From: Candidatus Altimarinota bacterium
GTDB taxonomy: Bacteria > Patescibacteriota > Gracilibacteria > UBA1369
DNA: 64,000 bases
Direction: 5' to 3'
Assembly: GCA_963677745.1 (NCBI GenBank)
Contig: OY782391.1
Location: forward strand, 928,001-992,000
Below are positions 1 through 64,000 of the stretch, one piece after another. The notes below the pieces were generated by a model. It was not told the DNA's origin. It was given only the letters and a program-made list of their open reading frames with translations, and ran no database searches. Each line of letters begins with the position of its first letter. Position 1 is the first letter of the stretch. The position numbers and the translations under genes were made by a program.

Positions 1-126
1 AAAGTATCCGTAGACTCATTCCTCAGCAAAGCAGGCCTCACCAAACCGGTCGCGCAGGAAAAAATTGTTATCAAATCAAAATCCGAGCTGGAAGGTGAGC
101 ACATGGATGTCTTTTTACTTGCCTAA
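1..126 (+). CDS. 3' end of a CDS truncated by the window edge; possibly an MBL-fold metallo-hydrolase
   Basis: Frame 1 is open to TAA at 124-126 (KVSVDSFLSKAGLTKPVAQEKIVIKSKSELEGEHMDVFLLA). It resembles the C-terminus of small CPR MBL-fold proteins, but the product call is weak. Confidence 0.45.
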   Translation, partial: KVSVDSFLSKAGLTKPVAQEKIVIKSKSELEGEHMDVFLLA

Positions 127-189
127 ACCGGGCTTTTGCATATATTGAGGCCAGTCTTGCGCGGCGCATCCGCGCCGTCTGCGTCCCAC

Positions 190-264
190 GCTCCCGTAGT
201 TCAATGGATAGAACAAGGCACTCCTAAGGCCTAGATACAGGTTCGATTCCTGTCGAGAGCACCA
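190..264 (+). tRNA. tRNA-Arg (anticodon CCT)
   Basis: Cloverleaf: acceptor GCTCCCG/CGAGAGC, D-arm GTTC-AATGGATA-GAAC, anticodon loop CT-CCT-AA, T-arm ACAGG-TTCGATT-CCTGT, encoded ACCA end. Confidence 0.95.
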
Positions 265-284
265 TTTTTAGCACTGACGTCTCC

Positions 285-2219
285 TCACTCTTTCCTGCAG
301 CCCAGGTCTTTGACCGTACAGATCCCGTCGGAAACGGGTTTTTCCACGGTAACTTCTTTGATTGATTTTAACAGCTCCTCCGGGCTGAGTTTGGTGGTAT
401 CCCCGGCGGGGACTTCATTTATTACCATCATCTGACAGGAATTTCGGTCGTAGTGTACATTGGTGAAACGGAATCCCACATCGGCACCTTTTTCACCTGA
501 TACAAAGAACATGGCACCGGGTTTGGTACCGGTTTTTGTGCGTAAGGTAAAAACATTGTCGGCAAAGCTGCAATTGTTCAGATTCACCAGACCGTTCGAG
601 GAAAACATCACGCCTCCCTGTACCGTGATATTGGAAAAGGTCGAATTCAGCAAATTTACATTCGCCGGGGGCAATGAAATTACGGCAAAAGCGCGGCTCT
701 CCATGTCCCGCACGGTAACTCCGTCCAGGGTGACGCTGTCGGCGTGGGAAAAATCAAACAGTGAGTGCAGCATATCTTCATTTTTTCCGTCATCATAACC
801 GTCGGTAAAAGTTATTCCGCGTATGGTCAAATTGAGACGGCCCCTTCGTTCTTTCTCCTCTTTTTCGTAATCATTGCCCTGAATCTCGACAACCGAATTT
901 CTCCGGTCGGCATCGACTGTCACTTCCTGGGCCTGGCCCCGTTCATCCCTGGCGGCCTCAATGGTTACCTGAATTTTATATTTATCCGAAGTCCATTTGG
1001 TACTTTTTACGCCACCAACCGTTAACGATTCATGATAGGTGCCTGCGCAAATCTGCAGGGTTCCACCGCCTTTTTTCACCACTTCGTCGATTCCTGCCTG
1101 GATGGTCTGGGGGCCGGCCGCATCACAATTTACGCGGACCCTACCGCTAATATCGCCAATTGCATCCGGCGCGTCGTGCAGCAAATCCGCCTTGTGCCTC
1201 TGAGCATTACAGGTGATTACCTGCTCTTGTTCGGGAGTGAAAGAGGTCTTACAACCGTGATAATAGCTCATCATATTGTTGGCCAGCGGGGGATTGGCCA
1301 TATAAGCCGGATTCCCGCATTCAACCACTTTGCATTGATCGTCAATTTTGCAGCCGGCTTGATTGTCTTCATTATACTGGGCGGGATCGGGGGGTGTATC
1401 GCACAGGAAGTCTCCCGTCCGGTCACAGTTTTTATTCCCGGCAAGCAGATCCTGGTGGGGATGGAAAAGGCTGAATATATGGCCCATCTCATGGGGAAAT
1501 AACTCTTCAGGGTGATTGTTGTTGTCAAAACTGATGAAAATCTGGTTATTGCTTTTTTGTCCGAGCAGATCCAGACCCATTCCAAAAGCACTGCCGTACA
1601 TTTCAAAACCCAGTTCGGGCAGAATGAAGATGTTGACGGCATGTTCCACGGCATTTTTTTGGGCCAGTTCCTCGAGCCGCTTTTCGAACTGGTCATAGGT
1701 CAGGGGCTTCTCCGCCAGATATCGCTCGAAAACACGATCGTCCTGGACATCGCGAAGTTCACTGACATAAAATCCTAAATTCATTCTGGCATAAGCCTTA
1801 TTCAAACCCTGAACACCCCTGTTGACATAATCCTGGTAAATTCCTCCGAATTCAGCCCCGGAGGGCAAAATTCTATGAATTACCACCGGCACATATTTCA
1901 TTTTTTCCGGCACCTGATATTGACGTCTGATTTCGGGTAAAAAGCAATCCTGGGCCGATCCATTTCCCCTTGGGACTCCTAGTGAGCCTCTCTGAGCCAG
2001 ATAGTAGGCGCTTCCCACAGCGGTTGTTTGCAGCCCGATCAGCAAAAGTATTCTATTTCTTAATCGTCCCCGCCCCTCTGAGAGTTGGGGCAAACTTGGC
2101 TCCACCCCTGTCTGTCCGGTCAACAGTTCCGGACCCCTGCCGGACTCTGTTTTGCGAACAGTGTCTAATCTCATTTTGCCAGGACCTCCGGGAGTTTTTT
2201 TACGATTTTTTGCCGACAT
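285..2219 (-). CDS. Membrane-anchored M43 (pappalysin/ulilysin-like) zinc metalloprotease with C-terminal beta-helix-like domain
   Basis: Metzincin motif HEMGHIFSLFH, GDFLCDTPPDP, Met-turn NNMMSYY, N-terminal hydrophobic segment; C-terminal TIQAGID..GTY.E and ITFTDG pectin-lyase-like signature. Confidence 0.85.
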   Translation of the reverse strand: MSAKNRKKTPGGPGKMRLDTVRKTESGRGPELLTGQTGVEPSLPQLSEGRGRLRNRILLLIGLQTTAVGSAYYLAQRGSLGVPRGNGSAQDCFLPEIRRQYQVPEKMKYVPVVIHRILPSGAEFGGIYQDYVNRGVQGLNKAYARMNLGFYVSELRDVQDDRVFERYLAEKPLTYDQFEKRLEELAQKNAVEHAVNIFILPELGFEMYGSAFGMGLDLLGQKSNNQIFISFDNNNHPEELFPHEMGHIFSLFHPHQDLLAGNKNCDRTGDFLCDTPPDPAQYNEDNQAGCKIDDQCKVVECGNPAYMANPPLANNMMSYYHGCKTSFTPEQEQVITCNAQRHKADLLHDAPDAIGDISGRVRVNCDAAGPQTIQAGIDEVVKKGGGTLQICAGTYHESLTVGGVKSTKWTSDKYKIQVTIEAARDERGQAQEVTVDADRRNSVVEIQGNDYEKEEKERRGRLNLTIRGITFTDGYDDGKNEDMLHSLFDFSHADSVTLDGVTVRDMESRAFAVISLPPANVNLLNSTFSNITVQGGVMFSSNGLVNLNNCSFADNVFTLRTKTGTKPGAMFFVSGEKGADVGFRFTNVHYDRNSCQMMVINEVPAGDTTKLSPEELLKSIKEVTVEKPVSDGICTVKDLGCRKE

Positions 2220-2254
2220 AACACCATATTATGAGAGGTTAAAGTAACATAAAT

Positions 2255-2287
2255 CAAGAAAAAGGCAAGAAAAAAGCAAGAAAAAGC
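2255..2287. repeat. Three tandem 11-bp repeats (CAAGAAAAAGG/CAAGAAAAAAG/CAAGAAAAAGC)
   Basis: Read directly at 2255, 2266 and 2277. Confidence 0.7.
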
Positions 2288-2318
2288 GGTGAGATGTGAA
2301 GTCCCCCCGCTTTTTAAG

Positions 2319-3521
2319 TTATTTTTCCGTCCGGCCGTTCCTCATCAGCCACAGGGTAGCAATGATCGGCACTATTCCGGAAACCGCCCAGGCAAAAGAC
2401 ATCGACACTTTCTCCACCAGCAGGCCGCTCGACAACAGGCCCAGCATTCCCCCCACCTGCTGTCCCATCGACTGGCAGGAAACCAGCGTGGCTCTGTTCT
2501 TCTCTGCGGGAATTTCTTCGTGCAGCAGCGACTGCTTGATCGGGCCGAACAGTCCCCGCACCACCTCGTGCAGCAGGAAGACTGTCAGGGCCATCGGCAG
2601 GGAGCAGATCGAAGCGGTCAGCACAACTCCCAGCCCGGTACCGATCTGAATCGCCGCCAGCGCGCTCTTCTTGGTTCTGAAGGTCTGAATCACTCTTCCT
2701 GTGAAGAATGACCCGGCGATCAGAGCCAGTGAGATGGCCGCAGAGATGAAGCCCAGGGGGGTGCTGGAGGAGCCCTTGAGAAACTGGCTGAAGAAAGGCT
2801 GCCACTGCATGTTGGGGGCTGTCACCGAGAACGAGAATAGTGCCCCGGTTAGCAGCAGAAAACGGATGTTGCGGCTGCTGCGGGCAAAGGACAGGCTGCT
2901 GGTGACGGTTTTTCTGATCCGGCAGAAGCAGTTCCTCAGATCGAGCTGTTTTCGTTCGGTTTTTTGCTCCTTAATCAGAATCAGACCTGCCACTACGGCT
3001 ACCAGCTGGATTACGCCGGCCACCACCCAGGGGATTCTCATGTCCAGATCGGACAGTTTGGCCCCCAGTACGGCACCCACGACGCTGGAAATCAGTCTCC
3101 AGCGCTCGCCACCCGCCAGAATGTTGGGCAGTTTACCCGGGTATTTCTGCTGCCTGAGTCTGTCCACCATCCAGGCCTCAAAAGCGCCGTTATTGAAGGT
3201 GGAGGCAATTGCACCGAGCATTTCTGCCAGTGCAAAACCGGGAAAGGTTGTAGCTAGGGCATACAGCAGCATGCTTATACCCATCAGCAGGTAGGAGATG
3301 ATGATCGAGATCTTGCGGCCAAAGACATCTGCTATTGCCCCCGTCGGTATCTCAAATAAGAAGATGGTGGCGAAAAAGCAGAAGTTGACCATATTGGTCT
3401 CGAGGTAGCTGAGGTGGTATGACCGCAGATACATCACATAGGTGGCGATGATGAAAGCCACCCCGAAGTTGGTCAGGGCAATCAGAAAGTAAAACGACCT
3501 GATGGTGTTCCTGGCATTCAT
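2319..3521 (-). CDS. MFS transporter
   Basis: About 12 hydrophobic segments and MFS motif A (EIPTGAIADVFGRK). ATG at 3521 is preceded by a strong SD (GGAGGAGG), so it is preferred over the TTG at 3560. Confidence 0.9.
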   Translation of the reverse strand: MNARNTIRSFYFLIALTNFGVAFIIATYVMYLRSYHLSYLETNMVNFCFFATIFLFEIPTGAIADVFGRKISIIISYLLMGISMLLYALATTFPGFALAEMLGAIASTFNNGAFEAWMVDRLRQQKYPGKLPNILAGGERWRLISSVVGAVLGAKLSDLDMRIPWVVAGVIQLVAVVAGLILIKEQKTERKQLDLRNCFCRIRKTVTSSLSFARSSRNIRFLLLTGALFSFSVTAPNMQWQPFFSQFLKGSSSTPLGFISAAISLALIAGSFFTGRVIQTFRTKKSALAAIQIGTGLGVVLTASICSLPMALTVFLLHEVVRGLFGPIKQSLLHEEIPAEKNRATLVSCQSMGQQVGGMLGLLSSGLLVEKVSMSFAWAVSGIVPIIATLWLMRNGRTEK

Positions 3522-3617
3522 GGCAATCCTCCTCCAAAAATCTTTTGCCTGGGTTTTCAATGTCCCAGACAGGCAACCGGTGTTAAGCGCGCGCGTCCAC
3601 CAGGACGCACCGAGCTG

Positions 3618-3649
3618 AAAAACGCCTTTGCTTGTCTAGCGAAGGCGTT
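3618..3649 (-). terminator. Intrinsic terminator in the MFS 5' leader (attenuator)
   Basis: Minus-strand stem AACGCCTTCGC / GCAAAGGCGTT followed by TTT, upstream of the MFS start. Confidence 0.65.
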
Positions 3650-3676
3650 CTTGGCAATCAATTTCTTAATTGAAGA

Positions 3677-3799
3677 TCAAAAGGTGATCAAACCGCCCTG
3701 GCCAGATAAGCACACGAAAGTCCATGCATCGCAGACTGTCATGCCTGCAAACTGCATATACTGTGGGGAAATCTTGAGTTGGCGGTTATTATTATTCAT
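3677..3799 (-). CDS. Putative 40-aa leader peptide (MNNNNRQLKISPQYMQFAGMTVCDAWTFVCLSGQGGLITF)
   Basis: Translated by hand; lies between a sigma70-like promoter and a terminator upstream of the MFS gene. Confidence 0.5.
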   Translation of the reverse strand: MNNNNRQLKISPQYMQFAGMTVCDAWTFVCLSGQGGLITF

Positions 3800-3808
3800 C
3801 GTGGCCGC

Positions 3809-3837
3809 ATATTAGACATAAAAATGAAAAAAGTCAA
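3809..3837 (-). promoter_or_regulatory. sigma70-like promoter for leader peptide/MFS
   Basis: TTGACT-17 nt-TAATAT on the minus strand. Confidence 0.55.
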
Positions 3838-3929
3838 GCGGAGGGGGTTGATACTTGTCAGAGCAAAGCGGCAATGCTAACTTAATCAGGCTCAGAAAGC
3901 GCAGAAAACTGCGGTATCATATTACATCC

Positions 3930-5429
3930 ATGAAACTCTCCCCAGTTGGAAAAACCGTTCGGGCCAAGCTGGCTCCCCAGACCAATAATCTGAAATACCA
4001 GATCATCACTTTCGGCTGTCAGATGAATTATTCCGACAGCGAGCGCGTTGCCGCCGTCCTGCAGAAAGCGGGCTATCGCGGCACCAATGAAATTGCCGAG
4101 GCCGACCTGGTCATTTTTAATACCTGTTCAATTCGCCAGAAAGGGGAGGACCGGGTTTTTGGCATGTTGAAAAACATCGTTGGCCAAAAAAAAGTCCGTC
4201 CCAATTTATTAGTTGGCCTCACCGGCTGTATGGTACGCAAAAGCAGCTCCAGAAATTCCCGCAATGCCGACAAGGATGATCTCCTCAAACTGCTTAAGGA
4301 TCTGGATTTTGTCTTTAATATCCGTGAAACCCACAAGCTGCCGGAAGTGCTGGCCGAAGCCGAACCGCAACTGGAATTACCTCATCTGGATGAGACCGGT
4401 CTGGATGACTATCTAAAAATCCAGCCTCAATATACTTCTCCTTTTCAGGCTTCCGTCCCTCTGCAGATTGGCTGCGATAAGTATTGTACATACTGTATCG
4501 TTCCTTATTCCCGCGGCCGTGAGCAGAGCCGGCCGCTGACGGACATTGTGGCCGAATGCCGGAAACTGGTGGAAAACGGCTGTAAGGAAATCACGCTGGT
4601 AGGCCAGACGGTCAATTCCTACGGGCTTTCCGCCCTGGACCGCCAAAACGGACTTTTTGATTATTATCATTTCATTTCATCCGGCAAACATTCTGGTGTC
4701 CGGACCCCCGCGCACCGCGGTGCGCGGCCGGAATTGCCTTTCATCAGGCTGCTCCGGGAAATCAACGCTTTGGCTGAACTGGGCCTGAGCCGCCTGCGAT
4801 ATTCCTCACCCCATCCGCGCGATTTCGGTGATGAACTGATTGCCGCGCACACCGAACTGAAAACTCTCTGTCCGCATATCCATCTGCCTATCCAGGCGGG
4901 TGATAACGAGGTTTTGGCCCGCATGAACCGCAAATATACTTATGAAGAATATGCGAACAAAGTCGCCAAATTCCGCCAGGCCGTTCCCGGCGCCGCCGTC
5001 ACCACCGACGTCATTGTCGGTTTCTGCGGCGAGACGGCGGCGCAGTTTGAAAATACCCTGAAAGCCTTTCGGGAAATCCGCTGGGACCAGGCCTACATTG
5101 CCCGTTACAGCCAGCGACGCGGCACTCTGGCCAGCAAATGCTTTATCGATGATGTTTCCGCCGCCGAAAAGTCCCGCCGCTGGCATGCGGTCAACAACCT
5201 GTTGAAAGTGATTTCTTTGGAAAAAAACCGCGAATATGTGGGGCGCACACTGGAAGTTCTGGTCGAAAACCACGACCCGGCCACCGGCGAAAGTGAGGGA
5301 CGCAGCCGCGAAAACAAGGTTGTCCAGTTTCCCGGCAGTGCCGATCAGATCGGCCATCTGGTTCAAGTTAAAATCGACAATTACCTGGAATGGGTATTGA
5401 AAGGCCATTCAGTTGAGCAGCCAGGCTAG
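3930..5429 (+). CDS. miaB: tRNA-2-methylthio-N6-dimethylallyladenosine synthase MiaB
   Basis: TFGCQMN, FNTCSIR, radical-SAM CDKYCTYC, C-terminal TRAM domain. ATG at 3930 chosen over the upstream TTG. Confidence 0.93.
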   Translation: MKLSPVGKTVRAKLAPQTNNLKYQIITFGCQMNYSDSERVAAVLQKAGYRGTNEIAEADLVIFNTCSIRQKGEDRVFGMLKNIVGQKKVRPNLLVGLTGCMVRKSSSRNSRNADKDDLLKLLKDLDFVFNIRETHKLPEVLAEAEPQLELPHLDETGLDDYLKIQPQYTSPFQASVPLQIGCDKYCTYCIVPYSRGREQSRPLTDIVAECRKLVENGCKEITLVGQTVNSYGLSALDRQNGLFDYYHFISSGKHSGVRTPAHRGARPELPFIRLLREINALAELGLSRLRYSSPHPRDFGDELIAAHTELKTLCPHIHLPIQAGDNEVLARMNRKYTYEEYANKVAKFRQAVPGAAVTTDVIVGFCGETAAQFENTLKAFREIRWDQAYIARYSQRRGTLASKCFIDDVSAAEKSRRWHAVNNLLKVISLEKNREYVGRTLEVLVENHDPATGESEGRSRENKVVQFPGSADQIGHLVQVKIDNYLEWVLKGHSVEQPG

Positions 5430-5739
5430 GCTGGTCCGGTTGAGTTTTTGTAACAAACGAACTTCATAAACGTAAGAAAATCTTACCTTTGCGAATACCG
5501 CAAGTGCCGCCGGCGGTCTTCGTAAAAGTACAAAAAAATAAATAAAATTTTACTTTTACCTCAATCTGACTGGCGGGTACCTGCGCCCGCAGTAATGGCG
5601 CATGCAGCGCCAGAAATCAGGGAAAAGTTTCAATAATTTCAAAAAGGCAGAAAACTTTTATCTGGTCGGACAAGATCTTGGATTTATTAGTAAGATCTGC
5701 CATAATATTGGTCGCCCGCCAATTTGACTAGTCAGTCGC

Positions 5740-7425
5740 ATGAACAAAACAGAAACCTCTCATAAAAGCCAAAAGAAACAAAACAGCAACCGTATAACCG
5801 GGATTTTTCTGGTGATGCTGGCACTGGTACTGGTTTCCACTTTTGCCTTTTTCTACCTGCAGAAAATTTCGCAGCGTGAAAAACTGGCTGGCTTATTGCC
5901 CGCCGACCGGACAGTAGCCCTGTTGGAATTTAATATGGAGCCGGGCCGGCAGGATGCCAGACAAACTTTGGATTTGCTTTTGCAGAACCAGTCAATCAAT
6001 CAATTTTCCTCCTTTGTCCAATCGCTGATTCCTTTTCGCGAACAGTTTGAAAAATGGTTTTCGGGAAGAGGAGGTTTTTCCATACTGACCACTCCCGATG
6101 CCCAGGATTTACGGGCGGCTATTTTTTTGGGGGTCAAAGATCCGGTTGCCGCCGAGGCCTGGATTGAATCACTGTTATTGGACCCGAATGGCGACGCTCT
6201 GCTGGATGAAGACTACTACGGACAAAAACTGATCAGTTTCAAAAAAGGCCAAAGTATGCAGATACTCTGGACCAAAGAGTTCCTGGTATTGTCGGAAGAC
6301 AAGGAAATCCTGCAGGCAGTCGCTCAAACGGTTGCCGGCAGTCTGACCTCTCTGCGCGAGATCCCATCCTACAATCAGCTTTCTTCAGCCCTGCCGGAAC
6401 AGAATCTGGGATTCGGTTATCTGGATCGCGGCAGATTATTGCAAACGCTGGCCCGCAATGAGCAGTTTCTGTCAGGCCGACTGGCACTTTTTAAATTGTA
6501 TTTTCCTCTGATTAATCTGGTCGGCACTGAAGGAGTCGCTCTCCGCCTGTCCACCGGGCCAGGCGGCCAACCCGTTCTGATCGCCCGCCATCTTTCGCTT
6601 TTCCGTCCCTCCGCGCTTTCCGACCGGACTCTGTTTGAAACCGGTTATTTTTATGACGGTAAACTGGAAAAGTATGCACCTTCGGATAGTCTGTTTTTGG
6701 TCGGAGGAAACAATCTTCTGGCTCAGAAAAACAAACTCCAGAATTACCTGGCCGGAGGTTCCTCTCTGGATCAGTTGCTGATGGCTGGTTTGCAGGGAGC
6801 GCTGCAGGATGCCCTTAGTTCACAGTCACAAAAGGCCAACCTGGACTCCGATTTCTTCCCGCTATTTCAGAAAAATTATCTGTTTACCCTCAATCCGGTA
6901 AAAGGGGGAATACCCGGTTTTGGTTTGTTAATTGAGTCCGCCCAACCGGAAAACGACCTGTTGAAACTCACCAAGATTGTACGCAATTTCGCGCCGAAAC
7001 TGGCGGCGGAATTCCTGGCCAAACCTATCCCCATGACCCTGCCCGACGGAACGGTTGGCAGTGAAATGAAAGCGGAAATTACCGATCCTTCCAGAAAGGA
7101 AATTATGATTGAAGGCCACCGGGTCGATCAGCTCGAGTTTTCTCCGAATTTCAGTATTTACCTGCTGGCTGAAGCCGAAAAACAGCTTCTGTTGGCTACC
7201 GATTCACTGTCAATGGTGAAAAACATTTTGGAAAAATCTTCCGCCGCCCAACAGGAATCGGCTGATTACGGTCTGGAAAAACCGACCGAGGTCTATTTTC
7301 TGGACATGGAAAGCTTGATCAGATTCATACCTGAATTGAAAGGTCTGTCGCCCCTCAAATATCTGAAGGTTGCTAGAAAATTCAGCGAAATTGGTATACT
7401 CTCAACTTACCAGATTGGATTTTAA
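5740..7425 (+). CDS. Membrane-anchored protein, DUF3352-like
   Basis: 561 aa, basic N-terminus plus one TM helix, then LLPADRTVALLEF; family call from pattern only. Confidence 0.6.
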   Translation: MNKTETSHKSQKKQNSNRITGIFLVMLALVLVSTFAFFYLQKISQREKLAGLLPADRTVALLEFNMEPGRQDARQTLDLLLQNQSINQFSSFVQSLIPFREQFEKWFSGRGGFSILTTPDAQDLRAAIFLGVKDPVAAEAWIESLLLDPNGDALLDEDYYGQKLISFKKGQSMQILWTKEFLVLSEDKEILQAVAQTVAGSLTSLREIPSYNQLSSALPEQNLGFGYLDRGRLLQTLARNEQFLSGRLALFKLYFPLINLVGTEGVALRLSTGPGGQPVLIARHLSLFRPSALSDRTLFETGYFYDGKLEKYAPSDSLFLVGGNNLLAQKNKLQNYLAGGSSLDQLLMAGLQGALQDALSSQSQKANLDSDFFPLFQKNYLFTLNPVKGGIPGFGLLIESAQPENDLLKLTKIVRNFAPKLAAEFLAKPIPMTLPDGTVGSEMKAEITDPSRKEIMIEGHRVDQLEFSPNFSIYLLAEAEKQLLLATDSLSMVKNILEKSSAAQQESADYGLEKPTEVYFLDMESLIRFIPELKGLSPLKYLKVARKFSEIGILSTYQIGF

Positions 7426-7479
7426 TCCAGGCAGATCGGAAGCAGTCCGGGTCTGCGACAAATAAATAACGGAAACCAA

Positions 7480-9690
7480 TTGGCCAAATACCAAATCAGG
7501 GACCTGAAAAAGGTCAAACAAACCGAAAATATTGTTTTAAAAACTTCCGTTTCCCCGGCAGCCGCTGAAAAAAAATCCGCTGCCGCCGGGCAAAATGCCC
7601 GGGCTTCTTCCAGTATCAACCTCAAACCACGCGACAACCGGCTCCATCAGATCTGGCAGGCCAACAAAAATCTTCAGATCGACAGTGTCCGCTCTTTACG
7701 CCCTGCCCGGAAATTCATGCTGGTGCCCTCCGAAAAAATCTTCCGGCCGTCCGGAGAAAAATTCCGGCAGGCCATCAAGATATCTGCACTGGGACTGCTG
7801 ATTGTTTTGGGACTAAATCTTTTCAATGTACTGACGGCCGGCCTCCAGTTTAAATCCGTACTGGTATCTTCGGCCTCTTCCGGCTTCGACAATCTGATGT
7901 CCGGCGTGGACCGCGGGAAGAAAATGAGTCTCGGTGAAGCGGAACAGAATTTCAATTCAGCCCGTCAGGATTTTGAAAACGCCCTGGAAAAAATCTCCTT
8001 TCTAAAAACGTCCAACCTCTATTCCAGCGAAAAATACTCCAGTTCCCTGCAAAACCTGCTCAGTGCCGGGAAAGATATTTCTGAAGCCGGTACGCTTTTT
8101 TCCGCCTCAGCCAAAAACCTGCTGCTTTGGCCGGACCTGTTTCTGCAGACCAACCGCGATCTGGCTCTGGGCAAAAGTAAAAACGACTCCGCCGCGGCAA
8201 AAGGAAATTCCCTCACCGATTCACTTCAAAAGGATCTTGCCAATGTCCGGTCAGCCACGGACAAACTGTCAGCGGCCGCGGCTTATCTGGAAAACGTTGA
8301 TGACTCAGTCCTGCCGGCCGATTATCGCCGCTCTCTGCCCGAAATAAAAACCAGCCTGTCCACTTTGACGGCCTTTTTAAATGAACTTTCCGACAATTTC
8401 CCGGCCATCCTGGAACTTTTGGGAGATCGTTATCCGCACCGTTATCTGATTTTACTGCAGAACGATACCGAATCCCGTCCGACCGGGGGATTTATCGGCT
8501 CTTTACTGATTGTGGATGTCAACGACGGAGTGATCGAAAAAGCAGAATTTCATGATGTTTATCAGTATGACGGCCAGCTCAAAGAACAGATCGAGGCCCC
8601 CGAAGACATTGCCATGATAACCAAAGAGTGGCGCCTGAGGGACAGCAATTATTCCCCCGATTTTGCCCTCTCGGCCGAAAAAGCGGCCTGGTTCCTGCAG
8701 AAATCCAAGGGCCCGTCGGTTGATACCGTGATAGCCGTTAATCAAAGCGCCATCGCCGATCTGCTGGCCGAAATCGGCCCGATTGAGGTGAAGGGACTTC
8801 AGGCGAAACTGGACGCCAATAATTTTCAGTTCATGTTGAGTTATCTGATTGAGTCCAAATATTACGGAGCCGACCAGCCCAAAAAGATACTGGAAAATAC
8901 CATTCAGGCTTTCCAGCAAAAACTGATCTCCGGGTCCGATCCCAAAACTTTGTTACAGACTCTGGGGAAAGTAATCAAAGACCAGAAAATACTCTTCTAC
9001 TCGCGCGACGCCAAGATCCAAAAGATGTTTGAAAAACTGGGACTGACTCCGCATCAGGCGGTATTGGAACCGGACGAGGACTATTTGCAGGTACTGGCCA
9101 CTTCCATCGGCGGCAACAAAAGCGACCTCTACATTACCCAGAATCTGACCCATACTACTTTTATCGATCCGGCCGGCGCCCTCACCGACGAGTTGACCAT
9201 CACCAGGCGCCACAACTGGACGGGCGCCGAGCTCTACCGCTGGGAAAAAATCCTCAAGGATTTTGGCTTCGGAGCACTGCCCGACCATCTGCGTGAAATT
9301 CTTGGGCACGCCGCCAACAAAGCTTCCCTCAAGATCTATGTTCCCCTGGGCGCCGAACTGGAAAACGCCATCGGGATTGACCCGTCCGAAGTGCTGACCC
9401 GCCATGATGCCGAACTGCAGAAAACTTATTTCCTGTTGCAAATGTCAGTGGCTCCCGGCGAGGAAAAATCGTTTACCCTCCGCTATAAACTGCCCAATTC
9501 CCTGCAACTGTTTCCGGCTGCCCTCTACCGTTTTACCGCCCAGCGCCAGATCTCCATGTTTACCACCCAGCTTAAAAAAATACTGGTAGTGGCACCTTCC
9601 CTGACTTTGCTCAAAAATTCCCAGAATGCGCTGGAATACACCACCAAGTTGCACGACCGGTACCGGATGAGAGCGGTAGTGGTTAATTAA
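7480..9690 (+). CDS. DUF4012 domain-containing membrane-anchored protein
   Basis: YLILLQNDTESRPTGGFIGS, RDSNYSPDF and GGNKSD motifs; single TM helix then helical region. Confidence 0.85.
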   Translation: MAKYQIRDLKKVKQTENIVLKTSVSPAAAEKKSAAAGQNARASSSINLKPRDNRLHQIWQANKNLQIDSVRSLRPARKFMLVPSEKIFRPSGEKFRQAIKISALGLLIVLGLNLFNVLTAGLQFKSVLVSSASSGFDNLMSGVDRGKKMSLGEAEQNFNSARQDFENALEKISFLKTSNLYSSEKYSSSLQNLLSAGKDISEAGTLFSASAKNLLLWPDLFLQTNRDLALGKSKNDSAAAKGNSLTDSLQKDLANVRSATDKLSAAAAYLENVDDSVLPADYRRSLPEIKTSLSTLTAFLNELSDNFPAILELLGDRYPHRYLILLQNDTESRPTGGFIGSLLIVDVNDGVIEKAEFHDVYQYDGQLKEQIEAPEDIAMITKEWRLRDSNYSPDFALSAEKAAWFLQKSKGPSVDTVIAVNQSAIADLLAEIGPIEVKGLQAKLDANNFQFMLSYLIESKYYGADQPKKILENTIQAFQQKLISGSDPKTLLQTLGKVIKDQKILFYSRDAKIQKMFEKLGLTPHQAVLEPDEDYLQVLATSIGGNKSDLYITQNLTHTTFIDPAGALTDELTITRRHNWTGAELYRWEKILKDFGFGALPDHLREILGHAANKASLKIYVPLGAELENAIGIDPSEVLTRHDAELQKTYFLLQMSVAPGEEKSFTLRYKLPNSLQLFPAALYRFTAQRQISMFTTQLKKILVVAPSLTLLKNSQNALEYTTKLHDRYRMRAVVVN

Positions 9691-10084
9691 ATTCCGCCAG
9701 TTTTATCCATTTAAGCTCCAGCCACAGCTTGATTTCCTCATGGCTCTGCACTCCGGCCGACGGCATTTTCAGCAGCAGAATTTCAATTTTACGGTCATGC
9801 AGCAGATTTTGGGCCAATGCAAAGGTCAGTTCGGCAAAAGTCTCGGCTCCGATATATCCGGTCTGTCCGTTTTTGTCTTCATTCATTACAAAAAACACCT
9901 CTGTTTGCTCTATCTGAAGGAAAAAATTGCGATGCACTTCCGGATAATCCCGCAGAAAATTGTCGCGCGCTATGGCTTTCGGATAATCCAGCACCTGGTA
10001 ATCTTTGGCTTCCCAGAAAGCTTTCCAGTATTCTGCTCGCTCCCGCAGTGAGGCGCTTCCGGCAATTACAATTGTTTGAGGCAT
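9683..10084 (-). CDS. Hypothetical protein (nucleoside deoxyribosyltransferase-like fold possible)
   Basis: 133-aa ORF directly after mutL, with IVIAGS and NGQTGYIGAETFAEL. Confidence 0.65.
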   Translation of the reverse strand: MPQTIVIAGSASLRERAEYWKAFWEAKDYQVLDYPKAIARDNFLRDYPEVHRNFFLQIEQTEVFFVMNEDKNGQTGYIGAETFAELTFALAQNLLHDRKIEILLLKMPSAGVQSHEEIKLWLELKWIKLAEFN

Positions 10085-10112
10085 TTAAATTTATTATTGC
10101 GCTTCACGCGTG

Positions 10113-12101
10113 CTAACAATTAACATCCCGGAACTTTTCGTTTTCGAAAAAGCCGGTGTATTTTCGCCCGAAACGGCTCCACAGCTCGGATTCTTCCAGT
10201 ACTACCATAATCGGCCGGCCATGGGGGCAGGTGGTGCGCCCCAGACGGGTTTTATTCAGCTGATCGATCAAAGCGGCAATTTCTTCGCGGCTTAACGGGT
10301 CACCGAATTTCACCGCCGAGCGACAGGCCAGAAAAGTGAGTGCCCGCTCTTTACGGCTGAATAAATCGCCTCTATGGGCCTTTAAATCGGCGGAAGTACC
10401 GGGACTGCCGTCACCGACCGTCCGCAGATCATCTATCAGACCAAACAATACTTTTTCCAGATTGGATTTGGTCAAAAAACTTGGAACTTCATTCACGGCA
10501 AAAGTATTTCCGCCAAAATGTTCCAGTTTCAGGCCGATTTCATCCAGCAGCGCTTTGTTGGCATCCAGAACTGCGGCGTCGGCAGGAGATAACTCGATGT
10601 TAATAGGCATCAGTAAAGGCTGTATCGCTTTTTCATCATTCTCGGCTTCCGACATCAGTTTATTGTAGCGGATCCGTTCATGGGCGGCATGCTGGTCGAT
10701 GATCACCAGATCGGCACCGCGCTGGCAGAGGATAAAACTGTTATTGAGTTGGCCCAGGGGAATCAGGTTGCTGTCCATCTCATTTTCCCCGCCGGTTTCC
10801 GGGTCGGACTGTTGAGTTATTTTTTGTCCGGGCATCACATACGGAGCAGTGCTGTCTGTCGCCCTCTGTCTGTTGATGTCCATACTTACCTGCACGGTTT
10901 CCTGTCGTGTCAGTGACTGGAACTGTAAACTCTCCGTTACAGGTTGTTTGAATGCGGCGAACTCCGGCGGCCTGGCCACATGATCATCAACCGCCGTCCC
11001 GACCGCTCCGGCAGCGGCACCGCTAAGCGTTCCCGCCTGTCTTTCCTGATAATAATTAAAATTATCGGCAGTCATTTTTGGCATCATTACCGCATTTTCC
11101 AGGGCCTTGGCACAGGACTGTGTCAGTACCCTGAAAACCTCTCTCTCGTCCTTGAATTTGACCTCGGTCTTCCGTGGATGACAATTGACGTCCACCATTG
11201 ACGGATCCAGCTCGAACAGGATCACAAAAACCGGATAGCGTTCCTTGGGCAGCAGCGAATGATAAGCCTGTTTAACCGCATAGGAAAGCACGTGGGAGGT
11301 GATCGGACGTCCGTTCACAAACAGATATTGCAGACTGCGGTTGGCCCGCGAAAGTTGGGGTTTGCCAATATATCCGCGTATGCCCAGATTGACCGCCCCG
11401 TTATAAATTTCAATCATTTCCTCTGCCATCAGATTGCCCAGCACTCCGCGAATACGCACCAGCAGGTTGTCGGTGGCCGGTACATCCAGCACCACTTTAC
11501 TTCGCCATTGCTCCTCCTCCGGCTTTTCTTCAATCAGTTTAAAAGCTATTCCCGGGGTGGCCAGCGCGGCATTGATCACCGAGTCCAGTACATTCTGATA
11601 TTCGGTCTGTTCCGATTTAAGAAATTTTAATCTGGCCGGTGTATTGAAGAATAGTTCCGCTACCGAAATTTCCGTACCGACGGGCATACCGACGGGGGAC
11701 TCCCTCAAAATTTTTCCGCCTTCCAGTACCAGTTCCGTCCCGCTTGAGTCTTCAGCCCTCCTGGTTCTTAAAGTAAGTCTGGAAACCGAAGCAATGCTGG
11801 CCAGGGCTTCCCCGCGGAATCCCATCGACCGGATGGCATTGAGGTCTTCCAGAGTCCTGATTTTGGAAGTGGCATGCCGCTCCAGTGACATCAAAGCATC
11901 TTCCGCCGACATTCCGCAACCGTCATCACTGATCCGCATCAAACCAACGCCTCCCTGCCGCACCGTTACGACAATTTTCCGGGCGCCGGCATCAATGGAA
12001 TTTTCCAGCAGCTCTTTAACCACCGAAGCGGGTCTTTCCACCACCTCCCCGGCAGCGATTTGATTGATTAGTTGTTCAGGCAGCAAGGCAATTTTGCCCA
12101 T
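10113..12101 (-). CDS. mutL: DNA mismatch repair endonuclease MutL
   Basis: NQIAAGEVVERPASVVKEL, GFRGEALASI, DQHAAHERI, ACR and CPHGRP motifs. Confidence 0.97.
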   Translation of the reverse strand: MGKIALLPEQLINQIAAGEVVERPASVVKELLENSIDAGARKIVVTVRQGGVGLMRISDDGCGMSAEDALMSLERHATSKIRTLEDLNAIRSMGFRGEALASIASVSRLTLRTRRAEDSSGTELVLEGGKILRESPVGMPVGTEISVAELFFNTPARLKFLKSEQTEYQNVLDSVINAALATPGIAFKLIEEKPEEEQWRSKVVLDVPATDNLLVRIRGVLGNLMAEEMIEIYNGAVNLGIRGYIGKPQLSRANRSLQYLFVNGRPITSHVLSYAVKQAYHSLLPKERYPVFVILFELDPSMVDVNCHPRKTEVKFKDEREVFRVLTQSCAKALENAVMMPKMTADNFNYYQERQAGTLSGAAAGAVGTAVDDHVARPPEFAAFKQPVTESLQFQSLTRQETVQVSMDINRQRATDSTAPYVMPGQKITQQSDPETGGENEMDSNLIPLGQLNNSFILCQRGADLVIIDQHAAHERIRYNKLMSEAENDEKAIQPLLMPINIELSPADAAVLDANKALLDEIGLKLEHFGGNTFAVNEVPSFLTKSNLEKVLFGLIDDLRTVGDGSPGTSADLKAHRGDLFSRKERALTFLACRSAVKFGDPLSREEIAALIDQLNKTRLGRTTCPHGRPIMVVLEESELWSRFGRKYTGFFENEKFRDVNC

Positions 12102-12118
12102 TTTATTTTTAAATAAAT

Positions 12119-14746
12119 TTATTCGTCCAAAGATTTTTTCAATTCGTGCAGGCGGTTCAGCGCTTCCAGAGGGGTTAACTGATCGAGGTCCAGATTGCGC
12201 AGTTTCTCCAGTCCGGCATGGCTTCGTGACGGCTGCTGCGTTGGCTGCTCCGCAGGCTGAAATATCGAATTGTTGGTCAACGGAATCCGCGCGGACACTC
12301 CGGTAAATTCAAAACTCTGTTGCCCGGTACCGATATTTTCCAGTTCCAGATCGGCCAGAATTTCTTTGGCCCGGGCAATCACAGCCTCCGGCAGACCGGC
12401 CAGCCGTGCCACTTCGATCCCGTAACTCCTGTCCACCCCGCCCGGCCCGACTTTGTACAAAAACACCAGACCGTTCCCCTCGGTTTCTTTGATCTTCACG
12501 CTGAAATTAGAGGCTCTCGGCAGAGTATCGGCCAGCTTGATCAACTCATGATAATGGCTGGCAAACAAGGTTTTAGCCTTCAGTTTTTCATGGATAAACT
12601 CCATCACGCCCCAGGCAATGCTGACGCCGTCAAAAGTGGAGGTGCCCCGGCCGATTTCATCCAGAATCAGCAAACTCCGTTCCGTGGCATGTTTTAAAAT
12701 AGTGGCGGTTTCCTCCATTTCCAGCCAGAAAGTACTTTGCCCTTTGACCAGATTATCCGATGCCCCGACCCGTGTAAAAATTCTGTCCACCAGGGGGATT
12801 TCCGCCCTGTCGGCAGGCACGTACATGCCCAGATGCGCCATCAGAACTATCAGCGCCGTCTGCCGCAGATAAGTGGATTTTCCGCCCATATTGGGGCCGG
12901 TAATTAAAAGCAGTCGTTGCTCCGCAGTCAGAACGGTATCGTTGGCTACAAAGCTGTCCTGGGAATTTAATTTTTCTATCACCGCATGCCGTCCGCCGCT
13001 TATTTCCAGGTTAAAACCGTCATGGACGCGCGGCCGCGTGTAGCGATTCTCCCAACCCGCCAGAGCCAGTGAAACCAGCACGTCCAGGTAAGCCGCCGCG
13101 GCCGCGCTCTGCTTAATCTCATCGGTTTTTTCCAGTACCAGCAGGCGTAGTTTTTCAAACAGCCGGAATTCCAGTTCCAGTATTTTTTCTTCGGCCGTCA
13201 GAACTTTTCCCTCATATTCTTTCAGCTCCGGGGTGGTGAAGCGTTCGGCGTTGGCCAGTGTCTGTTTGCGGGTATAATCCGCCGGTACCTGGGCCAGATT
13301 GGTATTGCTGATCTCAATATAATAACCGAACACCCGGTTATATCTGACCTTCAGCGAATTGATGCCGGTCCTGGCGATCTCGCGTGCCTGCAATGCCTGT
13401 ATATAACCTTTGCCTTCATGACTGATATTTCGCAATTCATCCAGTTCTGCGTTATATCCGGTGGAAATAATCCCACCCTCCCTCACTGAAAACGGAGCTT
13501 CCTCAACCACCGCCCGGCTCAACTCTCCGATCAGTTCCGGCAGCAAATTGATCCGGCTGCCGATTCCCGCAAACTGTGTCCCGCCCTCCTTCGACAGGGA
13601 ATCTTTCAGACCGGACAGGCCGTAAAAAGATGCGACCAGACCTCGTAAATCGCGTCCGTTGCCGCTGCCCAGATTAAGTCTGCCCAGCATCCGTTCAATA
13701 TCCAGCACTGATTTCAGCAGCAGCCGCCAGTCCAGAATTAATTGCTGTTTTTGCATCAGCAGATCAATCATGCTTTGCCGTTCCTGGATTGCTTCCAGAT
13801 CGGCCAAAGGTTCTATCAATATTTTTTTCATCAAACGGCCGCCGCTGCTGGTCACTGTCTTATCCAGTACCGACAATAATGAGCCTTCCGTTTTTTTCTC
13901 TCTCAGATTTTCCAGTATTTCCAGATTGCGGATGGTTGCTTCATCCAGGACCAGACGGGCTTCAGTCGCTTTTGTAAGCGTTTTTAAATGTCTCAAACTA
14001 GAACTGCCGACCTCCGCTTTTTGTGTTCCCGCCAGAAAGGTTAAGGCCAGTCCCATTGCCTTCTTTTCGGGAATTTTCAAACGCTGGCTGTCCAGTTCCA
14101 AAGTGCCGAAATGAATTTCCGCCTGATTTTCCCAGTCTTCCGGTAAACGCTCGGCGTGCCAGAAGGCATCCCGGTAAATTTTGCCGGTTTTTTCCAAAAA
14201 AGTTTTTTCTTCTCCTTCCGGAAAAATAATTTCCTTAGGTTTGAATTTCTGAAATTCTGCCAGCAGCAGCGTTTCATCGGCCAAAGTCTCCACTCTGAAT
14301 TCGCCGGTGCTGATTTCCACCATTGCCAGACCCCATTCCGCCCCGTCGGTCGCGACAGCCGCCAGATAATTGGAGGATCTTTCCTCCAGTACATTTTCAT
14401 CCAGGGTGGTTCCTGGGGTGACTATGCGGATTATTTCCCTCTTCACAATACCCGGCAGAGCCGGATCGCTTACTTGTTCACAAATGGCCACTTTTTTCCC
14501 GACCCTGGTCAGTTTAGCGATATAGTTGGCGGCCGCATGATAAGGTATCCCGCACATCGGGATTTTATTGTCACCTTTGTTGCGCGCGGTCAGTACTATT
14601 CCCAATATTTCGGAGGCCTCCAACGCATCCTGTCCAAACATTTCATAAAAATCACCCAACCGGAAAAATAGCACTGCGTCCGGCACCTGCTTTTTAATCT
14701 CATTGTATTGTCGCATCATCGGCGTCAGCTCGGCCACTTTCCTCAA
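12119..14746 (-). CDS. mutS: DNA mismatch repair protein MutS
   Basis: TPMMRQY, GDFYEMF, TGPNMGGKST, DEIGRGTST. Confidence 0.97.
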   Translation of the reverse strand: MRKVAELTPMMRQYNEIKKQVPDAVLFFRLGDFYEMFGQDALEASEILGIVLTARNKGDNKIPMCGIPYHAAANYIAKLTRVGKKVAICEQVSDPALPGIVKREIIRIVTPGTTLDENVLEERSSNYLAAVATDGAEWGLAMVEISTGEFRVETLADETLLLAEFQKFKPKEIIFPEGEEKTFLEKTGKIYRDAFWHAERLPEDWENQAEIHFGTLELDSQRLKIPEKKAMGLALTFLAGTQKAEVGSSSLRHLKTLTKATEARLVLDEATIRNLEILENLREKKTEGSLLSVLDKTVTSSGGRLMKKILIEPLADLEAIQERQSMIDLLMQKQQLILDWRLLLKSVLDIERMLGRLNLGSGNGRDLRGLVASFYGLSGLKDSLSKEGGTQFAGIGSRINLLPELIGELSRAVVEEAPFSVREGGIISTGYNAELDELRNISHEGKGYIQALQAREIARTGINSLKVRYNRVFGYYIEISNTNLAQVPADYTRKQTLANAERFTTPELKEYEGKVLTAEEKILELEFRLFEKLRLLVLEKTDEIKQSAAAAAYLDVLVSLALAGWENRYTRPRVHDGFNLEISGGRHAVIEKLNSQDSFVANDTVLTAEQRLLLITGPNMGGKSTYLRQTALIVLMAHLGMYVPADRAEIPLVDRIFTRVGASDNLVKGQSTFWLEMEETATILKHATERSLLILDEIGRGTSTFDGVSIAWGVMEFIHEKLKAKTLFASHYHELIKLADTLPRASNFSVKIKETEGNGLVFLYKVGPGGVDRSYGIEVARLAGLPEAVIARAKEILADLELENIGTGQQSFEFTGVSARIPLTNNSIFQPAEQPTQQPSRSHAGLEKLRNLDLDQLTPLEALNRLHELKKSLDE

Positions 14747-14844
14747 ATTAGGATATACGCAAACGCATCATAGCAAATAAGCCCAAAAATCCTATTGCCG
14801 AAGCCTCTATTCAATTTCAAAAAATACACATCCCAATCTGTCAA

Positions 14845-15276
14845 TCACCAGCCAAATTCACTGTAACGGTTTCCCCGGGCAATATTTTCCAGAGCAAAAC
14901 GTATATAGGGAACGACATTTTGTGGCAGATCGGAGGTCTGGAACCATCTCAGATCGTCGCATTTATGGGGCTCCAGATTGCGCGGGGCGCGTTCCCATTC
15001 GCCGGCTTTCAGAAAAAAATCCACTCTCAGATCATTTGCCTTCCTGTGCATGATGTGCAGAACCTCCAGTTGGCTTTCGTCGATGACAATACCCGCCTCC
15101 TCATAAGCCTCTCTGGCCATCGCCGACTTTACCCGTTCGTCATTGTCGACGTGCCCGGCCACCACGCTGTATTTACCATCCTCATAGCCGGTATTGAACC
15201 GCCTGGAAAGAAGTATTTTCCCGTCATTTTCCAGTATCAGATGGACGGCCACCACTGCTTTTTGTCTTTGATTCAT
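14845..15276 (-). CDS. NUDIX hydrolase
   Basis: Nudix box AGHVDNDERVKSAMAREAYEEAGI; EPHKCDDLRWF. Confidence 0.9.
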   Translation of the reverse strand: MNQRQKAVVAVHLILENDGKILLSRRFNTGYEDGKYSVVAGHVDNDERVKSAMAREAYEEAGIVIDESQLEVLHIMHRKANDLRVDFFLKAGEWERAPRNLEPHKCDDLRWFQTSDLPQNVVPYIRFALENIARGNRYSEFGW

Positions 15277-15476
15277 AGCCAGGATCTGTTTATGTTTAAG
15301 CGTTTAACAGCCAGCTCCAGTTTCTGTATTCTCATTTCCCGCTCCATCTTTTGCAGCAGCAAGCGTGAATCTTCCAGTCCTTTGCGGAAATTATTGGTAT
15401 TAATGCGGATGATTAGATTTTTTTTGCCGGCGTTTCGGATGCTGCTGACCAGATTTTTTATTTGTAGTGGTGTCAT
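15273..15476 (-). CDS. Small basic hypothetical protein (67 aa)
   Basis: ATGA overlap with the NUDIX start; AT-rich upstream context like other genes here. Confidence 0.55.
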   Translation of the reverse strand: MTPLQIKNLVSSIRNAGKKNLIIRINTNNFRKGLEDSRLLLQKMEREMRIQKLELAVKRLNINRSWL

Positions 15477-15522
15477 ATTTTTTAGCGGTTAATTTAAATA
15501 AAATCTGTTTGCCGATAATTGG

Positions 15523-15678
15523 CTATTTGATGCGTGAAACTTTCCTCTGGAAAGCCGGTACGGAATAAGCGGCCAGGGTCTTGCGGGAAACATTCATCTG
15601 GCGCAGACGTGGACGGGGCATCGGCATTCTGTCGAACAGCCTGGCGGCAGGACTCTTTTTGATGATGATTGTTAACAT
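15523..15678 (-). CDS. Small basic hypothetical protein (51 aa, MLTIIIKKSPAARLFDRM...)
   Basis: Hand-translated ORF below the track cutoff; fills the gap after lexA; preceded by an A-rich aaactccaaaaac context. Confidence 0.5.
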   Translation of the reverse strand: MLTIIIKKSPAARLFDRMPMPRPRLRQMNVSRKTLAAYSVPAFQRKVSRIK

Positions 15679-15767
15679 GTTTTTGGAGTTTAAATAATAA
15701 ATTTTAATTACAACAAATACGCCTGATAAAAATCATTTTTGATACTCCTTCTTCTCAGAACAGGCTC

Positions 15768-16388
15768 CTATCTTTTGTAGTAGCGGAAAATTCCCGTTAC
15801 TACTCCCTGAACGCACAATTCGTTTTCAGGGTAAATGTCTTCATATTCCGGATTCTCCGGATGCAACACCACCCGACCTTCCTTTTCCCTATAGGTCTTA
15901 ATGGTACTTTGTCCATCCACCAGGGCGACTACTGTGTCTCCGATTCGCGGCACCAGATCCGAACAAACCACTGCGATGTCCCCCTCATGTATGCCGGCGT
16001 TAATCATACTGTTTCCCGTGACCTTCAACAGAAATGACTGTTTTCCGCCCAGGACAAAATCTTCCCCCACCGACATCCAGGTATCTATATGTTCTTCGCT
16101 GGCTACGGGATTACCGGCCGGGATTGTGCCCAGCAGCGGCAGTCGTAAAGCCCCTTTTTCCAGTCTCTCTTTGATATTGGAAAGCAGTTTAATGCCCCGG
16201 TGTCCCTCGTCTTTGACAATCTTTCCTTTTTCTTCCAGAGCCTTCAGTAATTTTAAAATGCTGTTGTCAGAACTGACTCCGAAATATTCCCTCATTTCGC
16301 GGATAGTGGGAGAGCCGCCGTTTTCCAGCTGGTACTGCTCGATGAAATTTAGTAAGGCCTCCTGTTTTTCGGTAAGTATATTTTCCAT
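15768..16388 (-). CDS. lexA: SOS repressor LexA
   Basis: LTEKQ...PTIREM wHTH, Ala-Gly cleavage site (IPAG), catalytic Ser (GNSM) and Lys (TIK). Confidence 0.93.
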   Translation of the reverse strand: MENILTEKQEALLNFIEQYQLENGGSPTIREMREYFGVSSDNSILKLLKALEEKGKIVKDEGHRGIKLLSNIKERLEKGALRLPLLGTIPAGNPVASEEHIDTWMSVGEDFVLGGKQSFLLKVTGNSMINAGIHEGDIAVVCSDLVPRIGDTVVALVDGQSTIKTYREKEGRVVLHPENPEYEDIYPENELCVQGVVTGIFRYYKR

Positions 16389-16417
16389 TTATTTTTCTTG
16401 GGCTAACTTTCAAGCCA

Positions 16418-16446
16418 AGTATAGGTGAGTAAACACTCACCGTCAA
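16418..16446 (-). promoter_or_regulatory. lexA promoter with palindromic candidate operator GGTGAGT-N4-ACTCACC
   Basis: TTGACG-17 nt-TATACT on the minus strand; perfect inverted repeat at 16424-16441 occupies the spacer. Confidence 0.75.
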
Positions 16447-16489
16447 TAGTTTTTTACCAGAATCGATGAAAATGAAGAAGGTAAGCCAA

Positions 16490-17005
16490 TTAGAAGGTTT
16501 CGAAAGTCCTTACTTTAATCAGCAGCCGGAGTGGTTTTACCAGAATATTTCCGGCAATCGCATTGTATTTTTGAACCTGTTGATTATAGGTTGTCTGGAT
16601 TTTATCGACTCTGTTTTCGGCCTCTTTTTTTTCTTTTTCCAGTGTCAGTAAAAGCATGTCTTTTTTGGTCTCGGACAGTTTCAGAACCTCCTTATTGAGA
16701 CTTTCAAATTTTTCCCAGAGACTATTTTCCAGTTCTTTTTTGGTTTTGCCGCATTCGTTAATCTGCATCGTCTGCTGACGCAGTTTGATGATTTCCCCAA
16801 ACCGGTCTCCTTCCAGATAGGCGGCCATCTTTCCCAGAAATTGCGGTATCAGATCGGATTTCCTGGTCATTTCAAAATACAGACGGTAAGAGAGTTTTTC
16901 GATCTGCGCCTGAAGGTTTTTTAGCTGCAGGATTATAAATACAGACGCGGCCAACAGCAGAATGACCAGGGTAATCAGCAGGTTGGAAAGTGGAGTAAAT
17001 TCCAT
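16490..17005 (-). CDS. LemA-family protein
   Basis: N-terminal TM, RKSDLIPQ, YNQQVQKYN coiled-coil signature. Confidence 0.7.
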   Translation of the reverse strand: MEFTPLSNLLITLVILLLAASVFIILQLKNLQAQIEKLSYRLYFEMTRKSDLIPQFLGKMAAYLEGDRFGEIIKLRQQTMQINECGKTKKELENSLWEKFESLNKEVLKLSETKKDMLLLTLEKEKKEAENRVDKIQTTYNQQVQKYNAIAGNILVKPLRLLIKVRTFETF

Positions 17006-18201
17006 TATTTTATAAGGTTTAAATATATCTCGCCGATTTGCCGCGCCGACCTGGACCAGGAATATTTGTCCCTGTTTTGCCGCTTGAAATCGGCAGTTCG
17101 TCTTTTTAGTTTCTGATAGGAATCGAAACTATTATACAAATTTAATACAGTTTCGGCAATTTGGCTATTATCGGCTTTCATATCAAGAAAAACCGGTGTA
17201 TCTCCCGCCACTTCACGATGCACCGCCAGTTCGCTGATCAGAGCCGGACAGCCCAGCATCAGGGATTCCAGCAGGGGCAGATTGAAGCCTTCCCTGGTAG
17301 TCAGGGAGAAATAGGCCCAAGCCTGGCGGTAAAGCATGATCAGTTCGCTGTTAGTCAGAAAACCGGTACGGATGATTATTTTCTCCCATTTTTCCTGATC
17401 CATAACGATCTCCCTGAACAGGTTGTTGTTGAGTACGCTTCCCCCTCCCAGCACCAGTTTAAGGTCTGACAGCGGGGCAATTTCGTCAGTATAAAGATCA
17501 ACCAGTCTCTGCACGTTTTTCCGCTGATCATATCCCCCCATATAAAACAGGAAATTATCTTCCGGTTGCAGCCCCAGCCGTTCCAGAAGTTTACTGATGT
17601 CATTTTCAGAAAACTCGGGCGCCTCGTCAAATTCACTGGCATTGTAAATCACCGCCAGTTTTTCCTTGTTGAAACCTCCCAGTGCCAGAATTTCTTTTTT
17701 GGAATTTTCTGAAACGGTAAACAAAAAATCGGCCTGCCGGCATTTTTTCAGCGTGCAATTGTTATAGATTCCGCTCAGCAATCCGCGATGCAGATACTGT
17801 GTGTCGGTCCAGGGGATGGTGTCGTGTACGGTTACCGTAATCGGTACTTTTTCCAGTTTTTTATAAAGAGAGGGATAGGGAAGATGGACCAGATCCACGC
17901 AGTTTTCCCGGAAAAATTTGTGCAGGATCTTTCTTTCCCAGTGCGATTTGGAAAATCCCGCGCCCAGTTTTTTCAGAAAAGAATTCTCGGGCAACAGTTC
18001 AAAATGCAGATTGTCCTGATAACGAAGGCTTTTATCGACATCCTCATCCAGACGCTCGGGAATAGCAATCAGAAAATCGAACTCCGGATAGAATCTGGCC
18101 AGCTCGGAAAACGTATTGATGCAGTAACGCCCGATTCCGGTAAATTGTTTTGTAAAAAACCATCCGTTGACGCCGATTTTAAGCTTTCTGACTTTTGCCA
18201 T
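17005..18201 (-). CDS. Glycosyltransferase family 4
   Basis: TGIGRY, VTVHDTIP, RKNV, EGFNLPLLE, YSW motifs. Confidence 0.9.
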   Translation of the reverse strand: MAKVRKLKIGVNGWFFTKQFTGIGRYCINTFSELARFYPEFDFLIAIPERLDEDVDKSLRYQDNLHFELLPENSFLKKLGAGFSKSHWERKILHKFFRENCVDLVHLPYPSLYKKLEKVPITVTVHDTIPWTDTQYLHRGLLSGIYNNCTLKKCRQADFLFTVSENSKKEILALGGFNKEKLAVIYNASEFDEAPEFSENDISKLLERLGLQPEDNFLFYMGGYDQRKNVQRLVDLYTDEIAPLSDLKLVLGGGSVLNNNLFREIVMDQEKWEKIIIRTGFLTNSELIMLYRQAWAYFSLTTREGFNLPLLESLMLGCPALISELAVHREVAGDTPVFLDMKADNSQIAETVLNLYNSFDSYQKLKRRTADFKRQNRDKYSWSRSARQIGEIYLNLIK

Positions 18202-19255
18202 GACTGATTTCGATAAGTATATCGGTTATTTTTTCGGCAGCATTGTTCAGTGCCGTCTTTTTTCCGTTTACAGGTGTCATCAGAATATTGTCTATTTCTG
18301 CCAATAAATCAAATTTGGAAAAATCGATCTTATCTTCATTCAGTACTTTGGCCGGATGATGTTTGGCAAACGATTCGGCATTTTTAATCTGATCCCCGCG
18401 GCTTCCCGCAGAAAGGGGAATCAGGATGGCCGGCCAGCCCAGGGCTTCGATTTCCGACAGTGAATTGGCTCCCGCCCGGCCGATAAACAGATCGGTTATG
18501 GCAAAAATATTTTTCAATTCGTCACCCAGAAATTCCCTGACAAAATAACCTTCACGCTCCGGATTGGCGGGCAAATTGTTTTTTCCGCAGGCCTGGACCA
18601 GCTGGTACTTTTTCAGTATGGCGTCCAGGTTGCAGGCGATCAGTCCGTTGATAAATTGGGCACCCTGGCTGCCGCCCATCACCAGAATTACTTTCTTGCG
18701 GGGGGAGAATCCGGTCAGACTGAAGCCGGCGGAAGCGTTTCCCTGCAGCAGTTCGGCCCGGATCGGATTGCCGGTCAGCCGGACCCGTCTGTCCGCAGCC
18801 AGTTTATGGGCTGTTTCCATAAACGATACGCAGATAATTCTGGCAAATTTGGCGGCAATTTTATTGGCCAGCCCCATTTCCAGATCAGATTCATGGATCA
18901 CCACCGGTTTGCGGAGCAATCCTCCAGCAATCGCCACCGGCAGGCTGACATAACCTCCCTTGCAGAAAATTACTTCGGGCCGGAATTTCCGGATTATCCC
19001 GATGCTCTGAATTACCCCGCGCAGGGTCTTAAAAAAATCCGTAAAATTTTCACGGCTCCAATAGCGCCGCAGTTTTCCGCAGCTGATGGCCTTAAACGGC
19101 CAGCCCCTGGCTACAATCAGATCTTTTTCCAGTCCGCCGGCGGAACCGATATACAAAATCTCCGGCTGTTCGACTCTGGCCTGTAATGTCTCAAGAAGCG
19201 CTATATTGGGAGTAATATGACCCCCCGTGCCGCCTCCTGCCACTATAATTCTCAT
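18179..19255 (-). CDS. murG: Undecaprenyl-PP-MurNAc-pentapeptide GlcNAc transferase MurG
   Basis: GGGTGGH, KGGYVS, TGNPIR, GGSQGA, DQIKNA; start corrected to ATG at 19255. Confidence 0.95.
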   Translation of the reverse strand: MRIIVAGGGTGGHITPNIALLETLQARVEQPEILYIGSAGGLEKDLIVARGWPFKAISCGKLRRYWSRENFTDFFKTLRGVIQSIGIIRKFRPEVIFCKGGYVSLPVAIAGGLLRKPVVIHESDLEMGLANKIAAKFARIICVSFMETAHKLAADRRVRLTGNPIRAELLQGNASAGFSLTGFSPRKKVILVMGGSQGAQFINGLIACNLDAILKKYQLVQACGKNNLPANPEREGYFVREFLGDELKNIFAITDLFIGRAGANSLSEIEALGWPAILIPLSAGSRGDQIKNAESFAKHHPAKVLNEDKIDFSKFDLLAEIDNILMTPVNGKKTALNNAAEKITDILIEISHGKSQKA

Positions 19256-20423
19256 AATCGGAATGTTTAGATAGCTGCAAAAGTATTCCCGTCGCCACCA
19301 GTACCGACAACAGGGACGAGCCGCCATAGCTGATAAAGGGGAGCGTAATACCGGTCACGGGCATCAGGGCGATGTTTACCGCAATATTTATAAATGCCTG
19401 AAAAACAATCCAGGAAGTCAGTCCGATGGCGGTCAGCTGGATAAAACGGTTTTCCGCGCCCCTGGCTATCAGGTAGCCTCTCCAGGCAATCAGCCCGAAA
19501 GCCAGCACCACCAGGCTGATGCGCCAGAAGCCCAGTTCCTCGGCTGACGCGGCAAAAATAAAGTCATCGGTGGCCTGCGGCAACCAGTATGATTTTTGTA
19601 CTCCCTGCGTCAGGCCTTTGCCCCAGAATCCTCCGCTCCCCACGGCAATCTTGGCCTGTTCGGTCTGCCAGCAGAAATCCTCCTTGCAGCTGACATCACT
19701 GGCCACAAAGGCCGTCACACGGTCCCTGATGTGGGGCAGATTGGTCAGCAGTACGAAACTGGCAAAACCGACAATTAAAAATCCCAGCAACAGATGCCTG
19801 ATTCTGGCACCCGCCACAAAAAACATGGTTGTGGCTATCATCGCAATCACCAGCGAGCTCCCCAGATCCGGCTGCAGCAGGATCGGCAGCAGCAACGCCC
19901 CCAGAATCACGCAAAAAGGCAAAAAACCGTTCTGCAACGATTTAATCGAGTCGCGCTTTTTATCCATCCAGCTGGCCAGATAAAATATCAAAAACAATTT
20001 GGCAAATTCAGTCGGCTGGAAAGAAGTGTTGAAAAGAATCAGCCAGGACCTGGCAAAAGTGGTGTAGCGCGAGCCGATAAAGAGTACTACCAGCAAAGCG
20101 AGGATCGTCACAACCATCCAGAAAGGCGCGGTTTTCTTCCAGAATTTATAGCTGATTTTTGCCATGATCACCATCATCACAAAACCGATCAACAGCCTGA
20201 TCAGATGATTCCTGAACAGCAGATAGCAGTCCACTCCGGTGTCATCGCAATTGGGATACAGGACGTTGGGGGCCGACAGCTGTATTGATTTGGGCACGCC
20301 GATACTGGTAATCATCACCAGTCCGAAAACCATCAGTATAATTACAATGGCCAGCAGGATTCCGTCCACCTTCTTGCCGCCGCTTCTTTCACGATGTGAT
20401 TTTTTGGCCGCCAACAACTTCAT
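19191..20423 (-). CDS. ftsW: SEDS-family peptidoglycan polymerase FtsW
   Basis: QPTEFAK, LQPDLGS, TDDFIF, TGITLPFISYGGSS; located upstream of murG. Confidence 0.92.
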   Translation of the reverse strand: MKLLAAKKSHRERSGGKKVDGILLAIVIILMVFGLVMITSIGVPKSIQLSAPNVLYPNCDDTGVDCYLLFRNHLIRLLIGFVMMVIMAKISYKFWKKTAPFWMVVTILALLVVLFIGSRYTTFARSWLILFNTSFQPTEFAKLFLIFYLASWMDKKRDSIKSLQNGFLPFCVILGALLLPILLQPDLGSSLVIAMIATTMFFVAGARIRHLLLGFLIVGFASFVLLTNLPHIRDRVTAFVASDVSCKEDFCWQTEQAKIAVGSGGFWGKGLTQGVQKSYWLPQATDDFIFAASAEELGFWRISLVVLAFGLIAWRGYLIARGAENRFIQLTAIGLTSWIVFQAFINIAVNIALMPVTGITLPFISYGGSSLLSVLVATGILLQLSKHSDYENYSGRRRHGGSYYSQYSAS

Positions 20424-20520
20424 AGAGCCGGTTAAAAGCCCCCGAATACTAACAAATGGGTCTGCCAAAAGCAATCAACTAAGCTTGAAAGAGCGGCTTT
20501 CTATCTGCTACTTTATGGCC

Positions 20521-20985
20521 ATGCCGTTGATCACACCCCAAAATCGATTCATACTGCTTTATTCCTTCATTTTTGACGGGGTGTTTCTGGATCAGCTATC
20601 TAAAATACTGCTCAGCCAGGCTCTGGAAAAACCTCTGATCATTCTGGAAAATATGTTCAGCCTGAGCATCGAACATAACACCGGAATTGCCTTCAGCATC
20701 AACCTGCCTTATCCGCTGCTGCTTTTTCTTAATATTGCCTTATTCGGGGGAATAATTTTTTATCTCTTCCGTACACTGGATCTGCAAAAATTACCCTCCC
20801 TGCTGGTGATCGGTCTTTTGGCCGCCGGAGCACTGGGAAACCTGATTGACCGGATCAGACTGGGGTATGTGATTGACTTTATTGCAGTAGGGAAATGGCC
20901 TGTTTTTAATCTGGCCGACAGTTTTATTACAATTGCCGTCTTCCTTCTGATCGTGTTTTATGATAAAATAAAAAGACCAAATTGA
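20521..20985 (+). CDS. lspA: Lipoprotein signal peptidase II
   Basis: LDQLSK, NTGIAFS, GALGNLIDR, VIDF, FNLAD. Start is 20515 or 20521. Confidence 0.93.
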   Translation: MPLITPQNRFILLYSFIFDGVFLDQLSKILLSQALEKPLIILENMFSLSIEHNTGIAFSINLPYPLLLFLNIALFGGIIFYLFRTLDLQKLPSLLVIGLLAAGALGNLIDRIRLGYVIDFIAVGKWPVFNLADSFITIAVFLLIVFYDKIKRPN

Positions 20986-20991
20986 AATCCT

Positions 20992-21951
20992 ATGGAGGAA
21001 AACAACAACCAAAACCAAAATCCCCAGCCTTCTGCTTATCCTGATCAGCAGTTGCAGCAACCGCAGACTGGCCCTCAGCAAGCCGTTTTTAACGATGGAC
21101 AGTATCAGCAGCAGATGCCGCTGAACCAGACCTATGTTCAGGCTCCCATTCAGCAGACTGCCGGCGCTCCCCAGGCCGAATCCTATGGTCCCCGCCAGGT
21201 TTCCCTGTTTACGCTTTTCGCCAAGACTTTTATGGGACTGTGCGGAGGAATTTTCGGATCTCTCATCCTGCTCCTGATCTTTCTGGCCAGTTCATCCGTT
21301 TTACAGCCTGTACTCAGCCCGGCCGAAGCAACCGGAGAATCGGTTAATCCGATTTTTATCGTTATTCTGATGGCTATGATTTTCGCCACTACGCTTATCT
21401 CCAGCCTTTTAACCCCTTGGTTGCTCTCCTATACCGAAAGGCTGCGCTACCCCCGCATCGTCACCGCCATCTACCAGATTTTCATCGTCAACCTGATCAT
21501 TTTTGCCTTTACCGCCCCCATTTATCTCACTACTTCCACTTCCAATCTGGAACTTTCCGCTTTTGCCGCCGGTTTGCAGATCGTGATGGTCTCGCTTTCC
21601 AGCGCCCTGATTATGGAAATTCTCAATGATGAAAAATATCCGCTCTTGGCAGTTTATACCACTGTGATCGGAGTTTTGGTCGCCACCGCCGTTAATCTGT
21701 TTCTGTTTCAGATGATGAAGAGCGCCACCGTGCTGCTGTTTGCCGCATTACCCATCACTTGGGCCTCCATTGGCTTTTTCCAGGCCTGTCTGGCTATGAT
21801 TTATTACTGGTATTACATCAACTGGGGCAACGATTTCCTGGCCTCCACCACCAGTTACGGCACCGAATATGCCGGCGTGCAGGAAGAAGTGGAGGAAGCC
21901 GAAGAAGAACTTCCGGAAGACAAAGCCGGCGGAGATTTTCTGAAGAGCTAA
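20992..21951 (+). CDS. Hypothetical polytopic membrane protein
   Basis: Gln/Pro-rich N-terminus, about 6 TM segments, acidic tail. Confidence 0.75.
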   Translation: MEENNNQNQNPQPSAYPDQQLQQPQTGPQQAVFNDGQYQQQMPLNQTYVQAPIQQTAGAPQAESYGPRQVSLFTLFAKTFMGLCGGIFGSLILLLIFLASSSVLQPVLSPAEATGESVNPIFIVILMAMIFATTLISSLLTPWLLSYTERLRYPRIVTAIYQIFIVNLIIFAFTAPIYLTTSTSNLELSAFAAGLQIVMVSLSSALIMEILNDEKYPLLAVYTTVIGVLVATAVNLFLFQMMKSATVLLFAALPITWASIGFFQACLAMIYYWYYINWGNDFLASTTSYGTEYAGVQEEVEEAEEELPEDKAGGDFLKS

Positions 21952-21959
21952 ATGCATTT

Positions 21960-22418
21960 ATGCACAAAACACTGGTTCTATCCATTATCAATGTAATCGC
22001 ACTTTGTATCGTCATTTCGGCTATCAGTTTATTCTTTGTCCATGACAATCAATGGATCGGTTACATCCTGATTGCTTTATCAGTTCTCTGTTTGTTGTCT
22101 TTGGCACCTTTTAAGATTCCCGTCAGATCAGTGCAGCCGGATATTATTTTTGGCCTTATAGATAATGGAATTTTAGCGATTCTGGCAATTTTCGGAGCGC
22201 ATTTTGCCGGAGTAACCGGTGCTATTCTGGGGGGAGTTGTCGGCAATGCTCTTACCGATGGCATAGCTGGTGTTTTTGAAGGGCACTGGGCAGAAAATCT
22301 TAGAAATAAGGCAATTTCGGAAGAAAGAACCCTGCTGAAATCGGCGGTTGGAAAAATGGCCGGATGTCTCTTGGGAGCGGGAATAGTAATGGTAATTGCC
22401 AGCTGGCTCAAATTTTGA
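21960..22418 (+). CDS. Small membrane protein, TMEM65/VIT1-like
   Basis: FGLIDNGIL...GGVVGNALTDGIAG motif; start at ATG 21960. Confidence 0.6.
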   Translation: MHKTLVLSIINVIALCIVISAISLFFVHDNQWIGYILIALSVLCLLSLAPFKIPVRSVQPDIIFGLIDNGILAILAIFGAHFAGVTGAILGGVVGNALTDGIAGVFEGHWAENLRNKAISEERTLLKSAVGKMAGCLLGAGIVMVIASWLKF

Positions 22419-22422
22419 CTAA

Positions 22423-22448
22423 AAAAGCCCCTGTTTCCAAAGGCTTTT
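22423..22448. terminator. Possible bidirectional terminator
   Basis: AAAAGCC...GGCTTTT inverted repeat between convergent genes. Confidence 0.4.
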
Positions 22449-22472
22449 CATTCTTCGAAATAAAATTCCGGA

Positions 22473-23228
22473 TTATTTCTTCGTCTTCAAATAATCTCCT
22501 GCCAATTCCACTGCTCTCAGTACTTCGATCGGCACCATCCAGATGGTGGTGTTGGACTGATCGGAGGAAATATCGTTGATTGACTGCAGAGTTCTCATGT
22601 GCAGAGCGCCAGGGGATTTGACCATCAACTCAGCTGCCTCTGCAATACTCTTGGCTGCAACCACTTCACCTTCAGCACGTATGATAGCTGCTTTTCTTTC
22701 TCTTTCGGCTTCAGCAACTTTGGAGATTGTTCTTTTCAGATCCGGAGGTATGGCAATGTCTTTCAAATCGACATCTTCAACCTGTACGCCCCAGTTTACA
22801 GTAGCCTTGTCCACCAGTTGCTGAATAGTCTGGGAAATGGAATCGCGGTCTCTGAGCAGCTCTTCCAGTGTTACAGAACCAACCACGTTTCTCATGGTAA
22901 TCTGGGCCAGCTGGCTGACGGCATAATAGAAATTTTCCACATCCAGAATTGCCTTTTGAGGATCTGACACCTTGTAGTAAATAACGGCATTGATACCAAT
23001 CGGCACATTATCCTTGGTAATGGCTTCCTGCTCAGGTACGTCCACCGTCTTGATACGGATGTCCACCTTCTGCATGGACTGGAAAACAGGGATGATCAGC
23101 CTCCATCCGGGCTGCTTGGTCGATGAATATCTGCCCATGGTCAGCACAATGCCTCTCTCATATTGATTTACCTGTCTGACAAAGGACAAAATCAAAATTA
23201 CCCCCACCACTATCAGAGTAATTTCCAT
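22473..23228 (-). CDS. SPFH/band 7 (stomatin-like) protein
   Basis: VNQYERGIV, QEAITKDNV, QLAQITMRNVVG, AEAERERKAAIIRAEGE. Confidence 0.93.
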   Translation of the reverse strand: MEITLIVVGVILILSFVRQVNQYERGIVLTMGRYSSTKQPGWRLIIPVFQSMQKVDIRIKTVDVPEQEAITKDNVPIGINAVIYYKVSDPQKAILDVENFYYAVSQLAQITMRNVVGSVTLEELLRDRDSISQTIQQLVDKATVNWGVQVEDVDLKDIAIPPDLKRTISKVAEAERERKAAIIRAEGEVVAAKSIAEAAELMVKSPGALHMRTLQSINDISSDQSNTTIWMVPIEVLRAVELAGDYLKTKK

Positions 23229-23299
23229 AATTTGTTGGATTAATAAATATTTCGAACCAGATTATTAACTTATTCAAGGGCTTTTCCAAATATATGCGG

Positions 23300-23328
23300 T
23301 TGAAGAAAAGTGGCTTTTTTGGTATAAT
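23300..23328 (+). promoter_or_regulatory. sigma70-like promoter
   Basis: TTGAAG-17 nt-TATAAT upstream of the MscS gene. Confidence 0.55.
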
Positions 23329-23354
23329 TTAATGAATATCTCAACCAATCAAGG

Positions 23355-24779
23355 ATGCCGCTTCTCAATCAAATTCTAGGAATTGCCGTAGCACAGGCCC
23401 AAACCGCTACAGATAAAGCCGGTGAAGTTGCCAGCAGTACAGGTGGTGAGCTGACCAAACTGATTGGAAACTTTATTGCTTCCATCCCCCTCTGGATTGC
23501 CGCCATTGTGGTTGGTTTTTTTAGTTACCTTCTGGCAGTGGGAGTTAAAAAGGCTCTGGAAACAAAACTGACCGAACAGGGGATTGAGGAGGAGCATAAA
23601 GAGGTGAAAATTGTGGCAGGACGGTCCGCCTTCTTTGGCGTTTTGATTATCGGTATTACAGTTTCTCTGAGCATCGTGGGCATCGATCTCAAGCCGATTG
23701 TGGCCGCCGGCGCGTTCGGACTGGGTTTTGCCCTGCAGGACATTATTATGAATCTGATCTCCGGAATGTTCATTCTGGCTTCGCATCATTACACCATCGG
23801 GGATGTCATTTCCATGGGCGGCGTGGTCGGGAGAATTGAAGAGATTCAAACCCGTGCGACCATCATACGGGCTTTCGACGGCACCAAGGTGATCGTCCCC
23901 AATTCGGAACTTTTTTCCAATGTGGTTATCAGCAAAACTTCCAATCCCTACCGCAAAATGACTTTCGCCATGGGGGTGGGATATGGATCTAATCTCAAGG
24001 ATGTGATGGAGTTGACGCTGGCAGTTGTTAAAAGCATTCCCTGGGTACTTAGAAAACCCAAACCCAGCGTGATTTTTACCGCCTGGGGTGATTCGACCAT
24101 CGATTTCAACATCAATGTCTGGATTGATTCCAAGGGTGGAAAGTTTGTCAAAGTAAAAAATCGTGTCATCATGGATCTCACCAAGGCCTATGAAGAGGCC
24201 GGATTCGATATCCCGTACCCAATTCAAACCATCAAGATGGACAAAGGAGATGAAGCCGAGGTCAATCAGGCCGAGATGTCGGCACGTGTAAAGACTCTCA
24301 AAGCAAAATATAAAGCAATGTCCACCGATTCCAGCCATGCCGTGCCGGTCATGCCGGTATTGGTTCCGGTTGCTGCCACGGCAGCCCCGGCAGCCATGGA
24401 AATGACCGCCGCGGTTCTGTACGCAACCCCAGTTACGCCTGCCACAGTGGTTCCCGGTACGGAATCCATGCCGGTAGCTATTCAGACCACTCCCAACAGC
24501 CCCGGCCAGGATTGGCTGCATCAGGCATTGACCCAACAAATCGCCGCCACCTCCGGTACTACTGCTACACCTGTTCCGCAGCAGCTGGTCACACCTGCCC
24601 AGACTCCGGTAGAGCAGATCCCTCTCCAACCGGCCCAGCCACAACCGATTGTGTCGGCCGCCCCGGTTGCAACTTTGGCTGAAACATCTGCCCAAACAGC
24701 GGTTCAACCTGCAATTCAACCTCAACCGGCAGCAGTTGCCCCATCAGGTTCCCTTCCCGGCCCTACTATCACCGTTTAA
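23355..24779 (+). CDS. MscS-family mechanosensitive channel with long Pro/Ala/Gln/Thr-rich tail
   Basis: GLGFALQDIIMNLISG, IGDVI, VPNSELF, IPYP motifs. Confidence 0.9.
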   Translation: MPLLNQILGIAVAQAQTATDKAGEVASSTGGELTKLIGNFIASIPLWIAAIVVGFFSYLLAVGVKKALETKLTEQGIEEEHKEVKIVAGRSAFFGVLIIGITVSLSIVGIDLKPIVAAGAFGLGFALQDIIMNLISGMFILASHHYTIGDVISMGGVVGRIEEIQTRATIIRAFDGTKVIVPNSELFSNVVISKTSNPYRKMTFAMGVGYGSNLKDVMELTLAVVKSIPWVLRKPKPSVIFTAWGDSTIDFNINVWIDSKGGKFVKVKNRVIMDLTKAYEEAGFDIPYPIQTIKMDKGDEAEVNQAEMSARVKTLKAKYKAMSTDSSHAVPVMPVLVPVAATAAPAAMEMTAAVLYATPVTPATVVPGTESMPVAIQTTPNSPGQDWLHQALTQQIAATSGTTATPVPQQLVTPAQTPVEQIPLQPAQPQPIVSAAPVATLAETSAQTAVQPAIQPQPAAVAPSGSLPGPTITV

Positions 24780-24788
24780 TCCTCCAAC

Positions 24789-25163
24789 ATGGGCCTGGAC
24801 GATTCCAAAAATTCCTTGAGACTTGGCGAGTCGGCTTCGGAAGACCAGGAAGATGTGCTCACGGCCGCCGGGAAAGATCTCGCCGCTTTATTAATGCTGA
24901 AAAAATGCTATGAGGAGATGGTTGCTATTGCCAGGCCTTTTTCTGATCAGCAGGGCAAAATCAAGGCTCCGGCTAATCGTCTGCCCTTCGAGCGGATTTC
25001 CTCGCCGGTACAAACTGCCGTCAATAAACTCGATGGGGCCTTCATTGAAAGCATGGCTATGATGGAATTTATCAAGGTCTTTGAAGATGGCCTTACGGGA
25101 GTAAAGGAAAAGATTGCCAGATTACAGACTGCCGGAGAAGGAATGGGGCGAGACCTGAGATAA
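24789..25163 (+). CDS. Hypothetical protein
   Basis: 124-aa helical-looking ORF 9 nt after the MscS gene. Confidence 0.6.
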   Translation: MGLDDSKNSLRLGESASEDQEDVLTAAGKDLAALLMLKKCYEEMVAIARPFSDQQGKIKAPANRLPFERISSPVQTAVNKLDGAFIESMAMMEFIKVFEDGLTGVKEKIARLQTAGEGMGRDLR

Positions 25164-25326
25164 ACAAGGTTAACTGGAATAAGATCCTGCTACATCATTA
25201 ATTCGAAACAATCAGACTGCTTGCAGCAAGCCATATTCTATTCCGGTACAGTCATTTGTCATATTTTCCGATTGTTATTTTGCAGCGTCAGTCTATAAAG
25301 TTTTCCTGTAAATAATTTAAATTTTC

Positions 25327-26277
25327 ATGTCTGAACGTCCCCTTAAAATCTTTTCCGGATCATCGCATCCGGCATTGGCCGCCGGCATTGCCAAAGAACT
25401 GGGGACAGAACTGGATCCGGTTATGCTGGGGCAGTTTTCTGACGGATCCAACAAGGTCAGACTGCCCGACTCGGTTCGCGGTAGTGATGCCTATGTCGTT
25501 CAAACCTGCAGGCCTGGTAAAGAAACTCTGAATACGGATCTGATGGAACTTTGGATAATGATACACACCCTGCGAAGGAATAAGGCAGACCGGATACATG
25601 CAGTCATACCGCATCTCGGCTATGCCCGTGATGACAGTGAGTCTTCACCGGATTCAGATGAATACCGGAAATCAGTGGCTGCTCAGCTAATGGCTATTCT
25701 GACTGAAGCCGCCGGTGCTGATTCGATTTCCGCCGTGCATCTTCATTCCAGACAGGAATCGGCTTTTTTCCGCAAACCGGTTGATAATATCTATGCGACC
25801 AGATTGTTGGTGGATTATCTTAATAAAAAAAGACTCAAAGATCCCATTGTGGTGGCTCCCGATACCGGTGCAGCCAAGACCATTCGTTATGTCTCCAACC
25901 TGACCATCGGAACAGCAGGGGAAATTATAGTAATAAACAAGCATAGGCCGGCTGACAATGTTTCAGAAGTCACCGATGTCATAGGTGATATTGCCGGAAG
26001 GACCTGTATTGTCTGGGATGATATGTTTGATACTTTCGGCACCATCGAAAATGCCGTAAGGGCTTTACGGGAAAGAGGAGCAAACAAGGAAATATATGCC
26101 GTAGCCACCCATCCGCTTCTTACCGGATCAGCAATTGAAAAAATAAAGCGGGCGGAACTGGAAGAAATTATTTTCACAGACACTGTTCCGCTCTCTCCCG
26201 AAAAAAAATTATCCAATATGATGATTCTATCCGTTGCCCCGTTGTTGGCCGACAATATCCGCCGGTCCCATTATTAG
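25327..26277 (+). CDS. prs: Ribose-phosphate pyrophosphokinase (divergent)
   Basis: FSGSSHPALA, FSDG, GYARDD, VAPDTGA, DDMFDTFGT, ATH, TDTVP. Confidence 0.88.
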   Translation: MSERPLKIFSGSSHPALAAGIAKELGTELDPVMLGQFSDGSNKVRLPDSVRGSDAYVVQTCRPGKETLNTDLMELWIMIHTLRRNKADRIHAVIPHLGYARDDSESSPDSDEYRKSVAAQLMAILTEAAGADSISAVHLHSRQESAFFRKPVDNIYATRLLVDYLNKKRLKDPIVVAPDTGAAKTIRYVSNLTIGTAGEIIVINKHRPADNVSEVTDVIGDIAGRTCIVWDDMFDTFGTIENAVRALRERGANKEIYAVATHPLLTGSAIEKIKRAELEEIIFTDTVPLSPEKKLSNMMILSVAPLLADNIRRSHY

Positions 26278-27110
26278 ACCTGTCGAAGACGCGGATTCTT
26301 TCTGAACAGATGCTTTAGCTGATAAATCAATGCATCTTTGACGTGCTGTCGTAACGTCCATTTCTGAAAGAAGGCCAGGAAACCGCCCTCACTGACGCGG
26401 CGGCCGTCGGCGTGCACACGGACTTCCGGATAATAAACAACTTCATAGCCGGCTTTCCAGCATTGCCAGCACATTTCCGGGTCCGACATAAAAACAAAAT
26501 AGGACTTATCCAGACCTCCCAGCTTGTCCCAGAGTGATTTTCTCATGATCCAGAAGGAGGATTGCAGCCAGTCCACCGGCTGGGTTTTGGAATAGTCCAG
26601 ATGCTGCATTTCATCATAGGCAACCCATTTTTTGACCAGCGGCAGCCGGCGCAAAAAGGTCCGCCGTGCCACCTGTAAAAACAGTTTGGGGAAGGCCCGT
26701 ACCGTCATGGCTACTTTCCCGGAATTGTCATTGATCTGCTGGGGACCACAGATGCCGACCCGCGGATGTTTTTCCATATAGTCCACCAGCTTCTTCAGGA
26801 TGTCTTTTTCCGGCCAGATGATATCCGGATTTACTATCAGCAAAAACTCTCCCCGTGCCAGTTTCACACCCTGATTATTTCCGCGTATATAACCCAGATT
26901 TTTCTGATTAGTCAGAATCGTTACGTCCTCGAATTTCCTCAGTGTATTGAGCTTTTCAGCGTTGGCGGCATTACAGGAATTATCAACAATAATTATTTCG
27001 AATTCAAAATCCGTTACCTGCCTGTGAATGCTTTCGACGTTTTCACAGACACGTTTGCTTTTTAGAAAATCCAGAATAACTATGGAGGCCTTGATGGGTT
27101 GCTTATTCAT
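26274..27110 (-). CDS. Glycosyltransferase family 2
   Basis: IIVDNS, NLGYIRGNNQG, NPD. Confidence 0.9.
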   Translation of the reverse strand: MNKQPIKASIVILDFLKSKRVCENVESIHRQVTDFEFEIIIVDNSCNAANAEKLNTLRKFEDVTILTNQKNLGYIRGNNQGVKLARGEFLLIVNPDIIWPEKDILKKLVDYMEKHPRVGICGPQQINDNSGKVAMTVRAFPKLFLQVARRTFLRRLPLVKKWVAYDEMQHLDYSKTQPVDWLQSSFWIMRKSLWDKLGGLDKSYFVFMSDPEMCWQCWKAGYEVVYYPEVRVHADGRRVSEGGFLAFFQKWTLRQHVKDALIYQLKHLFRKNPRLRQV

Positions 27111-27199
27111 AATATTGATGCCGACGCCCGGATCATATCAAAAATAAATCAGTATTTCGACCTGAAATTGAACTTCAACAAACCGGAAACTGCGCCAAC

Positions 27200-27223
27200 G
27201 CCGAATAGTTGGTCACGTAACCA
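27200..27223. repeat. Intergenic copy of the GCCGAA...TGGTCACGTRACCA element
   Basis: TGGTCACGTAACCA at 27210-27223, one mismatch to the palindrome at 44515. Confidence 0.5.
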
Positions 27224-27238
27224 CCCGCCTCCTGATGT

Positions 27239-28093
27239 TTAGACGGACAACCAATAGAACCAGCCTAAGAATACCAGCACGGCTGCTATTCTGTACCAGG
27301 CAAAAACAGCCAGAGTATGTTTCTTCAGATAATTCATCAGAAAACTGATGGCCAGCCAACCGGCGGCAAAGGAACTGGCAATTCCGATCAGCAGAATGTC
27401 CGTGGAAGGCATGGAATATTCTCCTTTGGCCACTTTCAAAACCGCAAAAGCCGTGGCGGCCACCATGGCGACCGACCCCAGTAAAAACGAGAACCTGGCC
27501 GCCTTTTCCCTCTCAATTCCCAGAAAAAGTCCGGTGGTAATGGTCGCTCCCGACCGTGACACTCCCGGTACCAGGGCCAGCGCCTGTGCCAGACCGATCA
27601 AAAGCCCGTCCAGATGAGAAAAACTCGCCCTGTGGCTCCGGCGTTTTTTATAAAGATATTCGGCCAGTAAAAAGACCAGAGCAATTAGAAAAAGCATCAG
27701 ACAGACAGGCAGGGGAGCCAGAAAATGTTCATCCAGCCAGTCTCCCCACAAAAATCCCACTGCCACCGCCGGGATCGTGCCAATAATCAGGGTGATAATC
27801 AGTTTCTGTTCGGACTGCAGATTTTTGGCCATTTCCAGCCCTTCCACCGGCTTGCGTGAAGGCCTGATCCACAACCACAAAGCCCGCAGCAGCTCCACTA
27901 TGTCCCGGCGGAAATAGATCAGTATGGCCATCAAAGTCCCAAAATGAACGGCAATGTCAAAAGCCTTCAGTGCCACGGCATCGTTTAGTCCCAGCAGTCC
28001 CTGGAAAAGCACCAGATGGCCTGACGAGGAAATGGGTAGAAATTCGGTTATTCCCTGCAGGATACCGAGTAATAAAGCCTGTAGATATGACAT
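27239..28093 (-). CDS. uppP: Undecaprenyl-diphosphatase UppP/BacA
   Basis: QGITEFLPISSSGH, HFGT, PGVSRSG, AARFSFLL. Confidence 0.96.
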   Translation of the reverse strand: MSYLQALLLGILQGITEFLPISSSGHLVLFQGLLGLNDAVALKAFDIAVHFGTLMAILIYFRRDIVELLRALWLWIRPSRKPVEGLEMAKNLQSEQKLIITLIIGTIPAVAVGFLWGDWLDEHFLAPLPVCLMLFLIALVFLLAEYLYKKRRSHRASFSHLDGLLIGLAQALALVPGVSRSGATITTGLFLGIEREKAARFSFLLGSVAMVAATAFAVLKVAKGEYSMPSTDILLIGIASSFAAGWLAISFLMNYLKKHTLAVFAWYRIAAVLVFLGWFYWLSV

Positions 28094-28096
28094 TTT

Positions 28097-28579
28097 TTAT
28101 TTTAAATAAACATAGATTGCGCCGAATCCCCCGTGACGGAGGGCGGCGGTGCAGTATTCCCTGACCAGATGATTCTTCATCATTTGATTGAGTTTTTCAA
28201 CCACAATTGGTCGTAATTTGCTGACGCCGCCCTCGCTGTTTCTGCCGATGCCGGTCACCACAATTACAAAAATATGCCCCATTTCACGGCTTTCCTGAAT
28301 AAACCGGTCCAGCAGGACTTTGGCTTCTTCAGTCGTATGACCATGCAGGTCCAGTGAACTTTCGGGGTTTTCCGGATAGCGTCTGCCGGTTGACTCAAAA
28401 CACTTCCGCCGTTCAGCTTTTTCCTCGGGTTTGAATCCTTTCATTCCCCTTGCTTCAAACATTTCCGCAAAGGTCCGTAAATCCCTTTCTCCGTCCTGTT
28501 CTCCGGATTTTTCTTCTCCAAATTTCCGGTACTGTTCCTCCCAGGTTTTCTCCCGATTGTATCCTCCTGAAAAAGTCAT
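28097..28579 (-). CDS. Smr domain protein
   Basis: LDLHGHT, IVVTGIGRNS, HGGFGAIYVYL. Confidence 0.9.
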   Translation of the reverse strand: MTFSGGYNREKTWEEQYRKFGEEKSGEQDGERDLRTFAEMFEARGMKGFKPEEKAERRKCFESTGRRYPENPESSLDLHGHTTEEAKVLLDRFIQESREMGHIFVIVVTGIGRNSEGGVSKLRPIVVEKLNQMMKNHLVREYCTAALRHGGFGAIYVYLK

Positions 28580-28685
28580 CCGGAAAATTAAGTTAGAATT
28601 CTAAAATGCCATGTAAACACCTAAAAGTCAAGCAAATCACTGTCCAATTTTCTGAAACATCAATAGGCTGGCTTCCACAAGCCAA

Positions 28686-28964
28686 TTATGGATTATCTTC
28701 TCCCCCCTCCGACCAGGGATTACAGCGTATTACCCGCCAGATTGCTTTTGGTATGCCCCGAAACAGACCGTATTTTTTAATTGACTGTTTTCCATACTCC
28801 GAGCAGCTGGGGTGAAATTTGCAATAGCCGTAGGGAAACAGGCCCCTCAGTATTCCATGATCCGGGGAAAGCGTTTTCTGATACAGCCAAATCAGCCCGA
28901 CTAAAGGCAACCTGGGCCAATAGAGAAGTTTAGAAATAATTGCCCGGCGATTTTTTGACTCCAT
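28686..28964 (-). CDS. yidD: Membrane protein insertion efficiency factor YidD
   Basis: YQKTLSP, CKFHPSCSEY, RCNPWSEGG. Confidence 0.9.
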   Translation of the reverse strand: MESKNRRAIISKLLYWPRLPLVGLIWLYQKTLSPDHGILRGLFPYGYCKFHPSCSEYGKQSIKKYGLFRGIPKAIWRVIRCNPWSEGGEDNP

Positions 28965-30156
28965 TTTGTATTACTTCAAAGTGCAGATGGATGCCGGTGC
29001 GCCCGCGTACATTGCCGGTGCGTCCCTGTTTACCGATTACCTGTCCCTGTTTAACCACGTCTCCCACTGACACAGACAGGTATTCCATATGTGCATAAAG
29101 AGTCTTCAGGCCGTTTCCGTGATCGATGATGATATGGTTTCCGTATCCACCTCCATAGGTGCCGCTGGAGGCCTTAATAACGGTTCCGTCCATGGCTGCC
29201 CAGATCGGAGGTTTGCTGGTATCGGAAATATCATAGGCATAATGGCCGGGATGATAACCCTGTGTCAGTTTTCCTCTGGTCGGATAAATCATTGTTTTGC
29301 CGCTGGCCGGAGTAGCACCTGAACTCGAACCTATATCCGAGCCTGCTACCAGTTTTGAGCTGCCCACATTGGCTTTTCCATAGACCAGACGTCCCGCAGA
29401 GGCGACTCTGGTGGCAGTGTCTCTGGCCGGCAAAGGTTTGGCGCCGGGTATAAACAGAGCTTCGCCCTGTTTCAGCGTAGCACCGGCGTCCATTTGGTTC
29501 TGCTTGAGGATGGCCTCTGCTTCTATCCCATAGACGGAAGCGATTTTTTTGATATCCTGACCTTTTTCCACCACGTGGGTTACTCCGTTTACCGGAGGGA
29601 TTACCAGTTTCTGTCCGATCTTCAGGGTCGAGCCGGCATCCAGTCCGTTTTCCCAGAGTACGGTATTGGTCTTCAGTCCATACTCTTCCGCAATCGTGGA
29701 AATTGTTTCACCCGAAGACACTTCATGGATGATACGACCGTTCATGGCAGATCTGTCGGAAAATTCGGTTTGGGGATTGATTTTGGGGATATATCCATCT
29801 TCCGCCGCAACCATCAGTCCGTCCCCATAATACTGCTCTACACCCTCCAGTTCGGGGGCAAAATAAGAATTCTGGGAATAAACGTTCTCAGGGTTGATGG
29901 CGCCGATGGCAAACACGGCCAAAACCGCCAGACTGTAGGACCTGAATAGCTTGCCGGTCGTGGAAAGTGTTGAAACGCGTCTTGCCGGAGCCTTTAATTC
30001 GATCTCTTTGGTTCCGATGAAGTTGAAAGGAGTGAATAGTTTCTCAAAAACTTTGGCACCGGCAAATACCTTTCTGTGCCTGGCCTTCCTGGCTGCCAGA
30101 TTGGGTGAGAGTCCGATACCTGCACTCTCTAATTGTGAATTGTTGGTCGTACTAAT
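28930..30156 (-). CDS. LysM-LysM-M23 peptidoglycan endopeptidase, probable non-canonical ATT start
   Basis: Two LysM repeats, HYAYD, YAH and HLHFE. The frame is open upstream of the TTG at 29922 as far as 30192 with no ATG/GTG/TTG; the start position is inferred. Confidence 0.85.
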   Translation of the reverse strand: MSTTNNSQLESAGIGLSPNLAARKARHRKVFAGAKVFEKLFTPFNFIGTKEIELKAPARRVSTLSTTGKLFRSYSLAVLAVFAIGAINPENVYSQNSYFAPELEGVEQYYGDGLMVAAEDGYIPKINPQTEFSDRSAMNGRIIHEVSSGETISTIAEEYGLKTNTVLWENGLDAGSTLKIGQKLVIPPVNGVTHVVEKGQDIKKIASVYGIEAEAILKQNQMDAGATLKQGEALFIPGAKPLPARDTATRVASAGRLVYGKANVGSSKLVAGSDIGSSSGATPASGKTMIYPTRGKLTQGYHPGHYAYDISDTSKPPIWAAMDGTVIKASSGTYGGGYGNHIIIDHGNGLKTLYAHMEYLSVSVGDVVKQGQVIGKQGRTGNVRGRTGIHLHFEVIQNGVKKSPGNYF

Positions 30157-30358
30157 GGTAGTTAATTTAAGATTTATTGTGTTTCCCTGGTCTCAGTTAT
30201 CTGCCGCCTCCCTTATCTTCCGGGAGGTTGGAAACAGCGAGCTTTCCCTTATTTAATGCCCTTTTTGTCTTTGGTTAAGCTATAAAAATCAACACTACAA
30301 CCCCAATCATAACAGAAATCATAAAAAAATCAATAATCTGTCAAGGGGGAAGTCAATC

Positions 30359-30574
30359 CTATCTGATGAATTTCAGTAATCCCATGTGTCTGGCACGCTT
30401 GATTGCCTGTGACAACATCTTCTGATATTTCAAATTGACGCCGCTGTAATAACGGGCCACGATCTTACCATATTTTGAGACGTGTTTCCGCAGCAGATCA
30501 ACATCCTTGTAATCAATGTACTGTACGCCATTGGCTGTGAAAGGACATTTCTTGTTGTACTTGTTTTTTGCCAT
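30359..30574 (-). CDS. rpsR: 30S ribosomal protein S18
   Basis: IDYKDVDLL...GKI...AIKRARHMGLL. Confidence 0.96.
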   Translation of the reverse strand: MAKNKYNKKCPFTANGVQYIDYKDVDLLRKHVSKYGKIVARYYSGVNLKYQKMLSQAIKRARHMGLLKFIR

Positions 30575-30608
30575 GATAAAAAAAGATAATTTATAAATTT
30601 ACACCCTT

Positions 30609-30977
30609 TCAGGCCTGTTCCTTTGGTTTCAGTTCTTCCTGATGGGTGGCCTTGATTTCCTCCAGTGATTTCGGTTCGTACTTGATCGGCAAACGGACAA
30701 TCAAATGTCTGATTACTTCCGTATCCAACCGCAGACCTGTTTCCAGTTCCTTCAGCTTGTCGGGTTCGAAACTGAAATCGAAAACCGCGTAATATCCCTT
30801 GGAATGGCCTTTCATCTTGTAGGCCAGGTCCCTTTCCCCCCACAGGTCCTCGAAGAAAATCTTTCCGGATTTGGAAAGGTTCTTGCGTATTGATTCCAGG
30901 CGTTTTTCCACACCCGCCTGTCCAATCCCCATGTCGATGATCACCATCAACTCGTACTTGTTGTCTGTATCAGCCAT
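30609..30977 (-). CDS. rpsF: 30S ribosomal protein S6
   Basis: YELMVII, WGERDLAY, VIRHLIV; start at ATG 30977. Confidence 0.95.
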   Translation of the reverse strand: MADTDNKYELMVIIDMGIGQAGVEKRLESIRKNLSKSGKIFFEDLWGERDLAYKMKGHSKGYYAVFDFSFEPDKLKELETGLRLDTEVIRHLIVRLPIKYEPKSLEEIKATHQEELKPKEQA

Positions 30978-31227
30978 CTTTGTTTGGTTAAGTAATAAAT
31001 TAGCTTTAAGGCAGCTTCCCGGAAGGTACAAACCGGCCGGTACTGGCCAAAAAGCACAAAGAAGCGTTGGGAGTCTAGCAAATGACTTGGCAGAAAGCAA
31101 GTGGCCTGAAAGTATACGACACAACGAGTGCAAAAAAGGTCAAGGATATATTGAGCGGAGAGTGGCTTCCCGCCTTCGAAAAACGGCCTTTTTATGCTAA
31201 AATAAAAGGATTAATTAACGCCAAGCC

Positions 31228-31800
31228 ATGAAAAAAATTCCTACAGAAGACTTCCTGGGCAAAAAAGCTCCGGCCTATCATCCCTCCGTTTTCGAAAATA
31301 ATCTGGACGAATCCCATCCCTATCCCGATTTTGATAAAGCCGTCTTTTCCTGGATCGCACCGGAATATCTGCAGCATCCCAAAACCGTCCGCTGGTGGGT
31401 GATCGCGGCAATAGTGCTTCTGGTTGCAATCATCATTGAGGCCGTGGTCAGCAACTGGACCATGCTGGCGGCCACGGTTACTTTCGCGGCGGTTTATGTC
31501 TTCATGCACGAATTCCGTCCACCCAAACACACCAAGATCAATATTTCCGAACTGGGTATCAAGATGGGACACAGAAAAATCCCCTATGCGAAAATTGAAT
31601 TTTTCTGGATTATTTACAATCCTCCGCATGTCAAAAGGCTTTGTCTGCGGCTCAAGGACCATTTTATTTCCGATCTGGTGATCGAACTGGAAGATCAGGA
31701 CCCCCTGGCAATCAGGGATTATCTGGAAACGCAACTGGTTGAACTGGTGAACGTGCATGAGGGGTTTACCGATGTTTTACTTCGTCTTTTAAAACTCTAG
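31228..31800 (+). CDS. Conserved-looking 2-TM protein with PH-like C-terminal domain
   Basis: WIAPEY..HPKTVRWW, two TM helices, ISELGIKMG, FFWI. Confidence 0.75.
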   Translation: MKKIPTEDFLGKKAPAYHPSVFENNLDESHPYPDFDKAVFSWIAPEYLQHPKTVRWWVIAAIVLLVAIIIEAVVSNWTMLAATVTFAAVYVFMHEFRPPKHTKINISELGIKMGHRKIPYAKIEFFWIIYNPPHVKRLCLRLKDHFISDLVIELEDQDPLAIRDYLETQLVELVNVHEGFTDVLLRLLKL

Positions 31801-31801
31801 G

Positions 31802-33424
31802 ATGTTTGATCCGACTTCACAACCAGGTGAACAGCCGCAAGTGCCGGAAACGACGCCAGCCCCGGTAGAATCGGGAACGGCGGCGCCGGCAGGCAAAGCT
31901 GCCGAAAAACCGGAGGAATTTGATAAACGTATCGCCAAACTCAGCGAAAAGTACGAGAAATTCGGAGAAGATAAGCTGAAAGAAATGAGGCTCCGCTATT
32001 CAGTGGCAGGGGCCAAAGCTGATCTGATCACCGGCCGCTACAAAAACGCCATCCGCAAAGTCGAGGGCGCCAAAAAAGAAAAGTTTGCCGAGATGATGAG
32101 ACAGGAAAAAGAAAAATTTTCCAGTATTTCAGATGAGATGAAAAGCAAGACAACCTCCAATTTGCTTGAAGAAGGGGAGAAGGAAATGGTCGGTATTTAC
32201 GATCCCTACCAGAAAATACTTACTCATGTCCGCGGACTGAACAGGCTGGAGGAAAAAGACCTGACCAAGCTGGAAGCGCTTTTGAACGCGCTGAACAGCA
32301 TGAAGGCCAATCCGAAACTGGAAGGGATCTTTTTGAAGGCTTTGGGAAAGGATCTCCTGGACCCCAAAGAAATGCAGTATCTGGTTGAACAGATTAAACC
32401 GGTCAATCTCAAGCAATGCCTGGAACAGGGGAAGGGTGAGGAGATTTTTGAGGCCAGCCAGTTGGGTTCGATCATCAGTGTAATGCAGGAAGGACAGAAA
32501 CTGGAACTGGTGGCGATGCTGTTTGCCAGCAAGCCCGATGATGCCGGTAAGATTTTGGACGTCTTGACTGTCACCGGACAGATCAGCAACCTGCAGCTGA
32601 AAAACCTGCTGGATAACAGAAAAATACCGGATCCACCGGCCAGCCAGCTTCGTAAGCAGCTGGAAGAAGGCGAGCTGGCCAAAAGACAGGAGGAATATCA
32701 GAAAAAAGTTGATACCTTGGGCCGGGTAAACGAAGGCCGTACACCCGAAAATCCGCTGGCCAAGACGGTCGGAGGACCGGCAATTTTTGGAGCAATGACG
32801 CTCTGGGGAGCGGCTACAGCTTTGGTCAACTTCAAGCTCAGTATGGATTGGGACAATCCGGACGAAGGAATTGCCAGAGTTCTCAGTAATGAATACTTCC
32901 TGCTGGGTATGGGCGTGGCGGGAGTGGGTGTAGCGGGCACAACCTCCATCGTGGCTCCCGAAACTTACGACAAATACAAACAGAAATTCGTAGGATTTTT
33001 CAGCGGTCCGGAGAAAAAACAGGAACAGGTGGCAGCCCAAAAGGATGAACTGACCGGCTTTATTGAAGCCCAGATGAAGAGAAACCCCTACTTGATGGGA
33101 TTTCTGACCGAGAGACAGGGCGAGGACGAATTTCCGGGCGTGATCCCCAAAAGAACCGGTTTGGAAATTATCAAGGAGCTGGTAGCGGAAAAACAGGCCT
33201 CCAAACAGACCGTCAGTTTTTCTTTCGAGGAATTGTCCGCCAAATCCGGCCGCCGCCAGAAAGAGCTGCTGACCGGTGCCTACCGACTGGAAGGCGGCAA
33301 GGATATCAACTTGCAGGACAGCATCAGAAACATCATGGCCGGACTTTATCACATGAAAATGGATGACCCGGAAAACCTGGTCGCAATGGTTAAAGACCTT
33401 AACCACAAACAGGGAATCGCTTAA
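31802..33424 (+). CDS. Hypothetical helical protein with internal hydrophobic hairpin
   Basis: 540 aa, Lys/Glu-rich; two Gly/Ala-rich hydrophobic segments in the C-terminal half; no signal peptide. Confidence 0.8.
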   Translation: MFDPTSQPGEQPQVPETTPAPVESGTAAPAGKAAEKPEEFDKRIAKLSEKYEKFGEDKLKEMRLRYSVAGAKADLITGRYKNAIRKVEGAKKEKFAEMMRQEKEKFSSISDEMKSKTTSNLLEEGEKEMVGIYDPYQKILTHVRGLNRLEEKDLTKLEALLNALNSMKANPKLEGIFLKALGKDLLDPKEMQYLVEQIKPVNLKQCLEQGKGEEIFEASQLGSIISVMQEGQKLELVAMLFASKPDDAGKILDVLTVTGQISNLQLKNLLDNRKIPDPPASQLRKQLEEGELAKRQEEYQKKVDTLGRVNEGRTPENPLAKTVGGPAIFGAMTLWGAATALVNFKLSMDWDNPDEGIARVLSNEYFLLGMGVAGVGVAGTTSIVAPETYDKYKQKFVGFFSGPEKKQEQVAAQKDELTGFIEAQMKRNPYLMGFLTERQGEDEFPGVIPKRTGLEIIKELVAEKQASKQTVSFSFEELSAKSGRRQKELLTGAYRLEGGKDINLQDSIRNIMAGLYHMKMDDPENLVAMVKDLNHKQGIA

Positions 33425-33432
33425 TAAAAATT

Positions 33433-35154
33433 ATGAACTACGATCCGTTATACATTCAGAAATTAACCAAGCTGGTCAACGAGGTGCTTAAGGATGAAGC
33501 CCGATACTACCGCCGTGCCAATACGGATTTTGCTGAACTGCACGATCAGTTTTTCAACAAGGTCAAGGAAAACAATTTTGCCTCCCTGCCCGAAGAAACC
33601 CGCAAGAAATTTAGAAAATATTTTTACGAGGGTTCCGATCTGACCACTCCGCGCCAGGACGTCCCATTTACCGGATCGGAGGAACAGCAAGCCTTCTTTT
33701 TTGACTCGCTGCGGATGCAGGTGCGCCATTGCACTTTCGGTCTGGATGAAATGAGATTTTTGATACCGAGCTTCTCCGATGAAAAAGCCACCGAGCCAAG
33801 CTTTTCCAACGCCCAGTCTGAACTGCTGCGCAGGGGGCTAGTTTTCCCGATCATGCAGGGACTGGAACAGCGTGAGATCAGTCTGATTGAAAAGAAAAAG
33901 ACCGGTGGGGAACAGCTCGCTGAAAGAGAGCCGGCCAACGCCAATCCTTATCAGTCTGCCGGAGACAAGATTCTGGTACAGAGCGAGTCCGGGGAATTTG
34001 ATTCCATACTGACCTATGATCAGCTGCTTATCCTGGCCGGATTTAAAGGAGATCTGGAAAAAATAAAAGAATATCTCCGCGCCAACGGACTGAATATCAA
34101 GCTGGACGAAAACGGAAATGTCTTCACCTATCTGGGATCTCTGGGAATTTCCGCCTATGATATCCCGGGCAACGGGCCGGCCGGACAAGACATCCAGTCC
34201 AATGCCAGCTTTTCATTTTCCCAATTGCTCGGTGAAATGAAAGCCAGGCAGGGCAGGGCAAACCAGTATAAAAGTCTGATTGCCGGCAAAGGCACCTTAA
34301 GTCTCAGTCAAAATAATTTTACTTATACGGATGCCGCAGGAGCGGAAGTCCCGTTAAACGGCCTGAGTCTCAAAATTGATCAGGGCGGCAACGGCTCCAA
34401 TGTGGTATTTGTCCTGACCGATAACGGAGACCGGGAAGGCAGAAACAGTACTTCCACCCTGGTGGAACTGAATGTGGATGATGACAGAGCCGGACAAAAT
34501 CCGCAGGAAAAATTAACATTTTATGAAAATCCGCAGGAAAAAAGTCCCACCGGTCCCACTATGGCCATTGCTCCGGCCGACCCCCGTCTGCAAATCCCGC
34601 TCCGCCAGCTTTATGAACAGGTCAGCCAGCCTCCCCAATATGAAACCTTTCCCGCTGCTCCGACGCCTCATCCCCGTGGAGAGGGGGGCGTGCCTGAAAT
34701 GCCTTTGGGCGTAGCTCCAACAGCAGGAGCCATTCCTGTGCCGATGACACTAAGATTGAATCTGGGCCGTCCCGAAATAACAGTAAAACAACCTCCTGCC
34801 ACCGCAACGGAAGAACCGGGAGTAAGACGTACTGTCACCACACGACGCCCCACCCCGACCTATACGGTGGCTCCCAGAACGTCAGCCACCGCCTATGGCA
34901 GATCCTCCCGCCCCAAAATCTTGGCCAACGCCCCGGCTCAAAGGCCGTCTCCCCGCCCCGGACAGCCCGCCGGTCCGGCAACCGGACCGGCCAGAGGAGG
35001 AAAGGTTACCGCCGAAGACCAAACCGCCCAAACCACTCCGCCGGCCCCCGGAAAAAAGACCAATCCCTTGATAGCGCTTATTCCCGGTGCGACTGTTTTA
35101 GGCGGCAGCGCTGTAGCGGCCCTACTTCAGGTACTGATGATGCCGCCCAAATAA
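33433..35154 (+). CDS. Hypothetical protein with Pro/Thr-rich linker and C-terminal hydrophobic tail
   Basis: 573 aa; ends KKTNPLIALIPGATVLGGSAVAALLQVLMMPPK. Confidence 0.8.
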   Translation: MNYDPLYIQKLTKLVNEVLKDEARYYRRANTDFAELHDQFFNKVKENNFASLPEETRKKFRKYFYEGSDLTTPRQDVPFTGSEEQQAFFFDSLRMQVRHCTFGLDEMRFLIPSFSDEKATEPSFSNAQSELLRRGLVFPIMQGLEQREISLIEKKKTGGEQLAEREPANANPYQSAGDKILVQSESGEFDSILTYDQLLILAGFKGDLEKIKEYLRANGLNIKLDENGNVFTYLGSLGISAYDIPGNGPAGQDIQSNASFSFSQLLGEMKARQGRANQYKSLIAGKGTLSLSQNNFTYTDAAGAEVPLNGLSLKIDQGGNGSNVVFVLTDNGDREGRNSTSTLVELNVDDDRAGQNPQEKLTFYENPQEKSPTGPTMAIAPADPRLQIPLRQLYEQVSQPPQYETFPAAPTPHPRGEGGVPEMPLGVAPTAGAIPVPMTLRLNLGRPEITVKQPPATATEEPGVRRTVTTRRPTPTYTVAPRTSATAYGRSSRPKILANAPAQRPSPRPGQPAGPATGPARGGKVTAEDQTAQTTPPAPGKKTNPLIALIPGATVLGGSAVAALLQVLMMPPK

Positions 35155-35184
35155 CAAAAAAATAAAAAAAATTATCAACCAACC

Positions 35185-37362
35185 ATGCTCAGATTAAGAA
35201 AAAAATTCGACTTCAGGATGAAACTGCTGATTCCCCTGGCCCTGATCCTGATTTTCATGCCATTGACGGCCCTGGCTGCCGAAAGCGGAACCAGCGATGT
35301 AATCAATAATGTCTTCAAGTTCTTTGCTGTCATTCTACAGACGCTGCAGGCGGTCTTGTGGCCGATTTTGTTGCTGTTGGGAGGACTCCTGAATAACGAC
35401 TTGCTCTTCAGCGGAGGAATGCAGACCATGTTACTCAATATCTGGAGTGCCATCCGCGATTTTGTAAACATTCTTTTTGTCCTGGGACTGCTCTTCATCG
35501 CTATTTATAACATTATCGGCCTGGCCAAGGACGAATTTGCCATTCCCAAAATCCTGCCGACCTTTGCCATTGCCCTGATTGCCGTAAATTTTTCCTTTCT
35601 GATGTGCAAGGTGGTGCTTGATGTGGTAAACGTAACCACCACCGCTATTTTCGCCGTCCCGATGGCGTCTACGTCCCTGCAAAAATACAAGGAAGATGCC
35701 GGTGCCCTGAAATCCCTCGATGACAAAATCTGCAATGACATGATGAATATGAAAGAAGTAAAAGAAACAGATAAAAAAAATCCCTATTGCGAACAGGCAG
35801 AATTCGATGCGGATAAAAAAGAAATGAAATACAAACTCAGCGATGCCGGAAAACAGTTCTTCAGCACTTTCAATTCCAGAAACGCCGCTCTGGTCATGGC
35901 GGTCGAGCTAATGGGTATTACCGATATCGACAAAGTTGAAATAAACAAAGTAAAAGATATTACCACGCTGGCCATCAATACTATCTTTTCATTGATCTTC
36001 TTTATTATTTACGCCACCGCCTTCATCGCGCTTTTTGTCACGATGCTGGTGCGCGTAATTATTCTCTGGATCAGTATTGCGCTGATGCCGATCTCCTTCC
36101 TGGGTATCGCCTTTTCCAATATTAAAAAAGAACTGGGCAAAAACGACCCCATGGAGCTCTTTTTCACTCACGCCCTGATTCCGGTTAAAGTCTCGGTGGT
36201 TTTGACCATTGGCATGATCATGATTACCCAACTCAAACAGATCGTGCCCGGCGGTACTTTCGCCACCCAGCCGGCCACCCTCAACGCCATTACTTCCAAT
36301 ATGAGCACAATCCAGGAAATCATCGCCGGACTGGCCACAGCTGCCTTTATTTGGATTGCCGCCTTCGAAGCCATGAAGGGCACTATGGCCGAAGGGATTA
36401 CCAACACAATTAAAAAGACAGTGGAAAAAGCCGGTTTGGATGTGGCCAAAATGCCTTTATATGTACCAATTTTGCCCACCAAGGGTGGTGAGAAAGTCGG
36501 TCTGGCCGCAGTGCTGCCTGCCCTGGCCGGTGCCAATCCCGCAACCGCCTATAACAAGGAGCGCCAGGCGGAAATTGATAAGAGATTCGCAGACAAAGGG
36601 ACCAGGCTTGGCAAACAACTGGATGAAGCAAAGACACAGGAAAGCGCCAAAAAAGCCGTGGCCAATACCATTATTGAATCAAATTATAAAGTTTCACCCG
36701 AATTACAGACAAAAATGGCCGCCACTATTGAAGGACAAAAACTTACTGCTGTCTTAAAGCAGCCTTCGGGTTATGGCAGCATGAAAGAATTCGTCGAGGC
36801 TTTGAGGGGCGGAAAGGTGAGTGAAGAAAAAATGAAAGAATTCTATGCTGCCAATCCCCAGAATCTGGCCGCGCAGGCTTCGGGAGTTCCGGAAGAAGCC
36901 AGCACTGCCAAGGATGTGGCTAAGAAAGCCAAAGATTCCGGAGAGAAAAAGGGCGTTGATGTCAAAGAAATCGACGATGAAGCCAAAGCATTGGAGACTC
37001 AGGCCACCGATCTTGCTACAAAACCTGACCCTGATCAGGCCAAATTAGCTACTGCTCGAGATGAGTTGAAAAAAGCCCGGGAAGCACTTGAGCGAAAAGT
37101 AGCAGCCCGCGACAACTTCAACGAGTCAACTTCAGCTGCTCATATTAAAGATACTGTTGCTGCCGATGGTACGATTTCCAGTCCTGCCAAAGCCAACGAA
37201 ATGAAAGCTAATGCCGACCGGTTTGTCGGATCACTCGATCAAAATAATAAACCGGCCAACGAAGCCGCTGTATTAAAGGCGCTGACCGCCAGAGTTAAAG
37301 AAGCTTTGGGACCGAATGTGGATGCGGAGAAAATTGCCAAACAAATACTCGCAGGTTCCTGA
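35185..37362 (+). CDS. VirB6/TrbL-like polytopic membrane protein with Lys/Ala/Glu-rich tail
   Basis: WSAIRDFVNILF...LPTFAIALIAVNFS...VLD and LVRVIILW motifs typical of CPR VirB6-like proteins (pattern recognition only). Confidence 0.7.
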   Translation: MLRLRKKFDFRMKLLIPLALILIFMPLTALAAESGTSDVINNVFKFFAVILQTLQAVLWPILLLLGGLLNNDLLFSGGMQTMLLNIWSAIRDFVNILFVLGLLFIAIYNIIGLAKDEFAIPKILPTFAIALIAVNFSFLMCKVVLDVVNVTTTAIFAVPMASTSLQKYKEDAGALKSLDDKICNDMMNMKEVKETDKKNPYCEQAEFDADKKEMKYKLSDAGKQFFSTFNSRNAALVMAVELMGITDIDKVEINKVKDITTLAINTIFSLIFFIIYATAFIALFVTMLVRVIILWISIALMPISFLGIAFSNIKKELGKNDPMELFFTHALIPVKVSVVLTIGMIMITQLKQIVPGGTFATQPATLNAITSNMSTIQEIIAGLATAAFIWIAAFEAMKGTMAEGITNTIKKTVEKAGLDVAKMPLYVPILPTKGGEKVGLAAVLPALAGANPATAYNKERQAEIDKRFADKGTRLGKQLDEAKTQESAKKAVANTIIESNYKVSPELQTKMAATIEGQKLTAVLKQPSGYGSMKEFVEALRGGKVSEEKMKEFYAANPQNLAAQASGVPEEASTAKDVAKKAKDSGEKKGVDVKEIDDEAKALETQATDLATKPDPDQAKLATARDELKKAREALERKVAARDNFNESTSAAHIKDTVAADGTISSPAKANEMKANADRFVGSLDQNNKPANEAAVLKALTARVKEALGPNVDAEKIAKQILAGS

Positions 37363-37414
37363 TAAACCAACATTGTCCCGCGACAGCCGCTCCCTGAAGC
37401 CAACCAACCAAACA

Positions 37415-37444
37415 TTGACAAGTTTAAAAATTATTAGTTAAAAT
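37415..37444 (+). promoter_or_regulatory. sigma70-like promoter
   Basis: TTGACA-18 nt-TAAAAT. Confidence 0.55.
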
Positions 37445-37475
37445 ACAGTGTCGAGCATCGTATAAATCTCAAACC

Positions 37476-40400
37476 ATGGCCAGAAGAAGAGGACCACCAA
37501 GGGGTCTCAGACAACCAGGCATCGATGACACGCAGGAGCAGCAGACCGGAGCTGTGGAAGCCGGCAGAGCCGCTGAAAAGGAGATACCTCAGCAGTCTGT
37601 CGATCTCTCCGAAAACATGTGCAATGACTTCAACAAAAAAGTTGAAGGCGTGATGTCGCGTGTCGAAGGCCTCCGGGATTTTTATCTGAAAAACCGGAAA
37701 GTCGAGGATTTTAGCGAATTCTTTGAACAAAACCACGACGCCGTGGAAAAGCTGCTGAAAACCGATCTCAATAAACCTTATCAGGACGCGGTTAAAAATT
37801 CCGCCAGACGTGATGCCCTCTATGCCAAGATGGTCAAGCCCGACAAGCCGGGAATGCCTCCAGCCATCGAGGAGGCCGATCTGGAACGTCTGATGGGCAC
37901 CATTTCCACCAAGGCGTATCTGACACTGGTTGATAAACTCAGTAAAGATGCCACCCGTGCCGTGCCTTTGACTGCCGATGATACCGACCACCTTAACAAT
38001 GCCACCGTCGACAATTTCCGGCTTGTATTGGACAATCTGAAGAGCCAAAACAAGCTTACTGATCAGGAAATACTGGACTTGACCGCGGTCGGACCGAAAA
38101 CCGCTGAACAACTGAAAGTGGCCCGTGACGAAGTGTTTACCAAAATCGCCTCCTATGACGCCAGATACAAGACCAGCCTGCTGCCCGCTTATCAGAAAAC
38201 GGTCAAGGAGGAGGAAAGGGTCAATGCCGAATTCGACCAATATATAGAAGAATACAACCGTCTGGTTAAAGGTCTGGGCGAACAGATTCAGGCCATTTAC
38301 GATAAGGAACAGGACGACAAACTCCGCCAGAAACAGCTCAAATCCCTGTCCACTCAGTCCGGCCTGCCCATCAAAGAAGGACAGGTGCTCTGGGGCGCGG
38401 AGAGGAACGCCGATGGTACTCCCGGCGGCAAAAACAACCGCATTGAGATTAAAAGCCTCAGTTTTGAGGGCGTTGCCGAACCCGACCCGGAAATGCATCC
38501 GGATTTTCACACGCTGGTTCCGACCTTTGAACCTGTGGTGACTTTCAATTCTTTGGCCCAGGACGGCAGCGGCACCGTGATCGAACAGAAACTTACCGCC
38601 GCCAATTTCATGAAATGGCTGGTGGCCAACCAGGTTACCGAGAAATTTGAATCCGTACAGGAGCTGGAAAATGCTTTGGATCTTCCCGGATTTATTAAAC
38701 CCGGGCAATCATTTGAGTATCTGGAACCGGTGAAACCGGCTGCGGCAAATACCGACGGAACGGACCAGCAGCCCCTTCCCGAAGCCAAAACGGTCACCAT
38801 TGTGAAAGTTGAGGACGGCAAAATTTACCTGAGCGGAGAGGTCTTTTTGGACGGATTCGCCATGGGAAAGGGGCTTGACGCTCCACACCTGACCTCGGAA
38901 TTGGATTTCGGACAATTTGCCCGCTGGTACAGAAAACTTAACGCCGTACCGGAAATCGATGACCTGAAAAAACTCGATGAGATGCTGGAACTGCATCATA
39001 AAAAACTGGTGGCGGAACTGGGCATGGAAGAAATTTCCGGGGATCCGATCAATCTGTCCGACGCGGATTATCCGCTTACCCTGACCTCTGCCTATGATTT
39101 GGAAAAGCCTCCCTACCAGATTAATAAAGTGGAAAACGGTCTGATTGAGGACTCTGAAGGTCACGTCATGACCCCCGGTCAGTTTCTGCGCAAGGTCCGG
39201 GAAGACGGTTTAATGCTTCCGACTGAAGAACAACTGGAGGAGATGAAGAAAATTGCCGAGGGGAAAAGGGATGCCGATCAGTTGGATGCCCTGGCGGAGC
39301 TGGAAAATCAGATGAAACAGAAGCAGCAACCGGAAGGGCCGGCCGGAAAAACAGTGGACAAAGCTGCCGCCGTCTCGGCGATTAAAAAGAAAGGTTACTG
39401 GAGCAGCCTCTGGGAAAAAACTCATTTTCTCAATCTGATCGAAATTTATGAAATATTTATCAAAGCTCCTTATGACAGGATCAAGGCCAAGCTGAAAGAT
39501 AATTCGGAAAGACGCGTGGCAGAAGCGGGCAAGGAAATCTGGCGGGGAACACCCAATGTGCTGGGTTTGGGCGATCTGCCGGGCATTTTTGAAGATAAAG
39601 CCAACGGTAAAATTGCCAATGACGTCAAGGAACTGGAGGAACTCTATAATAAGAACAAAACCACCCAGGAAGTATTTGAGATTCTTTATTCCACCAATAA
39701 AAAAGTTGTCGTAAAAGCCTGTCTGCAATTTCTGTCCAAAAAAGGAGTGATCCGCTGGGAGGATGACAAAAGGCTTTGGAGCGTGCTCAATCATGTCTTT
39801 CCTAACACCACTTATCTGGAGGAATTTCATCAGCAGGTTGGCCCCGGTGCCAAAGTTGAGGTGGGGGATGGTACCCATGAACGGTTTCCGCAGGTTGGTA
39901 TCCGTGAACAGATACGCTGTCTGCTGGACAAGAACTTTTCTCCGGGTACTTTCGACTCGATTGACCGTGAGAATGAAGGCAAATACAAATCTGAAAAGCA
40001 GAATACCGCCGACAACATGCACCGTTATGAATTCATGCAGGGTGGAATTCAGAACCAGTTGCAGAAAATGCTTAATGACTGGGAAAACGGCGTGGCCGTC
40101 AAATCCTTTGAATTCGATGGTCTGTTGACACAGGCCGTCCAGAAAATGGAGTTCACCTTTGAACAGGGCATCATGTTTTTGATAGCCGGATTTTCCATCC
40201 CCAATAAACACGGTCAGACCCTGCTCAGTTATTCCCGCCTTAATTCCTATGTGGGAGGCATGGCCAACCACCTGATGTATTTCTATTTTGCCACCGGTTA
40301 TCCCCAGATCGATGAAAACGGCAATCCGGTGCTGAATCCTGATGGCAGTGTCAAAGAAGGCAAGATCAGCCTCAATCATTTGAAGCAGATCTATAACACT

Positions 40401-41207
40401 GTCATTAAAAAAGACATTGATGAAAACGAACGTAAAGGCAAGACCGGCAGCGCCAAGTTTACGGCCGGTAAAAATACCATCGAGTGGATCCAGAAAGAAA
40501 TGCTCGGCAACAGTCTGGTCAAGAAGAAACTCGGTCTTAAAGCCGGCAGCACCGACATCGATGTGGGTCTTTACCATTATATCGGTCCCAATATCCGCCA
40601 GGAATATCTGGATAAACTGCTCGGAAAGACTTACGGCTCACTGCAATCCACCGACGCCCTGAAAAATATGTACGCCGGCTACAACAGCCAGCTGATCATC
40701 AAGGCCAACATGCTCGAACCAAGCACAGATGAGTCCAAAAACCAGACCAATGCCGACGAGTTTGCCAATATGCTTTACGGATTTATTTATTTCAACAATA
40801 TCCTGAAAAGCCGTATCAAACGCGACAGCCAAGCCTATATCAGATTTAACGATCTGGCCTTTAACAGTGCGCCGCTGGCCGATAAAAAGAAAAAGACCGG
40901 AGTGTTCTGCAATGAACTGGAAAACTTTACCGCCGCCTTTGCCGGCGGGCTGGCCCAGCTGTCCGGAGATGAAGAACTGGCCCGCCTGGCCGGACAAGTC
41001 GTCCCGCCGGAAATTAAGGCTGTCCCCGATGAAGTGGAAGCCGACTTCAGAGAGTCTCTTTATAAGAATATTATGAAAATGTCCAAGGAGAAACCCGATG
41101 AACTGGCTAAACTGGCGAGCAACGCTGCTTCCCTGATGAATGGTATTTCCGGTTTCCAGCTGACCCCCGAGGAACTGAAAAAGCAAAGAGAAGAATCGGC
41201 AGCCTGA
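37476..41207 (+). CDS. Large hypothetical protein (1243 aa)
   Basis: Long acidic ORF, no signal peptide, coiled-coil N-region, three internal degenerate repeats. Confidence 0.88.
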   Translation: MARRRGPPRGLRQPGIDDTQEQQTGAVEAGRAAEKEIPQQSVDLSENMCNDFNKKVEGVMSRVEGLRDFYLKNRKVEDFSEFFEQNHDAVEKLLKTDLNKPYQDAVKNSARRDALYAKMVKPDKPGMPPAIEEADLERLMGTISTKAYLTLVDKLSKDATRAVPLTADDTDHLNNATVDNFRLVLDNLKSQNKLTDQEILDLTAVGPKTAEQLKVARDEVFTKIASYDARYKTSLLPAYQKTVKEEERVNAEFDQYIEEYNRLVKGLGEQIQAIYDKEQDDKLRQKQLKSLSTQSGLPIKEGQVLWGAERNADGTPGGKNNRIEIKSLSFEGVAEPDPEMHPDFHTLVPTFEPVVTFNSLAQDGSGTVIEQKLTAANFMKWLVANQVTEKFESVQELENALDLPGFIKPGQSFEYLEPVKPAAANTDGTDQQPLPEAKTVTIVKVEDGKIYLSGEVFLDGFAMGKGLDAPHLTSELDFGQFARWYRKLNAVPEIDDLKKLDEMLELHHKKLVAELGMEEISGDPINLSDADYPLTLTSAYDLEKPPYQINKVENGLIEDSEGHVMTPGQFLRKVREDGLMLPTEEQLEEMKKIAEGKRDADQLDALAELENQMKQKQQPEGPAGKTVDKAAAVSAIKKKGYWSSLWEKTHFLNLIEIYEIFIKAPYDRIKAKLKDNSERRVAEAGKEIWRGTPNVLGLGDLPGIFEDKANGKIANDVKELEELYNKNKTTQEVFEILYSTNKKVVVKACLQFLSKKGVIRWEDDKRLWSVLNHVFPNTTYLEEFHQQVGPGAKVEVGDGTHERFPQVGIREQIRCLLDKNFSPGTFDSIDRENEGKYKSEKQNTADNMHRYEFMQGGIQNQLQKMLNDWENGVAVKSFEFDGLLTQAVQKMEFTFEQGIMFLIAGFSIPNKHGQTLLSYSRLNSYVGGMANHLMYFYFATGYPQIDENGNPVLNPDGSVKEGKISLNHLKQIYNTVIKKDIDENERKGKTGSAKFTAGKNTIEWIQKEMLGNSLVKKKLGLKAGSTDIDVGLYHYIGPNIRQEYLDKLLGKTYGSLQSTDALKNMYAGYNSQLIIKANMLEPSTDESKNQTNADEFANMLYGFIYFNNILKSRIKRDSQAYIRFNDLAFNSAPLADKKKKTGVFCNELENFTAAFAGGLAQLSGDEELARLAGQVVPPEIKAVPDEVEADFRESLYKNIMKMSKEKPDELAKLASNAASLMNGISGFQLTPEELKKQREESAA

Positions 41208-41222
41208 ATAGATTTAAAGTGT

Positions 41223-41273
41223 GCGCCCCGCGCGATCAAGTCCTTCTGGACGATCGGCGCGGGGCGCTTTTTT
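41223..41273 (+). terminator. Rho-independent terminator
   Basis: GCGCCCCGCGC...GCGCGGGGCGC stem followed by TTTTTT. Confidence 0.8.
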
Positions 41274-41278
41274 CTGAA

Positions 41279-41560
41279 CTATCCGGTCCGGGAATGGCTG
41301 ACAGAGGCTTTCCTGATCTCCACCCTGATTTGCGGCCGGTCATCCATCTTGTAGATGACATTTTGCCACAGCAGTGCCTTCAGGGGGGGCGAGGAAGGGG
41401 CGGTAGGGCCCCCGTACATCCTCATCCAGACCAATGCCAGCAGTCCCAATGCCGCGGGCAGCACTTCCTCCGCCAGATATCCCAGTCTCAGCAGACCGAA
41501 GGCTCCCGCCACCAGAAAAGTCATGATTGCGGCCAGCAGAACCAGCACCAGAGGTCTCAT
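41279..41560 (-). CDS. Small 2-TM hypothetical protein
   Basis: 93 aa; SD GAGGAG upstream; TATAAT further upstream. Confidence 0.55.
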   Translation of the reverse strand: MRPLVLVLLAAIMTFLVAGAFGLLRLGYLAEEVLPAALGLLALVWMRMYGGPTAPSSPPLKALLWQNVIYKMDDRPQIRVEIRKASVSHSRTG

Positions 41561-41807
41561 TAAGCACGTCCTCCTCTTCCCGCAGTTTGCGGTATCCCGG
41601 TTAATTATAGTTCAGCAAAGTGTATTCTGCGGACAAAATCGCTCCGGCCAGGCCGGATTGGCGCCTTGCACGCAAGATTCACTCTGCTACTTAGAAATTT
41701 TAAGGATCAACAATAGAACTGGAGAAGAGCCATTTAAGCACTTTCCAGAAAAAATGCAAGTGGCCGTGCAAAAGTCCGGAACTGGGCTGAAATAAGCAGA
41801 AAATAGG

Positions 41808-41836
41808 TTGACAACCGCAAACCGGACTACTATTAT
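41808..41836 (+). promoter_or_regulatory. sigma70-like promoter
   Basis: TTGACA-17 nt-TATTAT. Confidence 0.6.
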
Positions 41837-41931
41837 CCGGCGCGTGTGATCGCCAGCTGTTTCAAGCGGCCGGCTTTCCGACCCTAAACAAACCGGAAAG
41901 GTAAGGTTACTAGCGTGGAGAGACGGATGAA

Positions 41932-42402
41932 ATGACTTCCAACACAGCAGTTATCAACCAGATGGACGTGACCATTCACAGCAATGAGATTTGGCCGTAC
42001 ATCAACCAGAACAACATCTCTACGGCGCAATTCGGAGCAGTCTGCGTTCGGCTCTACCGCCTGTTCCGCGACTGCCAATGGCCCCTGATCGACTATGTCA
42101 GGCCGCCCCATTCGGATGGCATCGAGGAGCTTCACAAGCAGCCGTACGCTACCGTTCTGCGTCTGATCGCAGTGTCCAAACTGGAGGAGGAGATCAAAAA
42201 AGTAAAATCCAAAACCAAGCTCTCCGAGTACAGCCCCGAAATCCGGGGATTCCGCGAGCAGATGGTTGAGCATTTGGAGACTGTGCTCGCCACTGCTCCC
42301 GAGCTGGTCATCAACGATTCAGTCCGGAATTGGCTGCAACGGATTCAACCCCGTCCCGCCAGTCATCCGGCTTCCATCCCCGCTCCGGCTCCGCAGCCGT
42401 AA
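41932..42402 (+). CDS. Hypothetical protein
   Basis: 156-aa ORF with its own promoter and a Pro-rich tail. Confidence 0.6.
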   Translation: MTSNTAVINQMDVTIHSNEIWPYINQNNISTAQFGAVCVRLYRLFRDCQWPLIDYVRPPHSDGIEELHKQPYATVLRLIAVSKLEEEIKKVKSKTKLSEYSPEIRGFREQMVEHLETVLATAPELVINDSVRNWLQRIQPRPASHPASIPAPAPQP

Positions 42403-42425
42403 AGTACCCTTCGCCGTTCCGGTCT

Positions 42426-42474
42426 GGCCTGTTCCCCCTTTTCATCGCCATCGCGATAAGAGAGGGGGCAGGCC
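42426..42474. terminator. Long hairpin between convergent genes
   Basis: GGCCTG..CCCCT..ATCGC / GCGAT..AGGGG.CAGGCC inverted repeat. Confidence 0.4.
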
Positions 42475-42493
42475 GATCCGAAATTTCAGAATA

Positions 42494-44386
42494 TTAAAGA
42501 TGCAGTTTCCTTTCCTTGATTTCTTCCAGTAATTGTCCGATAAATTTTTCTCTGGACAGCATTTTTTGTTCCTTACTGCCATAACGGCGCACCGAAAAGT
42601 CTTCACCGCCGACTTCCTTGTCACCCACTACCAGCATGTAGGGTATTTTCATCATCTCGGCATTGCGGATGCGTTTGCCCAGACTGTCATGGCTGTCGTC
42701 CACCTCGGCCCTCACCATCTTATCAGTCAGTTCAGCCTGCAGTTGGCGGGCAAATTCCTGATGGCTGTCGGAAACCGGAATAATCTTCACCTGCACCGGC
42801 GCCAGCCAGGTCGGGAAAGCTCCGGCAAAATGTTCGATCAGAAAACCGATCAGACGTTCATGCGTGGACAGGGGCGCGCGGTGAATGCACAGCGGTGTCT
42901 GTTCTTTGCCATCCTGGTCGATATAAGTCATGTTAAACCTCTTCGGAACGGCAAAATCCACCTGATTGGTGGCCAGTGTAAATTCGCGGCCGATGGCGCT
43001 CCAAACCTCCACGTCGATTTTCGGACCGTAAAAAGCAGCCTCGTTTTCAGCTTCTACCGTCGGCACATTGGCTTTTTTGAGGATTTTCCGTACCATTTCT
43101 TCGGTCTTTATCCACAATTCCGGTTCATCGACATATTTCTTCCCCAATCCTTCTTTGGCGTGCAGTGACAGTCTCATCACATATTTTTCAATGCCCAACA
43201 GCTTGAAATAATCCAGATACATTTGGACTACATCCAGAAACTCTTTTTCAAACTGGTCCTCTGTGCAATAGATATGGGCGTCATTCATTTGCATAGAACG
43301 CACGCGCATCAGGCCAAACAGAGACCCGGAATCTTCATAGCGGTGGCAGGTGCCGTATTCGGCCAGACGCAGCGGTAAATCACGGTAGCTCTTAGGCGAG
43401 GCCAGATAACACTGATGATGGAAAGGACAATTCATCGGCTTCAGATAGTAATTCTCATCGTCGATCACCATCGGCGCATACATTGAATCTTTATAATAGG
43501 GAAGATGACCCGATTGGATGAACAGGTCTTCCTTGGTGATCAAAGGAGTGCGCACTCTCTTGTAGCCGGCCTTGAATTCCACTTCCTTGGCCAGTTTTTC
43601 CAGCTCTTCGATCAGCACGCCGCCGTTGGGCAACCATAGTGGCAGTCCCGGGCCGATTTTCTCCGAAAAGGCAAAAATTTCCAGGTCGGCCCCCAGTTTG
43701 CGGTGATCGCGTTTCTTGGCTTCTTCCAGCATCTGCAGATATTTGTTCAGTTCTTCCTTGGTTTCAAAACACAGTCCGTAAATCCTCTGCAGCATCGGGC
43801 GATGCTCATCCCCGCGCCAGTAGGCTCCGGCGATTTTGTATAGTTTGAAAGCTCCGGTTTCTCCGGTACTGGACGCGTGTCCTCCCATGCATAAATCCCA
43901 GAATTTCATCTTTCCTTCCTTGTCGCGGTTTTCGTAAAAAGAAAGTTCTCTTTCGCCGGTTTTGGCCAGATCCTCCGCCAATTCTACTTTGTAGGGCTGA
44001 CCGGTGCCTTTCAGAAATTCGATGGCCTTGTCAATCGGCTCCACGTTGCGGTGGAAAGTTTGTTTTTCATTAACGATTTTGCGCATTTTCTCCTGCAGGA
44101 TATCCAGATCTTCGGGGATCAATGTGCGGGGCAGTTCAAAGTCATAATAGAAACCGTTGTCGATGGTTGGGCCGATGCCCAGCTTGGCCTCCGGGAACAT
44201 CTGCAGTACGGCCTGGGCCAGAATATGCGAGCAGCTATGGCGCATGTGATCCAGACGCTCTTCCGGAGTGTCGGCGCGGTCAATAGTGTCGTTGTCGGCG
44301 GTGGTAGTCCCTGTAGCTTTTGTTGTCTGGGCGGCCTTTTCTTGATGGTCATTTGGGCTTTTCTGTTCAGCTTTTTTGGGGGACAT
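42494..44386 (-). CDS. thrS: Threonine--tRNA ligase (no TGS domain)
   Basis: RHSCSH, GAYWRGD, RDHRKLG, KPMNCP, FYGPKID. Confidence 0.97.
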   Translation of the reverse strand: MSPKKAEQKSPNDHQEKAAQTTKATGTTTADNDTIDRADTPEERLDHMRHSCSHILAQAVLQMFPEAKLGIGPTIDNGFYYDFELPRTLIPEDLDILQEKMRKIVNEKQTFHRNVEPIDKAIEFLKGTGQPYKVELAEDLAKTGERELSFYENRDKEGKMKFWDLCMGGHASSTGETGAFKLYKIAGAYWRGDEHRPMLQRIYGLCFETKEELNKYLQMLEEAKKRDHRKLGADLEIFAFSEKIGPGLPLWLPNGGVLIEELEKLAKEVEFKAGYKRVRTPLITKEDLFIQSGHLPYYKDSMYAPMVIDDENYYLKPMNCPFHHQCYLASPKSYRDLPLRLAEYGTCHRYEDSGSLFGLMRVRSMQMNDAHIYCTEDQFEKEFLDVVQMYLDYFKLLGIEKYVMRLSLHAKEGLGKKYVDEPELWIKTEEMVRKILKKANVPTVEAENEAAFYGPKIDVEVWSAIGREFTLATNQVDFAVPKRFNMTYIDQDGKEQTPLCIHRAPLSTHERLIGFLIEHFAGAFPTWLAPVQVKIIPVSDSHQEFARQLQAELTDKMVRAEVDDSHDSLGKRIRNAEMMKIPYMLVVGDKEVGGEDFSVRRYGSKEQKMLSREKFIGQLLEEIKERKLHL

Positions 44387-44506
44387 AATTAAAAATTAAA
44401 AAAATAGAGCAGAACCACTATACAGCAGAACCAGCTTTATTTACAAAAATTTCCTGGCCGCCGGGATGGTCACTTAATCATTCGTTGCACAAACTTTTAC
44501 AGGTCA

Positions 44507-44538
44507 GCCGAACCTGGTCACGTGACCATTCGTTTGGC
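44507..44538. repeat. Hairpin with perfect 14-bp palindrome TGGTCACGTGACCA
   Basis: Palindrome at 44515-44528, flanked by GCCGAAC / GTTTGGC. Confidence 0.7.
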
Positions 44539-44696
44539 AATCTTTTACGGCGGGGTACAGATAGTGGAAACAGCATGTGAAAGCCGGAAACCGCGTGTAT
44601 ATTGCGCGTCAACTACTGGTGGACTTCAAGCACTAAAAATCGCGCGGAGGGCTTGTTTATGCTATATAATTGATAATACACCTTCACCGGAAAACC

Positions 44697-45611
44697 ATGG
44701 CCAAGCGGAACGATTTTCATCAGTCAGCTTTGTCTCATCAGTTGAGCGAAGACGCCCTGACCGATCAACAACTTTTGGAAAAATTTAAATATTATGGAGC
44801 GCGGGCCATGAATGCGCGCAACAAATGCATCGGGCTATTGCCGGAGATCCACCGGCGTGAATTGTTTCGCCGGCATGGATATGAATCAATTTACGAATTT
44901 GCCTCCAAACTGGCAGGCCTCAGCCACGAACAGGTCAACAGGGTGATCAATTTGGAGCAGCGGCTTCAGGATAAACCGGATCTGCACGCTGCTCTTGTTA
45001 AAGGCGAGATTGGTGTCAACAAACTGCGTAAAGTAATTAGCATTGTCACTTTGGAAAATCAGGCGGAGGTTGCGGAAACGGTGCGCACATTGTCAGTCAG
45101 GGCAGTGGAAACTCTGGTGAGAGATCAGAAAGTGGCAGCAGCTCTGGCAGATGCCCGGCCCGGTGACGGGGAAAAAATTAGAGATGGTCACGTGACCATG
45201 CAAAAGACCATGTTTTCCGAGGAGTTGCAATTAGATCCGGAGGTCCAAAAGCGGCTGTTAGATATGCAGAAAAAGGGCTTGGATATAAATAAATTGCTGA
45301 AAGAGTTTTTGCAAAAACATCAGGAGGTAATCGAAGCCGAGAAAAACAGGATCGCTGAAAACCTGCCCTCTACGGCTTCCAGCCATTATGTGCCAGCCAG
45401 AGTAAAAAATGTGCTTCTTCAGGAATTTGGTAAAAAATGCAGTGTACCAGAATGTTACCGGCCAGCTGAGACTCTACATCACACGCGGCGATTTGCCCTG
45501 GTAGCCAGTCATGATCCGCGTTTTATGGCGCCTTTATGTGTCGGGCATCATGAGCTGGCCCATCGGGTGGATGGAAAAGTGCAGCGACACAGAAAAATTA
45601 ACTTTACCTGA
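44697..45611 (+). CDS. HNH-type endonuclease-like protein with DUF222-like N-terminal region
   Basis: GYESIYEFA N-terminal motif; C-terminal CSVPEC...LHH...H...LCVGHH...H; ATG at 44697. Confidence 0.75.
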   Translation: MAKRNDFHQSALSHQLSEDALTDQQLLEKFKYYGARAMNARNKCIGLLPEIHRRELFRRHGYESIYEFASKLAGLSHEQVNRVINLEQRLQDKPDLHAALVKGEIGVNKLRKVISIVTLENQAEVAETVRTLSVRAVETLVRDQKVAAALADARPGDGEKIRDGHVTMQKTMFSEELQLDPEVQKRLLDMQKKGLDINKLLKEFLQKHQEVIEAEKNRIAENLPSTASSHYVPARVKNVLLQEFGKKCSVPECYRPAETLHHTRRFALVASHDPRFMAPLCVGHHELAHRVDGKVQRHRKINFT

Positions 45612-45638
45612 AAAGACGCTTACTTTTTCAAGAGATGG

Positions 45639-46793
45639 TCAAAGATGTTTCGCTTTTCCGTCTGCCACTTCAACAAAGTCTCCCGGGAGGAGTTTTTCCT
45701 GATTGATGACAGCGGAATCTTTGGTGGTGGCAATAAATGTCTGATAATTAACTACTCTTTCCAACAGAAAATGCTGTCTTTCATGATCAAGTTCGGAAAA
45801 CACATCATCCAGGAGCAATATCGGCTGCAGCCCGTCTTCGTTAAAGTAATCCATTTCAATCAGCTTCAGGGCCAGTAAAATTGTCCTGAATTCCCCGCGT
45901 GACGCATGGCGCAGAATCGGAATTCCTTCCAGGCTGATCTCCATATCGTCCCGGTGCGGACCTATCTGGGTGTGGCCGGAGGCAATGTCCCTCTGCCGGG
46001 ATTTCCATAATTCCTCGCTAAAGATTTCTTCCAGATTGCCGGTAACGGACAGCATGGGAAAATCCAGTCCCAAACTGTTCAGATAGCGGATATTCAGCCG
46101 GCATTTTTTCTTGCTTATTTCTGCGTATTTCCCATTCAATTTTTCATCGATGAAGGCCAGCGCCGCCGCTCTTTCCTTCCAGACCAGCGCGCCCTCCCGT
46201 ACCAATTGCTCATCCCAAATGTCCAAATCTTCTTCGCCGGCCCGGCGTTCCTGAATGGCTGTCAGAAGAGCGTTCCGCTGCTCGCGGATTTTGCGGAATT
46301 TGCGCAATGCGGCAAAATAGGGCCGGCTTTTTTGGATTATCAGAATATCCAGGTAACGGCGGCGCAGGTCGGGGCCCAGATAAAGCACATTGAGGTCTTC
46401 CGGATGAAAAAACACCACCCTGATCTGTCCCACAAAGCTGGTGGCCGGGGTTTTGACACCGTTGACCTTGAACAGGCGGCGCGGATGAGGCGCTTTACCC
46501 AGAAAAATTTCCAGTTCCTGCGCGCCGCCGGCCATGCCGCCGCTACCATCGCCGCCTTGCCCGTTACTGAAATTACCCTTGATCCTGCCGAATTCCTCCT
46601 GCCAGAGGATCAGGTTTTCCTCGTCGGCCTGCCGGAACGACTTGGCTAAAGCCAGCATATAGACGGCCTCCAGTATATTGGTTTTGCCCTGGCCGTTGTC
46701 GCCGATCAGGTAAGTAAGCCCGGCCGGCTTGTCAAAAGCCAGCTTTTGAGAGCGGTAATTGCGGAAATTTTCCAGTGTCAGTGACTTGAGCAT
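45639..46793 (-). CDS. recF: DNA replication/repair protein RecF
   Basis: NFRNY, GDNGQGKTN, GPHRDD, SRGE, LLLDDVFSELD; start corrected to 46793. Confidence 0.96.
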   Translation of the reverse strand: MLKSLTLENFRNYRSQKLAFDKPAGLTYLIGDNGQGKTNILEAVYMLALAKSFRQADEENLILWQEEFGRIKGNFSNGQGGDGSGGMAGGAQELEIFLGKAPHPRRLFKVNGVKTPATSFVGQIRVVFFHPEDLNVLYLGPDLRRRYLDILIIQKSRPYFAALRKFRKIREQRNALLTAIQERRAGEEDLDIWDEQLVREGALVWKERAAALAFIDEKLNGKYAEISKKKCRLNIRYLNSLGLDFPMLSVTGNLEEIFSEELWKSRQRDIASGHTQIGPHRDDMEISLEGIPILRHASRGEFRTILLALKLIEMDYFNEDGLQPILLLDDVFSELDHERQHFLLERVVNYQTFIATTKDSAVINQEKLLPGDFVEVADGKAKHL

Positions 46794-46951
46794 AACCGGC
46801 AACAAATTATAGCCAGAGCATACCTCAAACCGGGTACGGCCAGCAACACCCCATCCGGTTGTTAAAATCCCCCAAAAATGGTACAATGAAAGGATTCCAA
46901 AGCATGTCAAACCGGCATTCTGAATCCGTGTCCCCACTCCCTAAACTTATT

Positions 46952-47791
46952 ATGAGCAGCCACAATATCACCTATATCGCCTTGGCAGGCCTTCTGGCTC
47001 TGGTACCAGCCCTTTTCTGGGGGGTGATCTTTTATAAGAAACAGCCGGAAAATAAAGTTACTACATTGCGGTTGTTCGTCGGCGGTGCGATTTCGGTAGC
47101 CCCGTTGTTGCTCTACAAGTATCTCTGGCAGTATTTCCCCTGGATTAATGCCTTCCTCTATACCAATACTTTCCAGGACGACATGATCGGCTTTGCCAAC
47201 CTCAAGTTGTTGCCCTTGGATGTGCTTTTTACCTTTATGATTGTCGGAGTGATTGAAGAGATTGCCAAATTAAGCGCTGTCAGAATGACCGACCACAAAA
47301 AAATCGACTCGATTACTGACTGCATCGAATATTTTATAATCGTAGCTCTGGGGTTCGCCTTTGCGGAAAATATCATCTATTTCTACAACATTATCCAGGT
47401 GCGCGGCATGGACAGCGTTTTCCTGCCCTTTATCTTCCGGTCCCTTTTTTCCACTTTTGCCCATGTCATGTTTTCGGGAATTTTCGGCTATTATTACGGC
47501 CTGGCCAAATTTGCCGGACCGGTACTGGAAGAAAGTTACAATCGCGACAAATGGCCGGTGTTACGCTATCTGGTGGCCTTGTTGCATTTGCGCCGCACCA
47601 AAACCTTTCATGATCAGAAAATCTTTCAGGGGCTGCTAATCGCCGTGGTATTGCATGCCTTTTTCAATATATTTTTGGAAATGAACTGGACCTTTTTAAT
47701 TGTCCCGTTCCTGACTGTCGGCTTCATTCTACTCTCCTATATGTTCGATAACCGCCGCATGGAAAAACATTATCAGGAGATAGAAGAATAA
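46952..47791 (+). CDS. PrsW-family intramembrane metalloprotease
   Basis: EEIAK, GFAFAEN, AHVMFSG, LHAFFN. Confidence 0.9.
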   Translation: MSSHNITYIALAGLLALVPALFWGVIFYKKQPENKVTTLRLFVGGAISVAPLLLYKYLWQYFPWINAFLYTNTFQDDMIGFANLKLLPLDVLFTFMIVGVIEEIAKLSAVRMTDHKKIDSITDCIEYFIIVALGFAFAENIIYFYNIIQVRGMDSVFLPFIFRSLFSTFAHVMFSGIFGYYYGLAKFAGPVLEESYNRDKWPVLRYLVALLHLRRTKTFHDQKIFQGLLIAVVLHAFFNIFLEMNWTFLIVPFLTVGFILLSYMFDNRRMEKHYQEIEE

Positions 47792-47806
47792 GTTTCCCCC
47801 AAATTA

Positions 47807-47835
47807 TTGATATTAATTCAGTTGAGTGGTATTCT
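47807..47835 (+). promoter_or_regulatory. sigma70-like promoter of uvrA
   Basis: TTGATA-17 nt-TATTCT. Confidence 0.5.
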
Positions 47836-47943
47836 AATTGCCGCTTAAGTTTCAGTAAAAGATCAATCCGATTGCAGCCCGGCGCTGAAGAAAGCGCTTG
47901 TTAACATTAATATTCGTATTTACGGTAATTCATCCATCTGTCC

Positions 47944-50844
47944 ATGCAAAACGATAAAATAATTATCAGGGGGGCCAAAATCCACAATCTCAAGAACATC
48001 AACGTGGAAATCCCCAAAAACAAACTTACTGTCATTACCGGTCTTTCCGGTTCCGGTAAGTCCTCCCTGGCCTTCGATACCATTTATGCCGAAGGCCAGC
48101 GCCGCTATGTGGAAAGTCTCTCCACTTATGCCCGCCAGTTCTTACAGCTGATGGAAAAACCGGATGTGGAATCCATTGAAGGATTGAGCCCGGCCATTTC
48201 CATCGATCAAAAATCCGCTCCCCGCAACCCCCGCTCCACGGTGGGTACGGTTACTGAAATTTATGATTATCTGCGCCTGATGTTCGCCAAAGTCGGTACT
48301 CCTTATGATCCTGTTACCGGTGAGCCGCTGACCCGTCAGTCCGCCTCCGAAATCGTAGAAATAATTTCCCAGATGCCGGAAGGAAAAAAGATTATTCTGC
48401 TCGCACCGGTTATCAATCAGAAAAAAGGTTCGCATCTGAAGGTTTTTGAGAAAATCAAAAAGGACGGTTTTGTGCGCGTGCGGGTGGACGGAGAGGTTAT
48501 GACCGTGGTGGACGTACCCGAATTGGCAGAGAACAAAAAGCACAATATAGAAATAGTGGTTGACCGTCTGGTGGTCAAAAATTTCCGCAAACTCTATAAG
48601 ACCATGTCCAACGGCGATCAGCTGGAAATCTCCAATCCCGACCGCAGCCGCCTGGCGGATTCCGTCGAGCTCTGTTTGAAACAGGGTAACGGCCAGATGA
48701 TGGTCGTCGATCATGACAGCAAAGAAGAACAGATCTTTTCCGAACAATATGCCTCGGCCGATTCCGGCATCAACATCCCGGAAATCACCCCCAGCCTCTT
48801 TTCCTTTAATTCTCCTCAGGGAGCCTGCGAATACTGCCACGGCCTCGGCACGCGCCTGGAGATCAACCCGAAACTGGTTATCCCCAATCCCAATCTGACA
48901 CTGGCCGAAGGCGCCATCATGCCCTGGTCGGCCACCACCAGCCATCTGACCTGGTATAACCGCATTTTGGAAACCGTGGCCGACCAGCTGGGTTTTTCCA
49001 TGTCCACGCCTATCAAAAAACTTACGCCGGAACAGTTGAATACCATCCTTTATGGCACCGGTGAACGTAAATATAAGATCCGGGTTGGTCAGCAAAAAAA
49101 CACCGAAGAAGGAGCCGGTTTCAACGGAGAATATCAGACCCGTTTTGAAGGAGTTATCCCCAATCTGGAACGGCGCTATCATGAAACCGATTCCGATTAT
49201 ATCCGCCGCAAGATCGAAAAATACATGCAGGTGTTGATCTGTCCCAAATGCCAGGGAAACCGTCTTAAAAGCGAAGTTCTGGCTATTAAAATTGACGGGA
49301 AATCAATCATCGAGGTCACCCGTTTATCCGTGAAGCAGTCGGTACATTATTTCCAAAACCTGACACTCACTAAATATCAGCAGGAGATAGCCCGGCCTAT
49401 CATTAAAGAAATATTAAACCGGTTGCAGTTTCTGGAGAATGTCGGACTGAATTACCTGACTCTGGACCGTTCCGCCAATACCCTGTCCGGAGGGGAAGCT
49501 CAGCGCATCCGTCTGGCCACCCAAATCGGTTCCAAGCTCTCGGGAGTGATTTACGTGCTGGACGAACCTTCCATCGGCCTGCATCAAAATGATAACGCCA
49601 AACTGATCAATACGCTGATATCTCTGCGTGACCTGGGCAACACGGTGGTGGTGGTGGAACATGATACCGATACCATGCTGTCCTCCGACCACATTTTGGA
49701 TATTGGCCCCGGTGCCGGGAAAAACGGCGGTTATGTGGTGGCGGAGGGGACTCCTGATGAAATTATGAAAAATCCCGCTTCACTTACCGGAAAATATCTC
49801 AGTGGTCTGGAGAAAATTGCCATTCCTAAATTCCGCCGTCCGGGCAACGGCAGCTGGCTGAAAATAATCGGGGCCACCCACCATAATCTGAAAAATATCA
49901 CTGTGGAGCTGCCTCTGGGCACTTTTATTGCCATTACCGGCGTGTCGGGTTCGGGCAAATCCACCCTGATCAACGACATTCTGGTCAAGGAATTATCCAA
50001 GACCATTTACGGTTCCAGAACCAGCTCCGGCGCCCATGAGGCCATTACCGGCCTGGAATATCTGGACAAAATTATCAATATTGACCAGTCTCCGATTGGC
50101 CGTACGCCGCGCTCCAATCCCGCTACATATACCGGTGTCTTTACCGACATCCGCGATATGTTCGCGGCCAGTCCCGAAGCTAAATTGCGCGGCTATAAGT
50201 CGGGCCGCTTCAGTTTCAATGTCAAGGGCGGTCGCTGTGAAGCCTGCCAGGGCGACGGTATCAAGAAAATAGAAATGCATTTCCTGCCCGATATTTATGT
50301 TCAATGTGAAGTATGTAACGGCAAGCGTTATAACGCCGAGACTCTGGAAGTGACCTATAGGGGCAAGAGTATCGCCGATGTTCTGGCTATGTCGGTGGAA
50401 GAGGCAATGGAGTTCTTTGATGCCATTCCCAATATTAAAACCAAGCTGGAAACTCTTCATCTGGTCGGTCTTTCTTATATTAAACTTGGCCAGCAGGCCA
50501 CAACACTCTCCGGAGGCGAGGCTCAGCGTATCAAGTTATCCACCGAGCTGTCCCGCAAATCCACCGGACAAACTTTTTACGTTCTGGACGAACCGACCAC
50601 CGGTTTGCATTTTGCCGATGTTAAAAAACTGCTGGAAGTACTGCAGAAATTGGTGGAGAAGGGGAATACCGTTCTCTGCATCGAACATAATCTGGATGTT
50701 ATCAAATCCGTGGATCACGTCATTGATCTTGGGCCCGAGGGGGGAGATATGGGCGGAAAAGTTATTGCCACAGGCACGCCGGAGGAAGTCAGCCGGGTCA
50801 AAGAGTCATATACGGCGATTTGGCTGGAAAAAGTATTAAAATGA
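47944..50844 (+). CDS. uvrA: Excinuclease ABC subunit A
   Basis: Two ABC ATPase modules ([24 protein letters not shown] twice) and zinc fingers. Confidence 0.98.
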
Positions 50845-50934
50845 TTTTCAATTAGACTTTCCAGGGGATGATTTAATCTGGCCCATCTTATTGACGATGG
50901 GTGGATTTGTTGTACCACCTATTAAAGGTGCTTT

Positions 50935-51200
50935 AAAAGAATTGTGTAAAGTTTAATAAAATTGGGTAAAATATGGTAGAGTGTGGACTGTGGGTAGCGT
51001 CGAAAACAGTCAAAAAGGCTTCAAAGGGGGCAAATAATGTTAAAAAACTGTGCAAAAGTTGTAGAAAAACTGTGTAAAGTTTAATAAAGTTAGCTGAAAG
51101 TCGAAAAATCTATTGAAAACAGATAAGTCTTATGTAAAATACAGTACAGATAAATAAACATGGCTGTATAGATTGATGAACGTTAAAAATACTGCTAAAA
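50935..51200. other. Candidate replication origin (DnaA-box-like array, AT-rich)
   Basis: Co-oriented matches to TTWTNCACA on the minus strand: 51049 (perfect) and 50943, 50963, 51038, 51060, 51071 (one mismatch each). Confidence 0.55.
50943..51088. repeat. 18-bp direct repeat TGTGTAAAGTTTAATAAA
   Basis: Identical copies at 50943-50960 and 51071-51088. Confidence 0.85.
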
Positions 51201-51229
51201 TTTAGTTAATAGGTAAAACAATTAACTAA

Positions 51230-51628
51230 ATGCAGGAAAGAATACTTACTCCAGAGCAAGTTGCCCAAATTTTGCAGGTACATCCGTACACGGTGCTAAA
51301 ATTTATAAAACAGGGCAAACTACAGGCTAGCAAACTAGGGCGTGTCTACAGAATCCGGGAAAGCGCATTGGAAAGCTTCCTTGATCAAACTTCGGGAAAA
51401 GCTGCCAAAGTGGAGGAAAGTACAACAAATGATTATAAGAAAAGCAAAAACAAAAACAAATTTCCCCAAAATATATTGGTTGAGCCTGCCGTAACCGTTG
51501 ATCCGTCCAAGGATAACAAAAACAAAGTAAAATCACCTGAAATTACCATAAGTAGGGTAGAGACGATTGAACCTTCGGACGGAGCGGAAAAAAGTGGCGG
51601 CGAAGACGAATACTACATACTTCAATAA
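51230..51628 (+). CDS. Excisionase-like (HTH_17) DNA-binding protein with disordered tail
   Basis: LTPEQVAQILQVHPYTVLKFIKQGKLQASKLGRVYRI. Confidence 0.88.
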   Translation: MQERILTPEQVAQILQVHPYTVLKFIKQGKLQASKLGRVYRIRESALESFLDQTSGKAAKVEESTTNDYKKSKNKNKFPQNILVEPAVTVDPSKDNKNKVKSPEITISRVETIEPSDGAEKSGGEDEYYILQ

Positions 51629-51641
51629 AAAATAAAGATAG

Positions 51642-51821
51642 ATGATCTTTAATTGCCTAAACTGCGGAGTTTCCATCTCCTCCCGCCACGAGCACTGTCC
51701 CCATTGTAAAATCAGCAATCTGGAGGCATTGGATCACCTGACCGGAAAAAGCAAAAAGAAAGAATACCTTGCCTGGAAAGAACGTGTAAAAGGATCAATT
51801 CTGACCATGGTCGCCCGGTAA
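51642..51821 (+). CDS. Small zinc-ribbon protein (59 aa)
   Basis: Hand-translated: MIFNCLNCGVSISSRHEHCPHCKISNLEALDHLTGKSKKKEYLAWKERVKGSILTMVAR; two CxxC motifs; 13 nt after the HTH gene. Confidence 0.7.
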   Translation: MIFNCLNCGVSISSRHEHCPHCKISNLEALDHLTGKSKKKEYLAWKERVKGSILTMVAR

Positions 51822-51865
51822 AACGGTCACTTAACATACTTTTAACTTCCGCCCTAGAATACCTC

Positions 51866-51890
51866 AAAAGCCCCCGCGCAGCGGGGGCTT
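51866..51890 (-). terminator. Rho-independent terminator (possibly bidirectional)
   Basis: AAGCCCCCGC-GCA-GCGGGGGCTT between convergent operons. Confidence 0.75.
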
Positions 51891-51958
51891 GGTATTTTTT
51901 ATTTTGAAAAAGAGTCCTTATAGTAAAACGGGTCTTTGTCGTACGGAGCGGCCGGAAA

Positions 51959-53155
51959 TTATTTGGCGGCCGGCGCAGGTTTATTGCTGCATTGCTTGCC
52001 GAGAATATTGGCTGTGCATTTTTCCACTCTGGTCAGCGGAGTAAAGGTATCTTTGATAATTGTCTGGAGATCGTCCAGATTGGATTTTAGTTTATCCAGT
52101 CCCAAGCCCTGCACCTGGCGATATTTCAGATCATAGTTTGTTACATATTCCAGATCCAGTTCGCTGGTTCTGTCCCGGTCCTGAATCGTGTTCATATCCG
52201 CCGAGACCGATTGAAAGGTAATTGCCGGAAGTGCCGCTTTGCCCTCGCCATAAGAAAATGGAGCGTTTTCTTTGGCGGTATTGCTGATGCTTTCCCAGAC
52301 AGTTGCTTCCTGTGCGGGCTCCGCATTGACTCTGAGGTCGACCACTCTGTTGAAAAAATCTCCCAGTCCTTTTGAGCTGAAAACGGTGGCCAGTCCCGGA
52401 TTTTCCTTGACTCTCGTTTTCATTGCACTCCATCGTTTACTGGCTTTTTCGGCAAATCTTTTACCAAGGTTGTTGATGGTATCAATTGTGCTGCCGAAAT
52501 TATTGATTCTGTCCATCAGCTGTTCCAGGTTTGGATCGGTGCAGTTTCTGTAGCTTTCGATTTTACTTTCATATTTCTGAAAAAGTTTTTCAAACACCGT
52601 AGCAGCCTGTTGTTGGTCGAAATAGGCCATTTTATTGACAAACAAGTCCATGAATTTGGCTCTGACGTCATTTTTCCTTGCTACCTTCTGTTTCTTTTCC
52701 TCTTCTCCGTTTTTGGGATTGGCCGAAGGTGCGGTGTCGACAAAATGCCGCAAATAGTAAAGTTCAGCCGATAATTCATAATACTGAGCGGAGACCGTGG
52801 TGGTGGTCTTGTTGTCACAGACATAGAAAGCCTGACGGATCTGTTTACGCGCCTTGTCGATCCGGTTGAGCAGACTGTCGATGTCCATAAAACGGCAATA
52901 ATTTGTACTGTAACGGCTGTACCCGACGCCGGGAATGTCCAAAATGTCAGTCCAGTAATCCAGGAACCCTTCGCCATCAAAATCCAAACCGTTGGTCAGG
53001 AAATTGCTGAAATCCCGTTTGCAGAATAGCTGGGTCCCGCTGCCTGCATTATTTTCCAATCCCTGCGCTCTGACCGGATCGGCGGAAGGTACCAGCATCG
53101 CCAGTGTCAGCATCAGCGTAAAGAGGGTTTCTAATTTTATGGTGATTTTATTCAT
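51959..53155 (-). CDS. Exported helical hypothetical protein (398 aa, 6 Cys)
   Basis: Signal-peptide-like N-terminus; ends ...EKCTANILGKQCS... Confidence 0.85.
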   Translation of the reverse strand: MNKITIKLETLFTLMLTLAMLVPSADPVRAQGLENNAGSGTQLFCKRDFSNFLTNGLDFDGEGFLDYWTDILDIPGVGYSRYSTNYCRFMDIDSLLNRIDKARKQIRQAFYVCDNKTTTTVSAQYYELSAELYYLRHFVDTAPSANPKNGEEEKKQKVARKNDVRAKFMDLFVNKMAYFDQQQAATVFEKLFQKYESKIESYRNCTDPNLEQLMDRINNFGSTIDTINNLGKRFAEKASKRWSAMKTRVKENPGLATVFSSKGLGDFFNRVVDLRVNAEPAQEATVWESISNTAKENAPFSYGEGKAALPAITFQSVSADMNTIQDRDRTSELDLEYVTNYDLKYRQVQGLGLDKLKSNLDDLQTIIKDTFTPLTRVEKCTANILGKQCSNKPAPAAK

Positions 53156-54999
53156 CAGGTGCAGGCTTTTTTAGTATCAAGTTTTTCACAGGCCTTGGAA
53201 GAAACCAGTCCTGGAACGTCTTCGATCAGGGTTCTAATCTGTTTCTGGAAATTTTCAAAGAAATCATTCATGGCTTTCATTTCATCTTCCAGTGCTTTCA
53301 TGGAGTCCACTTCCGCGTAGGCATCCTTGGCAATCTCCGCCACCAGCATTTCCTGTGTTTCCGCGGACTGTTCGGCGGTCAGCGCCTGGCTGGTTTTATT
53401 CATGATCTCAGCCTGGGTGGCGCCATCCGGAGCGTTATTGATAACCACTTCCAGCATTCTTTGGGCCGTAGACATGATCGGAGTTTTGTTTCCCTTATTT
53501 GTCCCTTCTTTGGCCTCCAGCTGACGGCGTTTGATTTCACTGTAATTCCAGAGGCCGTTGACCTGTGCATATTTGTCCCATTCATCTGCAATATTGCCCA
53601 TATTGATCATTTCTTCTTTGGTCGGCGTGATCATCGGCACGATTGAGATGCTCACATTCATTCCCACCGATCTCAGGGCGTCGGCAGCGGAATTTTTACA
53701 GAGGGCGCTCTCCCCGAGATTACCTGTAGCCTTAGCCGGAATCAAACTGTGACCAATGGTTTTCTGTAATCCTTCATTGATGAACTGAACATGGCACTGA
53801 ATACAATTGTCAGTTTTCTGGAAGGATGCTGTAGCGGGCTTTTTGACAAAATCCAGGGAGATGCAGACGATATCGTCACACAGGGGAGGGGCGGAATAAT
53901 CACCCGGCGTGGCCGGAGTGAGAGGGGGCGCGGCCGGCGTCGAATCGACGGGGATATTTACATCCCCGGTACCGTTTCCCGAGCCCGTGCCGCCAGCACC
54001 GGCCGCGCCCGATCCAGTCCCCGATCCGGTCTGGCCGCTTCCCGCCTGACCGGAGGATTTTTCCACAAAAGTACTTTGCAGTTTGGGATTGGTGGCGGAG
54101 TCCTGCGAAAATTTTTCCAGGGCCTGATCTATATTCTGATTGGCAAAACACTGATTGGGATTGATTCCCCCGGCGAACAAATTGCTTTTATCTTCAATTT
54201 CGGCTGCAAAAGGATTGGGAGCGGGCTTGGCAGTGCCGGCTCCGCCGGCACCTGATCCGCCTGCGCCGGGCGTTTGTCCGGATGAACTTCCACCTCCCGC
54301 CGGGCCGCTGGTATCTACGGGAATATTGGTTTCCCCGGATGCTGGGGGGTTTTCTCCTCCCGCAGGCGTATCTTCCTCGGCATTGTATTGCCCGCCAAAA
54401 GTGACCAGATCATTTTTTTGAAAAAGAATTACCTCGATATTGTCCAGGTCTTTGATCAGATCAAAACCGCCTGAATTATCAGGATCGCCGTCGGCAAACA
54501 TCTCCGCCGGTTCAATTTTGGCGTTAATGGTAGCCTGTACGTCCTGGGTGTTCTTCTTGTCGTTATAGGTGGCAATCATGCCGTTATAAATATTCACGGC
54601 ATCGTCTATCCTCATCATCGGCGATTTTTCCAGAATCGGGGTGATATCTCCCCCCAGAATCAGCGACATTCTTTCGGGAGGAATACCGTACTGGGCGGCA
54701 GTTTGCTTGATGGCTTCACCCATTGGATTGGTCTGGGTCTTATTGTAAATCATCAGATATAAATTCTGTCCGACCTCATCCGGTGTGGTCGCTCCAAAGC
54801 TTTTACCCCAATCCAGGCCTTTATTGCCCTTCTCCCTCAAAGCATATTCCAGCCTGTCCGTCACCATACAGGCGGGATCTTTCAGCACATTGCAGGACTG
54901 GTCCTGCGGGGACTCTTCATCCGCCGCCAGGCCCAGCCAGGGGTGCAGGGGGGCACTCAGGAACATCAGTAAGCCAATTGTATAAAGCATTTTTTTCAT
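53155..54999 (-). CDS. Exported hypothetical protein (614 aa, 10 Cys, two Gly-rich linkers)
   Basis: MKKMLYTIGLLMFL signal; ends KACEKLDTKKACT. Confidence 0.85.
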   Translation of the reverse strand: MKKMLYTIGLLMFLSAPLHPWLGLAADEESPQDQSCNVLKDPACMVTDRLEYALREKGNKGLDWGKSFGATTPDEVGQNLYLMIYNKTQTNPMGEAIKQTAAQYGIPPERMSLILGGDITPILEKSPMMRIDDAVNIYNGMIATYNDKKNTQDVQATINAKIEPAEMFADGDPDNSGGFDLIKDLDNIEVILFQKNDLVTFGGQYNAEEDTPAGGENPPASGETNIPVDTSGPAGGGSSSGQTPGAGGSGAGGAGTAKPAPNPFAAEIEDKSNLFAGGINPNQCFANQNIDQALEKFSQDSATNPKLQSTFVEKSSGQAGSGQTGSGTGSGAAGAGGTGSGNGTGDVNIPVDSTPAAPPLTPATPGDYSAPPLCDDIVCISLDFVKKPATASFQKTDNCIQCHVQFINEGLQKTIGHSLIPAKATGNLGESALCKNSAADALRSVGMNVSISIVPMITPTKEEMINMGNIADEWDKYAQVNGLWNYSEIKRRQLEAKEGTNKGNKTPIMSTAQRMLEVVINNAPDGATQAEIMNKTSQALTAEQSAETQEMLVAEIAKDAYAEVDSMKALEDEMKAMNDFFENFQKQIRTLIEDVPGLVSSKACEKLDTKKACT

Positions 55000-56042
55000 T
55001 AACTACATTTGGTTGTGGTGGCGTCAATAAACCGGATCGGGAAGGCATCGGTCTGTTTGCGGATTTCCACCAGGTGGTCACGGTATTTGACCAGTTCCGC
55101 AAAAGTATCCATGTACTTCACATGCATCTGCCAGGCTGAGCGCAGCTGACTGTAGGCGTCCAAAGTCTGGTCCAGAGCTGTTTTGGCGCGGGCAATTTCC
55201 TCATCGATAAATTTGATTCTGGCGGCCGTCGAATCAGCCGCATCGGTCAGAGTGAAAGTTGCGTTCGATAGAGCGCTCTTGCCAGCCGATTTCCACCATT
55301 GTATCTTGTTTATTTCATAATATAATTTGTTCTGCAGTTTGGTCTTTTTTTCCATGTCTTTCTCATCAATGACCTGTTTATTCAGCCGGCAGATGGTTTT
55401 ATCTTTCATCATGGCGGCCAACTTGGGATTGTTGCACTTATTCAGAATTGACTGGGGAGTGCTGTCATAGAGGGCGTCCCGCTTCAGATCCAGTGCCGCT
55501 TTGTAGCAGAAATAACTGTATCTCAGCTGGCTGATTCTCTTCACCCCCTCATAATCGTAATTGGCAAATTTGGTGGATGGCACTCCCAGCAGCGTTACCC
55601 CTATACAAAAGGGATGGGTAGCCGGGGAATCCGTTGTATTGACCGGATTGCAGACCGCGATGGAGCGGCAGGTCATATCATTGGTTTCTTTACCATTAGC
55701 GTTTTTGCAGAGTCCTCCGCCCCGCGTTGGATATTCTTCCAGACTGGGGGAGGGAACTTCCGCCACCAGATCCTGACCGCCTTCCGTGGCTGATTTCATG
55801 ATCTTCAGAATCTGTTCGTTGAAATAATCATTGGTTTTCTCGGTATACATATTGGCGAGGTCCGAAACGTCCATGTCATTGACCAGTCCGTCAAAACAGA
55901 ACTTCTCTACAAAACCCCGCGAATCCGTGGGAGGAGTTTGATCGTCATCGGCGCTTTTGCCCGTGGTCGCACCAACCACCATCAAGACAGCCATTGATGC
56001 CAGTAAAACCGTTGATGTGTAGAGAATTTTATTTTTCATCAA
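54999..56042 (-). CDS. Exported hypothetical protein (347 aa, 9 Cys)
   Basis: Signal-peptide-like N-terminus; helical C-terminus ending ATTTKCS. Confidence 0.85.
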   Translation of the reverse strand: MMKNKILYTSTVLLASMAVLMVVGATTGKSADDDQTPPTDSRGFVEKFCFDGLVNDMDVSDLANMYTEKTNDYFNEQILKIMKSATEGGQDLVAEVPSPSLEEYPTRGGGLCKNANGKETNDMTCRSIAVCNPVNTTDSPATHPFCIGVTLLGVPSTKFANYDYEGVKRISQLRYSYFCYKAALDLKRDALYDSTPQSILNKCNNPKLAAMMKDKTICRLNKQVIDEKDMEKKTKLQNKLYYEINKIQWWKSAGKSALSNATFTLTDAADSTAARIKFIDEEIARAKTALDQTLDAYSQLRSAWQMHVKYMDTFAELVKYRDHLVEIRKQTDAFPIRFIDATTTKCS

Positions 56043-56701
56043 ATGCAGGTCTTAAGATAACAGGGCATTTTTTCCTCAAAAGTGCGGATATTGATCACCA
56101 TTTTCATGATATCCAGATCCAGTGATCGCAGTTTGGAGTTGATCTGTTTATATTTCTCCACAAACACCGAGGTTTTTTTGATGCTGGAAGTGGTATAGGC
56201 ACGCATTTCCAGGAGTTTTGAGGCATTATCGATATATTCCGCGGCTTTGGCTTCGCACTCCGACAGGCCGGGGAACTGGGCGGCATTGGCGGCCCCCGAT
56301 TGGGCGGCCGCGGCCAGCTGGCTTCCCACCAGAATTTCCAGCTGGCCCCTGATATTCTTTTTGAGCAGTTCATAGCGCTCTATGCCCTTTTTCAGAAGCG
56401 AACTGGTGGCACTTTTATTTTTAAAATTGTCCTCCATGAAGGTTTGATAGCTCTCAAATTCGGGATCTGCATATTTGGTTAATTCATAAATACAGATCTG
56501 CGGTGTTATGGCGTTTTTGTTGGCAGCGGTTCCTTCCACCACAGTAATCGGGGTGTCGGAAGCGGGTGGGGTGGTCTCGTCGGCCTGACTGACATAACCT
56601 GTGCCAAGGGCATTGCCCAAAAACAGCAGCAACATCAGATTAATGGTAATTACTACCGGATGAAGCAATCTTTTACTGTTTGTATTGGTTTTATTTTTCA
56701 T
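56039..56701 (-). CDS. Exported helical hypothetical protein (220 aa, 4 Cys)
   Basis: Basic plus hydrophobic N-terminus; ends KMPCYLKTCI. Confidence 0.85.
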   Translation of the reverse strand: MKNKTNTNSKRLLHPVVITINLMLLLFLGNALGTGYVSQADETTPPASDTPITVVEGTAANKNAITPQICIYELTKYADPEFESYQTFMEDNFKNKSATSSLLKKGIERYELLKKNIRGQLEILVGSQLAAAAQSGAANAAQFPGLSECEAKAAEYIDNASKLLEMRAYTTSSIKKTSVFVEKYKQINSKLRSLDLDIMKMVINIRTFEEKMPCYLKTCI

Positions 56702-56747
56702 CTTCTTGTTATTCTAGCATATTTTGGCTTTTAATTCAGCCTTGGTA

Positions 56748-59700
56748 CTATTCGCCGTATTCTTTTATTTCCTTGATTTCCACCAGGTTGCTTTCGCTGA
56801 ATATCTCACTGTTATTGTCATTGGAAATTACTCCGATCAGTTTGTCTCCCACGATCAGGTCGGCGGTATGGTCGATGGCCGATGGGCAGGGGCAGCTGGC
56901 ACAGGGTTCGGGAATTACATACACTCCCTCACCCAGATCCTTTCGGGGATCGATCAGATCGTCGGCCGGATTAAGCGGGTCAGTGCCGCGTTTAACCTCC
57001 ATGCCGTCTTTGATACCTCCCCCGTCCGTATCGGGATTGAGAGGATCTGTCTTATAGATATCGGTTTCTTCCTGGTCTCCCAGGCCGTCTCCGTCCGTAT
57101 CGCGGTCATCCAGCCGGTTGAGCGGATTGGTTCCGTTTTTAAGAACTTCATCTCCGTCCTTTACGCCGCCTTTGTCGGTGTCGGCATCGTTGGGACTGGT
57201 TTTATATTTATTTATTTCATCCTGGTCGGAAAGGCCGTCGCCGTCAGCATCCAAATAGTCGTCTGAAGGATCGAGCGGATTAGTATGTCTGTCCAGAACT
57301 TCCACACCGTCCCAGATCCCGCCTTTATCTGTATCGGCCAGCCAGGGATCCGTACCGAATTTATATTCCTCCAGATTGACCAGCCGGTCTTTGTCCGGAT
57401 CATCGTCGGCATCGCTGGGATCAAGATAATCCAGATTATGTTGTTTCTCCCAGAAATCCGGCATGCCGTCGCCGTCGGTGTCAATCAGTGAACAGTCATA
57501 GGCCAGCAGGACCCTGTCGGCCAGTTTAATAAATTCGCCGCGATTCAGATCGGCTTCGGGATTCACGGCTTCCTCCGCCGTCAAAAGATAGTTGGATTTA
57601 AGAGTTTTACCGGGTTTGATGACGGTGGTCAGATTCTGGGCGATCTGCAGATAGGGGACATAATATGGTTCGGTCAGAGGGACTTTATCTAGGCTGATCA
57701 GTCCTTCCCGCTCCAATGCTTCCAGAATAATTTTCACGGCCTCGGCCTTGCTGATAGTGGCATCCGGGGCAAAGGGTGTCTTTCCTGAAACTTTATCGAT
57801 AAGTCCGCGGTAACCGGTAATGAATCCCTGGAAATAAGCTTCCTTGGTGGCGGCATAATACCAGGGCGGGGCCACACCTTCCTGATAAGGAATATCAGTA
57901 AAGACAGCTGGTCCGATTTTGGCTTCGGGGCGGGGCACTATACAGAAAGTATCCAGTATGACTTTGGCGAATTCCGAACGCAGAATCGGTTCGTCAAAAC
58001 CGAATTTGACCCGGTTGCCGGAAGGAATGCCTTTCAGTATTCCTCTCTGGAAGAAATTCAGGATGCTTTGATAATAAGGATTATTCTTATCCACATCGCT
58101 GAAAGGTGACGTAGCTGCTGCATTCGGATCAGTGCCGAAAACTTTTTCAAATGAATCGGGATATCCGTCGCCGTCACTGTCCGCCAGCAGCGGATTGGTG
58201 CCGGCCAGATATTCCTCCAGATTGGACAGTCCGTCCTGGTCGGAATCTTCGTCGGCATCCGCAGCATTGTCGATATTCAGGCCGTATTGCTGTTCCCACA
58301 GGTCGGGCATGCCGTCCTTGTCGGTATCGAAATCGGGGCCTTTATTGGATGACGCTCCCACAAACAACTGGAAGCTGGCTGGATCAAGAATAGTAATCGG
58401 CTTTTTATAACTGAAGGAAATGTAAAACTCGGCAATCACCGCGGTGGAATTATCGGGCTTTTGCAGAACCACCTGGAAAATCATCGGATCTTTCAGAGCG
58501 CTGGCGCTCTTCAGGGCCAGTTTGATGCGCGGATCATAAATGTAAAAATTTCCGCCGGAATCCAGAACGGCCACTCTTTTTAGCGAGGATTTTTCCAGTA
58601 TTTCCACCCCTCCGGCAAATTTTTCCGCGTCACCCGGGATTTTTTTGATCTCAAAATCAGAGCTGCCGCCAGTCGACGAACCAAGCAGATCCTTAATGTG
58701 TACTCCTTTGAACAGCAGTACGGATGGCCCCGTATAAACCACCTCCGGGCCGTCAACCACCACGTCGGTATTGGCATCAGATACCACAAACAGCGTGGCA
58801 ATGATTTTCCCCTGGGGATCTTTGACCACTACCCGAGTCGGCAGCAGGGGTTCTTCCGCCGGCAGTGCTTCCACCGAATAAAGAGGATTTTTCAAAATCA
58901 CCCGGCCCGTCTTTGGATCTATCTCCGCCACTACCTCGCCCTTTTCATTCTTTATGACTACCGTGTCATTTAAATTTAGATCGTTGACGGAGAACTTTCC
59001 TTCCGCATTGCTAAAGTATTTGCCGTTGGCATTGGCGGACAGGGTATGCAGAGCCTCCTTGACGCCTGCGCGATCCCTCAGCAGCGAGATTGGCATTTGG
59101 TCTTCGACCGGATCAAGCGAACCGCTGACAGTTTCTCCTTCCCCGTTTTGTTTGATCTGGAGAGTGGCGGATTGTTCGTCCAGGGAGATTTTTGGAACAT
59201 AAATTTCTATATCGATTTGCTGTTGGCCGGTATTATTGGACTGATCAACTACATTCAGCATCACCTGCCGGGGATTCAGATCTTTATAAGGTCCCAGTGT
59301 GAATACCGGATCATCCAAATCGTCATAGGCCAGACCGTTGCCGTCGCTGTCCACCCCGGGATTAATGTCATGTCCCAGGTTTCTGTCATTGGTCGGGTTG
59401 CCGTCGCCGTTGGAATCGTAAGTCAGGTCAGTATCGATGTAGTAACTCATTATTTTCCCGAAAGTGTCGAAAGATCTGCCGGTGTCGACGGTCAAAGTTT
59501 TGAAAATGGCGACTTTCCTCAGGCTCGGTCCGGCCACGGGTAAAGGCACCTGACGGTCCGAACAAATATTGGGTGACAGTGGAACCGCCGCCGTCTGCAG
59601 ACTGCGGAATCCAGTCCGGTCAAAAGACCTCACCACGGCATAATAAAAACCGTTGGGCAGGTTGAGCGTGATGGCGGGATTAGCAGGATCATCCAACACC

Positions 59701-62700
59701 CCGATCTGCATATTTTGTTCCGCATCAACCCTGGTATAGGCCTCCTGTGGCAATTTGATCAGGGCACTTCCGTCGCCCACCGATTCGTAGCGTGTATTCA
59801 GTTCGATCTTTGCACCCGGTAACAGTTTCTGATTTTCAACGGTGGAAGAGGGCGTGATGATGGTAACGGAACCGCTTTCCACCTTTATTTCCAGCTGCGC
59901 GCCAAAACTGTCGGGCAGTGAAATCAATTCACGGGCGGACATTTTCTTTTTAGCCATTTCCTGTCCGTCCGACCAGACCTGCAGCACGCTGTCCTGGGAA
60001 GCAAAAATCTGTTCTCCGGCCGAGAGCAAATATCTTTCGCTGCCCCCCGGCAGTATTTTTTGCTGCGGTCCGGTGAAGACTACTTCCCCGCTGACTTCGG
60101 CAGCCACCATTTCATAGAGTTGCGAGGCCGGGAATTCATAAGCATTTTCTTCGGCCTGCAGTACCGAATTGGTCAGCATTCCGCCGGTTGATTCCTGGGA
60201 ATTCAGATATACGTATTTGGACAAACCGGAGGCTTTCAGGTCATTGATAACGCCCTTATAGGCCACACCGCCCAGTTTCGGTCCGACAATCAGTTCATAG
60301 CCGGTGGAATCGGCGGCGGTGATGGCGCTCCAGGTCAAATCCAGAGTCTGGTTGCCGGTAAAGGTAGCCAGCAGTCCGCTGACCGATCTTTCCGCCGGAA
60401 CCAGTTCCTCCAGATCATAATACTTGGGCATCCCCCCATAGAATTTCCCGATTTTGCCGGTGGTTTTGTAATTTTCTTTCAGATAGACATTGCTGCCGAA
60501 AGAATAAACCAGATCTTTGTCTGTGTCCCCGTTCACATCCACAAAATTCATGGTGGAAGGCAGGGAAAGCTCATCTTCGTAACTGATCAGTTTTTCATTG
60601 ATTTGTTGGGCTTCATTATAGATAAACATCCCTTTGCTGACCGGTTTTGACTGCAGGGAAGCTGGCAGGCCGGAATTCGCCGTCAAATCGTCCATGCTCG
60701 GCACTTTGGCATAAGTCTTCTTTTCGGAAGCCATCATGGTGCCCTCCGCATAGCCCGATTTGACCAGCAGGTCGGAGATGCCGGGTAATTTGGCGGTCAA
60801 AGTGGCAAATTTGGACAGGTCATTGCTGGCCAGCAGTTGTTCATCAATTTTTTGATTTTCCCGGGCATAGGCAAACAGATTTTGACGGAGATTAGCCAGT
60901 TTTTTGGTTTCATCAAAGCCGTCTCCCAGTGCCAGCATCACTCCGTCATAATCAAAATTCTGTAAATTCTCCAGTGATTTATTGACCGAGCTGTCGGTCG
61001 GATTGATCACGGTTGCTCCGGCTACCAGTTTGATATCCTGAAAATCCCTGTCGATAATCTCACGGTAGCGGGCGGATTCCGCCTCCAGTTCCTTGCTGAC
61101 TGTCATCAGTCCGGCAATCGATTCGGCCAGCTGCGGCGAAAATGCGGCAAACTCACGGGCCAAAGACTGATCTGAGGAAAGCTGGGTTTGTAGATCGGCG
61201 GGCAGATAGTTCAGAAGGGCGTTGTTGCCGGCATTTCCCTCAGGCATATTGTTTTGCATGGTCGCATTGGCTGCGGCGGCCGACGCGGCCGCCGCATTTT
61301 CGATTCCCTTGGTAAGAGAGTTGGCTGTCTCGGAAAAGGTAGTCGAGACTTTATTCAGATTGTTGGCCACCAATTGAACCATGTCATAAATAGTGGTGAA
61401 TTGCAGTGCCTTGTTGAGGTTGATCTTCACGGTCAATACAATCCTGTCCACATAATCATAACTGATATTGGGAAGTTGGAAGGCCAGTCCCAAATCAAAT
61501 GGCAGAAGCGGATCCAGACCGCGTTCCGTCATGTGTTCGACGGTGGACTTCAAGACATTTTCATTGGTGGGAATAAATCCTTTTTTGATCAGACACAATA
61601 TTTTGAAAATCTTTTTCAGTATGCTGATGGTCGCCTTGATCGCGCCCGGAAGTGCCGGAATCTTGGGTGGAGGGGGCAGATTGGGCAAAGCCGGGATGAT
61701 CAGCGGCGGCAAATCGGGAAGTTCCGGCAGACTGAAGGACAGATCGGGCAAGACCGGGATCTCCGGCAGGGTAATCTGGAAAGTTGGTAATTCCGGCAGC
61801 ACGATTCTGGGAAGTTTGGGCAGAACCAGTTTTTCCGGTCTGAATTTAATATCCGGGAAGAGTATGGTAATACCCATTTGCACCTGTGAAAAATCCAGAT
61901 AAATATCGGGAAGTTTGGGAAAGGGGATAATGGGCGGGCTGGGAATAAAAGCAAATAGTTTTAAAATCAGCTCCAGCAGGGTGAAACGGGCCGAACTGCA
62001 CTTATCGCAGGAAGTCTGGTAATCGATAATCAAATCGAACATCATCTTCCAGGTGGCAATTGTTTCTACCAGCTTGGCCACGGCATCTACCCAGCCATAA
62101 GCCTGGTCCAGCCACTTGGCAATATTTCCCACGAAAAACTGTACTATGGCATCGATATAACAAATCACCTGAGAAACATATTTGGTCAGCATATTTCTCC
62201 AGGCCAGCAGTTGTCTGGGTAATTTCTTATACCCCTCAAGCACTTCGATATTTTTTTCCACCGACTGAATCAGCTTGGTCATGTCGGCGGTAAAGATGTC
62301 GCACACCTTGGCGTAAGGACGGTCACCGTAGACTATCACAGTCTTGCCTTCCGCGTCGGTGGTTTCATAACCGGGGACTTTTCCTCCTCCGCCGTTCGGA
62401 TCATCCACCATCTCCTTGAAAGGTCCGCATTTCCACACGGCCAGGGCTCTTTCCAGCTCATATTTTTCATCCTGCACCCATTGCTTGGCATCATTGATGA
62501 AACGTTCTATTTCTCCGGGAGTAAGCGAAGGTATCTTGATAATTACTTCCTGAGGCACTATGGAAAGAAGCGGGAATTGATTGATTTTATTGAGTACCCC
62601 CCTCAGTCCGCTTGGATTTACCGGTTCGTCTTTGACTCTCAGATTTCCCTCTTTCAGATCGCTGATAACCTTGCCGGCATCCTGGAATGGCGCCCAGACC

Positions 62701-64000
62701 TTGGGAAAAAGTATATAGATATCAGGAAGATCGGTCAGTTTGTTGATGATTTCCGAGCTCTGGTTGTCCAGCCAGTCTGTCAATACCGACGGGAATCCGG
62801 GCATACGGATATTGGATTTGGCGTTCACCTTAAAGCCGTAATTGCCCAAGCTGGAAGAGGCTTCAAAACCGCCTGTATAATTTTTCCCATCGGCCGTCGG
62901 CGTATCGGCCAGGCTGCCGTCGGAAACATTACCAATGGTTCCGGAAACGTCGGAAACAATACTGTTGGCCGCTCCCAGGGCCCCTTGCATAGCTTTGTTG
63001 ATAGCCTTGCATAATTCTGCAAAAGGATCGATCGGCAATACAATTGTGAAACAGTTGCCCGGCACAGGGCCAAATCCCACCAGATAAGTCCCGAAACAAT
63101 TGGCCATGGCAATTTTTCCGGTCAGAGTTGGCGACAGATAAAGACGGTACTGGGAAGCTTGAAAAGGCGACGGAGGCCAGATGGGGACAGGGCTGGGTAT
63201 GCCTGCGGCAAAAATCGGGAAGCCGGGATCGAAACCCGAGGGGATTCCCATTACGTTGATTGCACCCGGAGCCAGAAAAGCAAAATTGATCGGTAAAGGT
63301 ATGCAGCCGCCGGTACAGGTCAGAGCCGCCAAAGCGCCCTCCAGTTTATCCGCCGCCTGATCCAAAGCCGCTCCTGCACCGTCATAGAAGGCACCCACAC
63401 CCGGTATACCCGAGACGCTGTCTCCTTCGGTAGAACCGCCGCCTCCTCCGCCACCTCCGCCGGTGTCACCCATGGTTATTCCCGGGAAGGTCCCGTAATC
63501 CATCAAGTATTTAACGGCAATCGGCATCCCGTCCGGACCTTTTTGTTCGAACAAACTCAAATCTATTCCCACCGGTTTGCCGGTTTCGGGATTTGTCGGT
63601 TGTTGATAGCCGGTAGTTGCGCTGGCATTGGGATCAGGGGTGACGTAAGTCCCATAGGTCATTTGCCCCGTGCCGTTGTTTTTGCTGATTGAATAATAAT
63701 AAACCATTCTGCCGGTTGGATTGCCGTCAGGTGAAGCTGCAATGTCGGGATAACCGTCCTGCACCGGATAGGAGCTGGTCAGATTTTGACCGACCGCGAT
63801 TTTCACTTTTGGTAATTGCTTTACGGTTACCCTGTAAGTGATGGTCCGGGTTGAATTGGCAGGCAGATCGATACCGGTCGCCTCATCACTCCCCGTAATC
63901 AGATAGGGACGCAGACTCATCCCGGAGTCAATCAGTCTGATTGGCTTTTTACAGTCGGAACATTTGATGGAATCCTTATTCAGTTCCACGTTTTCCGGGA
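56748..64000 (-). CDS. Giant surface protein (>2413 aa, 5' end outside the window) with SLH domains and Ca-binding DxDxDG repeats
   Basis: Frame open to the window edge. SLH motifs FSDV..ILRSEFAK and FTDI..ISKAEAVK; many D(S/T)DxDG..D..E...GT(N/D)P repeats; PKD-like and Fn3-like segments; Cys/Pro-rich N-region. Confidence 0.92.
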   Translation of the reverse strand, partial: PENVELNKDSIKCSDCKKPIRLIDSGMSLRPYLITGSDEATGIDLPANSTRTITYRVTVKQLPKVKIAVGQNLTSSYPVQDGYPDIAASPDGNPTGRMVYYYSISKNNGTGQMTYGTYVTPDPNASATTGYQQPTNPETGKPVGIDLSLFEQKGPDGMPIAVKYLMDYGTFPGITMGDTGGGGGGGGGSTEGDSVSGIPGVGAFYDGAGAALDQAADKLEGALAALTCTGGCIPLPINFAFLAPGAINVMGIPSGFDPGFPIFAAGIPSPVPIWPPSPFQASQYRLYLSPTLTGKIAMANCFGTYLVGFGPVPGNCFTIVLPIDPFAELCKAINKAMQGALGAANSIVSDVSGTIGNVSDGSLADTPTADGKNYTGGFEASSSLGNYGFKVNAKSNIRMPGFPSVLTDWLDNQSSEIINKLTDLPDIYILFPKVWAPFQDAGKVISDLKEGNLRVKDEPVNPSGLRGVLNKINQFPLLSIVPQEVIIKIPSLTPGEIERFINDAKQWVQDEKYELERALAVWKCGPFKEMVDDPNGGGGKVPGYETTDAEGKTVIVYGDRPYAKVCDIFTADMTKLIQSVEKNIEVLEGYKKLPRQLLAWRNMLTKYVSQVICYIDAIVQFFVGNIAKWLDQAYGWVDAVAKLVETIATWKMMFDLIIDYQTSCDKCSSARFTLLELILKLFAFIPSPPIIPFPKLPDIYLDFSQVQMGITILFPDIKFRPEKLVLPKLPRIVLPELPTFQITLPEIPVLPDLSFSLPELPDLPPLIIPALPNLPPPPKIPALPGAIKATISILKKIFKILCLIKKGFIPTNENVLKSTVEHMTERGLDPLLPFDLGLAFQLPNISYDYVDRIVLTVKINLNKALQFTTIYDMVQLVANNLNKVSTTFSETANSLTKGIENAAAASAAAANATMQNNMPEGNAGNNALLNYLPADLQTQLSSDQSLAREFAAFSPQLAESIAGLMTVSKELEAESARYREIIDRDFQDIKLVAGATVINPTDSSVNKSLENLQNFDYDGVMLALGDGFDETKKLANLRQNLFAYARENQKIDEQLLASNDLSKFATLTAKLPGISDLLVKSGYAEGTMMASEKKTYAKVPSMDDLTANSGLPASLQSKPVSKGMFIYNEAQQINEKLISYEDELSLPSTMNFVDVNGDTDKDLVYSFGSNVYLKENYKTTGKIGKFYGGMPKYYDLEELVPAERSVSGLLATFTGNQTLDLTWSAITAADSTGYELIVGPKLGGVAYKGVINDLKASGLSKYVYLNSQESTGGMLTNSVLQAEENAYEFPASQLYEMVAAEVSGEVVFTGPQQKILPGGSERYLLSAGEQIFASQDSVLQVWSDGQEMAKKKMSARELISLPDSFGAQLEIKVESGSVTIITPSSTVENQKLLPGAKIELNTRYESVGDGSALIKLPQEAYTRVDAEQNMQIGVLDDPANPAITLNLPNGFYYAVVRSFDRTGFRSLQTAAVPLSPNICSDRQVPLPVAGPSLRKVAIFKTLTVDTGRSFDTFGKIMSYYIDTDLTYDSNGDGNPTNDRNLGHDINPGVDSDGNGLAYDDLDDPVFTLGPYKDLNPRQVMLNVVDQSNNTGQQQIDIEIYVPKISLDEQSATLQIKQNGEGETVSGSLDPVEDQMPISLLRDRAGVKEALHTLSANANGKYFSNAEGKFSVNDLNLNDTVVIKNEKGEVVAEIDPKTGRVILKNPLYSVEALPAEEPLLPTRVVVKDPQGKIIATLFVVSDANTDVVVDGPEVVYTGPSVLLFKGVHIKDLLGSSTGGSSDFEIKKIPGDAEKFAGGVEILEKSSLKRVAVLDSGGNFYIYDPRIKLALKSASALKDPMIFQVVLQKPDNSTAVIAEFYISFSYKKPITILDPASFQLFVGASSNKGPDFDTDKDGMPDLWEQQYGLNIDNAADADEDSDQDGLSNLEEYLAGTNPLLADSDGDGYPDSFEKVFGTDPNAAATSPFSDVDKNNPYYQSILNFFQRGILKGIPSGNRVKFGFDEPILRSEFAKVILDTFCIVPRPEAKIGPAVFTDIPYQEGVAPPWYYAATKEAYFQGFITGYRGLIDKVSGKTPFAPDATISKAEAVKIILEALEREGLISLDKVPLTEPYYVPYLQIAQNLTTVIKPGKTLKSNYLLTAEEAVNPEADLNRGEFIKLADRVLLAYDCSLIDTDGDGMPDFWEKQHNLDYLDPSDADDDPDKDRLVNLEEYKFGTDPWLADTDKGGIWDGVEVLDRHTNPLDPSDDYLDADGDGLSDQDEINKYKTSPNDADTDKGGVKDGDEVLKNGTNPLNRLDDRDTDGDGLGDQEETDIYKTDPLNPDTDGGGIKDGMEVKRGTDPLNPADDLIDPRKDLGEGVYVIPEPCASCPCPSAIDHTADLIVGDKLIGVISNDNNSEIFSESNLVEIKEIKEYGE

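Follow-up and report, generated by a model that had tools for sequence, protein, structure and literature searches.

Large surface proteins have been described in several lineages of CPR bacteria, including large, partly cysteine-rich extracellular proteins in Peribacteria (PMC4736985), giant membrane proteins in Vampirococcus (PMC8080830), and proteins of more than 5000 amino acids without assigned function, which are enriched in Peregrinibacteria (PMC11573180). The 64,000-nucleotide stretch of DNA analysed here (referred to as the window), from Candidatus Altimarinota bacterium, an ultra-small uncultured member of the Peregrinibacteria, encodes a giant protein that shares SLH, TSP3, Ig-like, and FG-GAP modules with the giant SLH- or wall-anchored adhesins of these bacteria. 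It differs from them in having a core without family assignment and four partner genes, here called A to D, and these genes, their conservation, and their cysteines are absent from the passages cited for the adhesins. No description of the four genes was found in the literature accessible in full or in part, whose supplementary tables might list them as hypothetical proteins.

Aside from giant adhesins, other described systems resemble parts of this locus. PilY1 is a large adhesin that accompanies the minor pilins in type IV pilus tip complexes, and these complexes, as here, combine a large propeller-repeat adhesin-like protein with small partners encoded beside pilus genes. The disulfide rings of fibrinogen, which the ring proposed below would resemble, involve three chains with heptad-type helices and paired, closely spaced cysteines that bond each chain to both others, and the coiled coil of laminin carries inter-chain disulfides at its ends. 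The tripartite alpha-helical pore-forming toxins Hbl and Nhe, with the ClyA family, have in common with A–D a single operon coding for several exported helical proteins, and at least one component of these toxins possesses a membrane-entering hydrophobic hairpin or tongue.

Among the ORFs of the 1.34-Mb genome the giant is the longest, and its gene starts 10.3 kb past the window, extending up to G000:C1:1002285. Pfam confirmed an SLH domain, in agreement with the initial annotation, and the TSP3 repeats (Table 1). A second SLH domain lies in the N-terminal half, outside the window (E 1.9e-9, 37.8 bits), where Pfam also reported Big_1/Invasin_D3, an Ig-like GH2_C5 domain, and FG-GAP_3. In the TSP3 run, residues 2177–2347 of the fragment inside the window gave a CglD-like NCBIfam match. 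With its SLH domains and an N-terminal hydrophobic segment (residues 32–53) as export signal, the protein has the features of an SLH-anchored surface protein. The giants of same-order and sister-order genomes are collinear orthologues. BLASTP covered the core block in all 19 same-order giants, and it aligned in 6 of 6 sister-order giants compared, in one of them (G396) solely over residues 3905–4177. This block had no Pfam match and nothing usable in the ESM Atlas (best 0.78), and its cysteines 3657, 3661, 3730, 3745, 3759, 4093, and 4096 are kept in 19/19 orthologues.

Table 1. Features of the giant gene and its partner genes, with positions counted from the first letter of the window.
Feature	Positions	Strand	Remarks
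Hairpin, G+C-rich, between operon end and convergent HTH gene	51868..51890	.	10 pairs, 8 G-C
Gene D, 398 aa, predicted exported helical bundle	51959..53155	-	tail C380 + C389 (51989-52018)
Gene C, 614 aa	53155..54999	-	tail C604 + C613 (53161-53190)
Gene B, 347 aa (TTG), predicted exported	54999..56042	-	ends FIDATTTKCS, penultimate C346 (55005-55007); without family
Gene A, 220 aa, predicted exported helical protein	56039..56701	-	tail C214 + C219 (56045-56062); without family
Giant, C-terminal 2416 aa of 5845 aa	56748..63998	-	frame open at window's end
Giant, CxxCxC motif (C5795, C5798, C5800), near C-terminus	56886..56903	-	3/3 Cys kept in 19/19 orthologues
Giant, bacterial thrombospondin type 3 (TSP3, calcium-binding) repeat run near C-terminus	56958..57470	-	Pfam TSP3_bac, E 2.5e-30, 6 stretches
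Giant, SLH domain (cell-wall anchoring module)	57966..58106	-	Pfam, E 2.4e-4, 21.4 bits, cut-off 20.8
Giant, conserved core block, residues 3648-4178	61752..63344	-	Cys-, Gly-, Pro-rich; without family

The four coupled genes that the initial annotation had placed behind the giant were recovered with their overlaps of 4, 1, and 1 nt, provided that B starts at TTG. A database entry starts B at an ATG one codon later (346 aa), from which all three junctions read TGATG/TAATG/TGATG with a 1-nt overlap each, while the gap between the giant and A measures 46 nt. The terminator at the end of the operon stood in part, as the hairpin is real but lies between convergent genes and is called on the plus strand only, where the T-run is clear, the operon strand having four T only. 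It is likely a terminator shared by the two convergent genes.

The signal-like N-termini and cysteine-bearing C-termini of A–D were likewise confirmed: an N-terminal hydrophobic segment exceeds the Kyte-Doolittle threshold in A, B, and D, that of C being shorter and judged by eye, and the C-terminal strings found were PCYLKTCI, TTKCS, KACEKLDTKKACT, and KCTANILGKQCS. No hydrophobic stretch (Kyte-Doolittle) and no anchor domain (Pfam) was detected in the mature chains, where the highest 19-residue Kyte-Doolittle means were 0.94 for A, 0.86 for B, 1.13 for C, and 0.61 for D. Each gene is present in one copy in the genome, and BLASTP found no similarity among A–D (best E 0.13), so they are not obvious paralogues. 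The amphipathic helices also held up: the 63–72 residues preceding each tail show a hydrophobic periodicity of 3.45–3.55, the power of which was reached by 0 to 5 of 500 shuffles, and AF2 modelled long C-terminal helices in C (529–592) and D (314–389). C consists of a helical N-domain (80–195), linkers rich in Gly and Ser, a Cys-rich middle that contains a CxxC and was modelled by AF2 at low confidence, and the long C-terminal helix. The CxxC was rejected as a heme-binding CxxCH, as the histidine is missing in 3/19 sequences.

No Pfam or NCBIfam family matched A–D at E values up to 0.1, PDB profile searches gave nothing below E 0.039, and the AF2 models of C and D had no Foldseek match with an E value of 0.001 or below. 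A wide VIA fold search with D reached a Z of 7 at best, for generic coiled coils only, and a comparison of B with the ESM Atlas yielded nothing usable. A, B, C, and D represent four new protein families.

The synteny, a check proposed with the initial annotation, is very strong. Of 37 same-order loci, 36 carry all four families 3′ of the giant, the remaining locus being fragmented. Among the first 20 loci, the giant and four ORFs were present in 18, one more carried all families across a run of N, and one was the fragmented locus; A, B, C, and D families were found in all 17 additional loci. D is present in 36/41 relatives (the window's genome counted), and C was detected in four of the five genomes without a D match, twice at a contig end; a contig scan with the single D protein as query retrieved no relative. 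Sister-order genomes read in translation table 11 contained the giant and four ORFs in 5/5 cases, and HMMs confirmed B and C in all five of them, A in three, and D in two. Family C occurs in 120/201 genomes of the class, meaning the one that holds Peregrinibacteria, Gracilibacteria, and Absconditabacteria, and in 0/284 genomes outside it; this family alone comprises 582 clusters. An apparent C-D fusion of 1069 aa in one genome (G025) is not real and bridges a run of unknown bases. The arrangement of the giant and A–D is more than chance: its conservation spans an order and extends past it.

Comparison of the tails revealed that the pairs A214-C613, C604-D380, and A219-D389 are in the same state in 36/36 genomes, and among the 15 pairs of tail cysteines only these are; the remaining 12, including the three within-protein ones, agree in just 22–25 of 36. 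Each concordant pair spans two proteins, and jointly they close a ring. Under this ring model no tail cysteine is left unpaired in any of the five observed tail patterns, and a 37th genome (G025), scored by eye, matches as well. The tail cysteines, scored by rules devised for this analysis, are reduced to two or four in 19 genomes. They are spaced as Cx4C in A and Cx8C in C and D, and the internal cysteines are even in number (A 2, C 8, D 4). On a tree of the same proteins minus their tails, obtained by a quick search without a mixture model and with low support on some deep branches, the three pairs changed 2, 2, and 1 times, respectively, with all independent pairs going in the same direction. 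The co-variation comprises about five independent events, and in a sign test the 1–2 independent pairs per cysteine pair are too few for significance. C380 and C389 of D fall inside the helix modelled by AF2, which counts against the ring, and the tails of the sister orders differ and are not all compatible with the same ring; in G350 and L092, A has two tail cysteines, C one, and D two, and the cysteine of B is located elsewhere.

This cross-protein co-variation supports the disulfide-linked hetero-oligomer proposed in the initial annotation. It covers A, C, and D, the terminal cysteine of B being invariant. C346 is unchanged on the tree, and the cysteine count of mature B is odd in 36/36 genomes. 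The genome encodes VKOR and two DsbA-like (Thioredoxin_4) proteins and is therefore able to oxidise exported cysteines.

Based on these results, we lean towards a reading in which the products of the five genes make up a single extracellular assembly, conserved throughout the class, with a disulfide ring of A, C, and D to which B is attached and which the giant holds. Briefly, A–D would be exported via Sec, each ending in an amphipathic helix of 63–72 residues with heptad-like periodicity and, behind it, a short tail that carries the cysteines. The helices of A, C, and D would meet, in the simplest form as a three-stranded coiled coil, the end of which would be locked by the inter-chain disulfides A-C214/C-C613, C-C604/D-C380, and A-C219/D-C389, such that every chain is bonded to the other two. 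Bond formation may be carried out by the genome's own VKOR and DsbA-like system. B would be added to this set with its penultimate cysteine, spare within B itself, open to a second B or to the giant. The CxxCxC of the giant is, speculatively, a possible partner of this free cysteine; as a clue to that partner, cysteine parity in the giant was uninformative (36 cysteines, 16 of them kept in 19/19 orthologues).

The SLH-anchored giant probably keeps A–D at the surface, because they have no wall or membrane anchor of their own beyond the signal sequence. The link of A–D to the giant is by gene order only, and their display by it is suggested by the conserved adjacency, the anchorless A–D, and the giant's SLH domains. 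Together the five proteins may build a fibre or stalk on the cell surface by which other cells are contacted, and a role in host attachment or penetration, as put forward in the initial annotation, is suggested by the lifestyle of related bacteria. The candidate ring would be reminiscent of that of fibrinogen in its working only, being bacterial, single, and deduced from co-variation, with no kinship in sequence or fold.

Strict adjacency to and coupling with the giant, in the order and in the sister orders, would also be in keeping with A–D being extracellular folding, export, or wall-passage helpers that act on this 5845-aa, cysteine-bearing protein once Sec has exported it, and that might still form mutual disulfides. 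The CxxC of C, whose two cysteines are kept in 90% or more of 71 sequences, and the modelled C and D, in which no adhesion-type domain is seen, agree with such a function. Nevertheless, it seems unlikely, as A–D have no thioredoxin, chaperone, or peptidase family match, the histidine following the CxxC is missing in 3/19 sequences with no other sign of catalysis, and long helices with a heptad-like pattern that are stapled together at one end appear structural. The translational coupling, moreover, suggests fixed proportions within A–D and not with the giant, which is set apart by the 46-nt gap.

We regard as distinctly unlikely that the giant and A–D form the tip or base complex of a filament built from the adjoining ATPase, platform protein, and pilin. 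The same gene order of rplJ-rplL, two unknown genes, T2SSE, T2SSF, a pilin (GFTLIEL), and the giant occurs in 12/12 same-order loci (the window's genome counted), and a second, separate pilus gene set in the genome means that the set near the giant could be a dedicated one. Against this, the prepilin motif is absent from A–D and the giant; the motif scan flagged the upstream pilin genes and nothing else, and N_methyl matched a gene of 180 aa that lies upstream of the giant (E 1.9e-7), not A–D and not the giant. In contrast to those of type IV pilus tips, the signal sequences of A–D are ordinary and not of the prepilin kind. A strong terminator separates the pilin gene from the giant, and the gap between them holds other genes in 4/12 loci. 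Pilus genes were not seen in three sister-order genomes (G350, G236, and G398), where the 12–17 kb upstream of the giant contained a pilin-like ORF in 0/3 cases, so the module exists without a pilus neighbour.

The matched tail cysteines might also constitute a shared metal site or another thiol link, in which case the chains would still meet at their C-termini. Paired co-loss of cysteines shows joint function and no more, and two close cysteines per chain (CxnC) are common in metal sites; this alternative is nonetheless very improbable given that the proteins are predicted to be exported from a cell that encodes VKOR/DsbA-type oxidation, and that the two- or four-cysteine states of 19 genomes suit independent two-cysteine bonds better than one site with several ligands. 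A pore-forming toxin like Hbl, Nhe, or ClyA, secreted as several alpha-helical components, was an analogy drawn in the initial annotation; it recalls the several exported, mostly helical proteins in one operon and the related bacteria that prey on or parasitise other cells (PMC8080830), but is scarcely credible because A–D have no toxin family match in Pfam or NCBIfam at E up to 0.1, no mature chain has a hydrophobic hairpin or head (maximum 19-residue mean 1.13), none of the fold matches listed for C and D is a ClyA-type structure, the housekeeping-like distribution of single-copy, near-universal genes fixed beside the giant class-wide is atypical for toxin loci, and the probable covalent linkage of subunits, if real, conflicts with separately released components. 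An alpha-xenorhabdolysin A match in the giant is at chance level (E 0.047, 13 bits versus a cut-off of 125). The analogy to the VirB5-type tip proteins of type IV secretion is likewise unsupported, as A–D showed no family match, the structural matches of C and D included no fold of this type, and the nearby T2SSE, T2SSF, and pilin genes are of the pilus/type II, not the conjugation, kind.

Returning to the extracellular assembly of the giant with A–D, it is tentatively possible that it represents a previously unknown organelle, in which a wall-anchored giant carries a four-family rod with a fibrinogen-like ring locking three of the families, and which takes hold of the host cell or opens it. 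If true, such an organelle, with a giant of about 5000 aa, would be built by ultra-small, host-dependent bacteria throughout an entire class, and it would constitute a bacterial, independently evolved counterpart of an animal matrix protein design. The module occupies about 22 kb, or 1.7% of the 1.34-Mb genome, and since so tiny a genome spends this much on it and it is kept in nearly all relatives examined, it is likely central to the way these bacteria live on other cells; how they do so is the chief question that this large uncultured group still poses. The putative disulfide ring offers a concrete, cheaply testable prediction, and may serve as a handle for cryo-tomography or metaproteomes.

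The initial annotation had described a block of four genes 3′ of the giant gene with overlaps of 4, 1 and 1 nt at the A/B, B/C and C/D junctions, and re-reading of the frames confirmed this observation. The giant gene itself, the frame of which remains open at the window's end, is the largest ORF of a genome assembled as one contig (1,335,835 bases, 97.9% complete), and its full length as read there is 5845 aa. A database entry starts B at an ATG one codon later (346 aa), a start with which every junction takes the TGATG/TAATG form. A G+C-rich hairpin separates D from a convergent HTH gene; a terminator scan calls it on the plus strand only, the operon strand having just four T after the hairpin. 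Ordinary neighbours occupy the other side of the module.

Coordinates of the module and associated features (unprefixed positions refer to the window, which spans G000:C1:928001-992000, L numbers to fetched stretches with their own coordinates; cysteine numbering is that of the window's own proteins)
Feature	Position	Strand	Details
Giant gene, stop of frame	56748	minus	C-terminal part within window
Gene A	56039-56701	minus	220 aa; internal C70, C149; tail C214, C219
Gene B	54999-56042	minus	347 aa; internal C131, C146; tail C346
Gene C	53155-54999	minus	614 aa; eight internal cysteines; tail C604, C613
Gene D	51959-53155	minus	398 aa; internal C45, C87, C113, C205; tail C380, C389
CIQCH in C	53791-53805		residues 399-403
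Hairpin	51868-51890	plus (scan call)	between D and HTH gene
Neighbouring genes	42494-51628		threonyl-tRNA synthetase, RecF/SMC-like ATPase, PrsW-family protease, UvrA, small HTH_17 protein (gene convergent with D)
Giant residues 104-395	L003:17102-17977		outside window
Terminator after pilin gene	L003:18627-18654	minus	outside window; 12-pair hairpin, T-rich tail
Compact type IV pilus-like gene set	L041:671-10871 (G000:C1:1002670-1012870)		outside window
Two inserted genes	L041:1415-3857	plus	outside window; 443 and 348 aa
Apparent C-D fusion, G025	L026:16284-19493		1069 aa; artefact

The synteny check proposed along with that observation was borne out, with the giant and four-gene order recurring throughout the order and beyond it. 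Relatives carry the names Candidatus Peribacteria, Peregrinibacteria UBA1369 and Patescibacteria. Of the 20 same-order loci fetched, 18 have a giant ORF and, after it, four ORFs of matching sizes, and one of the other two, G037, is fragmented and was left out; all four families were also present in 17/17 further same-order loci. The remaining locus, that of G025, has the complete set of families, a stretch of unknown bases separating C and D, and the apparent C-D fusion there was rejected as an artefact spanning that stretch. The D family occurs in 36 of 41 genomes of the order, the window's own included; C is present in four of the five genomes that lack D, in two of these at a contig end. 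Sampling of 301 genomes across the phylum recovered D only from the window's genome, five same-order genomes and one marginal match (E 3.8e-4), with none in 11 genomes from other orders of the class. Within the class, the C family reaches 120 of 201 genomes; it forms 582 clusters in a library of 1.84 billion proteins and was recovered from none of 284 genomes outside the class (E up to 1e-5). Around the C matches of five sister-order genomes (G350, G236, G398, G339 and G374, read in table 11), a giant, whole or split, is followed by four small ORFs in every case, in which HMMs built on the order recognised A in three, B in five, C in five and D in two. Rearranged modules were seen in two TGA-recoded relatives, G396 (L071 and L072), where the C homologue is the last of four ORFs after the giant, and G363 (L073), where the C homologue does not adjoin a giant within the stretch fetched.

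All four proteins, each encoded once in the window's genome, lack any Pfam or NCBIfam match at E up to 0.1 and any mutual similarity by BLASTP, and their family profiles matched no PDB sequence below E 0.039. Their database homologues are all labelled hypothetical, except one "uncharacterized membrane protein", and none carries a Pfam domain. The AF2 model of D (57-row alignment, pLDDT 72.7) is all-helical with a terminal helix at residues 314-389, while in that of C (71 rows, pLDDT 65.7) the helical N-domain (80-195) is confident, the Gly/Ser linkers are disordered, the Cys-rich middle is poorly resolved and residues 529-592 form a helix. Foldseek returned no match for either model at E up to 0.001, and a wide VIA fold search with D reached a Z of 7 at most, to generic coiled coils and four-helix bundles. 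Hydrophobic stretches are confined to the N-terminus in A, B and D, that of C being shorter as judged by eye, and the putative cleavage sites, likewise read by eye, show a small-x-small pattern followed by acidic residues. Over the 63-72 residues preceding each tail, hydrophobicity has a periodicity of 3.45-3.55, the observed power being reached by 0-5 of 500 shuffles. The analogies drawn initially with Hbl/Nhe-type pore toxins and VirB5 are unsupported, given the lack of family matches and, for the toxins, of any hydrophobic segment in the mature chains; testable features of toxin, VirB5 and pilin readings were not found in A to D.

The central finding lies in the conserved cysteines, identified from the family alignments. 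In 36 same-order genomes, each of the six cysteines at the tails of A, C and D was scored as present or absent and mapped on a B+C+D tree from which the tail columns had been removed, a quick build with low support on some deep branches. Only five patterns occur: all six present (16 genomes), A214 and C613 missing (8), C604 and D380 missing (6), these four missing together (5), and all six missing (1). Among the 15 possible pairs, the state is identical in 36/36 genomes only for A214-C613, C604-D380 and A219-D389, all of which are inter-protein (A to C, C to D, D to A). The remaining pairs agree in 22-25 genomes, including those within one protein (A214-A219 in 23, C604-C613 in 22 and D380-D389 in 25). 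On the tree the three matched pairs change two, two and one times, respectively, every independent pair in the same direction, which amounts to about five events in total, too few for a significant sign test. Under a ring of these three pairs, no tail cysteine is left unpaired in any observed pattern, and the tails of G025, read by eye as a 37th genome, agree with it; sister-order tails differ, and some do not fit. One VKOR and two DsbA-like proteins are encoded in the window's genome, where DsbB was not found, so exported cysteines are oxidisable.

The cysteine co-variation thus supports the proposal of a disulfide-linked hetero-oligomer for A, C and D. In B the tail cysteine is the penultimate residue in 19/19 rows, and the mature protein contains 3, 5, 9 or 11 cysteines; since this count is odd in 19/19 and then 17/17 further genomes, the extra cysteines come in twos with one left over. 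Because the events number about five, the tree was quickly built and the sister-order tails differ, we infer rather than observe the disulfides, the coiled coil and the link with the giant. The nearest working likeness to such an A-C-D ring is fibrinogen, whose three-chain coiled coils are bounded by disulfide rings (PMC5713436), with no homology between the two. C also contains a CIQCH motif (CxxC followed by His) resembling a heme c site; its His is replaced in 3/19 relatives, at least 90% of 71 sequences retain the two cysteines, and AF2 is unsure of the surrounding Cys-rich domain.

Upstream of the giant lies a gene for a 180-aa type IV pilin (N_methyl, E 1.9e-7). Beyond it, with unchanged strand, come genes for a T2SSF platform protein and a T2SSE ATPase and two genes of unknown function adjoining rplL and rplJ. 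This order, from rplJ-rplL to the giant, holds in 12/12 same-order loci, four of which have genes inserted between pilin and giant. Judging by the strong terminator hairpin that follows it, the pilin gene is probably not co-transcribed with the giant. The genome contains another pilus gene set at a different place, and it has a single prepilin peptidase gene. No pilin-like ORF was found in the 12-17 kb read upstream of the giant in three sister-order genomes; this pilus gene context thus belongs to the order rather than to the module. Two plus-strand genes stand between platform gene and pilin in the window's genome and in G002 of the same genus, encoding a 443-aa protein without family and a 348-aa one with two SLH domains.

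The giant carries an N-terminal hydrophobic segment, TSP3 repeats, SLH domains, Ig-like Big_1/Invasin domains and FG-GAP repeats. Giants of the same and sister orders are collinear orthologues sharing residues 104-395, 646-890, about 2700-3550, 3648-4178 and 4870-5305 as well as the SLH/TSP3 part. Residues 104-395, without a Pfam match, are the best conserved part across sister orders (30-37% identity in 6/6 giants compared).

Large, sometimes cysteine-rich extracellular proteins have been reported for Peribacteria (PMC4736985), giant membrane proteins for Vampirococcus (PMC8080830) and an over-representation of uncharacterised proteins longer than 5000 aa for Peregrinibacteria (PMC11573180). 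The passages on these proteins make no mention of the four partner genes, and a Gracilibacteria metaproteogenomic study (PMC11452946) yielded none relevant to the module. In the comparisons made, the four families and the putative ring found no bacterial counterpart. It is plausible that A to D are displayed by the giant protein and that the module has a role in host contact.
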